Shown here one piece after another: positions 1 to 64,000 of a DNA stretch of 64,000 bases. Location of the stretch: contig OZ242012.1 in assembly GCA_965204795.1 (NCBI GenBank), positions 99,325 through 163,324 on the forward strand, read 5' to 3'. This DNA is from Thermodesulfobacteriota bacterium (lineage in GTDB: Bacteria; Desulfobacterota_D; UBA1144; Nemesobacterales; Nemesobacteraceae). The notes beneath the pieces are model-generated. The model saw nothing but the letters and a program-made list of their open reading frames with translations, did no database searches and was not told the DNA's origin. Position numbers and translations under genes: made by a program. Position 1 is the stretch's first letter, and each line of letters opens with the position of its first letter.

Positions 1-356
1 AAGTACTCGACCAGCTGGGGGATGAACTTCCCCTTGTAGGGATGCAGCCTGTGAACGTGTTTCGTCCGCTCCTTTTCCTTGTACTCCGAAAAAGACAGCC
101 GCCAGTTTAGGTCGTCGCCCAGCTTTTCTTTCCACCGTCTCTCTCTGCTGAACGAATCGTAGTAGTCTTTCAGTTCTTCCTTGTCGACCAGGACGGTTCC
201 GTTGTGTCCGTACTTGTTGACCCTTCCGTATTGAACCAGATAGGAGATGTTCGAGGCGGTTACCTCGCTGTTGGTGTAGACGGCCGCCCATTCGGCGGCT
301 TGCCTGAAGCTGACAAGCGTTCGTTCTTTTTCCTTGAACAGGGTCCGTTCGGTCAT
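1..356 (-). CDS. DNA methyltransferase (N4/N6 type, restriction-modification M protein), 5' part; runs off the window edge
   Basis: Not in the ORF track. Manual translation from ATG at 356: MTERTLFKEK...SNISYLVQYGRV...LNWRLSFSEYKEKERTKHVHRLHPYKGKFIPQLVEY. The HPYKGKFIPQLV motif is typical of amino-methyltransferases, and an N-terminal HTH-like segment precedes it. Confidence 0.75.
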   Translation of the reverse strand, partial: MTERTLFKEKERTLVSFRQAAEWAAVYTNSEVTASNISYLVQYGRVNKYGHNGTVLVDKEELKDYYDSFSRERRWKEKLGDDLNWRLSFSEYKEKERTKHVHRLHPYKGKFIPQLVEY

Positions 357-1039
357 TTCTACCCGCCGACGATTCGGAAACGGGTTTTCCGTCTCCGGGC
401 GAATCTTGAAAACAGGTCGAGGGGCGGGTCGCTTCGGGGACTTGCGCGGTTTTCCGAAAAACCGGACCGGAAAAGCCGCCGACGAGCGACTTGCCCGACA
501 ACAAGGATACCGGGTTGGGTCGCCAAAGAAAACGCCGGGGGGCGGGACTCGCCCGGACTCGGAACGTCGGACGGAGGAAACCGGCCGGCGGCGCATCGCG
601 GTTTGCGGCGATTGCGCACGAGCGGCGCGACAACTAGTATTTCGTTTTCTATTCCGGGCGGCTGGACAAGTTCTGGATTATGACATCTGAAGAATTTATC
701 GCCGAGTCTCTCCAAGACATAAAGGGGAAAAACGCCGGCAAACGCTCGGTCCTGCTTAACGGCAAAAAGAAGAACAGGGAAACGGGAAAGTACGAGGAAT
801 GTCCTAAGTTCGAAAAATATCCCGCTCCCGATTTTTCCCGATTGTCCGAAGCGTGACTTTCTTTCAGTTTTGTCCGAATTAAGCATTACCTGGTCCCGGC
901 GGCCTGACCCGCTTCGCTGAAATTTTTTCCGGCTTCGCCTTGCTCGTCTTTTCCCGGACTAACAGGTAAATCATCATGACTGAAAGGTCGGGAACAGGGT
1001 CCTGTCGGCGGACCGCCGGGATTCAACGGAGAAGAGCAA

Positions 1040-1426
1040 TTGAAAGACATCGACGTGTACGTCGTCCGGAGCGGCCGTCTCGGGAATCTGACGGGCGCCT
1101 TCGTCAGCAGGGACGACGCTATAGAGCATATCGCCGGACGGATAAGGGAGAATTCGGGAGCGCATCCCGAGGTGAAGCTGGACGGAACGTACAGGGTTTC
1201 CGTTCCCGAAAGCTGGATTCGCACAAAAACGCCTCGTCGCGTTTACGTGCTTCTGCAACATATTCACGAAACATCCGCGGGCACGATACTCGGTTTTCAC
1301 ACGAACCTAGGCGGCGCCAGAAAAGCCATGGAAACGCGAAGCCGTTATTTTTTCGAACAGGGAAGGGACTTCGTGCCGAGACTGAAAATAGCGGAAGTTG
1401 ACCTGTATGCGTATGCGGAATCCTGA
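1040..1426 (+). CDS. hypothetical protein, tandem paralog copy 1
   Basis: 128 aa, TTG start; aligns end to end with 1595..1987 (MKDIDVYVVR...PEVKLDGTYRVSVP...ILGFHT...DL.AY.ES). Confidence 0.75.
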   Translation: MKDIDVYVVRSGRLGNLTGAFVSRDDAIEHIAGRIRENSGAHPEVKLDGTYRVSVPESWIRTKTPRRVYVLLQHIHETSAGTILGFHTNLGGARKAMETRSRYFFEQGRDFVPRLKIAEVDLYAYAES

Positions 1427-1594
1427 ATCCCGGCGGCTTCAGCTCGTTGAAGCCGGTCGTGGTAAGAAATTCAAACCGCGACGGGAGCCTGGTTGAGGGC
1501 GGATGCAAGGACTGTCCGGGTGGGACCGGACGCGAATTTTCCGAAAGTTTCCAAGATGTTCGTCGCCTGCTATTGCCGTTGAGGAGGGACGCGG

Positions 1595-1987
1595 ATGAAA
1601 GACATTGACGTATATGTTGTAAGAACCGGCTCCGGCGGTTCCGACGGTCTGGTCGCCGCCTTCGTCAGCAAGGACGAAGCGATAGAGCATATAGTCGGGC
1701 TGGCGAGAAAGAATTCGGGAAGATGTCCCGAGGTGAAGCTGGACGGGACATACAGGGTTTCCGTTCCGGACAGATGGACTCGCGACAAAGCCCCTCGCCG
1801 CATTTACGCGCTCACGGAACATATGTTTGAAGGCGAGGGGGGCAGGATACTGGGCTTTCACACAACCTGCGACAAGGTCAGAAAAGCCATGAAGCGGCAG
1901 AGCCGCTGTTTCTTTGAAGAAGGATGGTACGTCATACCGAGATTCGAGATAACTGCGATTGACCTGCACGCGTATACGGAATCCTGA
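1595..1987 (+). CDS. hypothetical protein, tandem paralog copy 2
   Basis: 130 aa, ATG with GAGGAGG RBS; paralog of 1040..1426. Confidence 0.8.
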   Translation: MKDIDVYVVRTGSGGSDGLVAAFVSKDEAIEHIVGLARKNSGRCPEVKLDGTYRVSVPDRWTRDKAPRRIYALTEHMFEGEGGRILGFHTTCDKVRKAMKRQSRCFFEEGWYVIPRFEITAIDLHAYTES

Positions 1988-2293
1988 ATCCAGACGACAC
2001 AATCGTATCTTTCGCGGATTCGAGGCGGAAAAAAGCGGCGTTTCTTTTGTCCGGTTAAACAGCGAGAGTTCAAATCTCATTCAACTCGAGGAAACGCCGT
2101 CATGAGCAACAGACTGCAAATGTACATGGAAATCTCCTTGAGTCCACCAACTTGATATGACTTGAAACTTCTTTCCAGCGACGAGCAATACGACAGTCTC
2201 CGCGCACTGTGCGGAGCGCAGAGGTTGTTCCTCTTGTTGCGATACGTGAAACCGCAAACAATATTGGGACAGGAATGCAGTTAGGGAGATAAA

Positions 2294-3079
2294 ATGTACG
2301 AAGAGCATCCAAGTTTTGAACCTCCTCCGCAAGAAGCTGTTCTGTGGAGATATTTGAATTTTACTAAATTTGTCTCTCTCCTAGACAGGAAAGCTTTGTT
2401 TTTTGCCAGAGCGGATAAACTGGGGGACCCTTTCGAAGGGTCTTACGCTAAGAAGAACATAATCAAGCTCCGTGATACGTATGCTGAATTACCTGAAGAA
2501 ATAAAGGCCCAGTTATCTGACTTGCAGAAATATCTTTGGCAACAAGATTCCGGCCGCAGTTTTTTCAAGGAATACCGGAAAATGATTTTTGCCAATTGCT
2601 GGCATGAAAGCACCCATGAATCGGCAGCCATGTGGAGATTGTACTCTGGAGAGTATGAAGGTATTGCCATCAAGACTAATTTCGGGTCTTTTGCCCAGAG
2701 CTTGGCAGGAGAAGAAGCTGTGTACGTTGGGAAGGTTAAATATATCGACTACGATAAAGACTCTATCCCTCAGGACAATGCACTCAATCCTTATTTGTAC
2801 AAGAGAAAGAGCTTTGAACATGAACGCGAGGTAAGGGCAGTTATCATTAGAGACGATCATCACCATTTATATGACGACATTGACGATACGGGGAAATATT
2901 GCGAAGTCGAGATTGCTTCTTTGGTCAAAGAAGTAATTGTTGCACCCTATGCTCAAGACTGGTTTCTGGAACTTGTTGCTTCGGTTTCCGTGCTTTACGG
3001 TCTGGGAGCAAGTGTTAGAAGGTCCAGTTTGGCCGATGAACCGAATTTTGGGAAATTTGATAAGGAACGAAACGTTTGA
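2294..3079 (+). CDS. DUF2971-like protein
   Basis: Motifs LWRYLNFTKF, LFFARADKLGDPFEG, NCWH...ESAAMWRLY, KRKSFEHEREVR; GGGAG RBS. Confidence 0.7.
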   Translation: MYEEHPSFEPPPQEAVLWRYLNFTKFVSLLDRKALFFARADKLGDPFEGSYAKKNIIKLRDTYAELPEEIKAQLSDLQKYLWQQDSGRSFFKEYRKMIFANCWHESTHESAAMWRLYSGEYEGIAIKTNFGSFAQSLAGEEAVYVGKVKYIDYDKDSIPQDNALNPYLYKRKSFEHEREVRAVIIRDDHHHLYDDIDDTGKYCEVEIASLVKEVIVAPYAQDWFLELVASVSVLYGLGASVRRSSLADEPNFGKFDKERNV

Positions 3080-3185
3080 TGCTTGTCTGCACGAGCAAGG
3101 GATTGGCGACAGTAGCGCGATGAAGCTAGTAGCCAAACAATTCCGGGTTCTGATTCCTCATAAGGAACAGCCTTTCAACGGTTTA

Positions 3186-3809
3186 CTATTTGCTTTCTTC
3201 GTCGGTACTGTCGTAGACATCGACTTTTAGCTTGTGAGATCCGGTAGCGAAATGTTCTATCTGCTTCTGTATTTTTTGGAGATTTTCTGCTATGGAATGC
3301 AAGGGAGGTTTTCCAAACATCCTGTAATCCTTGAACTCGGCCATCTCTAGTTGATAGACGTTTTCGTATTTTCTTTTCGTGGCGCTTCTGTACTTTGTCT
3401 TGACCGTTAGGACCGCTTTGATTTTCTCTTCAGCATTTTTTGAAAGCTCCGTGAACCCAGCCCGCATTTCTTGTCCGGGTCCCAGATATTTGAGACCGGT
3501 GTTGAGGAATTGCGGTTCTGAGAAGTCCTTGATGAGCATTTGCCCCCCGGGAGTTTCCGTTTCTTCGCCTATCTCAAATGAAACGTCAAAAGCGGGTCCG
3601 AGACCTATGTTCCGGACATAGAGATGGGCAAAGGTTATTGCTTCCTCTTTTGGTCTGACCCAAACGGCGATCTTCGGCTCCGTCTGGACTTCCCGCAATT
3701 TTTTCGTCTCGGCGACCAGGGAGCGAGTTAGAATAACGTAGAAAACAGTTGATGCTGCAACCACCCCCGCGAACAAAATTTCACCATTTTGTACTATCCA
3801 GTTAAGCAT
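3186..3809 (-). CDS. hypothetical protein with N-terminal membrane anchor
   Basis: Start refined to ATG at 3809 (MLNWIVQ...) after an AAGGAGG RBS; hydrophobic ILFAGVVAASTVFYVILT, then RNIGLGPAFDV. Confidence 0.7.
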   Translation of the reverse strand: MLNWIVQNGEILFAGVVAASTVFYVILTRSLVAETKKLREVQTEPKIAVWVRPKEEAITFAHLYVRNIGLGPAFDVSFEIGEETETPGGQMLIKDFSEPQFLNTGLKYLGPGQEMRAGFTELSKNAEEKIKAVLTVKTKYRSATKRKYENVYQLEMAEFKDYRMFGKPPLHSIAENLQKIQKQIEHFATGSHKLKVDVYDSTDEESK

Positions 3810-4047
3810 GATGACCTCCTTTGGACTAACCGGAAAAGCTTGAAGAATTATATTCACTAACTGGTTTGAATTGTAATGATGGTTCGAAAAAGTGTTCGCT
3901 TGAATTACCTGCCTGTTTCCTTCTCGCTTTACCGTCTCTCCACCCACTGCGCGAATAATATTGCTTTTTCGACCTTAAATCTTTAGAGCATGGAAACGGC
4001 TCCCTGCCCTGTTGCCGGTTTTCCAACAACTAATGGGCAATGACAAT

Positions 4048-4401
4048 CTACAAACCGAAAACCGACGTCACCAGGTCGAACAGCATCTGCTTCAGTATGC
4101 CGAGAAACGAGTTCTTCTTTCCCAGTTTCTTTTCCGCTTTTTTCCAAAGACCGTCGTCGCGCGCCAGCGCGAGAAACTCCCGCCCCCGCCGGGTGAGCCG
4201 CCCGGGCGCCCATCGGCAGCCGTCCGACGGGGACAGGTTCACGGCGTCGATCAGTCCCTTTTCATGCAGGAACCCGACGTGACGCGAAACTTCCTCCCGC
4301 GTCCGGCCGGGAACGTCCAGGTGCGCGAAGCCGCGCCCCGAATCTTCGCCGTCACCGACGGCCAGCAGTACGGCCCGGACAAGGTCGAAATCCGGCTTCA
4401 C
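4048..4401 (-). CDS. DUF2513 family winged-helix protein
   Basis: MKPDFDLVRAVLLAV...HVGFLHEKGLI...LTRRGREFLALARDDGLWKKA matches the DUF2513 pattern. Confidence 0.75.
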   Translation of the reverse strand: MKPDFDLVRAVLLAVGDGEDSGRGFAHLDVPGRTREEVSRHVGFLHEKGLIDAVNLSPSDGCRWAPGRLTRRGREFLALARDDGLWKKAEKKLGKKNSFLGILKQMLFDLVTSVFGL

Positions 4402-4504
4402 GTTCCCGCGGCTCCGGCTTTTCGCGATTCGGGGAATCCGGACGGGAACGGCTCGGAAACTTCCCGCGAATACGGGGTTTCATGCGGCGGGGAGAGCCGC
4501 GGAA

Positions 4505-5122
4505 TCATTTCGGTACGATCTCCCTCACCCTGAGCCTGGTTCCGTCCCGGGTCACGAGAGACGGCGTTTTCTCGACCCCGAGTCTTTCGAGAATGAACGG
4601 ACTCGCCCTGTAGACCATCCGGCCCGCGAGCGAGGAGGCCCTGCGGATGTCGCCGTCGGTGAGCACCAGCGTCGGCTTCCTTTCGCTTATCTCCCCGAGC
4701 AGCGCCTCCACCTGGTCTTCCCGAAGAACCAGCACGGGTTTCGAGAGCGTCACGTGGGCGAGCGGATTCACGGTTCCCGCGGGGGAGACGATTCTTCCGG
4801 CATGGTCGTAGACGGGATTTTCGACCTTCACCGAGGGGTCGACGTGGCGGACGCGCTCTTCCTCGGCCGCCGGCACGCCGAGCGAAACGACGGAGAGCTT
4901 CCCGTGCGCCCTCCCGGCGTTTCCCACGGCTTTTTCCCGAAGCGCCCGCATGTCGATCTCTCCCGCCTTCCTCCTCACGTACGAAAGCATGTCCTCCTCC
5001 CCTATCTCGTAGAGCCTTCCGTGAACCCCGAGATCCTTCCCCGCCCCGCGCGCCGCGGCGGACGGAACCGGGAAAAGGAGGACCGCGGCTAGAAAAGCGG
5101 CCAGGCGCGCCCGACGACCCAT
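4505..5122 (-). CDS. traW: F-type conjugative pilus assembly protein TraW
   Basis: Signal peptide, then DLGVHGRLYEIGEEDML, DPSV, GTVNPL; lies directly after the S26 peptidase as in SXT-type clusters. Confidence 0.75.
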   Translation of the reverse strand: MGRRARLAAFLAAVLLFPVPSAAARGAGKDLGVHGRLYEIGEEDMLSYVRRKAGEIDMRALREKAVGNAGRAHGKLSVVSLGVPAAEEERVRHVDPSVKVENPVYDHAGRIVSPAGTVNPLAHVTLSKPVLVLREDQVEALLGEISERKPTLVLTDGDIRRASSLAGRMVYRASPFILERLGVEKTPSLVTRDGTRLRVREIVPK

Positions 5123-5577
5123 GACTTTTTGACGAACCCCCAGTATCTCGAATCGTAGCTCCTGGGACCGTCCCCCAGGACGAACCAGCTTCCCTCGGGA
5201 ATGGGGCCGAAAAACTCGAAGCTCCCGACCGGCGCCCCCGCGGAATCCGTCCCGCTCGCGGTCCCGACCCGTTCGCCGTTTATGAAAAACTCCCTCCCCT
5301 CCGTCCGAAGAAAGTCTCCCGGACAGCCGACGAACCTCTTGGCGAAAACCGTTCCGCGCTCCCAGTAGGGATTTTCGACCTCCAGGCGGAAAAGCCCCAC
5401 GGCCCCCGCCCCGCAGGAAACCTCCGCGCCCCTGGCCGAGAGAAAGACCCGCCAGGGAAGCGACCCCGAGGTGCCGACCGAGATCCGCACCCCCGAAAGC
5501 CAGAGCCCCGCCCCCGCAGCGAAAAGACAGAGAGAAAGGACCGCCGCCCGCGCTCCCGCCCCCGAAAACCGGCTCAC
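5089..5577 (-). CDS. S26 signal peptidase-like pilin processing protein (TrhF/TraF peptidase type)
   Basis: SGSLP serine, AKRFVGCPGD lysine and FVLGDGPRSYDSRYWGFV motifs. Confidence 0.85.
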   Translation of the reverse strand: MSRFSGAGARAAVLSLCLFAAGAGLWLSGVRISVGTSGSLPWRVFLSARGAEVSCGAGAVGLFRLEVENPYWERGTVFAKRFVGCPGDFLRTEGREFFINGERVGTASGTDSAGAPVGSFEFFGPIPEGSWFVLGDGPRSYDSRYWGFVKKSWVVGRAWPLF

Positions 5578-5924
5578 TCCTCCTCCCCCCGCGCGGCGAG
5601 CCGCTCCAAGACCTCCGCCGTCACGTCGCGCCCTCCCGAAAGAACCGCCCCCGCCTCGAGCACCAGGTAGCCCCGCCGCCCGTATGCGCCGACCACCTCC
5701 CCGAAGCGGGCGGGGAACCGCCCGGCCCGCTCCTCCGCCTCCTCCCGCGAGAGCTCCCCTCGGAGCGCTAGCGAAAAAAGCCTCTTTCTCTCCGCCGCCA
5801 CCACGGCCTCCGCGTCCACGAAGACGACCTTGCGCCCGGCCTCCCGCGAGGCGGCCAGAAAGACCCCGAGCGCGGCCGCCGCCGCGAGCGCCGCGAAAAG
5901 CAGAGCGACCGCCGCCCTTCTCAT
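5574..5924 (-). CDS. TrbI-like F-type conjugation accessory protein
   Basis: C-terminal 116 aa of track ORF 5574..8288. Its ATG overlaps the traC stop (ATGA). N-terminal TM, VVFVDAEAVV, LVLEAGAVLSGGRDVT. Confidence 0.6.
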   Translation of the reverse strand: MRRAAVALLFAALAAAAALGVFLAASREAGRKVVFVDAEAVVAAERKRLFSLALRGELSREEAEERAGRFPARFGEVVGAYGRRGYLVLEAGAVLSGGRDVTAEVLERLAARGEEE

Positions 5925-8365
5925 CTTCCCCTCCCCCGCGAGACCTCGACGCACCGCGCCACGGCCTCGGCCGTGTCCATGCCTTCGGCTATGAAGCCGT
6001 CCAGAAGCGCCACCTCGTCGGGATTGGTCGTGTACGTCCAGTAGGAGAAGGGATCCACCACGAGGCGCCCGAGCCCCATTCCCAGTTCCCCGTTGTGGAC
6101 GAAAAGCTCGGAGAACTCCCCGGGCCGGGTGGAGAGGCTCGACACCAGCGAGGAGAAGTAGCCGCCCAGCAGGAGCTTTCCCCCCTTTTTCATCTCCTCC
6201 ACGCTCTCCTGTTTCTGGCGGAGCATGAACGTCCAGGCGGAGTTCTCCAGCACCGCCTCCCCCACGTCCCCCGCCCTGTAGAAGTCGAGCAGGCTCTGGG
6301 TGACCGACACGAACGCCCCGTTGTACTTGCGGGCCCTGCGGTACCCGTGGGCTATGAACTCCCCGGAGAACCCTCCGCCCAGCAGGTCCCACGCCTCGTC
6401 TATCACCGCGAGCTTCCTCCTGCCCCTGTCCCCGAGGTACATCTCCCGCTCTATCCTCCATATGACGGTGAGCAGCACGACGGTCTGAAGCTCGGGCCTG
6501 GAGCGAAGCTCCTCGAGCTCGAGCACCGTGAGGTCCTTCTCGAAAGACACGCCCGAGTCCCCCTCGAAGAACCTGCCGTACTGCCCCCGCGAGCAGTACG
6601 CCCCGAGCATCCGCGCGAGGTCCTCCCCGACGCGCCCGTGGTCGCCTATGGCGCGAAGCGCGTCGGCCACGTCGTCCATGCGCGTTGCGCGCCCGTTTTT
6701 CTCCCACGCCGTCCTTATCGCCTCCTCGAGAAGCGACTTCCCCAGGTCTCCCAGCCTCTCCGACGGCGACGCCATCTGGGCGAACAGGGGCTTCAGAAGT
6801 TCCATGTCCCCGTCTATGTCCTCCACCTTCGAGAAGGGGTTGAGCGACATCCCGCCGCCCGAGTCGAACACCAGGAACTCCCCGTCCACCAGCCCGCAGA
6901 GCTTCTCGTAGGAGCGGCCCACGTCTATGGCGAACACCCGGGCCCCCTCGGCCAGGTACCCGGCCATGATCTCCGAGACGAGAAACGACTTTCCCGAGCC
7001 CGACTGGGCGAACACCGCGCAGTTGTAGTTCGAGGGAGAGGCGAACAGATCGAGCTTCATCACCTGTCCCCGCCTGGACGCGAGCGTCAGGGGCCCCGAG
7101 CCCGTACCCCGCCAGTCGGACATCACGGGAACCAGCGACGCTCCCGCCGAGCGCTGCATGGTGCGGGCGCGGCGAAGAAGCCTCTCCGCCCGGGGATCCA
7201 TGCCGAGGGGGAGGCTTCCCAGCAGGAGCGGAAGGAGCACGTACCTCTCCTGGCGGAGGTCGAAGCCCCGCGCCCGCCATATTCCGGTCGCGGCCTCGCG
7301 CGCCCGCTCGGCCTCCTCGGCCCCGCGGGTCTTTATGAAAAGCCCGAGCGTCGCCCGCACCAGTCCCTCGTCCTCGAGCGCCCCCACCAGGAAGTCGAAG
7401 TTCTCGGCCTTCCTTCGGAGCCTTGGTATGAACCTCGTGACCAGTCCGAAGCTCTGCTGCTTCACCATCGCCGCCTTGGCACGCACGCGCGCGGCGTCCC
7501 CGGGGGCGGGAACCACGAAGCCCGCGTGCAGGAAGAAGTACGCGGGCACCTGGGAGAGACCTCTCGCCGGGTCCCCCAGAAGCTCGTGCAGCTCGCCCAG
7601 GGAGAAGCTTTCCGGAAACGCCGCGGGGGAGTATCCCCGAAGCACCTCGTCCCCGATCCCGATCTCCCCGGCCAGAACCTCCGTCTCCGTCTCGAGGTCC
7701 ACCATCCTTTTTCTTATCTCCTCCGTTCCGTCGTAGAGGGCGGCGGGGCGGGCGAGGTACCACGGGTCGCCGCGCCAGCTCTCCTCGGGGTTGAGAAGCT
7801 CGCGCAGGATGAGTACCAGCTCCCGGGGCGGAAGCGGCCGCGGCCGAAGAAGCGCGGACTCCAGGACCCCCTCCGCGGCGCTTCCGATCTTCCGAGCCTC
7901 CCCGAGCCTCCCTTCCCACGCCGCCTCGTCCGACCCCGCGCGGCCCTCGGGCGCGGGCAGCTTCACCGACGCGAGGAACCGGAAGTCCCTGGCCGGGGTT
8001 CCGGTCTTCTCCCTCATGCCGCGCTCGTACAGCCGCCGCCTCTCCTCGGCCATCCTGGCGAGCACCGCGCCTCCCGCTCCCCGCCCGGCCCGGGGCGGAG
8101 GGAAAAGAGGCGACACCAGCTCGGAGGCGAAGGCGTGGAACTGCACCGTCGCGCCCGGGGGAAGTATCCGGGAGTCGAGCATTCCCGCCAGTATCCTCGG
8201 GGTGTCCTCCCCGACCTCGAGCAGCGGCTCTATCTCCCACACGAAGCCGAACGACATGTCGGCCTGCATGTACGTTCCGCCCTCCCACGCCGCGTAGGGA
8301 AGCCAGTCGGAAAGCGAGTGCCTGCGGCAGAGATCGGCCACCGCGTCCGCCGGAAGTCCCGTCAC
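5921..8365 (-). CDS. traC: type IV secretion ATPase TraC (VirB4 family, F-type)
   Basis: GTG start overlaps the traV stop. LSDWLPY, Walker A AQSGSGKS, IDVGRSYEKLC, Walker B VIDEAW, RRARKYNG, VTQS. Confidence 0.93.
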   Translation of the reverse strand: MTGLPADAVADLCRRHSLSDWLPYAAWEGGTYMQADMSFGFVWEIEPLLEVGEDTPRILAGMLDSRILPPGATVQFHAFASELVSPLFPPPRAGRGAGGAVLARMAEERRRLYERGMREKTGTPARDFRFLASVKLPAPEGRAGSDEAAWEGRLGEARKIGSAAEGVLESALLRPRPLPPRELVLILRELLNPEESWRGDPWYLARPAALYDGTEEIRKRMVDLETETEVLAGEIGIGDEVLRGYSPAAFPESFSLGELHELLGDPARGLSQVPAYFFLHAGFVVPAPGDAARVRAKAAMVKQQSFGLVTRFIPRLRRKAENFDFLVGALEDEGLVRATLGLFIKTRGAEEAERAREAATGIWRARGFDLRQERYVLLPLLLGSLPLGMDPRAERLLRRARTMQRSAGASLVPVMSDWRGTGSGPLTLASRRGQVMKLDLFASPSNYNCAVFAQSGSGKSFLVSEIMAGYLAEGARVFAIDVGRSYEKLCGLVDGEFLVFDSGGGMSLNPFSKVEDIDGDMELLKPLFAQMASPSERLGDLGKSLLEEAIRTAWEKNGRATRMDDVADALRAIGDHGRVGEDLARMLGAYCSRGQYGRFFEGDSGVSFEKDLTVLELEELRSRPELQTVVLLTVIWRIEREMYLGDRGRRKLAVIDEAWDLLGGGFSGEFIAHGYRRARKYNGAFVSVTQSLLDFYRAGDVGEAVLENSAWTFMLRQKQESVEEMKKGGKLLLGGYFSSLVSSLSTRPGEFSELFVHNGELGMGLGRLVVDPFSYWTYTTNPDEVALLDGFIAEGMDTAEAVARCVEVSRGRGR

Positions 8366-8868
8366 CGCCGCCCCTCCGCTCCCCGCAGGCGAAGCGTCCC
8401 CCGCCCCCGCCCGGGCGGATCCTCCCCTGCCGCTTCCCTGCCCCCGATCTTCCACGTCCCCCTTTCTGGAAGCGCGTACACGTACTTGGCCGAGTGGAAC
8501 ATGCCGTCGGAGTCCCGCCACGGGGCCATCCACACGCGCACGGCCCGCGGGGCGACGTAGACGGGCTCGCCGGCCGCGGGGGCGGAGACCCCCGGGGACG
8601 TTTCCCGTTCCCTCTCTCCCCGCCGAAGCGGAACCGCCGAAGGCAAAGCCCCGCGGCGGCGCGGGGGACCCTTGCGCGCCCTTTTTCCCTCCGCCGCCCG
8701 GGCGGCCTCGGCCACCGCCCGCCCCCGCCCCGAGACGACGCCCGCGTGCACGCGCGAGACGCTTTCGCAGGAAACGCCCGAGGGGGCGGGACAGCCGTAG
8801 CGCGCGGACGCGCCCGCGCAGGAGGCGGCGAGCAGGCAGGCGCACAGGAAAAAAAGCGGGACTCTCAT
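8362..8868 (-). CDS. traV: conjugative lipoprotein TraV
   Basis: Lipobox LLAASC, YGCPAPSGVSCESV, RVWMAPWRDSDGMFH; lies between traB and traC. Confidence 0.85.
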   Translation of the reverse strand: MRVPLFFLCACLLAASCAGASARYGCPAPSGVSCESVSRVHAGVVSGRGRAVAEAARAAEGKRARKGPPRRRGALPSAVPLRRGERERETSPGVSAPAAGEPVYVAPRAVRVWMAPWRDSDGMFHSAKYVYALPERGTWKIGGREAAGEDPPGRGRGTLRLRGAEGRR

Positions 8869-10037
8869 CCTCCCTCCTCCCCGTTCCCGTAGGAAACCTT
8901 CCTGGGAGCGAGCTCCGTTCCCTCCGTCACCACCACGTCCACCCTCCGCCCCGCGTCTATCTCTATCACGGGAAACACCTCCTCGGCCAGGCGAAGGTAG
9001 TACTCGGCGAGAAGCCTTCCCGCCTCCCCGACCCCTCCGCCGACTCCCGCCCTGGCGAGATCCTTCGTCCCCCCGCCTCCGACGGCCGTTATGGTCGTTC
9101 CGCCCGCCGTTATCCCGGTGGAGGAGTTCGCGCTCTCGAGAGCCTCGCCGAGGCCGGCGGAGAACCCGGCGAGAATTCCCCGGGAAAGCAGCCGCCCGCG
9201 CCGCGACACGAGCCTTCCCCTTATCCCCGTCTTTCCGTCCTCCCCCGCAACGTAGCCCCGCACCCCGACGTCCACCACGTCTCCCGAGGCCAGGGAGCAG
9301 GACATCCTCTCGAGCCTCACGTACGCCCGTTCGCTGGACATCTGTCCGTATCCCGCTCCCGTGACGCGGCAGCCGGAGACGCCGAGGCGGGCGGCGTTCG
9401 GAAGGCTGGAGACGTCGGTGAGGTGTATGAGCACGGGGTGGGGGTTTCGCGAGGCGGAGGTTCCGGCGGGTGCGTCGAGGCCGCTCAGCAGCACGCCGGG
9501 GACGAAGCTTCCCGAAGGGATCCAGTTGAGAAGCGCCTCGCCGGGCGCGGGGCCGCCTTCGGGCATCTCCCCCTCGGGGGAGAACGTCCTTATGGAATCG
9601 GCCGGCTCCGCCGCGGCGGGCGGAGGTTCGGCGGAAGCGGGAGGAGCGTGCGGGGCGACGGGCGCTTCCGGGGGAAATTCCGCTCCCGCCCCGCCGTCTC
9701 CGCCGTCCCGCCCGGGGGACGGCGAGGCGTCCTCCCCCCTTCGGGAAAGCTCCCGGAGCATCCCCGCCATGGTCTCCATCTCCGTTCTCATCTCCCTCTG
9801 TCCGGTCTCGAGCATTCCCAGGCGCATCTCCCCTTCCGTGCGCCATTTCTCCCGCGCGAGGTCGACCCCGCGGAGGATCCTGATTCCTCCCTCCCCGCCG
9901 CGCTTCGCGGAATCGCCCCGCTCCTCTCCCCCGAAGACGAGCAGCAGGGTCGCGAGGGCGAACGTTCCCGCGAGCGCCCCGAGCGCCGCCGCCTGCCTTC
10001 CTCTCCCGCGAAGGAACCTCGCCGCGCGCCAGGTCAT
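8865..10037 (-). CDS. traB: TraB (VirB10 family) pilus assembly protein
   Basis: N-terminal TM, coiled coil, Pro-rich linker, IPSGSFVPGVLLSGLDAP, SSERAYVRLERMSC, DGKTGIRGRLVSR, FPVIEIDAGR. Confidence 0.9.
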   Translation of the reverse strand: MTWRAARFLRGRGRQAAALGALAGTFALATLLLVFGGEERGDSAKRGGEGGIRILRGVDLAREKWRTEGEMRLGMLETGQREMRTEMETMAGMLRELSRRGEDASPSPGRDGGDGGAGAEFPPEAPVAPHAPPASAEPPPAAAEPADSIRTFSPEGEMPEGGPAPGEALLNWIPSGSFVPGVLLSGLDAPAGTSASRNPHPVLIHLTDVSSLPNAARLGVSGCRVTGAGYGQMSSERAYVRLERMSCSLASGDVVDVGVRGYVAGEDGKTGIRGRLVSRRGRLLSRGILAGFSAGLGEALESANSSTGITAGGTTITAVGGGGTKDLARAGVGGGVGEAGRLLAEYYLRLAEEVFPVIEIDAGRRVDVVVTEGTELAPRKVSYGNGEEGG

Positions 10038-10741
10038 CTCCCCGTCTCCCCTCTTCTCACCACGACGGCCCGCGAGAGCTCCCCCGGCCCGAGGGTCCCT
10101 TTCTCCACCCATACGGCGACGGCCGAGCTCTCCGCGGCGAGGTCCCCTTCGAAAAGCGCGGCCTCCCGCCGCCCCCCGTTTCCCACCAGGTAGGCCGAGG
10201 CCTCTAGGTCCCCGTCCGCGGCCGAGGCGAACGCCGAGAGAAAAAGCCCGCCGGGCAGCGCCATGCGCGGGGCGGGCGGGACTTCCGCGGGGGCGTCCTC
10301 CCGAAGGAGGGAGAGCACGAGTCTGACCGCCCGGCGCTCCAGTTCCCGGGCGGCGGGCCGCCCCGCCTCTTTCCCTTCCCCGCCCGGCGGGGAGGTCTCG
10401 GCCCCCGCCCGCAGGATCACCGTGCGCGACGGGCCGTCTTCGGGAACCAGCATGAGGGTGAGCCTTCTTTTTTCCGTGAGTACTATGAGCTCGGCCTCCT
10501 CGCGCGCTCTCACCAGCGCCGAGCGGCCGACTATCTTCACGTCCATGGACCCGCTCGAGGTGAAGGCGCCCAGCACCTTTTCCGGAAACTCCACGCGGTT
10601 GGCGGCCTCCCCCGATATCCCGACCGGGACCGACTCTCCCTCCGCGAACTCCGAAAGATCGACCTCGAGGGCCCAGGCGCCCGCGGCCAGAAGGAAAAGC
10701 GCGAGCAGCGCGAGAGCCGCCCCCGCCGCGCGCCTACTCAC
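10034..10741 (-). CDS. traK: TraK secretin-like conjugation protein
   Basis: Signal peptide, ISGEAANRVEFP, LMLVPEDGPSRTVIL; lies between traE and traB. Confidence 0.75.
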   Translation of the reverse strand: MSRRAAGAALALLALFLLAAGAWALEVDLSEFAEGESVPVGISGEAANRVEFPEKVLGAFTSSGSMDVKIVGRSALVRAREEAELIVLTEKRRLTLMLVPEDGPSRTVILRAGAETSPPGGEGKEAGRPAARELERRAVRLVLSLLREDAPAEVPPAPRMALPGGLFLSAFASAADGDLEASAYLVGNGGRREAALFEGDLAAESSAVAVWVEKGTLGPGELSRAVVVRRGETGR

Positions 10742-11312
10742 CCGCCCCTCCCTCGTCCTCCACGAGTTCGGTCACCAGCGGGCGGTTGCGGGCCCCGAGC
10801 TCGAAGCGTATGCGGTAGACGACCTCCCTGTCGTCGGTCACCACGTTTCCGACGACGCGCGTTCGCCGCCCCGAGACCGACGCCTCTCCCGCCCGCGCGT
10901 CGGCCGACACGGTTTTCGGGAAAAACGCCTGGGCCACCCCGCCCGACCTTATCTCCGCCGACTTCTTCATCAGGAATCCCGAGATCGAGTGGTGGCTTTT
11001 CGGATGCACGTAGAGCAGAAACTGCCTCGCGTTGAAGTCCACGGTCTCGGGGGTGAAGGACGCCACGAAGGGAAGCAGCGAGAGGGCCCACTGCTCGAAG
11101 TACGAAAGCGAGGCGCCCCGTGCCGAGACGGAAAAGTCCTCCCTCACGTACTCCGGGGCGTGGACGTGAACCTCCGTGCGCTCCGACATCCTCTTCATCT
11201 GGCAGCCCTGGGCGGCCACGGTGAGGCAGAGAGCGGCGACGGCGAAGCGAAGCGCCCCGTTTTCCCTGGCGAGGTCCAGCCACCTCTCCCTGAACCTGCG
11301 TATGAGCGTCAC
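10734..11312 (-). CDS. traE: TraE conjugation protein
   Basis: N-terminal TM, ASLSYFEQWA...SFTPETVDF...FLLYVHP; follows traL. Confidence 0.8.
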   Translation of the reverse strand: MTLIRRFRERWLDLARENGALRFAVAALCLTVAAQGCQMKRMSERTEVHVHAPEYVREDFSVSARGASLSYFEQWALSLLPFVASFTPETVDFNARQFLLYVHPKSHHSISGFLMKKSAEIRSGGVAQAFFPKTVSADARAGEASVSGRRTRVVGNVVTDDREVVYRIRFELGARNRPLVTELVEDEGGAGE

Positions 11313-11575
11313 TCCCGAAACCTCCGCGCGCGGCTCTCGGGCCTAAGGGACGAAAAGCCGTACCAGTAGGCCAGGCGCGGGAGAAAGGAGCTTCCCCGCC
11401 CGGCCTTTAGCCTCGAGAGCAGCCACCCCAGGGCGAGTCCCGCGGCGAGTCCCGCGAGAGCCCTTCCGCCGAGAGCCCCCAGCACGAAGGCGCCCGAGAA
11501 CGCCGCCACCTCGTCGGCCTCCCACCAGAACACCTGGGGAGGGTCGTCTATGTATCTCGGAATCCTGGTTCTCAT
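11309..11575 (-). CDS. traL: TraL conjugation protein
   Basis: IPRYIDDPPQVFWWEADE...LAYWYG is the TraL signature. Confidence 0.9.
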   Translation of the reverse strand: MRTRIPRYIDDPPQVFWWEADEVAAFSGAFVLGALGGRALAGLAAGLALGWLLSRLKAGRGSSFLPRLAYWYGFSSLRPESRARRFRE

Positions 11576-11579
11576 CCCC

Positions 11580-11900
11580 CTAGAACGTCCCCGTGGCTAT
11601 TCCCTCTATGAGCGCGGGTCCGAGCGACACCACCAGCGCCACCCCTATTCCCGTGAGGGCGGGAAAGAGCGTCTGGCGCATGATCGAGGTGCCGAGTCCT
11701 ATTATGAAAGTGGAAAGCGCGAGCAGCCTCCCGAGGTAGCCCGTCGACCAGCCCTTTATCTTCGTGTATATGCTCTGGAACTCCGTTCCCGTCGTGCCCG
11801 CCTCCGCGTCGCCGCAGAGCAGCACGAGCGCTATCGCCAGGGCCGCCGCCGTCGCCGCGGCCGGAAACGTCCTCCCCGTCGCGTTCGTCGTCGTGTTCAT
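11580..11900 (-). CDS. traA: conjugative pilin TraA (SXT-like)
   Basis: ATG at 11900 after an AAGGAGG RBS; leader ending AEA, then GTTGTEFQSIYTKIKGWSTGYLGRLLAL and two hydrophobic helices. Confidence 0.85.
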   Translation of the reverse strand: MNTTTNATGRTFPAAATAAALAIALVLLCGDAEAGTTGTEFQSIYTKIKGWSTGYLGRLLALSTFIIGLGTSIMRQTLFPALTGIGVALVVSLGPALIEGIATGTF

Positions 11901-11962
11901 TTCGAAAAACCTCCTTCTTCGGTTTCTTTCCCCGCCCCGGGCCGAAGACCTCCCGGCGGGGA

Positions 11963-11990
11963 CCGCGGGGGCGGCGCGCCGCCCCCGCGG
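11963..11990. repeat. perfect 28-bp all-GC palindrome
   Basis: ccgcgggggcggcgcgccgcccccgcgg is its own reverse complement; intergenic, upstream of traA. Confidence 0.9.
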
Positions 11991-12001
11991 AGCCTTCCCC
12001 G

Positions 12002-12358
12002 TCAGGAAGCGCCGGGATCCTTCCCGCCGTCGCGGTCCGCGCGGAGAAAGGACGCGCTCGCGCCGATCTCTATCAGCATCTCGGCGTACTCCTGCGGCCC
12101 GTGGTTTCTCCTCGCGGCCTGGGCGGCCAGAAGCTCCCTGTGCCTCTCGGAGATGACGATCTCCGTCACCTCCACCTCGAACTCCTCCCCGCAGTCCTCC
12201 TCCTCGTCTCCCCACAGCAGGTCGCCGTTCTCTATGAGCCTCTCGAGCAGCCTTTCGGGCTCGAGGTTTCCTTTCCTCGCCTGCTCCTCCAGGTACTCGT
12301 AGTGCTCCTTCACTATGACAAGCGCCCCGTTCCCCCTGTCTTCGCATCGATGTGCCAT
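12002..12358 (-). CDS. small acidic hypothetical protein in the tra cluster
   Basis: ATG at 12358 (MAHRCEDRG) after AAGGAGG; 118 aa, co-oriented with the tra genes. Confidence 0.65.
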   Translation of the reverse strand: MAHRCEDRGNGALVIVKEHYEYLEEQARKGNLEPERLLERLIENGDLLWGDEEEDCGEEFEVEVTEIVISERHRELLAAQAARRNHGPQEYAEMLIEIGASASFLRADRDGGKDPGAS

Positions 12359-12418
12359 GCGACAAATCCTCCTTGAACATGAAGCTCGCGGGACCGCGTC
12401 CCGCGGCCGGAGCATGAT

Positions 12419-13825
12419 TCACTTTCTTTTCCCCCGCGTCACGCGGGGGGACACCGACCCCAGCCCCCGAAGGTCTCCCGTCCTTCGCTTTTCTAGCTCC
12501 TCGAGCTCCACCCCGAACGCCTCGGCGAAAACCGGTATCCAGAACCCGGGCTTCGCCGACTTCTTCCCCCCGAAGCGGTAGTTCCAGAAGGCGGCGTAGT
12601 AGCCGTCGGCGACTTCCGCGCCGACCCAGCCGCGGGATTTCAGCGCGTTCGTTACCATGAGCTTGGCCTCGAGTTCCGCCGAGGAGTCGAAAAACCTCAT
12701 GTCGGCCGCGTCCGCGGCCTCCATGTGCTCCCGCACGGCGTCGAGCAGCCGGTGGGGATCCACGTACACGACCCCGTTTGTGGCGGAAAACGCCCAGACG
12801 CCGGGCGCCCGCTCCCCGTCGGGAACGTTTATCGCGGGAAGGACTCTCTCGCGAAGCACCCGCGGCGCGTCCTCCACGAGCCACGGCGGAGGCTCGCCCC
12901 GGGGCGCGTCGCCCGCGGGGGCGAAGCGCCCCGCGCTCCCGCCGGAGAACTCCTCCGCGCGGGCGGCCGAGTCGGCGGCCTTGAGGTTCACCAAGAGCTC
13001 CCCGGCGGCCTCCGAGCTTCTGTGGTGGTTCCGAACGGCGTCCACCACTCCCTGGAGCTCCCTCGGGGCTCCGGTTCCGCCGAACCCGGCTATCCACTCC
13101 GAGAGCACGGCGGCCGAGGCCTCGGCGTGGCCGTCCTTCATGTACCGGCCCGGCTTTCTGAACTTTTCGATCTTTCCCAGGTCGTGCGCGAGGGCGGCCA
13201 GCAGGTGCTTTCCGTACAGGAGCTTCTCCGAGTGGCGAGAGTCGTGGATCTCCCTCATGCGCCGGGCCGTCCGAAGGGAGTGGTCGAGAAGCGATATCTT
13301 CCCGAACCGCGAGGCCGCCGGGCGAAACGAACTTCTCGAGTCTCCGGAGACGACGCTCGGGCAGAGCCCGTCCCTGTCGAGCGCGGAGAGAACCTTTTCG
13401 ATCACGGGAAGCTCCCCGGTTCTTTCAAGCACGTCGCGGAGGGGAAGCACCTCCTCCCTCCAGAAGTCGGCCGTCTCCTCCCGCCCGAACTCCGGTTCGG
13501 GCCGGGGCCCGGGATCCGAAAGCGCGGGAGCGGTCCGCGCCGCCTCGGGCGTTTCGGCCAGCCAGAGTCTGCCCGCGAGACCGCAGAGGGTCTCGGGGAC
13601 GGGGCCGCCGGGTTCTTCGGACGGGATTTCCCGTGCGCCTCGCTCCGCCGCGCCCCGCTCCTCCCGAAGCTCCGCCCCCGCGTCCCCGCCCCGCCGGCCT
13701 CTCCTCCCCGCTGCCGCCGAGAAAAGCGCCCCCAGGGCGAAGCACGCGGCCGCGGACAGAAAAACAGTCTCCCAGCTCACGGTCATCTGCGGCAGGTTCA
13801 TCTCGCCGTTTCCTCCCTCGTTCAT
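12419..13825 (-). CDS. HD-domain relaxase-like protein (MOBH/TraI_2-like) with N-terminal hydrophobic segment
   Basis: ATG overlaps the traD stop (alternative ATG at 13801). SLLDHSLRTA, LAALAHDLGK, GHAEAS, AVRNHH, LKAADSAAR. The relaxase role is inferred from HD motifs and coupling to traD. Confidence 0.65.
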   Translation of the reverse strand: MNEGGNGEMNLPQMTVSWETVFLSAAACFALGALFSAAAGRRGRRGGDAGAELREERGAAERGAREIPSEEPGGPVPETLCGLAGRLWLAETPEAARTAPALSDPGPRPEPEFGREETADFWREEVLPLRDVLERTGELPVIEKVLSALDRDGLCPSVVSGDSRSSFRPAASRFGKISLLDHSLRTARRMREIHDSRHSEKLLYGKHLLAALAHDLGKIEKFRKPGRYMKDGHAEASAAVLSEWIAGFGGTGAPRELQGVVDAVRNHHRSSEAAGELLVNLKAADSAARAEEFSGGSAGRFAPAGDAPRGEPPPWLVEDAPRVLRERVLPAINVPDGERAPGVWAFSATNGVVYVDPHRLLDAVREHMEAADAADMRFFDSSAELEAKLMVTNALKSRGWVGAEVADGYYAAFWNYRFGGKKSAKPGFWIPVFAEAFGVELEELEKRRTGDLRGLGSVSPRVTRGKRK

Positions 13826-15255
13826 CCGTTCGTTCTCCCGGGAAAGAGTATTCGCGGGGCCTCCGCCACGTCCGCGGTCCTTCCCCTGTACACTCCATCG
13901 AAGGTGAAGGCGTAGAACTCCCGCCGCCCGAGGCGCATGAAGCTTTCGGGCGGGGCTGCGTCCTCCTCCGTCTCCCTGACGACGAGCCCGCCTCCGAGGC
14001 TCATCGCGGGGGAGAACCTTCTTCTCCGCCCCGCCATGCGGGAGGCGTACTCGGCCGTCGCCGGGTCGTTCACCCGAAACACTATCCTGGTGTTGGAGTT
14101 GTCGAGTATCTTCGCCGCGCGCGCCTCGCCGAGCTCGGCCACGAGATCCTGGCGGCTCTGGGCGAGCATGTGGAGCCACACCCCCGCCCCGCCCGCCTTG
14201 CTGAAAAGGTCGTCCGCCCCGAAGTACAGGACGTTGGCCGCCTCGTCGGCGTGGACGGCGAGGGGAGGGTCGAGCCGCCCGCCCGAGCCGAGAACCCTGC
14301 CCACCAGGCTCTGCACCATGGACAGCAGCACCCGGGCCATTATGTGGGCGGTCTTCCTGGTGAGAAGCGAGCCCGTCTGCACCACCAGTATCGCCCCGCG
14401 CCCGCCGTCGAGCCTCTCGAGGAAGCGGTTGGCGGGGTCCCTTCCCATTATCTCCCCCACCGAGCCGGAACTGAGCGAAGTTATCGCCGCGCGAAGGCTC
14501 GAGGAGACCTTCGAGAAGTAGTCCCGCGGGGAGGAGAGTATCTGGTCGAGGTTGACGAGCGTCTCCCGCGCCTCCTCCCCCTCGAGTTCCGCCACCTGGG
14601 CCCGAAGGCTTTCCAGTTCCCCGTACCCTATGTTCTCCTTTATCTTCCTGAAGGTGAACTCGGGCCTGCGGCCGAGCGAGGCGGCTATGAGCGAAAGTGC
14701 CCGCACGACCACCAGCGTCACCTCGTACGCCACGTTGAAGTAGAACTCGTCTCCGACCCTCACTCCCGAAACCACGTGGCTCACCACCTCCTCGGGCATG
14801 AACCAGTGCGAAAGCGGGTCTATCCTCACCGACCACTCGGGAAAAAGCGGGGAGAAGAACATCAGGTCCTCCTCCCTTCCCGTCTCGCGGGCGACGCTCA
14901 CGATTTTCGCGAACGCCCGGGAGTCCCCCTTGGGATCGATCCACAGAAGATTGCGCCCGGCCCGAAGATCGTGCTCCATCATCGCCTCGGCCAGGCGGGT
15001 CTTTCCGCTCCTGGTCGCCCCCATGGTGAACACGTGCCCCTCCCTGTCGGAGTCGGAGACGACCAGGGGCCGGGGTTCGGAACCCGCGTCCGCCCCGTCC
15101 GCGAGCGAAAACCCCTCGCCTATGACGGCTCCCCCGGGGAGGGGATTTCCGTCCCTTCCCTCGGGGGCGGGGGCGCCTCGCCGCGCGCGGCGGAGAAGCC
15201 CCTTCGCCGCCCTTTCGAGATTTCTTCCCGCGTGTCTTTCCATCGTCTCTGTCAT
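13822..15255 (-). CDS. traD: type IV coupling protein TraD
   Basis: Walker A GATRSGKT, IDPKGD, Walker B HADEAAN, KAGGAG, AQS, ILDNSNTRIVFRVND. Confidence 0.9.
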   Translation of the reverse strand: MTETMERHAGRNLERAAKGLLRRARRGAPAPEGRDGNPLPGGAVIGEGFSLADGADAGSEPRPLVVSDSDREGHVFTMGATRSGKTRLAEAMMEHDLRAGRNLLWIDPKGDSRAFAKIVSVARETGREEDLMFFSPLFPEWSVRIDPLSHWFMPEEVVSHVVSGVRVGDEFYFNVAYEVTLVVVRALSLIAASLGRRPEFTFRKIKENIGYGELESLRAQVAELEGEEARETLVNLDQILSSPRDYFSKVSSSLRAAITSLSSGSVGEIMGRDPANRFLERLDGGRGAILVVQTGSLLTRKTAHIMARVLLSMVQSLVGRVLGSGGRLDPPLAVHADEAANVLYFGADDLFSKAGGAGVWLHMLAQSRQDLVAELGEARAAKILDNSNTRIVFRVNDPATAEYASRMAGRRRRFSPAMSLGGGLVVRETEEDAAPPESFMRLGRREFYAFTFDGVYRGRTADVAEAPRILFPGRTNG

Positions 15256-15282
15256 GGCGCGAAACCGCTTGCTGGAAACTTT

Positions 15283-15387
15283 CGAGATAATGTATTACAT
15301 TTCTCGCGAAATGTCCAGAAAAATTTTTTCGGGAGAGAAAAAACTCCGCGGCGGGGGATGTTCCGGGGGGACGGGACCGCGCGGTCC
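15283..15387. promoter_or_regulatory. cluster of inverted repeats in the divergent intergenic region (candidate oriT/operator)
   Basis: cgaga-t-aatgta-t-tacatt-tctcg (15283-15306), acatttc-N4-gaaatgt (15297-15314), gaaaaa-t-tttttc (15318-15330), ggaccgcgcggtcc (15374-15387). The repeats are seen; their function is inferred. Confidence 0.4.
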
Positions 15388-15474
15388 GGCGTTCCTCTTT
15401 ACGCGCGGATGCGGGTACGGGCGCGGCGCGGTACTCGCGAGGATTTTTTCCCCGGCGGGCGGAGGCGCGGCGAA

Positions 15475-16233
15475 ATGACCGGACGGCCGGGGGAGTCCGC
15501 CTCGGAGCGGGGCGCGGAGAATTCCATGGGCGTTCTCGACGCTGTGTCGCTCGCCCAGCGCCTGTGCGTGATGGAGAGGACGGGCGGGGACGTGCCTTCG
15601 GACTTTCTGGGGGCGCGGGGGGCTTTTTCGTTTTTTTCCGCGGGGTTTCGCGCCGGTCTCGCGGAGGCGGCCCTGCTCGCGCTGCTTCTTCCCCTGGCGA
15701 TGGGAGTGAGCGGGGGAGCGGTGGGGGCCTTCGGGGAGAGGGATGCGGATTTTTCCGCGAGGTGTCTCGTGTTCGTCTTCTGCCTTGGGCCGGGCGCCGC
15801 GTCGGCGTGGGCGTTCGGGGCGGTTCTCGCCCGCTGCCGGGCGGGAGAGCTTTCCAGAAAGGCGGTCGGCTGCCTCGCCTGGGGGCGGGCCTCGGCCATG
15901 GCGGCGGGGGGAGCGGGGGCGTTTCTCGCGTTTCACGCGCTTTCGCTTCTCTCGGAGCCGGAGGTCGTCCGCCGGTTCCTCGGCCCGGCCGGGGAGGTTT
16001 TCTTCGCGGACCCCGACGCGCTTGGCTCCGCGGCGGCCGCCGCGGGGGAGTCCCTTCGCAAAAGCGCCCTCGCCCACCTCGTTCTCTGTCCCCTGCTGGG
16101 GTTTTTTCCCTTCCTCGCCTTTCGCCTCTTCGGGCGTAGGCGGCGGGGGGCGGGCGGCTTCGGAAGAATATTTCCGCGGCGGGGGATTTTCCGCCGCCGG
16201 GAGCGTCCCCGCGGGGAGGAAAAAACGCCTTGA
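15475..16233 (+). CDS. multi-pass membrane protein divergent from traD
   Basis: ATG at 15475 after GGAGG; C-terminal 252 aa of track ORF 13633..16233; about four hydrophobic helices; same GC-rich style as the tra genes. Confidence 0.65.
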   Translation: MTGRPGESASERGAENSMGVLDAVSLAQRLCVMERTGGDVPSDFLGARGAFSFFSAGFRAGLAEAALLALLLPLAMGVSGGAVGAFGERDADFSARCLVFVFCLGPGAASAWAFGAVLARCRAGELSRKAVGCLAWGRASAMAAGGAGAFLAFHALSLLSEPEVVRRFLGPAGEVFFADPDALGSAAAAAGESLRKSALAHLVLCPLLGFFPFLAFRLFGRRRRGAGGFGRIFPRRGIFRRRERPRGEEKTP

Positions 16234-16258
16234 CAACCCCGCTTCAGTGCTTTAGTGT
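16230..16258 (+). promoter_or_regulatory. sigma70-type promoter of the outer-membrane protein gene
   Basis: TTGACA-17 nt-TAGTGT; a similar element (ggaaaaaacgcTTGATA) recurs at about 16293-16309. Confidence 0.5.
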
Positions 16259-16428
16259 TAAGGGAGCGTTAAGAAAAAAGAGGACGTTTGCAGGAAAAAA
16301 CGCTTGATATTGGGCTTGTCGCTGTAATAAGCTATTAGAGCGTTTATTCGCGTTCCGTTCGGGAGGTGGCTCGGGACGCGGGGGTTTTTCGATTGCGAAT
16401 GCACAATTTTACTAGGAGGTAAGGAGAG

Positions 16429-18042
16429 ATGATTCAAGCCAGATGGCTAATTATATTTTTCGCGGTTCTCGGCATGACGATTCCGTCTTTCGCGATAGAC
16501 CTTTCGCTGGGCGGTTTCCCGAGCTACATGAGGACCCGCGCGCGTTATCTGTCGAACGCCACTTTCATGAACACCCTGACCGACACTCAGGCACGGGCGA
16601 TGGGCACGGATGATGCCGACGACCAGATTTTCTTCGTGGACACCACCCTTAGGCTTACCCCGCAGCTGTCGCTCAGCGACGCGGTGACCGTAAGGGCGCA
16701 GGTTGACGTTGCCAACAATGCGATATGGGGCGGCAGGACCAGCGGTTTCTTCGGTGGTGCCCCCGGGCCGACGAACCATGACACCGTAGTACTGTCCGAC
16801 CTGAGGCCGAACGACCGTTTCAGGGGCGCTATTCTGGATGGAGACAAATCGGTAAACAGGAACGCTGATTACTTCAGCGTCCGCATGCTTCACGCCGATA
16901 TCGTTCTTCCGAACAATCTCGGCTTCGTCAGGATCGGACGCCAGCCTTTCGACTGGGGTCTCGGGATTCTCGCCAACGGCGGGCACGATCCCAAGTCCGA
17001 CCTCGGTTTCGTGGTTGACAGGTTTCTCTGGCTGAAGTCCTTCCCCACGGGACCGGGCACTTTCACCCTGGTTGTGGTATCCGATGTGTTCAGCGGCGGC
17101 TCGGGACCGTTTTCCGGCAGCGGAACGGGCTACGACATAGGGGCCGTGGCGGCTATATACAACCAGCAGATGGGGGGCGTGAACATGACCGTCGGGGCTT
17201 ACGGGTTCCCCTACCTGCATCAGAACAACATATTCTCTGGAGCAGCTCCCGGGGGCCTTCTTGGAAATGAGTACCGGTGGGATGTTGACCGCACCGGGCT
17301 GTACGCCGGTATGCTGGCCCTTAAGGCCGACAGCTGGAGCTTCAATTACGAAGTCCAGATGTTCGGTGGAGGAAAGCTGAAGAACGGAGCGCTGGGCAGC
17401 CTTCCCGCTGGAGAGTTTAAGCTGGGTTACGCTTTCAACATGGCTGGCCGTCTCGAATACTATCCGTCAATGATGGCCCAGGTGGCCACGATAGGTCTTG
17501 AAGGCGGATGGGCGCAGGGCGACGATGGTTCTACTGCTCTGACGATTGAAGGTAACGCCCTTCCGTTCAGCCCGGCCTACAATGTGGACAACCTGCTTTT
17601 CAAGCACATAATTCCTACCGTATACAACATAGAGGGAAGCGTTATAAACGCTTTCTACGGCAGGATATACGCCAACATGAAGCTCGCGGACAATCTGGGA
17701 TTCACTCCTCAGGTTCTTACCGCTTGGAATCATGAGAAGAATGCGATTTCGGCTTTTGATTCCAACTATACGGCTTTGGAAGTTAACTTGGGTACGGGTA
17801 TTCCGAGCACTCCAGTTGACAGCTACCTAGGTACCGAAATCGAGGGAACGCTCACCTGGTCGATTTACCCGGGAGTGGACCTTGATCTGATAGGTAGCGT
17901 CGTGATTGCTGGCGACGGTTTGAAGGACCTGATCGAAGCTTCCGGTAGAGCCAAGTCTGGCGAGGCCGTCGGAACTGCCTCGGGTACGCCTTGGGCGGTT
18001 CAGACCAGGCTGATGGTCTACATCGACCAGTTCATGAATTAA
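16429..18042 (+). CDS. outer-membrane beta-barrel protein (porin-like)
   Basis: Signal peptide, amphipathic strands, RIGRQPFDWGLG, YLGTEIEG, aromatic residue near the C-terminus; strong AGGAGGT RBS and its own terminator. Confidence 0.8.
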   Translation: MIQARWLIIFFAVLGMTIPSFAIDLSLGGFPSYMRTRARYLSNATFMNTLTDTQARAMGTDDADDQIFFVDTTLRLTPQLSLSDAVTVRAQVDVANNAIWGGRTSGFFGGAPGPTNHDTVVLSDLRPNDRFRGAILDGDKSVNRNADYFSVRMLHADIVLPNNLGFVRIGRQPFDWGLGILANGGHDPKSDLGFVVDRFLWLKSFPTGPGTFTLVVVSDVFSGGSGPFSGSGTGYDIGAVAAIYNQQMGGVNMTVGAYGFPYLHQNNIFSGAAPGGLLGNEYRWDVDRTGLYAGMLALKADSWSFNYEVQMFGGGKLKNGALGSLPAGEFKLGYAFNMAGRLEYYPSMMAQVATIGLEGGWAQGDDGSTALTIEGNALPFSPAYNVDNLLFKHIIPTVYNIEGSVINAFYGRIYANMKLADNLGFTPQVLTAWNHEKNAISAFDSNYTALEVNLGTGIPSTPVDSYLGTEIEGTLTWSIYPGVDLDLIGSVVIAGDGLKDLIEASGRAKSGEAVGTASGTPWAVQTRLMVYIDQFMN

Positions 18043-18074
18043 GAAACGAAACGAGAGCTAACAAAGCTTGAACG

Positions 18075-18111
18075 AAGCGGGCTTCCTTACAAAGGAGCCC
18101 GCTTTTTTTTT
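18075..18111 (+). terminator. rho-independent terminator
   Basis: aagcgggcttcctt-aca-aaggagcccgc followed by a T9 tract. Confidence 0.85.
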
Positions 18112-18324
18112 GCGCTTGGAGACTTTTCGGAAAAGATGTGCGGAGGACATATCCGTTACGAAAAACTTGCAGGTCAAGATTGCTCTGGATGGACCGCTGG
18201 AAGGGGTATGGGTCGTATTACCCTGTTATTCGTGAGTGGGTCGGAGCTCAGGATTGCGGTATTTTTAGAAAAAGTTGTTTCCTTTTGTTCTTATGATACC
18301 GTTGTTTTACCCGATCGGTCGCTA

Positions 18325-19407
18325 ATGTCCGAGACAGACATCAATAACGTTTGGCGAAAAAGGAGGAAGGAGATAGGTAGAAGAAGTGATTTGCTGAAAT
18401 CGATTGCTCAAATTATTGACGATTACAGGTCCGGAGAGATTGACAAGCCAACTCCGGAACATGTGAACCGCTGGGTAAATCAATTCTCTCGTGATGTTCA
18501 ATTACCCATATTAAATGAGATTAATCATGTTTTCAAAAGGATGTATTTCTCTCGCAGGAAGGTGGCTAGATTCTTATATGGACTTGTTAATCTAGAGGAC
18601 CTTGTCGGAACCGACCCGCGTTCGTTTTGGAAAGAAACACATTTTTTGAATATACAAAATCACGGAAACAGCCAGAAAATAATGCTTAAGATGTTTGATC
18701 AGGTTCTGCGGAAGCATTGTGGAATCGGCATTAACCAGTGTAAAAATAGTCCGGTTGCGTATATATATCTGGACGATGCCATTTTTACTGGAAATAGAGT
18801 TAAACAGGACATAGAAAAGTGGATTGAGACACATGCACCCGCGAATGCTAAAATTCATGTCATAACAGTTTTCGGGAGCACGGGTAGCTGGTACGCGGAA
18901 AAGAAAATACGGGAAAAAGCGGAGGAAGTTCAGAAGAACATAGATATTGAATGGTGGTGTGGGATTAGACTGGAGAATCGACTTTCTTACAAAAATGTTT
19001 CTGATGTATTGTGGCCAGTTAGTATTCCAGACTGTCCTGATGTAAAGACTTATGTGGAGCAGGAAGAAAAGTACCCTTTCATGCCACGTATACCAGTTAG
19101 AAGATCAAGGAACGACATTTTTTCATCGGAGGAAGAAAGACAGCTTTTAGAAAGAGAAATGCTCATCGCCGGAGTGAAAATACGCTCGTTCTGCCAGGAA
19201 CCAACTCTACGGCCTCTTGGGTTCGGTCCGTTTGGACTCGGATTTGGCGCCATGGTGTTCACTTTTCACAATTGCCCCAACAACTGTCCGCTAGCTCTCT
19301 GGTGGGGCGACCCATCTGAATCTCCGGATCATCCTTTCAGTAAGTGGTATCCTCTTTTGCCTCGAGAAACCTATTCCAGTGCAAATACGACCAATGTCCT
19401 ATTCTAG
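18325..19407 (+). CDS. phosphoribosyltransferase-like protein (PRTase-CE type)
   Basis: PRPP-loop-like YIYLDDAIFTGNR and C-terminal FHNCPNNCPLALWW...WYPLLPR. Start uncertain (ORF is open from 18136). Confidence 0.7.
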   Translation: MSETDINNVWRKRRKEIGRRSDLLKSIAQIIDDYRSGEIDKPTPEHVNRWVNQFSRDVQLPILNEINHVFKRMYFSRRKVARFLYGLVNLEDLVGTDPRSFWKETHFLNIQNHGNSQKIMLKMFDQVLRKHCGIGINQCKNSPVAYIYLDDAIFTGNRVKQDIEKWIETHAPANAKIHVITVFGSTGSWYAEKKIREKAEEVQKNIDIEWWCGIRLENRLSYKNVSDVLWPVSIPDCPDVKTYVEQEEKYPFMPRIPVRRSRNDIFSSEEERQLLEREMLIAGVKIRSFCQEPTLRPLGFGPFGLGFGAMVFTFHNCPNNCPLALWWGDPSESPDHPFSKWYPLLPRETYSSANTTNVLF

Positions 19408-20527
19408 AAAGACATCCGAAAACAATTCGACTCGCAATTACGCTCGTAGCGACAGTGTAGTGTTTCGCAGGACGAGGGAAAAATTCGGCGGTCTCTCCAA
19501 TATGGCTGGTGGCTATGGGCTTTGGGTTAACGGCACTCTGATTCTCTCGTCCGAGGCGCTGTATCAGGCCTGCAGGTTTCCCAGCCTTCCGGAAATACAG
19601 CGACTCGTTATCGCCCAGAAAAGTCCGATGACCGCGAAGATGAAGACAAAACCCCACCGAGACAGATCCAGGCCGGACTGGAACAATGTGCGGGTCAAGA
19701 TCATGCGCTGGTGCTTGCAGGTAAAACTCGCGCAGCACTGGTCGACTTTTGGAGAACTTCTGAAGGAAACGGGTTCCAAGCCCATAGTGGAAGAATCCAG
19801 AAAAGACGACTTCTGGGGAGCGAAACCCGTAAACAAGGATACACTCACCGGGAGAAATATTCTCGGACGACTCTTGATGGAGCTGCGGGAGAAATTCAAC
19901 AGCGGTCAGCGAGATTCCCTGCTTCGGGTCGAGCCTCCGCACATACCCGATTTTTTGCTTCTCGGTCATCCTGTCGAGACCATTGACGCATCCGTACTCG
20001 GCAAAACATTTCGTATGGAACCTTCCAAGACAAAAGAGATTCAACGGGAAACGACATACGGCGTGTGGATGCCGATACCGGAACAGCCCTTGCTGTTTGA
20101 ACATCTCGAGAAAGCCCCCGCCGGGAACATGCAGGGTCTGACGGAGCGGGCGACCAGCCCCGTGGACAGGAAGAGTTTTATGAAGACCTGGGTGCTTGAG
20201 AGTTTTGCACTCCCGGGAAAACCTCCCAGCACTCTCTTCGAAGAAATGCTGTCGGCATCGTTTCCGACATCATGGAACTACTCAAATCCGAATGATGACA
20301 AAAGAAGTGACGAATCCGCTGCCGCATCTGATGATATTCTCTTTGTTCCTTCCGGTAAAAGCCCAGGGGAATTCTACGGCGCAGGAGAAGGTTTGGTCAC
20401 ATGGTGGAATCTGTGGGAAAAAGAAGAATTTGTCGCGATACAAGCCGAGCCTCCGGAAGGCAAAGAACAATACATCAGAGTCGGGAAACCGGTTTTTGCC
20501 AGAAGCAGGTGCCGTGCGCCGTTTTGA
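19394..20527 (+). CDS. NADAR family protein (DarG1-like) with long C-terminal extension
   Basis: GGLSNMA, SEALYQACRFP, RPDW, MRWCLQVKLAQH, IVEES..DDFWG, GRNILGRLLMELR; overlaps the upstream gene by 14 nt. Confidence 0.85.
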   Translation: MSYSRKTSENNSTRNYARSDSVVFRRTREKFGGLSNMAGGYGLWVNGTLILSSEALYQACRFPSLPEIQRLVIAQKSPMTAKMKTKPHRDRSRPDWNNVRVKIMRWCLQVKLAQHWSTFGELLKETGSKPIVEESRKDDFWGAKPVNKDTLTGRNILGRLLMELREKFNSGQRDSLLRVEPPHIPDFLLLGHPVETIDASVLGKTFRMEPSKTKEIQRETTYGVWMPIPEQPLLFEHLEKAPAGNMQGLTERATSPVDRKSFMKTWVLESFALPGKPPSTLFEEMLSASFPTSWNYSNPNDDKRSDESAAASDDILFVPSGKSPGEFYGAGEGLVTWWNLWEKEEFVAIQAEPPEGKEQYIRVGKPVFARSRCRAPF

Positions 20528-20534
20528 AGCCTCT

Positions 20535-23500
20535 TTAATGCACGCTTTTATTGTACGCGGACAAGGCCGCGTAAGCCCTCTCGCAGCGGGTCCAAAGACC
20601 GGGCACGATTTGGCAGAGATACCGTAATTGCAAAAGCAGCACTTCTCCGTCGCTGCCTTCTAATTCGTCAAACGCCAGCTCTTCCAGCCAGTTGCCGACA
20701 AATTCTCTCCAGTCGTCCAGGCCGCTCCGGCTCGCCGCGGCTTGAAGACAAATCATCAGTTCCGCTTCCGCGGAAATTTTATATTGGATGTCGTGTCTGT
20801 ACGTGCGCGCTAGAATCCGCAGTTCGTCCGCAAGGGCGCGGTTTCTGGTAACGGCTGCGGTCGCGGCCAGCCCGTGAAGCGTTGCCAGAAGTTCTCCGGT
20901 GCTTGTTATATCGGCAAGTCGATATCCGCAAGACCTCATTACATTGGCCGCCAGGTCCGCGTATTTTGAGTCGAGATGGAAAAGGTGAGCCGAGTTGATA
21001 AGGGCGGTGAAAGAGGACGGACACACATGTTGCGCCAAGGTTTGCGCTTCAATGGAGTCGGCCATTTCTTTGGGCAATGCGGGTCGATTCTCCCCAGTTC
21101 CGTCCAGCGGCCCAGTAAGATATAGAAGCGGCGGATTGCCGGCGGAGAGAATGCTTCCGGCTTCGGTGCCGAAGACGAGCCTGAACAAATCCCCGCCTTT
21201 GACGTTGCACTCATATCTGTTTGTCGCGACCATGATGCGGCCGAGGAAGTTCTGCCTGATCTGTTCAGGCGTTTCTAAAACGGGATTCCAGTGAGGTTCC
21301 AGTCGCATATCGACAAATGACTGAATGTTGTGTTTCCATCTAAAATTTATGAACAGCGGTTGGGAAAACGAGTCGATGTCGACGCCCAAGTTTATCATCT
21401 GCCGATGAATCAGCGCGGCCTGCGACAACGCCGCCAGTCTTCTGTAGAAAGGAGGTTCCGACGACAGCAGGCGTGTTTGCGACAATTCCCCGTCCACGAG
21501 AAAGAACAATCCCCAAAGAAGCCTGAACCCGCTTTGTTCTCCTTCGACATTATCGTCGCGAATCCGCTTTACGATACGAACGAGACAGGACTCTATCTCG
21601 GGTCTTTCCGAAAGAACCCGCAGGCCTACCTCGACCGCTCCCAGTTGAGAGATTATGTCTCCATGCTTCTCCGTGTAATCTAGCGCCTTGAAGAGTTCCT
21701 CCTTATCTAGGCGGCCGATTTGTATTTCGTCGGTGAGAGCCGGATGCGCGGAGAGAAAAAGACTTGTCAGAAAACCATCGTACGGGTTCCATTCTGACAA
21801 TCTCCGAAAAAGCTTTCGGCCTCCGCCTGCCGCATAATCCCGTATGGAACTGCTGCCGTCATATGTTCCCACGAGTCTTTCGAAGTACTTCCGCGAATTG
21901 GGAACAAGGGAATATATGTCGCCCTGTCTTTTCGCAATCCCGCCGCGCACGAGTTGTGCCATGTGGACGGGCGTGTCTGAAAAATCCCCGCTGAATTCCT
22001 CAACTTCGCCTTCTTCGAGAGTGCGTTTCGCGAGGATGTCGTTCCATCTTTTCAGGGCATCGCTCGGCAGGTTGAACCGGGAAGCCGATTCTTTGAGAAA
22101 ACGCAACCGCATGTCCCTGTCTGAAGAAAGCACGGCGAGGTTGGATGTGCTGAAACGCTCCTTGCCCCTGGAAAGCACAATCCTCGGAAATTCACCCTCT
22201 TCGCCCGTGTTTTCCAGTTTCCATTTCCGGCCTTTCGTGTCGGGCAATTCCTCCGAAGACGAGTCCGCGAGAATCTTTCTGGTCGAATCGAACAGGGTGG
22301 AACGCTGAAAGCAGAACTCTGAGTCGCCGAAGCAGAGAATAGCGCTTCCGTCAAGCTTATGGTCTTTGCAGAAATTCGATTCCAGAATCAGGGAGTCTCT
22401 CACCAGCGGGGGTAGAAATTCCAACGCTATGCGCGCCAGCACGGACCTGGCATATGGACTGTCGGCCATTTCGGTTTCTTCTCCGGCTACGTATCCTTCT
22501 ATCGATTCCGCGATTTTTTTCTCGTACCATTTGACGATCCAAGAGTACAGGTCGGCATGTTGTTCCTTTATGGGTGCCAAAATTCGCTCTTCCGCCCATT
22601 CCCAGTATTTTTCTCTGACTTGTCTCGGCATTCCGGGGGCGGACAGAATCGCCACCATGACCTGTTCTCCGAATTCGACTATATACGCATCTTCCTCGAT
22701 TTTACTGTCGAGCCTGTTTACCCAGAACTGGATATTGACTTGGTCAATGATCCAATCGGAACGAGCCCGCGCCTCGGCGAAGTCAACCCCGACAGTCCAC
22801 AGACTGCCGATCATCCAGACGAAAGCCTCTATGGACGCATTTACCCAGAACCATTCTTTCGGAAACTGCAGATGGGAATTCATCTGAACATAAAGGATGC
22901 TTTCCCTGATGGCTTTAAGTTCCGCCACTTCGACAACCTCGTTGTTCACGACCGTGGAATCGCCAAGATGAAATTTCAGTTCGTCTTTGGTTACGGGAAT
23001 AAAGGAATATCCGGCGCTGCGAAGAGAAGCTCTGTAATGCATTCGCTCTTCCTCGGTTATGGAACCGGAAGAGTACAACGCGTCCAGAAGATCCAAAGTC
23101 GAAAATACTGGAGCCGACGTGTTCCCGTTCTCAACGCGGGCGTTCTGATTTATGAACCTGTCGTCCACGACAACGAAGTCGCAGTCGCCCCCGAGAGCAA
23201 CTATGCTGGCGGCAGGGTGCCTCAACAGCATTTGGTCCGCCGGGTCGTCTGTGTCTACATCAACTTCTCCGGCCACTTTTATTTTTTCCGATTCTATTCG
23301 AGAGCTTAACGCGTTCCTAATGCGCTCTATGGCATCGTCAATGTCGTCGGAAATTTTCTCGTAAGAAACTAGGGCGTTTGCTTCGGATACTGTTCTGGAT
23401 GAGACGACGAGCTTGAACCCTGCGGAGCGTAGGTCTTCAAGCATTCCTAGATGTAAAAAGTATTTTACGGCCAGATTGTCCAGATAGAGTGTCGCCCCGT

Positions 23501-26500
23501 CGGCGATTTCAGGCTGATTCGGCCAAAGTTTCTTCTCGCGAAGCCGTAAATAGGCATTTGCCTTGTCCAGCTTTTTTGACGTAAGTTGACCTTTTTCCCG
23601 TAACTTGTCGATAACGGGCCTGCAGCTGCTCAGCACATTCGCATGTGCCGTCAGATCGGCTTCCTCCTCCAGTAGAGAAGAAACACGGTAGACCGGTGCC
23701 GGTCGCACGACGAGGCGTTGGGCATCTTCGCCGTCTGTTGTCTTTTCCGCTTCCGCTATTAAAATCGCCAGACCCTCACCGACCTTAACGGAAAGTTCGC
23801 TGTCCGGAACGACATCCCGCTTAAGCTCTTCAAGCACCCGCGCGGCGACCAAACTGTTTATTTTGTGAGCGTCTTTTATACGACTGGGTTGGTGAAACCT
23901 GACTCTCAGTTTCTCTTGAAAAAGCCAATTAAGCGTTGAATGAGGAATGCAGACCGTATCGAAAGCATCCAGTGCGCTGTCGAGAAGGTCTAACAAACTC
24001 AGGGTAATCAGTGCGGTGGCGTCAATTCCGATAGTCTTCTTCATACCGATCCGCGTTGGAGGTCTCGCTCCGCTGTACGCGGGAATCATGTGTCTTCGGC
24101 GCGGGTCTTTCTGTCGCTGGTTCGACAAGGCGGGGAAAAGCGTCAGGTCTGCAAGAGACTTGCCGAGGGAATCAGCCGCGAGAAATATTGGAATTTCTCC
24201 ACGGGTCAGATGTTTATGGGATTCCAAGACTCTTTGATTCCGGTCCGACTGTATGTCCAGAAAATTCCTAAGTTGAAACAGCTGGAACGGCCCGTCGTTG
24301 CCGGAAAGCGAAACGGCTTTCTCGAGCCACCTTTGAGCCTGCGCATCATCTTCCCATCCGGCTTGAGTAGCCAGCAGGTATGCGGTTCCCAGTACGCAAG
24401 CGTCATCGTCGCCTTTTTCCGCCGCCGCGACCGTTAGATCCTTTAATATTCGCGAACCCAGGTGCACGGCAAGCGTTGCGATTCTTATCAAATCCCCAGC
24501 GCTTCTTTCGCCCCTGTTCGAGTACTCGTTGTCTACGATGGCGGCGAGAGCGTTCCAGTCTCCGAGAGAAATCGAAAGATGGATCTGGAGCGTACGATAG
24601 TTCTCATTGTTCCAGTCACTATCTAGCTCTCTTAGTCTGGAACGGGCTTCAAGCAGGTTTCCGTTACGGTACAAGGCAAAACAATAAGCTCTTTTCAAAC
24701 TCTCGGACTGCTTTAGCAGGTGCATGTTATCTTTTATAAACCGGATCAGTTGACTTGTACGCCGTGTTTTGATTAAAGCGTTTGCCAATTCCTCCGCATG
24801 TTGTACCGACTCGGCTTTTTCAAACAGAATCTGGGCATATTCGCACAATTCCTCCCATTTCTCCCTGCTCCTAAGCTCCTCTACAAGATCCATAAGAACG
24901 GGGAGAGAAGAATCTTTTTTTAACTCCTCTTTTTTGGCCTCAACAGAACCCGTTCCTTCAGCTTCGGCGACTATTTTTTCCAGGCGTTTGCGCTCAAATT
25001 CCGAAAGTCCTTCTTTCTCAAGAGCGTCCACGCACTTTCTCGCCTTCTCGGGTTGTCCCGCCTTGTAGAATATTTCGGTCCGGAGGGACAGTAGAGAATT
25101 TTTGTCAAGGTACCGGGCAATGTCATCCTGATACCGGTCTATATAGTCGGCAACATCTTTCGGCGAGCCTTGCTTCAAAGCAATGGTGAGACGCGCAACG
25201 CCAGCGTCATAAGTTTTCCCATTGACAGCGATTTGCCTTCTGATTTCCTGTTCGATCGCCCCCATGTCCATCTTAATTCCGAACTGAACTCCGAGTCGGA
25301 CGAAACGCAGAGGAGGTTCTGGGTCGCGAAACTTTTTCTCCAGTTTTCGATTGGCATTGCTGGCTTTCTCCGTGTCCGGGTCTCTTAATTCCAGCCAAAG
25401 TGCGTATTCCTCGCATAGCTTCGCTACCTCATGGCAGTTCAGTTTCTCCGCAGCTTCGGTAGCCCTAACGAAATGATTGTGCGCTTTCCGGCGTTCTTCA
25501 ATCGCAGACGGAGTATCGAATAGGGGGAAGGCTACCGCCTCAAAAGGCGGCTGGTAACGCATGCCGGCGCGAAACTCATCCGGTACCGCCGTTAAAAGAT
25601 GGGTGATCGCGACCATATAGGAAAGAGCGGGCGTTTCTTCGGCTAAGCATTCTTCAGACAGTGCGTTAACGCAATCCCGTGCCTCTTCCCAACGGGAGAT
25701 ATCGATATAACACGCCAAGAGGAAATATTTGCCGTCAGAATCCAGGTCCGTGACGGCAATATTTCTGGTTCTGAGCCAGTCGATGGCTGTTTGAGGACCT
25801 TCGTGATTCGAGACGACCATAAGGGCCGCCGAGCGGGATATAGGCTGATCAATGTCGTTTAAAATCTTTAGGGCGGCTTCTTTGCCGTCTTTGCTTGAAG
25901 AGACAAAAGAATCTGCGACCTCGGTCTCGATGCAAGCTCCCAACTCTTTCGCCAGATCAAGGTACTTCTCCGCTACATCCAACTTTTCTGCACGTGACAA
26001 GAATCGTACGCACCATGCAATCGCACGGCTCCTTACCGCATCGGTACCAGTGGATAATTCTCCTTCCGCAAGTTTCTCGGCAAGTTGCGACGAATAACGA
26101 ACACTGTCAAATTCCTCAAAAAACCGGGACTTTCGAAGTATGTTGACCTCGTCTTCAATCTTTTGATTTACGAGCTTTGCTGACGGATTGGACAAGGGGT
26201 CTTTCAGGTCTGAAAAACACCGCTTGTGCATTTCAGTTTCATGCTTACTCTTCCACTGTCTGAGAGTTTCAGCGGGATGGGACTCGTGTTGATCATCTAC
26301 TATCGTATGGTGAGTCGGGCAAAGCAGGATGAGATTTTCGGGAGAATTCAGTTCTTCCGGGGTTAATTCCGGTTTCCACCTCGGCCCTTTCTCGCTGACT
26401 GAGCAGATGTGACAGACCTCACCGACGACGCAATTGTCAGATTCATTGGTAGACGGCTCAACAAGACGGATCTCGCATCCAGGATACGCGCATTTACCTC

Positions 26501-26561
26501 CACTAGAGCCAAACAGAATCTTAAGTGTTTTATGTGAAATTTTCTTTCTTGATTCGGTCAC
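20535..26561 (-). CDS. 2008-aa protein: N-terminal HNH endonuclease, TPR-like helical repeats, PIN-like region
   Basis: LFGSSGGKCAYPGC, EVCHI...GPR, NLILLCPTHHTIVD (HNH); long helical middle; PIN-like IGIDATAL, YLDNLAV and VVVDDRF. Confidence 0.75.
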   Translation of the reverse strand: MTESRKKISHKTLKILFGSSGGKCAYPGCEIRLVEPSTNESDNCVVGEVCHICSVSEKGPRWKPELTPEELNSPENLILLCPTHHTIVDDQHESHPAETLRQWKSKHETEMHKRCFSDLKDPLSNPSAKLVNQKIEDEVNILRKSRFFEEFDSVRYSSQLAEKLAEGELSTGTDAVRSRAIAWCVRFLSRAEKLDVAEKYLDLAKELGACIETEVADSFVSSSKDGKEAALKILNDIDQPISRSAALMVVSNHEGPQTAIDWLRTRNIAVTDLDSDGKYFLLACYIDISRWEEARDCVNALSEECLAEETPALSYMVAITHLLTAVPDEFRAGMRYQPPFEAVAFPLFDTPSAIEERRKAHNHFVRATEAAEKLNCHEVAKLCEEYALWLELRDPDTEKASNANRKLEKKFRDPEPPLRFVRLGVQFGIKMDMGAIEQEIRRQIAVNGKTYDAGVARLTIALKQGSPKDVADYIDRYQDDIARYLDKNSLLSLRTEIFYKAGQPEKARKCVDALEKEGLSEFERKRLEKIVAEAEGTGSVEAKKEELKKDSSLPVLMDLVEELRSREKWEELCEYAQILFEKAESVQHAEELANALIKTRRTSQLIRFIKDNMHLLKQSESLKRAYCFALYRNGNLLEARSRLRELDSDWNNENYRTLQIHLSISLGDWNALAAIVDNEYSNRGERSAGDLIRIATLAVHLGSRILKDLTVAAAEKGDDDACVLGTAYLLATQAGWEDDAQAQRWLEKAVSLSGNDGPFQLFQLRNFLDIQSDRNQRVLESHKHLTRGEIPIFLAADSLGKSLADLTLFPALSNQRQKDPRRRHMIPAYSGARPPTRIGMKKTIGIDATALITLSLLDLLDSALDAFDTVCIPHSTLNWLFQEKLRVRFHQPSRIKDAHKINSLVAARVLEELKRDVVPDSELSVKVGEGLAILIAEAEKTTDGEDAQRLVVRPAPVYRVSSLLEEEADLTAHANVLSSCRPVIDKLREKGQLTSKKLDKANAYLRLREKKLWPNQPEIADGATLYLDNLAVKYFLHLGMLEDLRSAGFKLVVSSRTVSEANALVSYEKISDDIDDAIERIRNALSSRIESEKIKVAGEVDVDTDDPADQMLLRHPAASIVALGGDCDFVVVDDRFINQNARVENGNTSAPVFSTLDLLDALYSSGSITEEERMHYRASLRSAGYSFIPVTKDELKFHLGDSTVVNNEVVEVAELKAIRESILYVQMNSHLQFPKEWFWVNASIEAFVWMIGSLWTVGVDFAEARARSDWIIDQVNIQFWVNRLDSKIEEDAYIVEFGEQVMVAILSAPGMPRQVREKYWEWAEERILAPIKEQHADLYSWIVKWYEKKIAESIEGYVAGEETEMADSPYARSVLARIALEFLPPLVRDSLILESNFCKDHKLDGSAILCFGDSEFCFQRSTLFDSTRKILADSSSEELPDTKGRKWKLENTGEEGEFPRIVLSRGKERFSTSNLAVLSSDRDMRLRFLKESASRFNLPSDALKRWNDILAKRTLEEGEVEEFSGDFSDTPVHMAQLVRGGIAKRQGDIYSLVPNSRKYFERLVGTYDGSSSIRDYAAGGGRKLFRRLSEWNPYDGFLTSLFLSAHPALTDEIQIGRLDKEELFKALDYTEKHGDIISQLGAVEVGLRVLSERPEIESCLVRIVKRIRDDNVEGEQSGFRLLWGLFFLVDGELSQTRLLSSEPPFYRRLAALSQAALIHRQMINLGVDIDSFSQPLFINFRWKHNIQSFVDMRLEPHWNPVLETPEQIRQNFLGRIMVATNRYECNVKGGDLFRLVFGTEAGSILSAGNPPLLYLTGPLDGTGENRPALPKEMADSIEAQTLAQHVCPSSFTALINSAHLFHLDSKYADLAANVMRSCGYRLADITSTGELLATLHGLAATAAVTRNRALADELRILARTYRHDIQYKISAEAELMICLQAAASRSGLDDWREFVGNWLEELAFDELEGSDGEVLLLQLRYLCQIVPGLWTRCERAYAALSAYNKSVH

Positions 26562-26729
26562 GTTCGTATCGTTTCTATTAGTCTTGTCTTAATTAGCATT
26601 GGAAAGCATGATAATTATATATTACGAACACACAACAGGCGGTGCAAGAAAAGAACTATAACCCCCCGGTCTGGAATTCCTTCCGGCTTCATGGATAATA
26701 TGATTCATACTCAAGACCCGTGAATAAAC

Positions 26730-28643
26730 ATGCCTGTCAAGTGGACGAAGGAACAGAAAGAAATTCTGAAACACGAGCTGGACAAAGATGCCAGAATCCT
26801 CGCGGGTCCAGGGACCGGCAAGAGCGCGACGGTCGTCGAGTGGGTCGGACGACTCTTGAAAAAGACCCCGGAACTGAAGGTAAGATTGCTCACGTTCACC
26901 CGCGCGGCCACTGCGGAACTCGTGAAAAAGCTGGGAACACATCCCGCGGGGAAGAGGCTGAAACCGAGCACGATACATTCCTTTGCCATTTCGATTTTGC
27001 TGCAGAATTCGAACGTCGGCAACTTTCCCAGGCCGTTGAGAATCGTGGACGACTGGGAGATGGAAAACATAATCCACCCCGACTTTAAGAGTCTCTTCGG
27101 ATTTCCGGTGAAGAAAACCAGGACTCTTTTTGTCGACCTCGCCTCGAACTGGGAATCGCTGAAAGCCGGCCCCCCTGGCCGCGACGTTAGCGATCGGGAT
27201 CGCGAGAGATTCATGGCTGCTTGGAAAAAACATCGTACCGTGTTCGGATACACGCTTCTCGCGGAGCTGCCCTGGGCTCTTCTGAACGCCCTGTCGGACC
27301 GTCGGGACTTGAGAGGAACCGACTATGACCTGCTCGCGGTGGACGAGTATCAGGATCTCAACGCGTGCGACCTGAATGTCCTGAAACGGTTCTCGGCTCT
27401 CGGGTGCCGTATCGTCGGCATTGGGGACGACGATCAGTCGATCTACTCTTTTCGCCGGGCGGCCCCCGAAGGCATACGTCGCTTTCTCTCCGATTACCCC
27501 GGCGCGAACGATTACCCGCTTTCCACGACGCACAGATGCGGCGCCAACATCATTGAATGGGCAAAGCATGTTGTCGAACGGGATGAAACCCGTTTGCGGA
27601 ACAAACCGCCGTTGACCCCCGCCTCCGGCTCTTCGCCGGGCGAGACGGCGTTGCTTGAGTTTGCCGGAAACCGTCTTGAGTCGGATGGAGTAGCGCGTAT
27701 CGTCGAACGCCTTATCGATGAAGAGGGGATAGAGCCAAACCAGATCCTGATTCTGCTCAAGAACGACTTCCGAGAACGCTTCAGCGCTCCCATCAAGGAG
27801 AACCTTGAGGAAAGAGACATAGCTTACTCGGACTATAACGAGGTAAAGGAAATACTCAAAGAAAATGACAACCAGAAATTTCTTGCCTGCTTAAGGTTGC
27901 TTTCCAACGAACGCGATTCGTTGGCATGGAGAGCGATCATGAAGTTGACGGACGGAATCGGCGGGGGATTTGTCAAGGCGATATACGAAAAGTCTCTGGC
28001 AAGTCGAAAGCAGTTCGGAAAAGTGTTTCTGGAAGAATTTCGGAAGGGTTTTCCAGAGGCTCCGGCCAGAACGCGGACTTCGGCGTCGGAACTGGCGGAC
28101 TCCGTCGTGCGCTGGGTCGAGGATGTAGATTTGCCGCCGGTAATTCCGGAAGGGGGCTGGGGGCGCTGGATCAACGGTCTCGACGAATTTCCCATACGGG
28201 AGCGGCCGTCCGACGAGCTGCGAAAGATGCTTTGCTCCGTTGACGATATATTCAAGCAAGGCGGCTTGGACCAGTTTCTCGGACAATTCAGTCCTCTTGC
28301 CCGCGACTTGGCCCAGGCGACCGGCGAAGGAGTTCGGATTATGACAATGGCGGCGTCGAAAGGACTTACGGTCGATGCGGTTATAATTCCCTCGGCCGAA
28401 GAATCTATTGTTCCGAGCTACAGGCCGGATGCCGACGTCAACGAAGAAGCGAGGGTTCTCTATGTGGCGATGACCCGGGCGAGGCGGTTTCTGTTCTGCA
28501 CTTGGGCGGCGCGGAGAACAGGTCCTACGGCCAGAACGTCGCAGTCGGGACTTGTCGCCGACCGAGAGTATTCAAGTTTCCTGACGGATGGCCCCGTGGA
28601 ATCGCAGGATGGTGACGACTATATTGAAAAAAGATGGCCCTGA
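26730..28643 (+). CDS. UvrD/REP family SF1 helicase
   Basis: AGPGTGKS, LLTFTRAA, STIHSFA, VDEYQD, GDDDQSIYSFR, SKGL, EEARVLYVAMTRAR. Confidence 0.92.
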   Translation: MPVKWTKEQKEILKHELDKDARILAGPGTGKSATVVEWVGRLLKKTPELKVRLLTFTRAATAELVKKLGTHPAGKRLKPSTIHSFAISILLQNSNVGNFPRPLRIVDDWEMENIIHPDFKSLFGFPVKKTRTLFVDLASNWESLKAGPPGRDVSDRDRERFMAAWKKHRTVFGYTLLAELPWALLNALSDRRDLRGTDYDLLAVDEYQDLNACDLNVLKRFSALGCRIVGIGDDDQSIYSFRRAAPEGIRRFLSDYPGANDYPLSTTHRCGANIIEWAKHVVERDETRLRNKPPLTPASGSSPGETALLEFAGNRLESDGVARIVERLIDEEGIEPNQILILLKNDFRERFSAPIKENLEERDIAYSDYNEVKEILKENDNQKFLACLRLLSNERDSLAWRAIMKLTDGIGGGFVKAIYEKSLASRKQFGKVFLEEFRKGFPEAPARTRTSASELADSVVRWVEDVDLPPVIPEGGWGRWINGLDEFPIRERPSDELRKMLCSVDDIFKQGGLDQFLGQFSPLARDLAQATGEGVRIMTMAASKGLTVDAVIIPSAEESIVPSYRPDADVNEEARVLYVAMTRARRFLFCTWAARRTGPTARTSQSGLVADREYSSFLTDGPVESQDGDDYIEKRWP

Positions 28644-28740
28644 CCGTAACCCTGGATTATTCGTCAAGTCGGCAGGAATTCCGGACCGGAGGGTTTTCCT
28701 TGCGGCGAGCAGCTCGGGTTGCGGGCGGCGGAAAGCTTCG

Positions 28741-28925
28741 TTATGCGGCGGGCGGTTCCAACTTATCGAGGAAAGCCCCGTTTCTCTTCCCGGCCGAATT
28801 CACGAAACCGTCGAAGGAAATCGCTTCGACATAGACTTGGTGTTTCGAGTTAAAACCGAAACACTCCGTGTGGTCGCTTGTTTCCGCCAGACAGTAAAGA
28901 TCGCTTCCTTGTTCCTGTCGGCTCG
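28741..28925 (-). pseudogene. C-terminal remnant resembling GHKL/HATPase-type ATP-binding proteins
   Basis: Manual translation ...ETSDHTECFGFNSKHQVYVEAISFDGFVNSAGKRNGAFLDKLEPPAA* resembles a remembered C-terminal consensus (YFGYN..YIEVISFD.L...A..RN.AFFDKL). No start codon; in-frame stop upstream. Confidence 0.4.
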
Positions 28926-28991
28926 GTTAAAGGAAGCCCTGATTTAATCATGACGATTTGACCTATCACTAGCCACGAAAGGGAGACGACC

Positions 28992-30278
28992 TTGAAGTTT
29001 CGAAACAGGACGGCGACGGACTTGATCCTGGTCGGATGCGTCAAGAGCAAGATCGAGACCGACGCCACGGTGAGGGCAAAAGACCTCTACGATTCGCCGC
29101 TCTGGAGATGCCGCAGGGAGTACGCGGAACGGTTCGCTCCCTCCTGGTACATACTCAGCGCGAAACACCATCTGTTGCACCCCGAAGAGAAAATCGAGAC
29201 GTACGACTCGACGATGACCGGCAAGAAGCTGTCCGAACGTTCTGATTGGTCGGATGAGGTTTGGGAGGGTCTTGCCGGGAAATTCCCAGACCTGCGGGGA
29301 AAGGTCGTGGAGATACACGCGGGCAAGTCCTATGCGGAGAGCGGTCTGGAAAAGAAATTGCGAGCGGCGGGCGCGATCGTTCACCGCCCCCTCGAGCGGG
29401 CGAGAGACGTCGGTCTTCAGTGCGCGTGGTATCGGGGATGTCTGGCTGCGTCCCGCTCCGGCGCGCGGGAAGACATCGAGCGGACGAGCTTCGCGGCACG
29501 GTCGGCAGAGGCCCTCGCCAGCGACTTTTACGGCGACAGATGGGCAGCAATGCCGGAGGTCCTGTATGCCGGGCTGCTTCGCGGCCGCGGCGCGACGGAA
29601 CGGCAGGCGAGGCTGTTTCTGACTTTCATCTCCGCCATGGACCGCTTCCGGTCCTCCGAGGACCTGTGGGAGAAGGGCTTCGGACTCTTTGTCTCCCATC
29701 CGGAACTTTTCGACCCCGCGCGGATTCCGCGCGTCCGGTCGCTTGGAACGCTTTTGCGTGAAAGCGGGGTCAGCAAACTTCATGAGCAGGACGTGCCCGC
29801 CTGGAGGCGCATCGCGGAAAGCCTGCGCTCCCGGCCGCTCTCCCCCGTGCGGAGGGTGATCGACGGCGGGGTCGGCGACGCCGTGGAACTGCTCGAAGAC
29901 CTGTGCGGCTGGGACAGGGCGGGAAGACCCCTGTTTCCGCTGCTTCGCGGTCCCAAGATCGGGGCGATGTGGGTACGGATGATGGCCTGTCCGGGCGGCG
30001 CGCGAATCGGAAGCCTGGATGTCGTCCCGGTGGCGGTGGACACGCACGTTCGCCGCATTACGGAGTGTCTCCGAGTCACGGATACCCGGCGTCTCTCGAT
30101 GGAAAAAGCCCGGCCCACGATCCAGCGCTTCTGGAAAAAGGCGGTTGACGCGGTCGACATCGGAGGACCGGACGGGATAGCCGGCACGTGCGCGGCTCTC
30201 GACCCGGCCCTGTGGTACTTCGGCAAAAACTGTCTGGCCGACGCTCCGAAAACCAGGCGGCTTTTCGGGATGTGCTGA
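28992..30278 (+). CDS. DUF6884 domain fused to an HhH-GPD-like DNA glycosylase domain
   Basis: N-terminus: ILVGCVKSK, AKDLYDSPLW, WYILSAKHHLL, IETYD, EIHAGKSY. C-terminus: LRGPKIGAMWVR, VAVDTHVRRIT, LDPALWYFGK. Confidence 0.65.
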   Translation: MKFRNRTATDLILVGCVKSKIETDATVRAKDLYDSPLWRCRREYAERFAPSWYILSAKHHLLHPEEKIETYDSTMTGKKLSERSDWSDEVWEGLAGKFPDLRGKVVEIHAGKSYAESGLEKKLRAAGAIVHRPLERARDVGLQCAWYRGCLAASRSGAREDIERTSFAARSAEALASDFYGDRWAAMPEVLYAGLLRGRGATERQARLFLTFISAMDRFRSSEDLWEKGFGLFVSHPELFDPARIPRVRSLGTLLRESGVSKLHEQDVPAWRRIAESLRSRPLSPVRRVIDGGVGDAVELLEDLCGWDRAGRPLFPLLRGPKIGAMWVRMMACPGGARIGSLDVVPVAVDTHVRRITECLRVTDTRRLSMEKARPTIQRFWKKAVDAVDIGGPDGIAGTCAALDPALWYFGKNCLADAPKTRRLFGMC

Positions 30279-30536
30279 GATTGATTTGCCATGTCGACCG
30301 GAAGAACATACGAAGCGGAAAGAACGGAAATGGAAATTCCTGAAAAAGTCTCGATAAGTTTTCCATGGTTAAATGTCGGCTCGCTTCGCCATGTGTATGC
30401 ATTTGCGATAAAAGGCAGTGCGGCGAATTTTCCGTAAATCCGGACATCCCGAGTCTTCCGTAGCGCAGAACCGCTGTTCCGCCCGTATTGCTTGACGGGT
30501 ATAAGTATTATGGAGAAGAGATAGCGGGCGAATTCA

Positions 30537-31352
30537 ATGAACGAACCGAACGAACCGATACGTCAGCATTTCGTTCCCAGAATGCTGTTGCGCAACTTTA
30601 CCGACACAGAAGGGTGGCTTTATTCCTCCGACGAAAACTTGCCGGAAGGAGTCGTTCGAAAATCCAGAGTGAAGAAGTTCTGCGCGGAGAATGACATTTA
30701 CACGGTATACGACGAACATGGAAACAGGGATTTTTCTGAGGAGAAGGCTTTTTCCGACCTTGAGAATACCTGTGCTCCAATAATCAGGAAAATAATAAAA
30801 ACTGCCAGGGCGGGAAAACCGCCCGGGTTGACTTCCCCCGAAAAAAGCGCTTTGAATTTGTTCCTGCTTTGCCAATGCTCGCGCGTGCCGGACTGGAACG
30901 ACCCTATTCTGAACCGTCGCTTTGAGAACACTTTCAGCGAGAATCCCGAAATCTTGGAAATGCCCGAGGAAGAGATTGACAGATTCAAACGAGATGTCAG
31001 GGCGAGAAGCTTGGCTCACTACGTAAAAAATCCGGACAAAAAAATACTGTCGATTCTTGAAAATAAAGGTCTGACGATTGCGGTAGCCGCCACGGGAAAC
31101 GAAAGTTTCGTCATAGGAAGCAATCCCGTCATTGTCGATCGTCCCGGTTACTACATGTTCGGCCGGATCCGCAAGGACTGGCTTCCGATTGCTTACGACA
31201 TAGCCGTAGCGCTGTCTTTCCCCCGCGGAGCTGAAAACCTTATCAGGTTCGGAGACGCAAATATCCGTTCGTTCAACGAAGCCGTTCTCGGTCAGAGCAA
31301 GACGGTCGGCGGAAACTCAAGGGAACTGATCAGGCGCGTGATCGGCCCGTAG
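30537..31352 (+). CDS. DUF4238 family protein
   Basis: QHFVPRMLLRNF, ENDIY, EKAFSDLE, FVIGSNPV, LPI. Confidence 0.8.
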   Translation: MNEPNEPIRQHFVPRMLLRNFTDTEGWLYSSDENLPEGVVRKSRVKKFCAENDIYTVYDEHGNRDFSEEKAFSDLENTCAPIIRKIIKTARAGKPPGLTSPEKSALNLFLLCQCSRVPDWNDPILNRRFENTFSENPEILEMPEEEIDRFKRDVRARSLAHYVKNPDKKILSILENKGLTIAVAATGNESFVIGSNPVIVDRPGYYMFGRIRKDWLPIAYDIAVALSFPRGAENLIRFGDANIRSFNEAVLGQSKTVGGNSRELIRRVIGP

Positions 31353-31391
31353 AAAAACGGAGCGGTCCCCGAGATTGGGCTTCGGGCTTGC

Positions 31392-34300
31392 TCATCGGGA
31401 CAACGCCTTCAGGGCCGCGCAAGCTCTTCCGCAGGAAATCCACAGCTCGGGAACGATGTGACAGAGATACTCCAGTTGCGCAAGAAGCGGTTTCGCTTCG
31501 TCTTCCTTCGCCTTGAACGCCAGTTCCGTCATCCAGTCCCCGACAAATTCCGTCCACCCGTCCAGGTCGGCGCGGCTCGCGGCGGCCATTAGGCAGACCG
31601 CCGTTTCCTCTCCGGACGACAAGTCGTATAGGTCGCCGTTTCTGTAACCGCGCACGACGATTCGCAGTTCGTCCGCGAGAGCGCGGTTCCTGGTTGCGGC
31701 CGAAACCGTGGCCAACCTGCTCAGTATTTCCAATAGCCGCATTTTGTTTTCCACGTCCGCGAGGCGGTGGCCTCCGCGCATCAAGGTTTTCGTCGCCGTT
31801 TCCACCTGCTCCGAACCAATTCGAAAAAACCTCGCCGAATTCACAAGCGCGGTAAACGACTGTGGACGTACTTCGTCCCCTCCTAGCTGGTCGTTGATGG
31901 CCTCGGATATCTTTACGGGCAAATCCTGCAGACGATCTTCGGTTCCGTCCAGCGGGCTCAGCGAATACTGGGCGAAAGGATGTTCGGACGATATGCTCCC
32001 CGACTCCGCGCCTAGAACCAGGTCGAACAGTTCCCCGTCCTTTATGTTCCGCCGGTATTTCGTCGCCGCGCCGCCGATACGGCCGAGAAAATTCTCCCTG
32101 ATTTGATGGCCTTCCCATGAACCCGGCAGCCATAAAGGTTCCAGGCGCATGTCGACAAGCGATTGCAGAGAATGGATCAATCCGCAAGTCGCGACCGCAT
32201 AGTCGTGAAGTCTGTCGACGTCGATGTTCGAGCCTGCCAGCTGGCGGTGGATAAGCGCGGCCTGCGACAAAGCCGCCAGTTTTCTGTAGAAGGGCGGTTC
32301 CGAGGAAAACAGGCGGGTTCTCGACAATTCTCCGTCCGCGAGGAGAAACAGCGTCAAGAAGAGCTTGCAGCCTCCCGTTTTTCCGTCGGCTTCGTCGCCG
32401 CGGATTTCCTTTATCAGGCGAACAAGGCGGGGTTCGATGCTAGGCATCGAGGGGAGAACTCGAAAGCCCACCTCGACCGCTCCCAGTTGAGAGACCTTAT
32501 CTCCCCGTTTTTCCAGAAAGTCGCATGCGCGGACAAGGTCGTCTTCGTCCAAATCGTCGACCGGTATCTCGGCCGTCATCGCGGGGTGCGACGAGAGAAG
32601 AAGGCCTGCCAGGAAACCGTCGTACGGTTCCCGCCTGGACAATTCCCGAAGAAACGCTCCGCCGCCCCGGGCGGCGTAATCTCTTACGGTCGCGCTCCCG
32701 TCGTATCCTCCCACCAGCCTGTCGAAATATCTCCGCGAGGAAGGAACGATAGAAGACAGGGGAAACTGCTCGTCTCTGATCTTGCCGCGTATCGTTCGCG
32801 CCGTGTATGTCGGCGTATCGAGAAAGTCTTCGTCGAACTCTTCAAGCTCGCCGTATTCCAGAGGGCGCTTTTCAAGGATTTTGCGCCACGCGTTGCCGGC
32901 ATCATCCGGCAAGCCGAATTCGGAAGAAGATTCCTTGAGAAGACGCAGCCGTGTCTGCTTGTCGGGAGAGAGGCAAAGAAAGCCGGACGAAACGGAAAAT
33001 CGCGTATCGCCCTGGGAAAGCGAAAGATTCGGCAACCGGTTTTCCTCGCTTAATTTTTCCAGCTTCCACTTGCCGCCTTCCATGTCGGTTACTTCTTCCG
33101 TCGAAGTTTCCGAAAGAACGCTTCGGACCGCGCGGAAAAGACCGGGACACTGAAACGAAACGGCGGGATTTTCAAAGCAAACAAGGTCAAGTTCGTACTC
33201 TTTGCGAAAAGCCGGTTCGTTGAGCAGCGTTTCCCTCAGTAGCGTCGGCACGGAGTTTTTCAGCACACTGATCACCGCTTCGGCCCTCGTCGTCGGCAGG
33301 CCCGCTTCCAGGTTCAAGTACATTTCCGTCCGCCGCGCGGTTTCTTTCTTGCAGAGTCCGGCAATCCAAGAGTAAGAATCGGGAGACTCTTCTTTCAGGG
33401 GACGCAGAACCCTGTCTTCAAGCCATTTCCAGTATTCCTCGGCGACCTGCCGGGATGTTCCCGGTCTGGACAGCAGGATCTCCATGACGTGTCTTCCGAA
33501 TTCCTTTTCATCGGCGCAGCTTTCGTTTTTGAGGCCCAGCATGTGGATCAAGGCGCGGAAATTAATCTGGGCGGCAATCCAGTCGGAGCGAGCCCGCGCC
33601 TCGCCGAAGTCCGCGTTCTCGGTCCAGAGGTTGTACAGCGTCCGAGAGAAAGCCGTAAGGGATTTCTCCAGCCAGAACCATTCTTCCGGGAGCTGCCGCC
33701 AGTTGTTCATCTGGGCGCAAAGGATGTTTTCCCCGACGGCTCTGAGCGAGCATGTCTCTTCGACCTTGCCGTTCTGAACGGCGACGGCGCCGAGATGATA
33801 TTGCAGTTCAGGGGGAACCACGGGAACGAAAAAATATCCCGCGCGGCGAAGCCGGGTTCTGAGTTTCCTCCACCTCTTCTGCTGCGAAGAGACCAGCTTA
33901 TTCAGAATGTCCAAAGTCGAGAATACGGCAAGCCGGTCGCCGTCGATATTTGTTATGGCGGGATTCTGGTTGACCCACCTGTCGTCCACTATAATCATGT
34001 CGCAGTCGCCCGGCAGGGCGAACGTGTCGTCGATCGTGTGTAGGGTCAGCCGCCGGTCGGCCGTTTTTTCCGTATCGTTTTGTCTGGCCACTTTTATTCC
34101 CCCCGACTTTATTCGGGAGCTGAGCGAGGCGCGGATGCGCTCTATGGCGCGGTCGACCTCGTCGGAGATGTTTCGACAATACTCTGAAGCCTCGGTTTCG
34201 GTCGCCGTCTCGGGCGGAACGATGGGTCTGAATCTCGTCCTGCGTTTTTCCTCGAAAAGCCACGCGAGCATCGAATGCGGAATATAAACCTTGTTGAAGG

Positions 34301-35072
34301 CGTCAAGAGTCTCGTCGAGCAGGCCGAGAAAGTTCAGGGTGATTAACGCCGTCGCGTCGATTCCGACCGTGGCGTCCGCGTCAAAATAGGTCGCCAGTTT
34401 CTTGCCGCTGTACGCGGGAATCGGGCGTCTTCTCCGCGGGTCTTTCTCCGACGGATTCATCAAGGCCGGTAGCACCATGAAATCAAACAGGGAACCGTTG
34501 AGGGATTCGGCCGCCATCGACATGGGAATCTCTCCGCGCATCAGTTTCGGCCGTATGTCGGAACCCGGCTGTTCCAACTCCGGCTTTTCGTTCAGAATCC
34601 TTTCGACCGGCACCCGCCTGACCGGACCGTCTTCGCCGGAAAGCGCAAGGGCTTTCTCGAGCCATTGCCGAGCTCTCGCGTCGTCGTTCCATCCGGCTCT
34701 TGAAGCCAGCAGGTGTGCACCTGCCAGCACTTGGGCATCCGCATCGTCTTTTTCCGCCGCCGCGACCGTGAGGGCTTTCGCACACGGCAGATTCAGACAC
34801 ACGGCGATCTCCGCGTATCCGAGCAATTCCACGGCGCTTCTGCTGTTCTTCCTTGAGAATTCTTCGGCGACGATGGAGGAAAGTTCATTCCAGTCTCCCA
34901 GAGAAATCGCGACCTGCGTACGCAGTCTGCGGTAACCTTCGTCGTCTCTGTCGCAACCCGGCTCTTTCAGTTCTGCCCGGGCTTCAAGCAGCGACCCTTC
35001 GCGGTACAAAGCCAAACAGCGAAGCAGTTGCGGGTCGCTGGATTGTTGCGGCGAATCGGAATTTTCTTCCAT
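31392..35072 (-). CDS. 1226-aa paralog of the 2008-aa protein, lacking the HNH N-terminus
   Basis: Shared blocks ALYR.G.LLEAR, SLGDWN, IPAYSG, GIDATALITL, SQLGAVEVG, SSEPPFYR.LAALSQAALIHRQ, TRNRALADELRI; starts 16 nt after the Avs3a-like stop. Confidence 0.8.
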   Translation of the reverse strand: MEENSDSPQQSSDPQLLRCLALYREGSLLEARAELKEPGCDRDDEGYRRLRTQVAISLGDWNELSSIVAEEFSRKNSRSAVELLGYAEIAVCLNLPCAKALTVAAAEKDDADAQVLAGAHLLASRAGWNDDARARQWLEKALALSGEDGPVRRVPVERILNEKPELEQPGSDIRPKLMRGEIPMSMAAESLNGSLFDFMVLPALMNPSEKDPRRRRPIPAYSGKKLATYFDADATVGIDATALITLNFLGLLDETLDAFNKVYIPHSMLAWLFEEKRRTRFRPIVPPETATETEASEYCRNISDEVDRAIERIRASLSSRIKSGGIKVARQNDTEKTADRRLTLHTIDDTFALPGDCDMIIVDDRWVNQNPAITNIDGDRLAVFSTLDILNKLVSSQQKRWRKLRTRLRRAGYFFVPVVPPELQYHLGAVAVQNGKVEETCSLRAVGENILCAQMNNWRQLPEEWFWLEKSLTAFSRTLYNLWTENADFGEARARSDWIAAQINFRALIHMLGLKNESCADEKEFGRHVMEILLSRPGTSRQVAEEYWKWLEDRVLRPLKEESPDSYSWIAGLCKKETARRTEMYLNLEAGLPTTRAEAVISVLKNSVPTLLRETLLNEPAFRKEYELDLVCFENPAVSFQCPGLFRAVRSVLSETSTEEVTDMEGGKWKLEKLSEENRLPNLSLSQGDTRFSVSSGFLCLSPDKQTRLRLLKESSSEFGLPDDAGNAWRKILEKRPLEYGELEEFDEDFLDTPTYTARTIRGKIRDEQFPLSSIVPSSRRYFDRLVGGYDGSATVRDYAARGGGAFLRELSRREPYDGFLAGLLLSSHPAMTAEIPVDDLDEDDLVRACDFLEKRGDKVSQLGAVEVGFRVLPSMPSIEPRLVRLIKEIRGDEADGKTGGCKLFLTLFLLADGELSRTRLFSSEPPFYRKLAALSQAALIHRQLAGSNIDVDRLHDYAVATCGLIHSLQSLVDMRLEPLWLPGSWEGHQIRENFLGRIGGAATKYRRNIKDGELFDLVLGAESGSISSEHPFAQYSLSPLDGTEDRLQDLPVKISEAINDQLGGDEVRPQSFTALVNSARFFRIGSEQVETATKTLMRGGHRLADVENKMRLLEILSRLATVSAATRNRALADELRIVVRGYRNGDLYDLSSGEETAVCLMAAASRADLDGWTEFVGDWMTELAFKAKEDEAKPLLAQLEYLCHIVPELWISCGRACAALKALSR

Positions 35073-35088
35073 GGTTTCAACGAATCGT

Positions 35089-38000
35089 TCAGTCTCGCGG
35101 GACTTCTTCAGGATGGTTCCTCGACCGCTGCGCGTCTTGCGGCATCACTTCTACCTCGAGAGTCCGCTTTATGCGGACTACCGCGGTCTTGTCCGGATGT
35201 GAGTCGAGTTCGCGTCCGTACACCTTTTCATGTCGCCTAATCTTGATCAGCAGGAGCAGGTCCGTCCCGTTTCCGGACAGCAGGTCCTCGAGAAGAGGCT
35301 TGGAGCACATGAGTATCGTCCCCCCGCGCGGTTCTTCGTAGTCTCCCTTGATTTCATGTCCCCAGGCGACGCTACGCGCCGTAACCCGCCCGTTTTGCCA
35401 GAGGCGTCCGAAAGGATCTTTGCGTTCCAGCGACATCGCCGGGAGGAATTTCTGGGCAATTCGCAGTCTTCTTGTCGCAGCGACCGAACCTAGGGGGTCG
35501 TCCTTGTCGAGTCTCGCCTCGCCGCCGGGCCACACGATCCAGGGTTCGCAGTCGTCTTTGTCGCTCCCCTTGTATTCCCCGTCGTATTCGTTTGAACAGT
35601 AGTTGGGAAGCCAGGCCAGTTCTCGGTCTTCCTGGTAAAGCTGCGTTGCGATCTTGCGGACATTCTCCGGTTTCACCAGCGCCGATTCGACGTGGACGCT
35701 CACCCGGTCCCCCGAATCCCACTCACCCGCGACCACCGTTTCTCCCAGGACTCCGGACTCTATGTTCAGGAGCTTGAGTATTTTCGATTCGTCTTCGGTA
35801 AGAATCAGAACACCCGCGTCGTTTCTTTCGAGAAGCATGGGCAAGGCGTTCAGGGGAGCTCTGTCAATCCCGTCGGACAACCACAGCCCGTCTTCCCTGG
35901 TAAGCAGGAAGGCGCGAAGCCACGCGTTCCAGGGGTCGTCGTAGAGACTGCAGTCGTCCGTAACGGGGTATTTCCCGAGAAGCCGCCCCGCGGCCATGAA
36001 CCGCGCGTGCCAGACTAGATGCCATCCGTAAGTCTGGAAAGGCGAGCGCGTCGGTCCGCCGGCTGCGGGCGATGTAGACAGACCGGATACTTTCGCGAAA
36101 TCCCGCATGCTCTTTATGCTTGGGTCGGCGGACCGCACGGTTTCGGACATTGTTTTCCTGACCTCCCGTCCCGGTTTCCCAAACACTCTGCCCAGAGATT
36201 CAACGTCGTGACGGTAGAAATGACTGCCCAGAAAAAACTCGGGATCCGACTCGGGAAGCGATTTCGACTGCCTTCGCATTATTTTCTTTCTCAATCGCGG
36301 AAACGGCGACTTGTTGACATGAGACAAGGATTCCTTGACGCCGTCCGATAGATCGACCTCTTTCGCTTTTACGCATGCCCGAATCGCTTCCGCCGCGAAA
36401 TGCGCTGTCAGCACGTGCGGAGCTTCCTCGTCAAGAGCGGTTTTCAGCAGGACGTCCCGGTATCTGGCCGCGGCCTTCGGTTCGTCCAGAGCTATTCTGG
36501 CCAGGGCGATGAGAAGCCACAGCTTCGCGTGCATGAAGTAAAACGGCCGTTCGGCCGCCTGAAAGGCCCCGGCGTCCCTCCGGTCTATCTTGTCCACCAG
36601 CGCGTCCAGAACTTCCCATCTTTCGAGTCTGGCGAAACACCTTGCGCTGTGCGCGGCTCTCCATCTGTCTTCGGGGTCGGGAGAGCCGAGCTTTCTCCAT
36701 ACCATCCCGGAGAAAATATCGGGATTCTCGTTCGGATACAGACCTTCTCGCCATTCTCCGTCGGACGCTTTGTACGAGAGCTTCGCCGCGGGACCGTTCA
36801 GCAGGCGGACCAGAGCCTTTCGGCTTTCTTTTTTCCGCGCTTTCACGCTGAGCAGTTCCGCGAGACTGACCCAGACCTCTCTGGTGGTACTTGCTTTTCT
36901 TCCGGCGAACTTTTTAACGAGCTCAAGCGCCAGCTTGTGAATCGGAACGCGTGAAATTTCCGAAATTCTTTTTAGGTAATGTCCCGAAAGTTGGCCATCT
37001 CTCGTCAGGTCGTCCGCGTGGCGAAGCGTCGTCGGTATTCCCAGTTTTTTGTACTCGTCCGCGATAGATGCGGATGAGTCCTTCCATGAATCTCCGCATT
37101 TTTCCAGTTCTTCCAGTTTCCTGTAAAAATCCAGAGTTTCGTGTTCCGCCAGCATGCGCAAGTAATCCGTTCGTTTATGGTAAGGAACTTTTTCGCGGAT
37201 TTTTTCGAAGAATTCTTCATACGGGTAATGGTGAAAACTGTTGATCTGTACGAAATCGTCAATTGCTTTCTCAAGCGATTCCGTGTCGGCGGAATCGGCG
37301 CCCGCGACGATTTCGGCGACTTCTTGTTTTTTCCGTCGTTGCGTCTCGAGATACCGTTCGGACACGCCTTCGTCTTTTTCGCCGCGGTAGTTTCTGTACT
37401 CTTTTCGAACACGGAAAACTTGTTCGAAGTGTCTGCGAGACCGCGCAATGTAATCGGCCGTTTCCGATTCTTTCCCGAGAACGTTTTCAACGACGGATGC
37501 GAGTTCGTCCGTGAGGCCGAACATCAGGGTGCCCTGGCGGTTTTCCTCAAACTGCCTGACGACTTCCGAAACAAGCTCTTCAGAGTTTTCATGGTGACTT
37601 TTCCTGATTGCGGTTGCCAGTGTTTCCGTGTTGCAGCCTTGAGAGAATTCCTCCGGGTAGGAAAGACGGTTCAGCGCCAGTGCGTCTTCCGGTTCGATTT
37701 TGCCGTGGCGGATCAGCGCCGTCAGATATGGCTGCAATGCGAAGCTTAAGGGTGCTTTCGAACGGTCGTTCCACCGGAACAGTTTTGCAAGTCCCCTGCA
37801 CCCGGCAACCCGCGACAGCCCTTGCCCGAAAGAGGACCAGAAGAATTTCTCCGGTTCGTCCGGGATATTGAGCTCGCAGATGTTGGTCAGGTTGTGAAAG
37901 TGCTTTTCGTTGATTTCCCCGCCCTTTAGCGAAGCTGCGAAAAGAAGCAGCTCGTTTACAAAGTAGTCCCCGTCCGACCCGACGGCGTCCATTTCCTCTA

Positions 38001-41000
38001 GACCTCTTCGAAAATATGTCGCCGCTTCTTCCGAACTGGCCGGCAGGATGGCCCTCGCGAGCTCGGCGTAGAAGTACGCTCTGTTCCGAACATCGTCCTC
38101 GCGTTCGATCAGGGGACGTGCCTTGACGGCTTCCGCCCCGGCGAGCTTCCGCGTGGACCGGCGCTTCGCCAGTATGCCCGCGGCTTCGATTGCCGCTGCC
38201 GCTTTGACGGGCTCCCGCTCGTGCAGGCGCTTGGTGTACGCCTCGGCCGAGGCGTCGCCGAGGTCGCCGCGCGTCCACAAGGCGAAGGTCGAGACCTTAC
38301 GGCCCAGTATTTGAAAAAAAAGACTGAACTCCTCCGTTCCGTGGCGGTTTACGGTCTTTTCCGAGTCCGCCCAGGCGGTCAGAAGTTCCGTGAAAGGATT
38401 GTCGGCTTTTCCTTCCGGCGCGGCGAGCAGTCTGGAAAGAGCCTTGACCAGAGACAGCAGGGGATTGAGCCTGTCGCTTAGAAACTGCCTCGCCTCCCGG
38501 GTTTTTTCGCGGCTAGAACCGCTTGTTTTGCTTTCGAGTTTTTTTCTGAACTCCGCATCCCCAACGTCGTCTTCCATGTCTCCGCAGAGGGACATCAGGT
38601 CCTCGGGCATGACATCTTTCTCCCGGATTTCCTTTCCCTCGGCCGCGGCGGTCAGGGCGACCCGAAACAAAAACAGGACGATGTCGAGCAGGACGATGTT
38701 TGAGGTGAAGCTGGAATGACTTTCCCTGAAGAAAGCCCACATGCCGGGACGGGTGTTTGACATGAGGCGCAGCATGGACAGAGATTCCCGGCGGGACCCC
38801 AGGGAAAGAGCGATGCCGCAAGCCTTGCACAATCCTTCCGCGAAATTGTATCGGCGCTTTCCTTGCCAACTTTCGTCTGTATTGAATTCCAGTTCGTCGA
38901 GGCTGTCGCAGGCTTCGGCGAGTTCGCCGACCAGTTTTTCTCGACTTGCTCTGTCTGTTTCCACAAACGACAACGCTGCCGTCAGTCCGGCGATGTCTCC
39001 TTTCATCTGATCGGGAAGGTCGGTCGCGGCTTCCGGCAATCCCGCCTGACTTGAGAAAGCTAGGACATGTTCCCAGACTTCGTAGGAATACCAGTCTTTC
39101 CATCTGTTCATGAACCTGACGGCGTTTTGCAAGTCTCCTTCCGCAGCCCATACGAAAGGAATCGCGGCGACATCCAGATGCTTCGGTTCGTCTCTTCCTG
39201 GTCTGACGGGACGTTCTTCTTCCGGTTGCCGGTACCAGTGATTGATCCAGTCTTCCGCATTCTCCGCGTGTCTGCGGGCCTCATTTAAGTCGCCGTGCAG
39301 GGCGTTTGCTATCGTAAGCCTCGCGTCGCGGGTCCCCTGCCATTTGTTCGGGCCGACCTCAAAGAGTTTTCTGGCCGCGTCGACATCCTTCGCCGCTGTT
39401 ACGAGGTCCGGATGATCGAGAATATACTCCGTTCCGTGCCGGTCTGCGGATGTTATAGTCGCAGTTTCCATCAGAAGCCGGACGAGCCGGTCGTAATTCT
39501 TCCGGTCCGCCGCGTAACGCAGGGCGGCCTTGAGCCTTGAGAGACGTATGTTGACCTTGCCGACCGTGCCTGTTTCGGCTTCCGGGAATTTTTTTTCGTT
39601 GAGAGCCAGGTCGAACAGTTGATCCCCGTCGCCTATCCTGTAAAGCAGTTCGGGAAGAGCCCTCGCCGCGTATACGGATTGTCCTTGGTGATTCAGAAGA
39701 TTCTCCGCGATCCGTTTCAAAGATTCTTTGGACGACCCGTATTCTTCGCGTATCAGGGTTTCGGTCGGTTCGTCCCTGAACGTCAATCCCTGTTCGGTAA
39801 TTTCCAGCAACGGATACATGTCCGACGCAAAGCTTTTAACCGCTTCCTCTTCGATTCCTTGGGACTTGGCGTACTCTTCGGCAGGTACGGGCAGTGGCAA
39901 AACTACCAGTCCCGCCAGAAAAGAATCCGTATCGTTCCGCTCGTACCCTTGGGCGAAGGCATTGGAAAGAGCGGCGTCTATACGCGACTGGATCAGCTGA
40001 TCAAGCTTTATTTCTTCGTCAACTTTCGACGGATCGAGAAGATCTCTATCGCTTTCGACAAGATATTCCAGGATCCTCGGGTTTCCCCTGGACCTTGCTT
40101 GCGCGACTCGTATTTTGACGTCGCTCGCGTTCGACAGGCGCGTCCGGAGATATTCCTTCGTTTCCTCGCGACTGAACGCGTACAGTTCGAATTTTTCGTA
40201 CAGGGCGGAGTCTCCGGGAATGCGGTGAAAGCGGCTCGACGCCACAATCTTCACTCCGTCCGGCGGGTCGTGCCTGAAGCTTTCCAGAAGAAGCGTCGGG
40301 AAACAGTCTTCGCCCCTGTCTTGGGCGCCCACCTCGGCGTTGTCTATCGCGTCGAGAAACAGAAGAAGTTTTCTTTCCGGCGACGCCTTGGCGAGCGTCC
40401 CGACGCTTTGTTCGAGCCTGCGGCGGAAAGTCCTCAAAAGCGACGGGACATCATGACTTCCCGGAAGCACGGGGTCGCAAAGACCTCTGTACGCGAGCGT
40501 GTTGGCTATATGAATGAGCCCCATTTCCGGAAGATGTCGGGAGTCTTCGGACAAGCGGTACGCTCCTCCGGCGAAGCAGTCGAAGAACACCGCTTCGTGG
40601 CCGTCTTTCAGTTTTTCCTCAAGACTGCGCATGAACACGGTCTTGCCCATTCCTCCCGCCGCGTGAACCAGCAAGGGCCTGGCCAGACCCGGAACCAGAG
40701 CGACGGCCTCCGCAAGCTGCTCGCGCTCGACGATTTGTCCGACCTCCGGCAGCTTGGAAGAGCATGGCAGAAGGTCTTCCTCTCTCTCTATTTCCAAGGC
40801 GGCGAGAACGTCCACGCGCGTTATGACGTTTCTGCCTTCTCCCTTGGTTCCCGCCTTGTCTCGGACCATCTTTCTCATTTCGCCGAGGCGGGCGGAAGCC
40901 ACGGCGTCTCGGGTCGCGGACCAGTCCGCCAGGATGTTCGAGAGGTCTTTCTTTATGTCCCTGAGATTTCCCGCAAGACCCGCGATATCGCACTTGCCGG

Positions 41001-41544
41001 CGAATTCGGCCAGCTGCTCATCGTCAAGGGGGGATGCTCTTTTGAACTGGTCCGCCTGTTCCTTCGCTTTGCCTGTTAATCCCGTTTTCTCCGCGAGACC
41101 CCTTATCGCTTCGGTCAAGGCGGGGAAGACGGGCCTGTTGGTGACAAGCCGGAAACGGAGCTTTTCCCGAACTTCCTTCGCGCCGTGCTTGTTTTTGAAG
41201 TCTGCGTAAGCCTTCGCGAATTTCTTGAAGGTTTTTTTGGCGTGCCTCATCCTGAAATCGATGTTCTCATGGCTTACCGAGTACTTGAACTGAACGATCT
41301 CGGTTCGCCGCGAGCTGGCAAAAGAGGGATGTTCTCCGTAGTAAAGAACTAGGTCCGCCACCTGGACGGTTTCCGAAGAGGCGTTTTCCTGGTCGGAGAG
41401 CGGAAGACCCTCCACGGCCATGCCCGCAAGCCCGCCGTCGGGAAGCAGGAGCTGCATGGCCTTTCTCGCGACCCAGGCTTCGTGGAATTCATGACCGTCG
41501 CGGGATGCTCTTGTCGAATCGGTTTTCTTCTTGGCTTTTGCCAT
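35089..41544 (-). CDS. AVAST type 3-like STAND NTPase with N-terminal Cap4-like PD-(D/E)xK nuclease (Avs3a-like), copy 1
   Basis: RASRDGHEFHEAW, ADLVLYYG, VQFKYS; Walker A AAGGMGKT; FDCFAGGAYR; Walker B LDAIDNA; GNPR; FRDEPTET; RWRAAH; long helical sensor region. Confidence 0.8.
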   Translation of the reverse strand: MAKAKKKTDSTRASRDGHEFHEAWVARKAMQLLLPDGGLAGMAVEGLPLSDQENASSETVQVADLVLYYGEHPSFASSRRTEIVQFKYSVSHENIDFRMRHAKKTFKKFAKAYADFKNKHGAKEVREKLRFRLVTNRPVFPALTEAIRGLAEKTGLTGKAKEQADQFKRASPLDDEQLAEFAGKCDIAGLAGNLRDIKKDLSNILADWSATRDAVASARLGEMRKMVRDKAGTKGEGRNVITRVDVLAALEIEREEDLLPCSSKLPEVGQIVEREQLAEAVALVPGLARPLLVHAAGGMGKTVFMRSLEEKLKDGHEAVFFDCFAGGAYRLSEDSRHLPEMGLIHIANTLAYRGLCDPVLPGSHDVPSLLRTFRRRLEQSVGTLAKASPERKLLLFLDAIDNAEVGAQDRGEDCFPTLLLESFRHDPPDGVKIVASSRFHRIPGDSALYEKFELYAFSREETKEYLRTRLSNASDVKIRVAQARSRGNPRILEYLVESDRDLLDPSKVDEEIKLDQLIQSRIDAALSNAFAQGYERNDTDSFLAGLVVLPLPVPAEEYAKSQGIEEEAVKSFASDMYPLLEITEQGLTFRDEPTETLIREEYGSSKESLKRIAENLLNHQGQSVYAARALPELLYRIGDGDQLFDLALNEKKFPEAETGTVGKVNIRLSRLKAALRYAADRKNYDRLVRLLMETATITSADRHGTEYILDHPDLVTAAKDVDAARKLFEVGPNKWQGTRDARLTIANALHGDLNEARRHAENAEDWINHWYRQPEEERPVRPGRDEPKHLDVAAIPFVWAAEGDLQNAVRFMNRWKDWYSYEVWEHVLAFSSQAGLPEAATDLPDQMKGDIAGLTAALSFVETDRASREKLVGELAEACDSLDELEFNTDESWQGKRRYNFAEGLCKACGIALSLGSRRESLSMLRLMSNTRPGMWAFFRESHSSFTSNIVLLDIVLFLFRVALTAAAEGKEIREKDVMPEDLMSLCGDMEDDVGDAEFRKKLESKTSGSSREKTREARQFLSDRLNPLLSLVKALSRLLAAPEGKADNPFTELLTAWADSEKTVNRHGTEEFSLFFQILGRKVSTFALWTRGDLGDASAEAYTKRLHEREPVKAAAAIEAAGILAKRRSTRKLAGAEAVKARPLIEREDDVRNRAYFYAELARAILPASSEEAATYFRRGLEEMDAVGSDGDYFVNELLLFAASLKGGEINEKHFHNLTNICELNIPDEPEKFFWSSFGQGLSRVAGCRGLAKLFRWNDRSKAPLSFALQPYLTALIRHGKIEPEDALALNRLSYPEEFSQGCNTETLATAIRKSHHENSEELVSEVVRQFEENRQGTLMFGLTDELASVVENVLGKESETADYIARSRRHFEQVFRVRKEYRNYRGEKDEGVSERYLETQRRKKQEVAEIVAGADSADTESLEKAIDDFVQINSFHHYPYEEFFEKIREKVPYHKRTDYLRMLAEHETLDFYRKLEELEKCGDSWKDSSASIADEYKKLGIPTTLRHADDLTRDGQLSGHYLKRISEISRVPIHKLALELVKKFAGRKASTTREVWVSLAELLSVKARKKESRKALVRLLNGPAAKLSYKASDGEWREGLYPNENPDIFSGMVWRKLGSPDPEDRWRAAHSARCFARLERWEVLDALVDKIDRRDAGAFQAAERPFYFMHAKLWLLIALARIALDEPKAAARYRDVLLKTALDEEAPHVLTAHFAAEAIRACVKAKEVDLSDGVKESLSHVNKSPFPRLRKKIMRRQSKSLPESDPEFFLGSHFYRHDVESLGRVFGKPGREVRKTMSETVRSADPSIKSMRDFAKVSGLSTSPAAGGPTRSPFQTYGWHLVWHARFMAAGRLLGKYPVTDDCSLYDDPWNAWLRAFLLTREDGLWLSDGIDRAPLNALPMLLERNDAGVLILTEDESKILKLLNIESGVLGETVVAGEWDSGDRVSVHVESALVKPENVRKIATQLYQEDRELAWLPNYCSNEYDGEYKGSDKDDCEPWIVWPGGEARLDKDDPLGSVAATRRLRIAQKFLPAMSLERKDPFGRLWQNGRVTARSVAWGHEIKGDYEEPRGGTILMCSKPLLEDLLSGNGTDLLLLIKIRRHEKVYGRELDSHPDKTAVVRIKRTLEVEVMPQDAQRSRNHPEEVPRD

Positions 41545-41777
41545 CGTGGTACATTATCCTTGAATGCGAGGAAAACGAAGACGGACTCTCCCCTGAAGTC
41601 GCCTTCCCCTTCTGAGACGCCTCTTCGGGGTTCAGCGCGAGCCGGGAACTTCAGCGCGGCTTTCCCCTGGGTTCGCGGCGGCGGTTGCAAGGAGCGTCGG
41701 GCCGGGAGGCTCTTCAGCCGTCTCGCGACTTGCGGGAAAACCGGTGCCGTACGCGTCCCTCTCTCCGAGTCCTTCCG

Positions 41778-42419
41778 TCAGAACCTCTCGAAAGAACACT
41801 CGACGCCCAGCGAATCCTTGAATGATTTGTACGTCCCGTTCAGCATTTCTCGAACGGTGTTTTTCGCCCTGCCCAGCGCGGTTTTCCTCATGCGGGCCTG
41901 AAACACTCCGGATTCTCTGAAATTGAGCAGCATGGCGAAAACAAAGACCGACGAGTCCTTCCAGTAGACTTCCTTGCTGAATCCGACGGCGGCGGCCGCC
42001 CCGGCCGCTTTGCGAAACGAACTCACTTTTTTCCCGACTTCGCAGGTGTCGAGCACTATAATGGTGCGGTCGAGCTTCTCGTCCAGTTTCCGGATTTCCT
42101 TGCTGATGTCGACATCATTGTAGTCGGAGGTCTCGAGTTCGCGCCGATGTTTGCCTTTTTCGGTCATCTCGTAGGACCCGTGAGTGGAGAAAATCACGAC
42201 GTTGACGCCCCTGCTGTTGCAGTCAAGGTCGACGAAGTCTTCAATGTCGTCTCGGTACATGTGGGATATCAGGGGGCGTCGGACGACCCGCACGGGAGGG
42301 TCTCCCAGACCGAGCAGCGTCTCGGCGGAGGAATATATATGACGTATCGACCTGGAGGCTTCAATCTCCTCCGCCTCGAACCAGTCGGTCTCGAAAATCA
42401 GTATTTTCTCGTTGGCCAT
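41778..42419 (-). CDS. caspase/CHAT-like fold protein (DUF6642-like)
   Basis: ILIFETDW, VVIFSTHGS (His-Gly), IIVLDTC (Cys), AVGFSKEVYW. Confidence 0.55.
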   Translation of the reverse strand: MANEKILIFETDWFEAEEIEASRSIRHIYSSAETLLGLGDPPVRVVRRPLISHMYRDDIEDFVDLDCNSRGVNVVIFSTHGSYEMTEKGKHRRELETSDYNDVDISKEIRKLDEKLDRTIIVLDTCEVGKKVSSFRKAAGAAAAVGFSKEVYWKDSSVFVFAMLLNFRESGVFQARMRKTALGRAKNTVREMLNGTYKSFKDSLGVECSFERF

Positions 42420-42676
42420 GGCGTTGACGCCGTCCGACGCCCTTCGGGACGGCCTGGATTCTCTTGACGGTCAGAAACGGTCTTTCGCCGGGTTCCTTCC
42501 CGTGAACGCCGTCGCGTTCTTTTCGATTTCTTTGCGAACCGACGGGAATCTGCGGAAACAGTTTTGTCGCCTCGGAGAGGAAAAACTTTCGGCAAAGAAT
42601 GTCAAATCATCACGGAGCACTTCATGTCCGTTTGTCCATAAAGACCAGATAGTGTTAAGCGAACGCGAGCGCGTCG

Positions 42677-43204
42677 TTAAGCAAACAGGTTGCCCAGCCG
42701 AAAGCGCATCGCGGCCGGACTTACCCTGAAACTTCTGGCGAGCGAGTTAACGGTTTCTTCTTCGTCTATGTCAAACGGTTCGTTGTTAAGCACTTCCGTC
42801 AAAAGATATCTGGGCATCAGTATTTCCGCGGCGAACAGGTTGGCCTCGATCTCTATTCTGCTTATTCCCGCCGCCGATAATGAATCTCTCATCAGCATGG
42901 GGAATCTTTTGTCCACATGAATTTCTTTCCCGATCAGACCCTTGTGGAGTGCTAGGTGACCGCATTCGTGCGCGATGGTGAACCTTTGCCTGTTCGGGTG
43001 ATGGAGGGAATTGATTCCGATGATTGGAGTACGGCCTTTTACGTATACCATGCCGGAGAGTTCGCCGTCCAGAGGAGAAAAAATCACTCGCGCGTCTAGA
43101 CTTTTCGCTATGCGTCGTACGGGCACGGGGGGACTGTCGATGTTGTTTTCTTGAAGGAGCCTCCCCGCTTTTTCAATTATTCGGTTTCTTCTTTTTGTGT
43201 TCAT
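42677..43204 (-). CDS. ImmA/IrrE family metallopeptidase (CapP-like)
   Basis: RQRFTIAHECGH (HExxH), EIEANLFAAEILMP, LARSFRVS. Confidence 0.92.
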   Translation of the reverse strand: MNTKRRNRIIEKAGRLLQENNIDSPPVPVRRIAKSLDARVIFSPLDGELSGMVYVKGRTPIIGINSLHHPNRQRFTIAHECGHLALHKGLIGKEIHVDKRFPMLMRDSLSAAGISRIEIEANLFAAEILMPRYLLTEVLNNEPFDIDEEETVNSLARSFRVSPAAMRFRLGNLFA

Positions 43205-43232
43205 CCGTTCTCAGTTTTTATCGTTAGAAACT

Positions 43233-43568
43233 CTATTTATTCGAACTTTGGGAAATTAGGTGAATTACTTCGTTGCGCTGGGAATCGGTTAGGTCTTCAC
43301 CGGAAACCGGTATGGGAGATGAAAGAACTTCCTGGTGTTCGCGAGATGGCACTGTCGGCAGAAGCTGGTCAGGAGAATCAAGCTGCAACGCATGGGCGAT
43401 TGTGTAAAGGTGATGCACGAGAACCTGCTGGCGTCCAGCTTCAATGTTGGCCAGCGAAGCCCGGGAAATCCCGGCATCCTTGGAGAGCCGGACCTGAGTG
43501 TAGGTCGCCTTTTTGCGGAAACGCCTGATATTCTCTCCCAGCTCTAGGTAGATTCTCTTTTGCTCCAC
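43233..43568 (-). CDS. XRE family HTH transcriptional regulator (CapH-like)
   Basis: LGENIRRFRKKATYTQVRLSKDAGISRASLANIEAGRQ. Start moved from 43589 to GTG at 43568 because the promoter overlaps the longer start. Confidence 0.88.
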   Translation of the reverse strand: MEQKRIYLELGENIRRFRKKATYTQVRLSKDAGISRASLANIEAGRQQVLVHHLYTIAHALQLDSPDQLLPTVPSREHQEVLSSPIPVSGEDLTDSQRNEVIHLISQSSNK

Positions 43569-43574
43569 AATAAC

Positions 43575-43603
43575 TTTATAACTGCGCACTTTTTACATGT
43601 CAA
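43575..43603 (-). promoter_or_regulatory. sigma70 promoter for HTH/ImmA, probably leaderless
   Basis: Minus strand TTGACA (43603-43598)-17 nt-TATAAA (43580-43575); the GTG start begins 7 nt after the -10 box. Confidence 0.7.
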
Positions 43604-43645
43604 CTCGATTGTTTGTCAGAATAGCGTTTTTCAAGATTTGTCTTC

Positions 43646-43674
43646 TTGACAATCGGTATTTGTTAAGGTAGGTT
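43646..43674 (+). promoter_or_regulatory. sigma70 promoter for the MBL / E2-E1-JAB-patatin operon
   Basis: TTGACA-17 nt-TAGGTT, back to back with the HTH promoter. Confidence 0.65.
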
Positions 43675-43823
43675 AAAAGGAGACTTGAAAGCTTATTCAA
43701 TCAAGTTGTTGTGTCCAGAGCGAGTTATAAAAATTGCGGTTAAAGGTCATAAGAAAGTTCTGGAAACAGAAAAAAGACAATGGTTTTATCCAGGAAAGAT
43801 ATTTCCTGAAGGAGGAACGTATA

Positions 43824-44960
43824 ATGGCTATAACGCCACCCGAAAAGGGATTTATTTTCTGGCCGGTCGGAACCGGCGACAGCACCACCGTCCGCATCTC
43901 GGAGTCCATGTATCTTCAGGTCGACCTGCGCCACATGGCCAAGTCGGAAGACGACGAAGACACCGCGTGGCCGGTTATCGACGAGTTGACCGGAATACTG
44001 CCCGAGGTTGACGGGGCTCCTTATCTGTCGGCCTTCGCCTTGACGCATCCGGACAAGGATCACTGTCAGGGATTCAAGGAACTTCTCGACAGGATTACCA
44101 TATCGGAATTGTGGCTTTCGCCTCGCATATTCCGCGAGTACAGAAAGGATCTTTGCGAGGATGCAAAAGCTTTCGGCAAAGAGGCGATGCGCCGGGTCAA
44201 GGCAACCATCGAAGCGGGAGGCGACCCCGGTTCCGGGGACAGGGTCCGCATCATAGGTTACGATGACCTGCTGAGGGAAGAAGCCTTTACAGGATTTCCT
44301 CCGCAGTTTCTCTCGATTCCGGGACAAGCCGTTGCTTTTGTTGATGGCCGATATGTGGGTGCAGACTTCGAGGCTTTTGTCCACGCGCCGTTCAAGGACG
44401 ACAGCCACGGCGAGCGCAACGACTGCAGCGTCGCGTTTCAAATCACTCTCAAATCCGAGTGCGGTGTGGGAAATGCGCTGCTGATGGGAGACCTTCAATA
44501 TCCTGTCATTCGCCGGATATTCGACTGTAGCGACAGGGACACATTGAACTGGAACGTGCTTCTGGCTCCGCATCACTGCTCAAAGTCCGTTATGTACTCG
44601 AAAGACGAAGGAGAGGAAGAGGAAACCCTCAAGGCCGATATTGTCACGGATATGGCGAACGCCGCGCTTGACCCGGGATATGTCGTGTCAAGTTCCGAGC
44701 CGGTTCCCGACAGCAACGAGCCGGGAGACAATCCTCCTCACGCCTTGGCCAAGATTCAGTACAACAGCATAGTGCCGAACGAATTCATCTGCACGCAGGA
44801 GCATCCCGACGAAAACGACCCGCAGCCGATCATATTCGAAGTCGGGGAGAACGGTCTCAGGTATGTGGGCGAGGAAGATGTTTCCGAGCCCATTGCAGAC
44901 ACGCTTAAAAAAATAAGCCCCGGTGGTGTTCCACCGAGGTCGCCGAAGGGGTTCGGATAA
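43824..44960 (+). CDS. metallo-beta-lactamase-fold (ComEC-like) hydrolase with C-terminal ...PPRSPKGFG tail
   Basis: ATG at 43824 after AAGGAGG; PVGTGDS, THPDKDH (HxDxDH), MGDL, APHHCS; stop overlaps the next ATG (TAATG). Confidence 0.88.
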   Translation: MAITPPEKGFIFWPVGTGDSTTVRISESMYLQVDLRHMAKSEDDEDTAWPVIDELTGILPEVDGAPYLSAFALTHPDKDHCQGFKELLDRITISELWLSPRIFREYRKDLCEDAKAFGKEAMRRVKATIEAGGDPGSGDRVRIIGYDDLLREEAFTGFPPQFLSIPGQAVAFVDGRYVGADFEAFVHAPFKDDSHGERNDCSVAFQITLKSECGVGNALLMGDLQYPVIRRIFDCSDRDTLNWNVLLAPHHCSKSVMYSKDEGEEEETLKADIVTDMANAALDPGYVVSSSEPVPDSNEPGDNPPHALAKIQYNSIVPNEFICTQEHPDENDPQPIIFEVGENGLRYVGEEDVSEPIADTLKKISPGGVPPRSPKGFG

Positions 44961-47900
44961 TGCCGATTACCGACGGACAGAAGTTTGCGCTGAACCAGCT
45001 CCGACGCATTGCCGGTGCCGAAGGATCTTCACTACGTATACGCAACAAACATAAAGAAACCGACAGCGACGGTCGGCTGATGGTGGATATATCGCTCGAT
45101 TGCTCCCGATACGGGCACGAAGAAGGAGGGCTGAAGTTCCAATCTAGGGAAAGTGTTCGGATTTACATACCGCAGGAATTTCCACACGTCTTGCCTTGCG
45201 CGGAAACGGTACACACGCGTTTCCTAGGCTATCCGCATGTCCAGTGGGGCAGGCGCTTGTGTCTGTATCAGTCTCCAGACACCCAATGGGAGCCGAGTCT
45301 CGGGATGATAGGATTCATCAAGCAGCTCGCCGACTGGTTTGAGAAAGCCGCGCTCGGCGAGCTAGACGACCCCGAAGGACCTTTACACCCCCCTGTGGCT
45401 TACAGAAACGGCACCCAAACTAAAGTGGTGATTCATACCGACACGCCCGGTCGCGACCAGTGGCCCTGGTTCGGTTTCGCCGTGTTTTCTCGGACCGACG
45501 CCAATCTCATCGAAATAGACGGCTGGTCGCGTGTCCATACCTTGCGGACGGACAAGCGGTTTGCCGCCGCTCTACTGCTTGATTCTGAATTGCCCTTCGA
45601 GTACCCGAAGAATGTGTGGAACTTGTTTCGTTGCCTTGAGGACCGAGGTGTTAACACAGCATCCGTTTTGGTGCGCTTGATGCTGGCTTCCAAGAGCTTG
45701 AGCAAGGATGAACCGCTTTACATGGTGATCGGCGCTCCTTCACGCGGAACCGCTGGGAGCTTGGAACACAGGCTTCAGCATTTGAGCGTATGGGAAATTC
45801 CCTCCTCTGCGGCGTCATATCTACGCATCGCATCTGACAGTTGCGAGCTTCTGTCGAGATACAAGGGGCAGGAAACTCCTGAGGAGATTCACAGGCTTTT
45901 GCACGATGTTCTCGACACAGTTCACAAATGGATGACCACCAGCAAAGTTAATTGGTGTCGCGTGATGGAAAACAGAAAGGAAATTATTCAACGCAGGGAT
46001 CTCGGAACGCCGATGGACAAATTACACGGCAGGTCGGTTGCCTTGTTCGGTTGCGGCGCGCTTGGGAGCGCCGTGGCTGAATATCTAATTCGCGGCGGCG
46101 TGAAGCGTCTTTCCCTGTACGACAATGCCGTCGTAAGTCCGGGCATTCTCGTGCGTCAAAATTACGAGCGAAGAGACATAGGGTTTTCCAAGGTTAGTTC
46201 CCTCAAAAGGCGATTGGATGCTATTGGGACCGACTGCGAAACCGTAGCTTACAGCCAAGACATAGTTCAGACGACGTTGAGAGATACTAAATTTGCGGAC
46301 GGCATCGATCTGGTCATTGACGCTACCGCGTCGTTGCGCGTACGCCATCGCTTTGAGGAGTTGCGGAAAACCGAAAAATTACACGTTCCAGTGGCGGCGA
46401 TGATGGTTAGCGGGGCGGCTCTTCATGGTGCTTGGGTATTGGCTCCGGCGGAATATTCGGGCGGGCCTCGGGATGTCTACAGACGGTTGGGTCTTGCGGC
46501 GGCCAACCGGGACTGGATGAAACATTGGTCGGACGCGTTCTGGGATTCCGACTCCGAGGAAGTTCCGAGACAGCCCGAACCCGGCTGTTCCGACCCTACC
46601 TTCGTCGGTTCGCATGTGGATGTGGCCGCCCTGGTCGCGCGTATGCTCAACCATGTTGCTGCCGGCCTGTCGGATGCTTCTGCTTCTGCGAAAGGAGGGT
46701 TTCTGGCGCGGGATGCAACTTCCCATTCCGATTTCGTCGCCACTTTTTCTCCCGACATAGTTGTCGCAGGTGGCAGCTGGGAGTTTCGAGTAGCGGCAAA
46801 CGCTTGGCGGGACGCGAGAGGCTGGATTCGCGCCGGCGGACGGGAACGGACGACGGACTGCGAGACAGGGGGAATTTTGTTCGGCCATCTGGACGAAAGC
46901 CTGCGCGTTGTGTGGATTTCTGCCGTAAGCGGTCCGCCGGAAGACAGCGGGTTCTCTCCACGGCTGTTCACCTGCGGAGTGGAGGGAGTCAAGGATCTCG
47001 GCGAGCATTACTCGGCTCATACTTCCGGGGCGGTCGGTTATCTGGGGACATGGCATTCCCATCCCGTAAGCGGTCCGAGCCCAAGCCGTACCGACTTTGA
47101 AGGCATCGCCGGCATATTCGCCGAGTCTCCGACAGAAGGCGTTTATCAGGTCATGATGATCGTTGGTCGCGCCGCGGACAAAGCTCCCGAGCTCGGCCTG
47201 TATCTGTTTGAAAAACAAAAGATGAACGGCCTCGGCGACTTGAATAAGTTGACGATGACTGGTTGCGGCGGGTCCGTGAAGGCTCCGTCGCCTAGACCGT
47301 ATCCGTTTTCCATGGGACTGGCTTTGTCCGGAGGCGGTTCCCGCGCGGTCGCGTTTCACTTGGGCACGTTGCGGGCTCTTGAAGACTTGGGGCTGCTTGA
47401 CGACGTCAAGGTGATTTCCGGCGTTTCTGGCGGGGCCGTGACGACCGGACTTGTCGGATACAGTCAAGATCCCTTTGCTTCGATCGACGCGTTGACGGTC
47501 AAAACGCTGCGCCGCGGGCTGCTCAAGCCGTCTTTGCTTAAGTTGCTGAATCCGAAGCGTCTGGTTCCCGCTCTTTTCAACTGGGTTTTCGTGGCGGTCC
47601 CGAGCCTGTTTTTGTTTCTGATCAGACTGTCGCTTAATCAGGGAGCGGGACTGATGCCCGAGGGAATGCGTGGATGCAGAAAGTATATTGATCGGCTTCA
47701 ATGGCCTTTTTCGCGGCGGTGTTCTCGAACTCACGCACTTGCCGACGCGGTCGCTGACATCGTCGGCGACGGCACCTGCGCAGCGCCGACTAGGCAGAAC
47801 AAGGATGTAGTGTTGAACGCTTGCGAACTGCGCACTGGAACCGCATTCCGCGTGAGCAACGAGCGGTTCGGGTCGTGGCGATTCGGCTACGCTCCCGCAA

Positions 47901-48469
47901 GCGACCTCCGTCTTGCCGAGGCCGTCACCGCTTCCGCGGCTTATCCTCCTCTGGTGCCTCCTTACGACTGGAAGCATGTTTTCCAGCGAAACGGCGAGTC
48001 GCGGCAGGAGCGGGTCATCGTGACCGACGGGGGAGTTTTTGAAAATCTGGGCGTCAGCGTAATGGAGCCGGGTCGGGATACGAAGGTGAGCGGGATATCG
48101 TATTCACCAGAAGTCATCATAACCAGTGACGCCGGGGTCGGTCAGTTCAGCGGCGGCGATCTGCCGTCCACATGGCCGGAACGCATGGTTCAGGCGGTCA
48201 ACAGCATCATGCGCAAGGTTAACGACGCTACCAAGAAACGGTTGCACGACTGCGCGAGACGCGGCGAACTGAATCGATTCGTTTACGTCAATCTGGGGCA
48301 GAAGGACGAGAAGGTTCCGTTCAAGTCGCCCGGATGGGTTGACCGCGAAGCCGTCATCGATTATCCGACCGATTTCAACGCCATGTCTCAAAAGGACTTA
48401 AACCTTCTCTCGAACCGTGCGGAAACGTTGACCCGGTCGCTGATCACTCAGTACCTGCTGTCAGACTGA
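44960..48469 (+). CDS. E2 - E1(ThiF) - JAB - patatin fusion protein
   Basis: E2: FP...PHVQWGRRLCLY (Cys101). E1: GCGALGS, LVRQNY, IDATAS, PEPGCSDPTF (Cys543). JAB: ETGGILFG, WHSHP..PSPSRTD. Patatin: LSGGGSR, GVSGG (Ser823), DGG (Asp1023). Confidence 0.9.
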   Translation: MPITDGQKFALNQLRRIAGAEGSSLRIRNKHKETDSDGRLMVDISLDCSRYGHEEGGLKFQSRESVRIYIPQEFPHVLPCAETVHTRFLGYPHVQWGRRLCLYQSPDTQWEPSLGMIGFIKQLADWFEKAALGELDDPEGPLHPPVAYRNGTQTKVVIHTDTPGRDQWPWFGFAVFSRTDANLIEIDGWSRVHTLRTDKRFAAALLLDSELPFEYPKNVWNLFRCLEDRGVNTASVLVRLMLASKSLSKDEPLYMVIGAPSRGTAGSLEHRLQHLSVWEIPSSAASYLRIASDSCELLSRYKGQETPEEIHRLLHDVLDTVHKWMTTSKVNWCRVMENRKEIIQRRDLGTPMDKLHGRSVALFGCGALGSAVAEYLIRGGVKRLSLYDNAVVSPGILVRQNYERRDIGFSKVSSLKRRLDAIGTDCETVAYSQDIVQTTLRDTKFADGIDLVIDATASLRVRHRFEELRKTEKLHVPVAAMMVSGAALHGAWVLAPAEYSGGPRDVYRRLGLAAANRDWMKHWSDAFWDSDSEEVPRQPEPGCSDPTFVGSHVDVAALVARMLNHVAAGLSDASASAKGGFLARDATSHSDFVATFSPDIVVAGGSWEFRVAANAWRDARGWIRAGGRERTTDCETGGILFGHLDESLRVVWISAVSGPPEDSGFSPRLFTCGVEGVKDLGEHYSAHTSGAVGYLGTWHSHPVSGPSPSRTDFEGIAGIFAESPTEGVYQVMMIVGRAADKAPELGLYLFEKQKMNGLGDLNKLTMTGCGGSVKAPSPRPYPFSMGLALSGGGSRAVAFHLGTLRALEDLGLLDDVKVISGVSGGAVTTGLVGYSQDPFASIDALTVKTLRRGLLKPSLLKLLNPKRLVPALFNWVFVAVPSLFLFLIRLSLNQGAGLMPEGMRGCRKYIDRLQWPFSRRCSRTHALADAVADIVGDGTCAAPTRQNKDVVLNACELRTGTAFRVSNERFGSWRFGYAPASDLRLAEAVTASAAYPPLVPPYDWKHVFQRNGESRQERVIVTDGGVFENLGVSVMEPGRDTKVSGISYSPEVIITSDAGVGQFSGGDLPSTWPERMVQAVNSIMRKVNDATKKRLHDCARRGELNRFVYVNLGQKDEKVPFKSPGWVDREAVIDYPTDFNAMSQKDLNLLSNRAETLTRSLITQYLLSD

Positions 48470-48538
48470 CCGGGTTATTCGGAGAAAAAATTTTTGAGAA
48501 TTGGACGGGATTGAAAATTAAGGAACGAAGGTGATTCA

Positions 48539-49444
48539 ATGAGCATTATCAAATCTTTTTCCGTGGGAAACGGGGACATGTTCTACATAAAGCACAATGC
48601 CGACAGCTTCTCCATAATAGACTGCTGCATGAACGAGGAGGACAGGAGGGAGATTACGGAAGAGCTGAAATATCAATCTGGGTACAAGACCATCAAGCGA
48701 TTCATATCCACGCACCCCGACTATGACCACATAAGAGGACTTGCGTACCTCGACGGACAGATGCCCATAGTGAATTTTTACTGCGTGGCTAACAAAGCAA
48801 CCAAAAAAGACGAGACCGACGATTTCAGGGAATACTGCTCCTTGCGGGATTCTGACAAGGCTTACTATCTGAAAAAAGGATGCAGTCGGAAATGGCTGAA
48901 CGAATCCGACAATCAAAGGGGTGGAGCCGGAATTCACATACTCTGGCCGGACACGGGCAATCAACATTACAAAGACGCGCTCAAGCAGGCAGCAGACGGA
49001 GGCAGTCCCAACAACATTTCTCCTATCATACGGTATTCGCTTGAACATGGAGTCACCGCTCTGTGGATGGGCGACTTGGAAACCGACTTCATGAAGGCTA
49101 TAGGAGCGCCGCCGGGCCTCGGCAAAGTCGATATTCTCTTCGCTCCCCACCACGGAAGAAAGAGCGGAAGGGTGCCGAAATCCTGGCTGGACATCCTGAA
49201 CCCCGGGGTCATAGTCGTCGGAGAAGCTCCTTCCGAAGACCTGCACTATTACGGTTCCTATGACACGATAAAGCAGAATTCCGCCGGAACGCTGCTTTTC
49301 GAATGCGTACAGGGCCGGATAGACATATACGTGGAAAGTTCCTCGTATTCGGAATCCTTCCTTGAAAGTAAAGGCTTGCCAAGGATGAATCATGGCATGT
49401 TTTACATCGGCAGCTTGAATTGCGGCTCGGGGCAGAGAGTCTGA
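48539..49444 (+). CDS. second MBL-fold (ComEC-like) hydrolase
   Basis: SVGNGDMFYI, STHPDYDH, WMGDLE, APHHGR. Confidence 0.85.
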   Translation: MSIIKSFSVGNGDMFYIKHNADSFSIIDCCMNEEDRREITEELKYQSGYKTIKRFISTHPDYDHIRGLAYLDGQMPIVNFYCVANKATKKDETDDFREYCSLRDSDKAYYLKKGCSRKWLNESDNQRGGAGIHILWPDTGNQHYKDALKQAADGGSPNNISPIIRYSLEHGVTALWMGDLETDFMKAIGAPPGLGKVDILFAPHHGRKSGRVPKSWLDILNPGVIVVGEAPSEDLHYYGSYDTIKQNSAGTLLFECVQGRIDIYVESSSYSESFLESKGLPRMNHGMFYIGSLNCGSGQRV

Positions 49445-49484
49445 CTCGCGAAAGATAGCACACACTGACAGATAGGAAAAACGG

Positions 49485-49913
49485 ATGGAATTGCTGACCT
49501 TATATGTGGGCCAGGGGTCCTTGGCGGCGGTCAAGGAAAAAGGAAACCTGGAACCTTACATGCAACAGTTGAGGAATTACGACGCCCGGGACATTGAAGA
49601 GCACCTGTCCGCGTTGGATTTATCGAGAGACATCAGCGTAAGGGCGTTGAAATCCGGCATGTTGTCCGACATGGCCGAGTCTTCGATAAGGAAGAAAATA
49701 AAAAGTTTTCTTACGCCGGTGAAAGCCAAGTCTCATGGCCGCGCTATTTATGCCGAACAAGCGAAGGAATGCGGTTTGGAAGTTGAAATCAAGCCGCTTG
49801 AAGATGACGCGTGGTCGAAAATCTATGAGTTATGCTATTGAACAAACGACAGGCCGACTTCCGCTCCGACCTCGAAGCTGATCGAGAGCGGGAATTCCGG
49901 CTTTTTTCGTTGA
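49485..49913 (+). pseudogene. chimeric remnant: MBL-like N-terminus joined to the C-terminal half of an SDH/ClpP-fold protease, with internal stop
   Basis: MELLTLYVGQG (MBL first strand), then ...KSHGRAIY..QAKECGL...WSKIYEL; in-frame TGA at 49839-49841 followed by TND...SKLIESGNSGFFR*. Confidence 0.5.
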
Positions 49914-49927
49914 AGCGGGAGGACGAA

Positions 49928-50095
49928 ATGAAAGAGAAAAAAGACATGCCCGAAGAGCGGTCGAAAAAGCCGTCCGACGCGAAGAAGAGCCTCGACGACA
50001 TCATGAAGAGAATCGAGCCTTTTCTGCCCGAAGAAACCCAGGTTCTTCACAAGCAGTACAGCGAATGGAAAAGCGGCGGGCAAACCCGATATTGA
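49928..50095 (+). CDS. small hypothetical protein
   Basis: ATG at 49928 after GGAGG; 55 aa. Confidence 0.4.
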   Translation: MKEKKDMPEERSKKPSDAKKSLDDIMKRIEPFLPEETQVLHKQYSEWKSGGQTRY

Positions 50096-50123
50096 GGAAA
50101 AGAACAAAACCGCCCCCGGGCGG

Positions 50124-50876
50124 TCAGTCGGTCTTCCGACTCGCGTGCGTCCTCTCGTACCTGCGCACGGCGTCGTCGAGTCTTTTCATTGCCCGGGCGA
50201 TGTCGTCCGGCGGCCCCGCGCAGTCGGTTTCCTCTTCCCTGAATTCGCCTGAGGGAATTTTTTCCGGACGCGCGCTTTTTCCGCTTTCTTCGGCTTCGCG
50301 TTCTTTTCCTCCCGAAGGAAGTCTCGTTGCCCTTCGGGCGTAGCGGGTCAGCTTGTCGGGAACGACCTCGTCGACCGCCGCTAGGAGTTCGTCGTTCTCC
50401 ATCCCCGTGCGCCCGAACGCCTCTTTCAGTATGGCCTTGACCAGATGTCTTGAGCTTTGGTCGATTTCGGATGCGATATGGACCAGTTCCTTCTCGGGAG
50501 GATCTTCGGGCCGCGGCTCTACCACTATCCTTGAATCGTCGGAGAAATAAGCTTGAAGAGTGGCGAACAGCTTCTCGTAACGCTCGAAGGGGTCGCCTTG
50601 GGGAAAATTCCTGCGCGAACTCCAGAGCTTCAGGATCAGGTCCGCGCATTCGTCTTCGAGCGTCGGGTCCGTTCCGGCCGCCTCGATCTTCTCGGCCAGG
50701 TGATGAGCGATCCACTGACCGGTAACGTTGCGATGCTCCTCAGCCCCTATGTCCCTGGCTATCAGGGAGCCAAGTTCCAGCAGTTTTTCCGTCCGAGTTT
50801 TCGACGGTTCCGTTTCTTCTGAGGATGTAGACCCTGACGAAACGGACTTCTTTTCTGTCTTTTTCATTGTAGTCAC
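50124..50876 (-). CDS. avs3b: AVAST type 3 accessory protein Avs3b-like
   Basis: LLELGSLI...TGQWIAHHLAEKIEAA...CADLILKLWSSRRNFP..DPF; directly follows and overlaps Avs3a copy 2. Confidence 0.75.
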   Translation of the reverse strand: MTTMKKTEKKSVSSGSTSSEETEPSKTRTEKLLELGSLIARDIGAEEHRNVTGQWIAHHLAEKIEAAGTDPTLEDECADLILKLWSSRRNFPQGDPFERYEKLFATLQAYFSDDSRIVVEPRPEDPPEKELVHIASEIDQSSRHLVKAILKEAFGRTGMENDELLAAVDEVVPDKLTRYARRATRLPSGGKEREAEESGKSARPEKIPSGEFREEETDCAGPPDDIARAMKRLDDAVRRYERTHASRKTD

Positions 50877-53800
50877 CTTTGGATTTTCTTGTTTTGACTA
50901 CCGCTACAAGATCGTTTTCCAGATACTCCAGCGCCCGCGCGAGCGACTCGGCATCCATCGCGAGCCTGAACCCGTCGGTCGCCGTGTCGGACCGACTGCG
51001 CGCCCAGAGGTCGTGGTCGTCGTTGGGTTGAGTGCTCCACGCTTCGTAACGGCAGATTTCCCTTTCCGATTTGTCTGAACGCCACGTACCGCTCCACGGG
51101 CAGGGTCGGGAGAGTTTCAAGGATTCCGCGATTCGCGTCCCCGGTTCCCTGTCCACTCCCGTCGTTCCGTACCGCATCGGGTCGAACGAATCAAAGCCGT
51201 CGTAAGAATGGCTTGCGATAAGCGCGCCCGCCCGCGCGGCGAATTTTTCAATCCGTTTTTCGTCGTCGTCGTCGAGATCTTCTTCGTTCGGCACTTCCAT
51301 GTACCACGGGTCCCGCGCCGCCTCGAACGCCCTGAGAAGCGCCCCTGCCGTTTCCGGCGGCACCAGAGAACATTCCACCCGGACGGTTTGCGCGGCTTCC
51401 CGTTTTCCCGAAAGATACCTTATCGTTTCCCGATACGAGGAGATGATCGGTTCTCCCCGCGTCTCCGTGAACAGCTCGGCGAGCGAGTCTCGTTCTTCCG
51501 GAGGTTTCAGGCAGTCGGGGTCGGACACGCCTGGTCGCAGCCAGTATCTGGGTTCCGGCGGTATTGGCCCGCGCAGGTCGGAGAGCCACGTGCCCGCGTA
51601 CAGAGTGTCCCAGCGCTTGATCCATTCCTCGAAAGGAATTTCGTCGCAGTCTTCATGTTCCGCGAGCTTCCGCGTTTTCAGGAACTCGCCGACAACGACG
51701 CACATGGCGTGCCATTCGAGATACCGCGGGTACGGTTCCGCGGGGAGGTAGCTTCCCCCGTGTCTCGACATGGCCGATTGGCTGAGATGCCTGCGGCGGT
51801 CGTTGAGCCGATATTCGTCGTCCTTGTTTGCGAACCCCTGCTTGACGATCCAGCTGTACGCCCGCTCGAGAAATTCTTCCGCGGACACGTCCGCGAAAAC
51901 CTCCAGGGCCGGATCGTACCAGTACGGCAGAGTGTCCAGAATATCGAAACTGAGACGTACGCCGTCCGGCATTTCCATGGAACCGAGAGCGCCTCCGACC
52001 CGTCGCTCGGACAGTTTCGAGCTACCCTCGAGAGGGTGGGCAAGAAGCTTCGCCCGGTCGGCGGACACTCTGGGCGTTCCCGCGGTCTTGTCCGTCTGCG
52101 TCAGCGCCCGTTTCACGTAGTGCTCTATCATGACGTGGGGCGGACCGTCGGTCGCGAGCCGCAGGACGTCGCTGTCGACCGCCGCTACGGTTTCGGGAGA
52201 TTCGAACGCGATGCGGGCCAGGGTCATCGCCAGAAACAGCCGCGCGGTCAGTTCGTGAAACGGCATGTCGCCGAACGCGTAGGTTCTGGGCTCGGCGGAC
52301 AGTGCGTGTCGAACGAGAGCCGGGACGACGCCTGTTTCGCCCAGCCGGACGAACGCCCGGACGGAATGCGCGGCGCGCCAGCGGAGGCGCACGTCCATGT
52401 CCCCGAGAAAGCGGTAGAGAAACGCGGCGGCGATTTCGTCTGGAGCGTCCGGCAGGTCGTCAACCGGAATGTCGTGTCGCTCCGGCGATGTCTCCCGAAC
52501 TTTGACTCTGTCGTCCAGCCTCGAGACGTACCAGTCGAACACTTCTCCCGCTTGCTCCTCGGGCAGGGCGCCGACCAGCATCGCGGTGTATTTCAGAAGA
52601 CCGTTCGAGCTTGCCCTGTGGGCGTTTTTCTCCACCGCGGCGACGATAGTGTCCCTGAGCTTCTCGCCTGTAAGGCCCGACTCTTTGACCAGAGACTCGA
52701 AAGTCTCGGTGCCGTGAACCATAATCGTCGGACTCAGTTCGACGAGCAGACCGGGAAGGTTTTTTCTCGCCCACCCCTTCACGGCTTCTCCTTCCCACTT
52801 CTTCAGGCGGTCCGCTATGTGCGACGCCTTGTTCGCGGGATAAGGTTTTGACTTGGCTATGCGGGCGAGCGCGTCCAGATGCCCGATTCGGTCGCCGGGC
52901 TTGACTCGTGCCGCCAGGGCGGAGTAATAGGTCTTTTCGTCGCGATAGCCGGCGGCCCGGTTGGTCTCCATCGTAGCCGACATAGAGTCGGGGTCAAGAA
53001 CGTCGACTCCCGACCAGTTGGGTTTTTGCTGGTTTTCGGCGCCGGTTCCGGGAAGCGGGTAGGAGTCCGTCGCCGGTTTTTCCGCAAGAGAGTTGCTTTT
53101 CAGAAACGCATGCGCGTCGGCCAGATTCCTGAATGCGGCGTTGGGTTTCCCGAGCGATTCCGCCAGGCGTTTGAGCTGTCCGCTCATCTCCTTCGGCGCG
53201 TCCGGAGCGAGATTCGTCAGTTCGCGTCCGGCGACCTCGGTAAGAATCTTGTCGCCGACGCTTTCGGGGAGTTCTTTTGCGGACTCGCATATCGAATCCG
53301 TCAGGAAGGGGCCGTGGTCTCCCGCAAGCAGGGAAAGCGCCGCTACATGAGACGCGGGCAAGGTCTTGCGGCTGAGAGCCTTTCGCAAAAAGATTTCCAC
53401 GTACATGTCCGTCTCGACGAATCCCTCGTCCGCCCACCGGTTGAGGACGCAGGCGGCTACGGGAGTCGACAAGGAGGCGATGGCTTCCATTGACCTTGCG
53501 TACGGGAAGTTCTTTTCGTCTCCCAGAAGCATGTCGGCCCGCCTGACGAGCCTCGCGGTATCTTCGGCGCGCTTTCGGTTCCCGGGAACGTCTTTGGAGA
53601 ACCTGCCCGCCATTTCCAGAAGGCAGTCGAGCTGATGAATCAGTTCATAGTCGATGTCCTCGACGGTCTTCAGGGCTTTTTCGAAGTACGTGCGCGAATA
53701 GGCGTCGCTGACCGGAAGCAGGAGACGGCTGATTCTTATCAATGCGGAGGCTTTTTCCATGGGGCGCGAATTGGAATTTTCAAGAGACTGGACATAGTCG

Positions 53801-56800
53801 TCGAGGAGGTTTATGACCTTGTCGAAGAAATCGCCGCCGCACGTCGCAAGCTGCAGGCTGTCGAACGGCCAGGCTCTTGGAGTCAAGTTGTCGAAAAAGT
53901 CGAGCGCATGGCCGACATTCGTTCCGTTTATGATATGAAGGTCGAAAACTCGGCGGCCGAGCATTTCTGCGGTAAGTTCGAGTTCCCAGGAGCGTACCCT
54001 TGAAAAAATGGCCTTGGCCTTTTCCAGCAGGCCGCCAGCGGCTCCGTTCGGGTCCTCGTCCGGTTTCTTTGCGTACCCGGCCGCGAGAGCCGCGTAAAAC
54101 GGTAGCAATAGTTCGGCATCGCGGATGTTTCCTTCAAAAGGTCGGGGGCGTTTTGTACCGGAATCACTGTCGGTATCTCTTTGAATCTCGGGAAACTGAA
54201 AAACATTCTTGACTTCAAGAGCAACATTTTCGCCGGGGTTTTCCAGACGGGCCGCTCTGAAACAGAAGTCGATAAGATAAGGTCTGATTAGCATCGCATG
54301 CTCGATTTTGCGCTCGTTTCGCGGCAAGATTTTTCCGACGAGTTCGGCGATGCGTCCGCTGTCGACTCCGCGTCTTCCACAGAGCTCGGCGAAGAAAAGA
54401 AGGTCATCGACCAGCAGGCGGCTCTTCGATCTTTCGAACTTTCGAAGGTCGCCGATGTTGATGCATCCGAAGTTGAAGTCCATTAGGGCTTCTAGACCGT
54501 CTTCAAGCTCTTCGGCCGAAATTTCTCCTCCGCGCCGCTTGACGAGCACGCAGGCGATCCAGCGTTGCCGCCGGTTCATCTCTTGCCTGATGCTTCTTAT
54601 CCGTTCGCAGCCTTCGCTGAGCGCGACGAATTTGAGGAGTTCATATTTCAGAAACACTGAAAGTAACTCCGAACAGCGCTCGCAATGCTTCTCCGCCTTT
54701 TTCCAGCCGTCGTTCTTGTAAAATCCCGTGACCACGGCCACAACCTCGTCTTTTTCAGGGTTCCAGCCGTCTTGATCTCTTGAACGGTTTTTCTCCTGAA
54801 CTCGGCGAAACGCTTCGCGGGACGCCGGGGCATTTCCAGCGAGCGCGTACTCCCTGCTCAGGTACGCGAGGAGAGGTCCCTGTCTCCCCCGTTGCTCTAG
54901 GTCGTTAAGAACGAGTCTGCATATTTCTTCTTGGCAAAATCGCGCCGACAAGTCCAGATTTTCAATCAGCGTCTCATTGGTTTTCCAGTCGGTTTCGATA
55001 GCTTCGGAACCGATGAGAATTCTTTTAACCGCTTTGACATCGTCGTTGTACAGGGAAATGACCGACATGGAAATCTGCAGTCTTGCGAGATCGGTTCGGC
55101 GACGAACTCCGATGTCCTCGATGGCCCGCGTCGAATCTTCTTCGTCAAGCAGATTGAAAATTTCTTCATTGCGCCCCGCGGCCAGCAGGGCGTCAAACAA
55201 GTGAATCGCCGCGTATTCCGAATCGAAACGGTTGTCGTGCAGTGTGTCCGCGATGCGCTGCCTTGATTCGTCCGTGCGGTTGGCGCCTCGCTTTTCGCAG
55301 AAATTTTCGAAATCCTCGTTTGCGAGCTCGACTCCCCGCCCGACGGCTCGAAGGTTCGGAACCAGTTCTCCGCAAATTTCTTCAATGCGGTTCTCGTCCG
55401 TACCGCAGACGGTACCGAGCAATCTCGCCGGAATGGGAAAAGGCATGATCGAGACCGCGGCGCAGAAAAGCTCTTGAAAAGCATCTTCGCCGCCTGCCCG
55501 CAAAAAAGCCTCGTTCATCTGGTTTCTGTAAATGTCTTCCAGAGATTTTCCGTGCGGTCGGAGAAATTCCAAGGCTTCCGCGAACCTGTCGCGGCCAGCC
55601 AGGGCGGACGCCTGAACCCTCGGGTTGCCGCCCGACAGGTGATGAAAGTCTTCAACTGAACTGCGGGGCAGGCGGGGAAACCGTTGCGCCAGAAATCTCC
55701 CGGTTTCTTCCGGTGAAAAAGGCGGGCAGGCGACTTCCTTACGTTCAAGCGGCAGGTTCAGGGAATTCTTGCGGCTGGTTCTCGTGCTGATCACGATCCG
55801 GACATTGTCCGGCAATTCACTCATTCGCACCAGGTCGTGGACGAAGCATTCGTCTGCGGGAGTGGGTATCTGGGACGCGGCGACGGCGTTGTCGGCCGCG
55901 TCGATCAGTATTACCAGAAGGGCCCCGGTTTTGCCGGTTTCAATCAGCTCCGCCGCCTGTTCCAGGCGCCTTCGAAAAGATTTTATGACATCTGGGTCGT
56001 CTGTGTTCGGTACCGGAAACAGAGAAGGCGTTTTCGTCTTGCGGGCCAGTTCGTTCGACAGCTGCGTGAAAGCTTCCCGAGGACGATGACGGTATCGCGA
56101 CGGGTCTCGATAGCCCCCTGCTCCGTAGCAGTCGTACAGGACGACTTTCGACCCCGGCAGTAAGGCTTCGAGTCCTTGGACGACGGAGGTTTTCCCGTGC
56201 CCCCCGCCTCCATGAAAACAGACCAGCCCGCTGTTTCTGACCGCCTCGGCAAGACCGGAAGCGACGGACCTCTCGATGAGATTCTCCGCGGTTTCCAGTC
56301 TCGCCTCGCATGGAAACAGTCCTGACGACCAGCCGACGCCTAACCAGCTCTCGACCGTAATCCGCGTAATCCGCTCGCCCCGTCCCTCCGGCAGCATCCG
56401 CTTGTTTACTTCCATCAGGATTCTGCTGGAAGTGTCTCTGGCGTCGGTGTCGATCATTTTACCGATCTTTCTTGTTACGTCAGTTTCAAGCTCGGCCCGG
56501 GACCGCTCCCCACCCTTCAAGTCCAGGCACTCGCAGAACAGTCTCGGTTTCGTCTTTGGCAATCCGGTCGCCTTGCGCAGTTTTTCGGCTTGCTCGGAGT
56601 CCATTTTTCCGTCGCTGATTCGTTTCACAATATCCGCCAGAGACGGTGAAATAGACTGATTGGTGACGAGGGAAATCGTTACGGTCTTTCTTGCGTCTTC
56701 ATAATTCAGCCCGCACTCTTTGATAATCCCGTTGAAGGCGTCGGCCAATCGTCGGGCGACCGAGTTGTTCCCTCTTTGTTTCGTGTTCCTCGTAAGTCGT

Positions 56801-57099
56801 CCCAAGGTCCAATTCTTTTCTGGAGCCGTAGGCGAATACCTGAGCTGAACGATCTCTATCCGGTCGAACGGATCCTCTTCCGATTCTCCGTAGAATAATG
56901 CGCAGTCGACTCCGTCCCATGACCGGTTGTTTTCTCCTGAACTTGCGGCGGGTATGCCTTCGACCGTCAGGCAGACCAGCCGGGACTCGGGGTCAAGCAA
57001 CTCCAGCGCTTTTCTCATTGCCCAGATTTCGTGAAACGCGTCCCCCGCGTTCGAGGCGCGCGCTCCTAGGAAATCTATATTGCCGGCTTTCGGTTTCAT
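50740..57099 (-). CDS. avs3a: AVAST type 3 STAND NTPase/nuclease Avs3a-like, copy 2
   Basis: RASNAGDAFHEIW, VDCALFYG, VQLRYS; Walker A GGGGHGKT; YDCYGAGGYR; Walker B IDAADNA; GGNPRVQ; RWRAAH; DTLPYWY; followed by Avs3b. Confidence 0.8.
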   Translation of the reverse strand: MKPKAGNIDFLGARASNAGDAFHEIWAMRKALELLDPESRLVCLTVEGIPAASSGENNRSWDGVDCALFYGESEEDPFDRIEIVQLRYSPTAPEKNWTLGRLTRNTKQRGNNSVARRLADAFNGIIKECGLNYEDARKTVTISLVTNQSISPSLADIVKRISDGKMDSEQAEKLRKATGLPKTKPRLFCECLDLKGGERSRAELETDVTRKIGKMIDTDARDTSSRILMEVNKRMLPEGRGERITRITVESWLGVGWSSGLFPCEARLETAENLIERSVASGLAEAVRNSGLVCFHGGGGHGKTSVVQGLEALLPGSKVVLYDCYGAGGYRDPSRYRHRPREAFTQLSNELARKTKTPSLFPVPNTDDPDVIKSFRRRLEQAAELIETGKTGALLVILIDAADNAVAASQIPTPADECFVHDLVRMSELPDNVRIVISTRTSRKNSLNLPLERKEVACPPFSPEETGRFLAQRFPRLPRSSVEDFHHLSGGNPRVQASALAGRDRFAEALEFLRPHGKSLEDIYRNQMNEAFLRAGGEDAFQELFCAAVSIMPFPIPARLLGTVCGTDENRIEEICGELVPNLRAVGRGVELANEDFENFCEKRGANRTDESRQRIADTLHDNRFDSEYAAIHLFDALLAAGRNEEIFNLLDEEDSTRAIEDIGVRRRTDLARLQISMSVISLYNDDVKAVKRILIGSEAIETDWKTNETLIENLDLSARFCQEEICRLVLNDLEQRGRQGPLLAYLSREYALAGNAPASREAFRRVQEKNRSRDQDGWNPEKDEVVAVVTGFYKNDGWKKAEKHCERCSELLSVFLKYELLKFVALSEGCERIRSIRQEMNRRQRWIACVLVKRRGGEISAEELEDGLEALMDFNFGCINIGDLRKFERSKSRLLVDDLLFFAELCGRRGVDSGRIAELVGKILPRNERKIEHAMLIRPYLIDFCFRAARLENPGENVALEVKNVFQFPEIQRDTDSDSGTKRPRPFEGNIRDAELLLPFYAALAAGYAKKPDEDPNGAAGGLLEKAKAIFSRVRSWELELTAEMLGRRVFDLHIINGTNVGHALDFFDNLTPRAWPFDSLQLATCGGDFFDKVINLLDDYVQSLENSNSRPMEKASALIRISRLLLPVSDAYSRTYFEKALKTVEDIDYELIHQLDCLLEMAGRFSKDVPGNRKRAEDTARLVRRADMLLGDEKNFPYARSMEAIASLSTPVAACVLNRWADEGFVETDMYVEIFLRKALSRKTLPASHVAALSLLAGDHGPFLTDSICESAKELPESVGDKILTEVAGRELTNLAPDAPKEMSGQLKRLAESLGKPNAAFRNLADAHAFLKSNSLAEKPATDSYPLPGTGAENQQKPNWSGVDVLDPDSMSATMETNRAAGYRDEKTYYSALAARVKPGDRIGHLDALARIAKSKPYPANKASHIADRLKKWEGEAVKGWARKNLPGLLVELSPTIMVHGTETFESLVKESGLTGEKLRDTIVAAVEKNAHRASSNGLLKYTAMLVGALPEEQAGEVFDWYVSRLDDRVKVRETSPERHDIPVDDLPDAPDEIAAAFLYRFLGDMDVRLRWRAAHSVRAFVRLGETGVVPALVRHALSAEPRTYAFGDMPFHELTARLFLAMTLARIAFESPETVAAVDSDVLRLATDGPPHVMIEHYVKRALTQTDKTAGTPRVSADRAKLLAHPLEGSSKLSERRVGGALGSMEMPDGVRLSFDILDTLPYWYDPALEVFADVSAEEFLERAYSWIVKQGFANKDDEYRLNDRRRHLSQSAMSRHGGSYLPAEPYPRYLEWHAMCVVVGEFLKTRKLAEHEDCDEIPFEEWIKRWDTLYAGTWLSDLRGPIPPEPRYWLRPGVSDPDCLKPPEERDSLAELFTETRGEPIISSYRETIRYLSGKREAAQTVRVECSLVPPETAGALLRAFEAARDPWYMEVPNEEDLDDDDEKRIEKFAARAGALIASHSYDGFDSFDPMRYGTTGVDREPGTRIAESLKLSRPCPWSGTWRSDKSEREICRYEAWSTQPNDDHDLWARSRSDTATDGFRLAMDAESLARALEYLENDLVAVVKTRKSKGDYNEKDRKEVRFVRVYILRRNGTVENSDGKTAGTWLPDSQGHRG

Positions 57100-57340
57100 G
57101 TTCCGGGAAAAGATCTGTTTGAAGTCGTATTCGCGGATTTCCGCAAGGTTCCTCTCCCCCCTATTATACCGTGCGGGGCCGTTGAGACGGACGCCGGAGG
57201 GTCGTCGCTTCCCGAATTTCCGGCAAGGCGCCGCCTTGGCGGGCCTCTCCGCTTTGCGTCTTTCGGACTCTGCGATAAGCTAGAGACGGGGGAGAGGTTT
57301 GGGGGTTGTCGGAGCGCGTTTCGCGGCGGGAGGTTCCGCA

Positions 57341-58189
57341 ATGAATGAAATCAGACCGCTTGAAGAAGAAATAGGAACGGACGATTATTTGCGGGGCATG
57401 AATGAAGGAAATACGGGAATATTTTCCTCCATCTGTCTTCAGAACAAAAAACCCGTGGCGGGAAAAAGTTTTGACGTTCTGAAAAACCGGAACACCAATT
57501 ACCTTCAGCTTGTTCAGTCTTTCGCCAGAATAACGGAAGTGGAGGGTTTTACGCCGGAAAGAAAAAGCGACCGGATATGGGAGGCATGGCTCAACTTCGT
57601 CAAACACAGAGAAGGCGCGTTCCTTTTCGGAAAACCCGACGGCGACGTGTTAAGTTCGGAAGAGAAAAAGAGAACGAAGACCGGCGGTTTCGTACACTGG
57701 ATGGAAAGTTCGCCCTCGCTCGACACGATCATCGACGTCAACGGGCATCTGTCGGAATCCCTGTTCATGGAATTGATTGCTCCTTTGATACGCGACAAGC
57801 CCGGAGGGGAAGACTCGAGGATAGTCGCGATATGCGGGTCCGCGGCATGTTACTCGCTCGTCATGCTGTTTCCGGAAGAAGCGACGGTCGGCCGCTGGCC
57901 TCTCCACTGTCCCTACCTCTGGAGAATCGGAATTTCTGACAATGTCCGGTTGGAAATTTACCGGCATTTGCTTCTCGACAGCTACGGTTACGAAAACTCG
58001 GTATTCCTGATAACTCCCGAGGATGTGGGGATGCGGGCGCTGGAACATTACGGTTGCGACCCGTGCATAAGGGATATAAGCCGCCCGGAATATCATTATG
58101 TGGAAGAAGAGATTTTCGCGGTGGAGGGCTTCTGGATGGATTCTCCCGAACTGCACAGGATTGTCAGGAACGTGAAACCCTCCTGGTAG
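57341..58189 (+). CDS. hypothetical protein
   Basis: ATG at 57341 after GGAGG; 282 aa; no motif recognised. Confidence 0.65.
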   Translation: MNEIRPLEEEIGTDDYLRGMNEGNTGIFSSICLQNKKPVAGKSFDVLKNRNTNYLQLVQSFARITEVEGFTPERKSDRIWEAWLNFVKHREGAFLFGKPDGDVLSSEEKKRTKTGGFVHWMESSPSLDTIIDVNGHLSESLFMELIAPLIRDKPGGEDSRIVAICGSAACYSLVMLFPEEATVGRWPLHCPYLWRIGISDNVRLEIYRHLLLDSYGYENSVFLITPEDVGMRALEHYGCDPCIRDISRPEYHYVEEEIFAVEGFWMDSPELHRIVRNVKPSW

Positions 58190-58403
58190 CGAGGTCAGTC
58201 ATGACGATTCGATTCTCCTCTCTGAAAGTTCTCGCTCTTTTCGGTCTGCCCGTCCGCCGCTTGCGGACTCGCGGGTCGAATCATGATGACTCTTTTGATT
58301 CTTGTGATACTCTTATCGGTGCTTTATTGACGGTTAAATTCCGAAGGACTTACTTAAACGGACAAAGAAGGAAAAGCCTGATTTTTAAGGAGGTTGAAGT
58401 TAC

Positions 58404-58751
58404 ATGACAAGGCAACCGAGCGTAGAAATTAAGAACGACGCGTGGTTTTGGCGTTGGGTATATAATCGAGCGCCCATAGACAACGACCCTAGGGGAGACC
58501 TGATAAAGCTCGTACAGAAACTCAATGTTACAGGAACAAGGCCAGGGGTGCTTCCGTTACTGCCCGACTTGACTGAACACCGAGAAGCGGTCGAAAGGCT
58601 ACGGGAACAGTATAATAGGGAACGGCAAGACATGAAGGATTCTCGGGACAGGGGCGCAATAGATATGGGAAGCGAAGAAAGTCTGGAGATTCTAAGAAAA
58701 TCGTTTGGCCCCGAACACAAAGATGATGTGCCTCCTGACCCGGACATGTAA
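58404..58751 (+). CDS. hypothetical protein
   Basis: 115 aa with an AAGGAGGT RBS. Confidence 0.6.
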   Translation: MTRQPSVEIKNDAWFWRWVYNRAPIDNDPRGDLIKLVQKLNVTGTRPGVLPLLPDLTEHREAVERLREQYNRERQDMKDSRDRGAIDMGSEESLEILRKSFGPEHKDDVPPDPDM

Positions 58752-58850
58752 GGAACCTCTGCAAGGCTTGCGGTTCCAACGATCAAACCGGACACGTCGC
58801 TTTCTTCAACCCCCGTACACAAAATTCAAACACGACTCATCCTGTCTGCC

Positions 58851-59669
58851 ATGGAAATGTCAACTCCGCCACTGACGAACCGAAGCGTAAAGTCGACGGG
58901 AGGAGGGAGAAAATTGATAGAGGGTCTTCGAGCCAATCTAGAAACCATAAAAGACGACTCGATACGCTCTTTCATCCAAGACGCAATCAAGTGCTACGAA
59001 GGGGAACTGTACCGCCCCGCAATTCTAATGTCTTGGATGGCGGCCATTTATATATTGTACAAGCATGTGCATAACAAGTGTCTGAAGGAGTTTAACGAGG
59101 AAGCCAAAAGCAAGGACGGCAAATGGAAAGCCGCCAAGGAGATAGACGACTTGGGAAGAATGAAAGAAGTCGTCTTTCTAGACCGACTTGAAGCTTTGGC
59201 CGTCATTGATAGAACCAGAAAAAATCAACTGGGAATTTGCCTTAAACTACGCAACATCTGTAGTCACCCGAGTTCATTGGAAATCAGTTCTACGATTGCG
59301 GATGCACACTTCGAGATGTTGCTTCACAATGTCTTCAGCGAGTCTCGGTTCACAGACGACATTGTTCAACCACCGGAGACAATTGGTATAGAATTAATTC
59401 AAAGAAGGGTAGGCGCATTTTTCGGGGTGAGGGTGGGTGACCTGAAATCCAGCAAGAAACAGAAAAGCATTTCGATGCCAAGGCAGGTAGCAATGTTTCT
59501 GTGCAGGGAGCATACACGTTGCTCCTTTCCCGAGATTGCAAGAAAATTCGGCGGAAGGGATCATTCTACAGCTGTTCATGCGGTGAAAAACATAGAAAGG
59601 AAAATCAAGGAGGATCCGTACATTTTCAACGCCGTGTCAGAAATTTCCCGGGAGCTGAAAAGAAATTAG
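58851..59669 (+). CDS. HEPN-like (DUF4145-type) domain fused to DnaA C-terminal DNA-binding domain IV
   Basis: FIQDAIKCYEGELYRPAILMSW and LRNICSHP (Rx4H). C-terminal IQRRVGAFFGV...MPRQVAMFLCREHT..SFPEIARKFGGRDHSTAVHAVKNI is the DnaA domain IV signature; no AAA+ domain. Confidence 0.8.
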   Translation: MEMSTPPLTNRSVKSTGGGRKLIEGLRANLETIKDDSIRSFIQDAIKCYEGELYRPAILMSWMAAIYILYKHVHNKCLKEFNEEAKSKDGKWKAAKEIDDLGRMKEVVFLDRLEALAVIDRTRKNQLGICLKLRNICSHPSSLEISSTIADAHFEMLLHNVFSESRFTDDIVQPPETIGIELIQRRVGAFFGVRVGDLKSSKKQKSISMPRQVAMFLCREHTRCSFPEIARKFGGRDHSTAVHAVKNIERKIKEDPYIFNAVSEISRELKRN

Positions 59670-59848
59670 GCTCGACGGCTTCAAAACCCGATTCTACAGT
59701 GTCTTGGCAACTCAATTTCAACGACTGACTCCAGACTTGATGAGAAAGTTTAGTCATGATGACCCGACCTTCGAGTCTGCGAGCGGCAGACGAATAAGCT
59801 GGAGACGGGAAAAACTTTCAGCAAGGGATGTCAAGTCGTTGAGAAGCG

Positions 59849-60030
59849 CTACCTGGTTTTTTCGCCGGCAAATCGTTCTGCTGAAATACCGGACCTTTCT
59901 ACGATGTATTTAATGGTTCCTGCCGGGATGTCCTTGCCTTTGTGTTGCGGAACGATAACCGTTCGCCCGCTTTTTGTTTTCGTACTTGAAATGACTGCCT
60001 TCTGAGCTTTTGAAAGCGAATCTAGAAGTA
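59849..60030 (-). pseudogene. HicA-family toxin remnant, frameshifted
   Basis: FAFKSSEGSHFKYENK, then after a one-base shift in an A-run SGRTVIVPQHKGKDIPAGTIKYIVERSGISAERF..*; N-terminus not recognisable and no HicB seen. Confidence 0.7.
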
Positions 60031-60107
60031 ACTACGACCCTTCCGCGGAACGAACCACCCGCCTCGCGAAGAACCGCCTGCGTGGAAAAGACGGTATAAT
60101 TCCCCGA

Positions 60108-61616
60108 ATGCCCATGTCGCTCAACATCAGGCCGCTTGAAGTCGACCCGGAAAATCCCCACGCGAACGACGCGCTCGGCAGGGAAGGAGACTGCCTCATG
60201 CTGGCGGACCTTATCGGGGAAACCGGCGGGCCCTTCACCCTGGCCGTCGACGCGGAATGGGGAGACGGGAAGACCGTCTTCGTAAGGATGCTGGGAGCTC
60301 ATCTCGCGGGGCGGGGCTTTCGCTGCGTGTCGTTCAGCGCGTGGGAATGCGACTTCCACGACGAGCCTCTCGCCCCGCTGATCGCCGAAATCGGCAGGCA
60401 GGCTTCGGAAGACGCTCCAAAGATAAAAACTAGGGGAAACAAGCTGTACGGATGCTTCAAGAAAGTCGTCAAGGTCGCCCACCCCGCCGCGGGAGCGGTT
60501 ATCGAAAGTGTCGAGGAACTGGCCGGCGGGGAAGAAACGGGCGGTTACGACTTCATGACGCCTTACGAAGAATACCGCTCCGCACTGAAAGGATTCAGGG
60601 AATGCCTGGAAATCTTTTCCCGGAAAGAGGGAAACGGCAAGTCGCTGGTCGTGTTCATAGACGAGGTCGACCGCTGCCGTCCCGACTTCGCCGTCAAGAC
60701 GCTCGAGAGGGTGAAACACATATTCAACGTTCCTTCACTGATTTTCGTCATGGCGGTCAACAGGAGGGAGCTTGCAAGCGTGGTGAAGTCGTTTTACGGA
60801 TGCGAAGACGGGGAGAAGTATCTCGAGAAGTTCTTCGACCTGGTGTTTCACTTGAGAAACGAAAGAACTCTCGTCGGGGCGTCCCTGGCAGAGGTAGGCA
60901 TAGGCCGTTTTCTTGCCAGGGTAAAGCTGGCAACGGGATACGTCTCACCAAACCGACACGTGGAATGGTTCAACGGTTACCTGACGTCCCTTTCAGAAAC
61001 TTTCAATTTTTCCCTGCGGGTTCAGCAGAAGCTCGTCAGGATGCTGTGCATCGCGTTGAGAACGGTTGATTACGATTTTGCGTCCAGAGGAATCCCGGCG
61101 GAGGGTGGTCATGTCGACGTTTATTGGCAACTTGTGTTCAGATACCCGATTCTCTGCTATTTCCTCGCTCTTCGGGTCGCGAACCCCGACCTGTTTCACC
61201 GCTCGGTCGAAAGCGACACCGAGGAGGCTTTTCCGTGGGAAGAACACATCCGTTTCTATCTTTACAAGCTAGGCCTGGAGAAAACACCGAATACGGAAAA
61301 TCCTATCAATCTGCACCTGCTGCGTCCCTTGAAACCGGATACAGACAACGCTTGCTACCGGCAAGACCATTCTCTCGCTCCGCTGGAAACCGTGAATTCC
61401 GACGAAAGAGTTCTAATCAGTCTTTCTCTTGTGGCTCTTGCCTGCTTGTTGACCCCATCGTTTACGATACACAATCTAAACGACGGAAACCGCTTCGCCA
61501 CGCAGATAGAAGCTATCCAGAAAATCATGCAGGTCTCAATGAAGGACTACGCTTCCTTCCGTGAATTTCTCAGGGCGGTCGACTTCGCGGGGAAGTTCTA
61601 CCAGCGGGGAAGCTGA
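60108..61616 (+). CDS. KAP family P-loop NTPase
   Basis: DAEWGDGKT, FSAWECDF, FIDEVDRCRP, LERVKHIF, YLEKFFD; TATAAT lies just upstream of the start. Confidence 0.9.
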   Translation: MPMSLNIRPLEVDPENPHANDALGREGDCLMLADLIGETGGPFTLAVDAEWGDGKTVFVRMLGAHLAGRGFRCVSFSAWECDFHDEPLAPLIAEIGRQASEDAPKIKTRGNKLYGCFKKVVKVAHPAAGAVIESVEELAGGEETGGYDFMTPYEEYRSALKGFRECLEIFSRKEGNGKSLVVFIDEVDRCRPDFAVKTLERVKHIFNVPSLIFVMAVNRRELASVVKSFYGCEDGEKYLEKFFDLVFHLRNERTLVGASLAEVGIGRFLARVKLATGYVSPNRHVEWFNGYLTSLSETFNFSLRVQQKLVRMLCIALRTVDYDFASRGIPAEGGHVDVYWQLVFRYPILCYFLALRVANPDLFHRSVESDTEEAFPWEEHIRFYLYKLGLEKTPNTENPINLHLLRPLKPDTDNACYRQDHSLAPLETVNSDERVLISLSLVALACLLTPSFTIHNLNDGNRFATQIEAIQKIMQVSMKDYASFREFLRAVDFAGKFYQRGS

Positions 61617-61929
61617 ACTGGCCGCGGTTAGAGAGCCTGCGGGGACCTGGATTTGCGAAAGAATTGGCGCTTTGTTTTTCACCGCTTACACTTTTCTTTA
61701 TAATCTGCAGTGGGCGATCAATTCCGCCGTTCATTACAATTTCTGGGCGAATCTTCAGGCGGAAGAGTTTCGACTCGTCGCGGAGGCGTTTTCCGATATC
61801 CTGGACACCATGAAGTGCGGAAATTGCGAAAGTTACGTGGAGACGCATCGCCATAAGGGCGAGGACGCGGAGATACGCTGCGACTGCGGGGAGCTTTTCG
61901 TAAACCTCAGGAAAAAGAAAGCCGGATAG
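61617..61929 (+). pseudogene. possible C-terminal remnant of a larger ATPase, with Zn-ribbon-like tail
   Basis: QWAINSAVHYNFWANL...KCGNC...IRCDCG; no convincing start or RBS; family assignment from memory only. Confidence 0.35.
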
Positions 61930-62046
61930 CCGTCGCCGGTGAACCGGCACGGAAAAAGCGACCTCTCCCGTCCCCACCGATAGTCACCCCCCCCCCCGCC
62001 GTCGCCGAAACCTTCGAAAACCGCATGCCGAGCTTCGGGACGGTTT

Positions 62047-62074
62047 TTGACAACCGTCATTGTTGCATTATGTT
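62047..62074 (+). promoter_or_regulatory. candidate sigma70 promoter of the dnd operon
   Basis: TTGACA-16 nt-TATGTT. Confidence 0.45.
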
Positions 62075-62248
62075 TTTTGCCTGGCGGGAGATTAAGGATG
62101 GGCGGGGCGGCGCGGTTGTCTCGGAATGTTTTCCCCCGTCCCGCCGTCGCCGACCGGGACCGCAGGCCTCCGTACCGTTCCCGCTTCCGTGACGGCGTTG
62201 GTTGCGGAGCCCGGTGCGCCCGGTCGTCGCGAGCCGCTTGAGGAGGAG

Positions 62249-63493
62249 ATGATGACCGACCCGTCGCTTGGACAGGCCGACCTGCCGATGTCCCGTTCCG
62301 CCCCGCAAGTCTCCGTTCCGGTCGCGGAGCGCCCGGACGGCGACGCCGTCTATCTAGACTACGCGGCGACCACGCCCGTGGACCCCGCGGTCGCCGTCGC
62401 CATGAACGATTTTCTCACGGCGGACGGGGCCTTCGGAAATCCCGCTTCCGCGACCCACGCGTTCGGCCGCGAGGCGGCGGAGGCCGTCGAGCGCGCAAGG
62501 GAGGAAGTGGCCCTGCTTCTGTGTTCCCGGCCCGGGGAGATAGTCTGGACCTCGGGGGCGACCGAAGCCATCAACCTAGCCCTGAAAGGCGCCGCGCTAG
62601 CCCGCCGGGACCGCGGCGGCCACGTCGTCACGTCGCCCCTGGAGCACAGGGCCACTCTGGATTCGGTCGCCTGGCTCGAGACGCGGGGATTCTCGGTAAG
62701 CTGCGTCGAGCCCGACGGTTCGGGGAACGTGACGGCGGACGGTCTCTCCAGGGCGCTTCGGCCGGATACCGTCGTCGTGTCCCTTATGCACGTCAACAAC
62801 GAGACGGGAACCGTCACCGACATCGCCTCGCTGGGGCGGGCGGTGCGCGAGTGCGGAGCGCTGCTGCACGTGGACGCGGTCCAGGGGGCGGGGCGGCTTC
62901 CCATGGACGACGTCGCCGCGGTCGCCGACCTTATATCGGTCAGCGCGCACAAGATATACGGGCCGAAGGGAGTGGGCGCCCTGCGCGTCCGAAGGTCTCT
63001 TATGGCCGAGATGGTTCCGCAGATTCACGGGGGCGGGCACGAATCCGGACTGCGCTCCGGCACCATTGCCACGCATCAGGTCGCGGGCATGGGCCGGGCC
63101 GCCGCCATCGTGCGCAGGCGTCGCGAGGTCGACGCCAGGCGCGTTCGCGCTCTCGACCGTCGTCTTCGCGCCCGTCTCGAGCGGATCGAAGGGGCGGAGA
63201 TAAACGGCGACCCCGACAATCGCGTCCCGGGCATTCTCAACGTCGCCTTCGCAGGCGTCCAGGCGGAATCGCTGATGATGGCTCTCGGCGGAGTCGCCGT
63301 TTCCTCGGGCTCCGCCTGCACCTCGGCCGACGTCGAACCGTCGCACGTTCTCCTGGCCCTCGGCTGCGGTTCCGACCGCGCCCTTTCGTCGGTCAGGTTC
63401 AGTTTCGGGCGTTTCACGGCGGCCGGGGAAATCGACCGCGCGGGACGGCTGGTCGGGGAAGCCGTGACGACGCTGCGGAGGCTCGCGCGATGA
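62249..63493 (+). CDS. dndA: cysteine desulfurase (IscS-like), DndA by context
   Basis: YLDYAATTP, FGNP, TSGATEA, HVNNETG, HVDAVQ, SAHKIYGPKG, SSGSAC; ATG after GAGGAGG; stop overlaps the dndC start. Confidence 0.85.
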   Translation: MMTDPSLGQADLPMSRSAPQVSVPVAERPDGDAVYLDYAATTPVDPAVAVAMNDFLTADGAFGNPASATHAFGREAAEAVERAREEVALLLCSRPGEIVWTSGATEAINLALKGAALARRDRGGHVVTSPLEHRATLDSVAWLETRGFSVSCVEPDGSGNVTADGLSRALRPDTVVVSLMHVNNETGTVTDIASLGRAVRECGALLHVDAVQGAGRLPMDDVAAVADLISVSAHKIYGPKGVGALRVRRSLMAEMVPQIHGGGHESGLRSGTIATHQVAGMGRAAAIVRRRREVDARRVRALDRRLRARLERIEGAEINGDPDNRVPGILNVAFAGVQAESLMMALGGVAVSSGSACTSADVEPSHVLLALGCGSDRALSSVRFSFGRFTAAGEIDRAGRLVGEAVTTLRRLAR

Positions 63494-64000
63494 CCGCGTC
63501 CGCGACCCCGGGCGGCGCTCTCGCGACCCTGCCCGACCGCCTCGAGGCCGTGCGGAGCGTGATCGGGAAGGAATACGCGAAGAGGCACCGCCATCCGTGG
63601 GTAGTCGCCTACTCCGGCGGTAAGGACTCCACGCTGCTGCTTCATCTGGTGTGGGAGGTCGTGGCGGAACTTCCCGCCGGGGAGCGGAGGCGCCCCGTGC
63701 TGGTCGTCGGAAACGACACACTGGTCGAATCCCCCCTGGTCGTCAGGCACATGAAGGACTCGCTCGGGAAGATCGACAGGGCGGCGGAGAGACAGGATCT
63801 TCCGATAGAAACCGAGATCACCGAGCCGTGCATAGACCAGACGTTCTGGGTAAGCGTCATAGGCCGCGGCTACATTCCGCCCACGAGGAATTTCCGGTGG
63901 TGCACCGACAGGATGAAGATACTGCCCACGAACCGGCTGCTGGAGCGGCTCGCGCGGGAGGCGGGGGGATGCGTTCTGCTCGTCGGCACGCGGCGGGCCG
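63490..64000 (+). CDS. dndC: DNA phosphorothioation sulfurtransferase DndC, 5' part; runs off the window edge
   Basis: Manual translation: PWVVAYSGGKDSTLLL, NDTLVESP, QTFWVSVIGRGYIPPTRNFRWCTDRMKILP, LLVGTRR. Confidence 0.92.
   Translation, partial: MTASATPGGALATLPDRLEAVRSVIGKEYAKRHRHPWVVAYSGGKDSTLLLHLVWEVVAELPAGERRRPVLVVGNDTLVESPLVVRHMKDSLGKIDRAAERQDLPIETEITEPCIDQTFWVSVIGRGYIPPTRNFRWCTDRMKILPTNRLLERLAREAGGCVLLVGTRRA

Follow-up and report, generated by a model that had tools for sequence, protein, structure and literature searches.

Among the relatives of type II CBASS, the system catalogued as 6A-MBL combines two adjacent genes, one encoding an E2-E1-JAB triple-module protein and the other a specialised MBL-fold protein, and typically holds no further enzymatic module. 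This operon type was first reported in 2006, as row 6a in Table 1 of Iyer, Burroughs and Aravind (PMC1779556), a paper from which the word 'patatin' is absent. Later texts credit it with activity against phage: van den Berg et al. 2024 (Cell Host Microbe 32:1427) is given as the source of its validation, it is named as a known defence against jumbo phage, and it is listed with the ubiquitin-related defences validated in P. aeruginosa. Such pathways conjugate an enzyme of their own with a fused E2-E1, described as Atg7-related, and JAB regulates them negatively (10.1101/2024.11.21.623953). The same writer and eraser logic operates in type II CBASS, where a fused E2-E1 activates the C-terminal end of an enzyme belonging to the system and JAB releases it. 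Bil/Bub systems also bring E1/E2/JAB-type conjugation into defence islands, with a peptidase that exposes the reactive C-terminus of pre-proteins (10.1101/2024.11.21.623953). However, they conjugate a small ubiquitin-like protein, whereas the two-gene operon described here would conjugate a presumed 378-aa enzyme.

That operon lies in a 64,000-nucleotide stretch of DNA (the window, analysed as a whole). The MBL ORF begins on the plus strand with an ATG at 43824, has GGAGGA ahead of its start as a ribosome-binding site, ends with a TAA at 44958–44960, and its C-terminal end reads GGVPPRSPKGFG. The large ORF (44960–48469, plus strand) encodes 1169 aa in the order E2-E1-JAB-patatin. The two genes overlap by one base, the last A of the TAA being the first base of the ATG (TAATG), and they alone constitute the operon, with no ORF between them. 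The features of the locus are as follows.

42677–43204, minus strand: CapP-like Zn-metallopeptidase of the Peptidase_M78/IrrE family, 175 aa, HECGH (Pfam PF06114, 4.8e-24)
43233–43589, minus strand: CapH-like XRE-family helix-turn-helix protein, 118 aa (Pfam HTH_3, 2.6e-09)
43590–43823, no strand: 234-bp intergenic region shared by the regulator pair and the MBL operon (from sequence; promoter inferred)
43824–44960, plus strand: MBL-fold protein of the 6A-MBL system, 378 aa, presumed conjugated protein (NCBIfam NF058524)
44874–44957, plus strand: flexible C-terminal tail of the MBL, residues 351–378, ending G376-F377-G378 (codons 44949–44957; from pLDDT and conservation)
44960–48469, plus strand: 6A-MBL cap2_3 protein with C-terminal phospholipase, 1169 aa (NCBIfam NF058523, PADLOC, Pfam)
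45074–45409, plus strand: E2-like domain, residues 39–150, catalytic Cys101 at 45260–45262 (Pfam Prok-E2_A)
46013–46759, plus strand: E1 adenylation domain, residues 352 to about 600, nucleotide loop 364–369, Cys543 at 46586–46588 (Pfam ThiF)
46850–47170, plus strand: JAB/JAMM metallopeptidase domain, residues 631–737, E635, H699-x-H701, S709, D712 (Pfam Prok-JAB)
47318–48466, plus strand: patatin-like phospholipase domain, residues 787–1169, GGGxR 791–795, Ser823 at 47426–47428, Asp1023 at 48026–48028 (Pfam Patatin)
47552–47647, plus strand: hydrophobic helical insert within the patatin domain, residues about 865–896 (model, Kyte-Doolittle)

Both proteins scored above the equivalog cut-offs of NCBIfam: the MBL matched NF058524 ('6A-MBL_enzyme') with 295.2 bits (cut-off 220, 6.2e-88), as the sole match above cut-off in the genome, and the 1169-aa protein matched NF058523 ('6A-MBL_cap2_3') with 359.9 bits (cut-off 320, 2.9e-107). 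The core system, described in the original prediction as known but poorly characterised, is therefore already catalogued. The 665 positions of NF058523 aligned to residues 57–734, reaching the end of the model, and the window protein continues for about 435 residues beyond it. By these profile matches the operon is a 6A-MBL system, and because the patatin domain (787–1169) extends beyond the cap2_3 model, we file it as a variant and not as a typical member.

The single four-domain chain is real. Its 1169 codons form an open frame, and Pfam identified Prok-E2_A at residues 39–150 (1.7e-21), ThiF at 352–468 (2.3e-20), Prok-JAB at 631–737 (1.2e-08), and Patatin at 787–1033 (1e-18, 68.7 bits against a cut-off of 27.7), while PADLOC matched the protein to its E1-E2 model PDLC00857 (8.3e-81) and its JAB model PDLC00890 (2.7e-21). 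Every catalytic residue named beforehand is intact and, together with several others, invariant across an alignment of 30 fused homologues (48–83% identity): C101 of E2; the E1 GCGALG loop (G364, C365, G366, A367, G369) together with R399, Q400, N401, K411, D454, and C543; and E635, H699, H701, S709, and D712 of JAB. In the patatin domain, G791–G793 and R795, G821-V-S823-G-G, and D1023-G-G were invariant both in this set and in a set of 55 sequences, and they comprise the oxyanion GGGxR, the GxSxG nucleophile, and the catalytic Asp in DGG/DGA that mark patatin-like phospholipases. That the chain could be an artefact of assembly or annotation, or a decaying gene, draws some support from frameshifted or interrupted copies in eight relatives (L023, L032, L036, L037, L040, L062, L078, L080). 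However, the window frame is colinear with its homologues, an intact fused ORF covering the whole E2-E1-JAB part was present in 50 related loci, and in runs X5 and X6, assembled in a separate study, a single contig each covers 43600–48600, differing by 39 and 36 substitutions, respectively, and by 0 indels. These independent contigs also span the JAB-patatin linker (47150–47320), the region singled out for verification, without insertions or deletions. Given the homologue alignment, the intact related loci, and the X5 and X6 contigs, artefact or decay is refuted, with a negligible residual probability.

We assessed whether the MBL is the protein conjugated by the E2-E1 enzyme, as had been proposed, and found that it likely is. 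Its metal-site residues (H75, D77, D79, H80, H187, D223, H250) were invariant in 57 sequences, as were G376 and G378 at the C-terminus, with F377 conserved in at least 90%. A G-F/Y-G motif occurred at the C-terminus, or 1–11 residues before it, in 67 of 68 partner MBLs. The tails had 0 (4 proteins), 1 (3), 2 (14), 3 (11), 4 (33), 6 (1), or 11 (1) residues after the motif, a sequence pattern like that of a ubiquitin-type precursor, and the G-F-G tail was also present in patatin-less members (L069, L072, L074, L078, L083, L084). An AF2 model of the MBL (pLDDT 87.9, pTM 0.87) placed residues 351–356 and 373–378 below a pLDDT of 50, so that the tail is disordered in the model. Models of residues 1–600 of the large protein in complex with the MBL scored 0.79, 0.80, and 0.77 against 0.00 for the best control. 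Among 80 solved complexes 58 attain that level, as do 2 among 110 mismatched pairs, and the score may partly reflect likeness to Cap2-cyclase complexes already solved. The runs had at least 94% of contacts in common, with a partner pLDDT of 87. The modelled interface joins E2 residues 16–124 with MBL residues 274–284, 311–319, and 352–376; residues 377–378 are absent from the confident contacts. In the model, body and tail of the MBL sit on the E2 domain and not in the E1 adenylation pocket.

The closest PDB match of the MBL was the beta-lactamase-like domain of ComEC (9ic4; profile 2e-05, Foldseek 3.7e-12, TM-score 0.74 normalised to the target), followed by the phosphocholine esterase Pce and RNase J. 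This fold likeness, at 18% identity, suggests a putative nuclease role.

Type II CBASS shares several components with the window, namely Cap2-type E1-E2 and Cap3-type JAB modules (the PADLOC matches above), upstream CapH/CapP-type regulators, and a patatin-fold effector. The JAB domain is related to Cap3 but, on its profile score, is not an equivalog, because it reached only 26.1 bits against the NCBIfam cut-off of 200. The patatin part, modelled as residues 776–1169 (AF2 pLDDT 90.4, pTM 0.89), matched the folds of CapE (9ion, 4.1e-11), patatin (4pka, 5.1e-11), and AbCapV (9kej, 1.0e-10) in Foldseek, and its likeness to plant patatin and PlpD was equal to that for CapE and CapV (4e-11 to 1e-10). 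ExoU and VipD were among its PDB profile matches. By sequence, the patatin part does not appear to be a CapV or CapE orthologue, since it had no PADLOC 2.0 match at 1e-3 and its profile match to the CapE-type lipase was only 0.024. The window differs from type II CBASS moreover in that E2-E1, JAB, and lipase form one chain, that the presumed conjugated enzyme is a hydrolase and not a cyclase, and that most partner MBLs in its family would need C-terminal trimming. As the original prediction had noted for the cyclase, no CD-NTase was found: the 2.085-Mb genome (99.22% complete) gave 0 matches to SMODS (PF18144).

The hydrophobic stretch within the patatin domain (about 865–896) was found in 29 of 30 aligned fused homologues and forms one long helix in the AF2 model (domain residues 90–121), with a best 19-residue Kyte-Doolittle mean of 2.04. 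Because such a mean was 1.6 or higher in only 26 of 55 homologues, the helix is, by hydropathy, typical of the clade of the window but not universal.

The fusion itself proved common. It occurs in at least 120 protein clusters (PF01734 in 120 of the 120 best matches listed), and when residues 1–770 alone were searched, the 150 nearest representatives of clusters at 50% identity included 41 with PF01734. In NCBI records these proteins are labelled only 'patatin-like phospholipase family protein' or 'ThiF family adenylyltransferase'. As anticipated, no description of an E2-E1-JAB-patatin fusion was found in the literature searched, outside which lies the full text of the key 2024 paper of van den Berg et al.; the patatin-fused version of 6A-MBL is apparently common but undescribed. 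Of 79 related loci, 58 carry the fusion, 10 encode patatin in a gene of its own that overlaps the preceding one, and 7 lack patatin. These proportions are skewed, since a patatin motif served as one of the two patterns in the scan. Three of the seven patatin-less loci (L069, L074, L084; two genomes) instead continue with a gene for a small membrane protein that crosses the bilayer several times and has 3–4 hydrophobic segments. Judged by these gene arrangements, patatin occupies an exchangeable third 'effector slot' that is fused, separate, replaced, or absent in relatives. Since some relatives encode patatin separately or have a membrane protein in its stead, comparison of the loci shows that covalent fusion is not needed for any coupling between conjugation and effector. 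Activation must therefore be able to occur in trans, as would be expected of protein contact and of a diffusible signal alike.

The operon is flanked by two Avs3a-like genes and PDC-M48B, with TPR-GreAB-C-PIN, PRTase-CE, and NADAR genes in a lower-GC stretch; the genes flanking the operon carry assignments other than a ubiquitin-like modifier. Among 24 further genomes from the genus, only 2 carry the system, and the all-fused clade of the window spans seven phyla as named in the records. CapH/CapP is defined as an HTH and a PF06114 peptidase gene placed upstream on the opposite strand (10.1101/2022.04.27.489752), and HTH_3 and PF06114 genes are found here in that layout, 234 bp from the MBL start, with the peptidase gene directly following the HTH gene. 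The mechanism reported for CapH/CapP is ssDNA-stimulated cleavage of the repressor followed by operon de-repression (10.64898/2026.05.16.725639). A consensus promoter scan of 43590–43823 returned no strong site. A complete divergent CapH/CapP-like pair was present in only 2 of the 79 related loci (L040, L041), with partial matches in a few more.

On balance, it seems probable that the locus encodes a 6A-MBL anti-phage system (an 'MBL pathway', akin to type II CBASS) that comprises three modules, the phospholipase being set off by events at the conjugation machinery. The divergent CapH/CapP-like repressor-peptidase pair would hold the operon low and raise its expression upon DNA damage or phage stress. 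The E1 domain would then adenylate Gly378 of the MBL, which would be handed as a thioester first to Cys543 and then to Cys101 before being joined to an amine of a putative target, and the JAB domain would reverse the conjugation. In most relatives, with 1–11 residues after G-F-G, JAB may also trim the precursor and expose the glycine; the MBL of the window, ending at G-F-G, would be already 'mature'. The output would be damage of the abortive-infection type through an MBL nuclease or phosphodiesterase, and in the patatin version the phospholipase would additionally attack the membrane. We propose that the phospholipase stays inactive until something happens at the conjugation machinery, with no cyclic nucleotide as its trigger; MBL loading or transfer, or assembly of the complex on a target, are candidate release events. 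Release in this way is what we consider most likely, yet it is the least supported step.

An alternative closer to CBASS is that conjugation primes the MBL to release a small nucleotide-derived product that activates the patatin or membrane protein, as cGAMP does CapV. The preprint of the Corbett lab (10.1101/2024.11.21.623953) terms the conjugated proteins 'signaling enzymes', the slot is modular as in CBASS (patatin fused or separate, multi-pass membrane proteins), and the cyclic-dinucleotide-activated CapE and CapV are among the best structural matches of the patatin. Even so, we regard a second messenger as unlikely: the MBL has a hydrolase fold with nucleases and phosphodiesterases as its nearest relatives, the SMODS search of the genome was empty, the patatin is distant from CapE in profile and unmatched in PADLOC, and a freely diffusing signal does not require an effector fused to the E2-E1-JAB chain. 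A bolder proposal, to which we give a lesser but appreciable chance, dispenses with any nucleotide second messenger: the phospholipase, or the small membrane proteins of relatives, would respond directly to the state of the ubiquitin-like machinery. Its trigger may be loading, transfer, or removal of the C-terminal glycine of the MBL, and its boldest form is an Atg8-style attachment of the ComEC-like nuclease to a membrane lipid.

In that form, the glycine of the MBL would be joined to the amine of a membrane lipid, as in Atg8-phosphatidylethanolamine. Atg8/LC3 precursors end in ...F-G followed by a short removable extension, which the conserved MBL tail resembles, and the parallel with Atg7/Atg3-Atg8, offered as an analogy only, extends to an Atg7-like E1 and to a tie to membrane lipid through the fused lipase, whose hydrophobic helix thereby belongs to the same chain as the ligase. 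The nearest structural match, ComEC, is itself a membrane-associated nuclease. However, the MBL has no homology to Atg8, the resemblance comes down to two residues, patatin is dispensable in several lineages and gives way to unrelated membrane proteins, and an invariant Ser/Asp dyad fits a plain lipase. We therefore consider lipid conjugation quite improbable, and the accompanying notion that patatin and helix bring the enzyme to the membrane, or else reshape or detach the lipid anchor, with a ComEC-like nuclease stationed there, is similarly far from probable. Patatin-like lipases also serve as secreted effectors, and the runs containing the stretch are labelled sponge or marine metagenomes; together with the ExoU and VipD matches, this would accommodate a symbiont function in membrane lipids or host interaction, with the defence-island location incidental. 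Such a role is highly improbable given that both proteins exceed the cut-offs of curated anti-phage families, that the operon sits among Avs3-like, PDC-M48B, TPR-GreAB-C-PIN, and related genes, that the system is patchy within the genus, and that its clade mixes phyla. Moreover, no secretion signal or secretion genes were seen beside the operon on inspection by eye.

The preferred reading, a 6A-MBL defence system whose phospholipase answers to the conjugation machinery, bears on type II CBASS and its relatives, among which the MBL pathway is the least studied, and specifically on the purpose of Cap2-type conjugation and the target to which the enzyme is attached. Here a single polypeptide joins writer, eraser, and a readily assayed killing enzyme, its only partner is one protein, and no cyclic nucleotide intervenes, so any coupling of conjugation to effector could be reconstituted with two proteins. 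The conserved G-F-G tail with its short extension offers a precise, testable site for adenylation and JAB trimming, for which the naturally 'mature' MBL of the window and relatives with 1–11 extra residues are ready-made controls. The patterns of fused, split, replaced, and absent patatin define the effector slot of 6A-MBL and are useful for annotation. If the phospholipase were indeed switched on directly by the conjugation machinery, bacteria would possess an immune pathway that uses the conjugation of a protein as its very signal to fire a membrane-lytic effector.

The operon consists of two genes on the forward strand, and reading of the ORFs together with Pfam agreed with the coordinates, domain order and residue numbers of the original prediction throughout:

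43824-44960, +, MBL gene: ATG at 43824 preceded by GGAGGA, 378 codons, end ...GGVPPRSPKGFG-TAA
44960-48469, +, large gene: 1169 codons, the first base of its ATG being the last base of the MBL stop
Large protein, residues 39-150: Prok-E2_A domain (Pfam)
Large protein, residues 352-468: ThiF domain (Pfam)
Large protein, residues 631-737: Prok-JAB domain (Pfam)
Large protein, residues 787-1033: Patatin domain (Pfam)

Pfam had no match for the 378-aa MBL protein. Curated equivalog models of NCBIfam recognized both products: the large protein scored 359.9 bits (cut-off 320) against NF058523, 'anti-phage 6A-MBL system cap2_3 protein', and its partner 295.2 bits (cut-off 220) against NF058524, 'anti-phage 6A-MBL system MBL-fold protein'. 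Systems of this kind are already known and curated. Of the four-domain architecture that had been put forward as new, the fusion is real and we found no description of it in the literature searched, but its E2-E1-JAB/MBL core is already catalogued under these two models. The active sites of E2, E1, JAB, MBL and patatin are intact. Invariant across 30 homologues of identical architecture (48-83% identity) were E2 C101; the E1 nucleotide loop G364-C-G-A-x-G369 with R399, Q400, N401, K411, D454 and C543; JAB residues E635, H699, H701, S709 and D712; and the patatin motifs G791-G-G-x-R795, G821-V-S823-G-G and D1023-G-G. The metal ligands of the MBL (H75-x-D77-x-D79-H80, H187, D223 and H250) were likewise invariant in a 57-sequence alignment.

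The primary validation of 6A-MBL is reportedly that of van den Berg 2024. We found no description of a patatin-fused 6A-MBL in the literature searched by component domains; van den Berg 2024, Ledvina 2023 and supplements were beyond reach and may hold one. The Ledvina preprint has no 'lactamase', 'Pycsar' or 'metallo' in its text. The name 6A-MBL derives from Table 1 (row 6a) of Iyer, Burroughs and Aravind (2006; PMC1779556), whose text lacks the word 'patatin', though the other component domains are present; judged by title and opening abstract lines, it alone among the papers found to combine several of these domain terms deals with such systems. The published papers that we found using the name only name the system: later work lists it among known jumbo-phage defences, and a review describes it as a ubiquitin-related defence confirmed in Pseudomonas aeruginosa. 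A Corbett-lab preprint (10.1101/2024.11.21.623953) groups 'Type II CBASS, Pycsar and MBL pathways', in which a fused Atg7-related E2-E1 joins the pathway's own enzyme to unknown targets and the JAB peptidase acts as a negative regulator or maturase. The MBL as the conjugated protein is the field's current view and not a new idea.

The match to NF058523 reached the last of the model's 665 positions at residue 734, with about 435 residues beyond. The original prediction had an uninterrupted reading frame crossing the JAB-patatin linker, and contigs from two sequencing runs of another study (X5 and X6) upheld this: each covers 43600-48600 unbroken and without indels, the substitutions numbering 39 and 36, respectively. 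Contigs of a third run (X7) left some bins uncovered and were uninformative on the fusion. Given the X5 and X6 contigs and the many fused homologues, the patatin fusion is not an artefact. A homologue search recovered 591 proteins (E<=1e-3, among 8000 candidates scored); in the 120 best matches listed, the predicted combination of Patatin, ThiF and JAB recurred in all 120 and Prok-E2_A in 117, lengths were 810-1187 aa, and few source names were given ('patatin-like phospholipase family protein', 'ThiF family adenylyltransferase' and a JGI composite name). A patatin-free query (residues 1-770) was also run against every 50%-identity cluster representative and matched 5058 proteins (E<=1e-3), 376 of them also at E<=1e-30. 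With an HMM built from our large-protein alignment, a patatin domain was detected in 41 of the best 150 representatives (109 were without), 37 of these 41 being at least 1000 aa long, so that about one in four of the nearest clusters belongs to the fused kind.

We scanned genomes, one per species, for related loci. A single protein as query of the genome contigs returned no relative; the alignment as query succeeded, and 136 relatives were confirmed and 79 loci kept, in which ORFs were called and then searched with the parts of the window's operon.

Patatin state at the 79 related loci; one of the two scan patterns was a patatin motif, which biases the proportions towards patatin
58/79, patatin fused: eight are fragments or interrupted
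10/79, patatin a separate gene: overlapping or directly after the JAB end in L071, L073, L079, L081, L082, L086, L088, L090 and L091; more distant in L085
7/79, no patatin within 3.5 kb downstream: L068/L069 (identical copies in one genome), L072, L074, L078, L083, L084
4/79, not callable (contig end or truncated gene): L070, L075, L080, L089

Patatin is thus tied to the 6A-MBL core by fusion or by gene order, and both the fused and the split version are frequent in public data and apparently undescribed within the literature searched. Pfam found no match in the downstream genes of five patatin-less loci (L069, L072, L074, L083 and L084). In three of them, the next gene after E2-E1-JAB encodes a small membrane-type protein with 3-4 strongly hydrophobic segments:

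L069, 4047-4535: 162 aa
L074, 7338-8030: 230 aa
L084, 7283-8077: 264 aa

The L074 and L084 proteins are mutually homologous (E about 9e-8), and all three are possible alternative membrane effectors of 6A-MBL systems. Because hydrophobic proteins take this place in these patatin-less loci, the site after JAB acts like a slot for exchangeable, membrane-directed effectors.

A tree of the E2-E1-JAB part was built from 70 rows (69 loci and the window, ten fragmentary loci excluded). The window grouped with two Candidatus Dadabacteria records (SH-aLRT 100), and this group is nested in a clade of 29 rows (SH-aLRT 99), every one of them fused, with seven phyla named in their record titles. The three patatin states were clustered on the tree (7 changes vs a shuffle mean of 18.2), and patatin-less rows were nested among fused rows; as the tree is rooted only at its midpoint, we do not say whether fused forms preceded split ones or the reverse. 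Interrupted copies occur in several relatives (L010/L037 of genome G024, L023, L032, L036, L040, L062, L078 and L080), reflecting either decay or assembly error: the G024 MBL gene stops at about residue 299, the L023 MBL gene is split by ~1.2 kb, the L032 E2-E1-JAB gene is split by ~1 kb, and further copies show frameshift-like breaks. Another genome of the window's genus (G009:C6; L005/L012) has a 756-aa open frame with JAB (4.7e-11) and E1 (4.3e-06) matches to the query, which may be a different, patatin-less E1/JAB system.

The MBL gene lies 5' of the large gene wherever upstream DNA is present in the 79 related loci. Of the MBL ORFs, 68 extend into the C-terminal part of the profile, and 67 of these have G-F-G (one G-Y-G) within their last 30 residues, the sole exception being L091 (T-F-G). 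The motif is followed by no residue in 4 loci, 1 in 3, 2 in 14, 3 in 11, 4 in 33, 6 in 1 and 11 in 1, and these extensions differ in sequence among loci; G-F-G is the exact C-terminal end in the window's MBL and in the 64%-identical L013. Across the 57 aligned sequences neither G376 nor G378 varies, and conservation of F377 is at least 90%. Ubiquitin-type precursors have just such a signature: a conserved glycine motif at the terminus, followed by a short extension that varies and can presumably be removed. On this pattern, the JAB (or another peptidase) would mature most MBLs of the family, and the window's copy would need no maturation.

An AF2 model of the MBL (pLDDT 87.9, pTM 0.87) has a tail disordered from about residue 351. 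Its nearest solved relative is the ComEC beta-lactamase-like nuclease domain 9ic4 (profile 2e-05; Foldseek 3.7e-12, TM 0.74 on target, 18% identity), with the phosphocholine esterase Pce and RNase J as the next structural matches, and we read the MBL as a predicted nuclease or phosphodiesterase. Complex prediction with large-protein residues 1-600 and the MBL, each with its own alignment, gave scores of 0.79, 0.80 and 0.77 vs 0.00 for the best of three controls; the tool's calibration of its mark (58/80 solved complexes, 2/110 mismatched pairs) is a rough guide here, with our own alignments used. The runs share at least 94% of contacts, and the partner pLDDT is 87. Confident interface residues are 16-124 on the E2 side, including invariant H85 and R87 and the 108-124 segment, and 274-284, 311-319 and the tail 352-376 on the MBL side. 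In the model the MBL and its tail dock on the E2 domain of the large protein, and Gly378 lies outside the E1 pocket. Cap2-cyclase complexes have already been solved, and some of the score may be due to likeness to them. The model supports, rather than shows, binding of the MBL to the E2-E1 part of the large protein.

Modelled alone, the patatin part (residues 776-1169; pLDDT 90.4, pTM 0.89) has its hydrophobic stretch as one long helix, domain residues 90-121 (protein residues 865-896). Over 19 residues its mean Kyte-Doolittle value is 2.04 in the window, and only 26/55 homologues, mostly of the window's clade, reach 1.6. Fold matches to CapE, plant patatin, CapV and PlpD were about equal (4e-11 to 2e-10); profile matches over the N-terminal motifs were to PlpD, ExoU, VipD and cPLA2, with CapE at only 0.024, and a PADLOC search of this part gave no match. 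The domain appears generic and, judged by its motifs, catalytically intact, and by sequence it does not look orthologous to the CBASS lipases CapV and CapE. The predicted absence of a CD-NTase was borne out genome-wide, where no SMODS/CD-NTase gene was found. An analogy with ExoU and ubiquitin was left out, as the ExoU profile match is limited to the first ~60 residues.

The operon lies among candidate regulators and other defence genes:

18136-20527, +: adjoining PRTase-CE (3.1e-60) and NADAR (1.3e-22) genes
20535-26561, -: TPR-GreAB-C-PIN type, 2008 aa (HTH_upstream_double_PIN, PIN-TPR-GreABC, HNH, permuted GreAB-C)
26730-28643: UvrD-type helicase
31392-35072, -: TPR-GreAB-C-PIN type, 1226 aa (HTH_upstream_double_PIN, PIN-TPR-GreABC)
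35089-41544, -: Avs3a-like giant, 2151 aa (N-terminal third of PADLOC Avs3a, 7.2e-207; borderline NACHT match)
42677-43204, -: PF06114 Zn-peptidase (HECGH)
43233-43589, -: XRE-type HTH gene, directly upstream of the operon on the opposite strand
48539-49444, +: PDC-M48B, a second MBL-fold gene, 70 bp downstream of the operon (PADLOC 1.6e-138)
50740-57099, -: Avs3a-like giant, 2119 aa (N-terminal third of PADLOC Avs3a, 3.5e-166)
60108-61616: KAP NTPase

The HTH and PF06114 genes show the divergent upstream layout published for CapH/CapP, which are described as a repressor and a peptidase, the latter activated by ssDNA, through which immune operons are de-repressed following DNA damage (10.1101/2022.04.27.489752; 10.64898/2026.05.16.725639). 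The complete divergent pair recurs in L040 and L041, with partial matches in a few other loci and any match at E<=0.01 in 13/79, and is an optional add-on. Consensus promoter and terminator scans stayed at shuffle level (5 vs 3.4 and 9 vs 8.8), with no usable site, and none of the runs listed as containing this stretch was of RNA. A 213-aa ORF downstream of the CapP-like gene (41778-42419, -) had no Pfam, NCBIfam or related-locus match. We rejected 48539-49444 as a third operon component: PADLOC identifies it as PDC-M48B, and none of the 79 related loci has an equivalent, which makes it a candidate defence gene in its own right. The models of the 6A-MBL enzyme and of Avs1a also match it weakly at the N-terminus.

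At about 16-62 kb GC is 0.46-0.60, whereas the high-GC stretches (about 4-16 kb and 62-64 kb) have 0.67-0.72; this would fit a defence island that is large and acquired. A full-length 6A-MBL homologue occurs in only 2/24 other genomes of the genus and 0/16 from other families of the order. The window has no tRNA genes, and so no island boundary by that route, and no integrase was seen among the ORFs scanned. The two Avs3a-like giants flank the operon, and DUF6884 and DUF4238 genes also lie beyond the PRTase-CE and NADAR pair.

By analogy with the 6A-MBL family and type II CBASS, the E1 would adenylate Gly378 of the MBL, which would pass as a thioester to C543 and then C101 before transfer onto an amine; the JAB would undo conjugation and, in relatives, also trim MBL precursors. 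The MBL hydrolase and the phospholipase would be the damaging outputs of an abortive-infection-type response, with operon expression probably controlled by the CapH/CapP-like pair. How the lipase is released is the least certain step. With no cyclase present and the lipase usually in the same chain, we favour control by the conjugation machinery itself. Activation of the lipase by a diffusible product of the MBL is a serious rival, given that patatin or membrane proteins may also be encoded on their own; we nevertheless consider it improbable. A bolder reading, Atg8-like conjugation of the MBL to lipid, seems to us less probable still.

With the patatin-fused 6A-MBL, the role of Cap2-type conjugation, and the way in which it fires an effector, can be studied with only two proteins. 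Three concrete features open to testing are added to the 6A-MBL picture: the tail motif, the effector slot and the upstream regulators.
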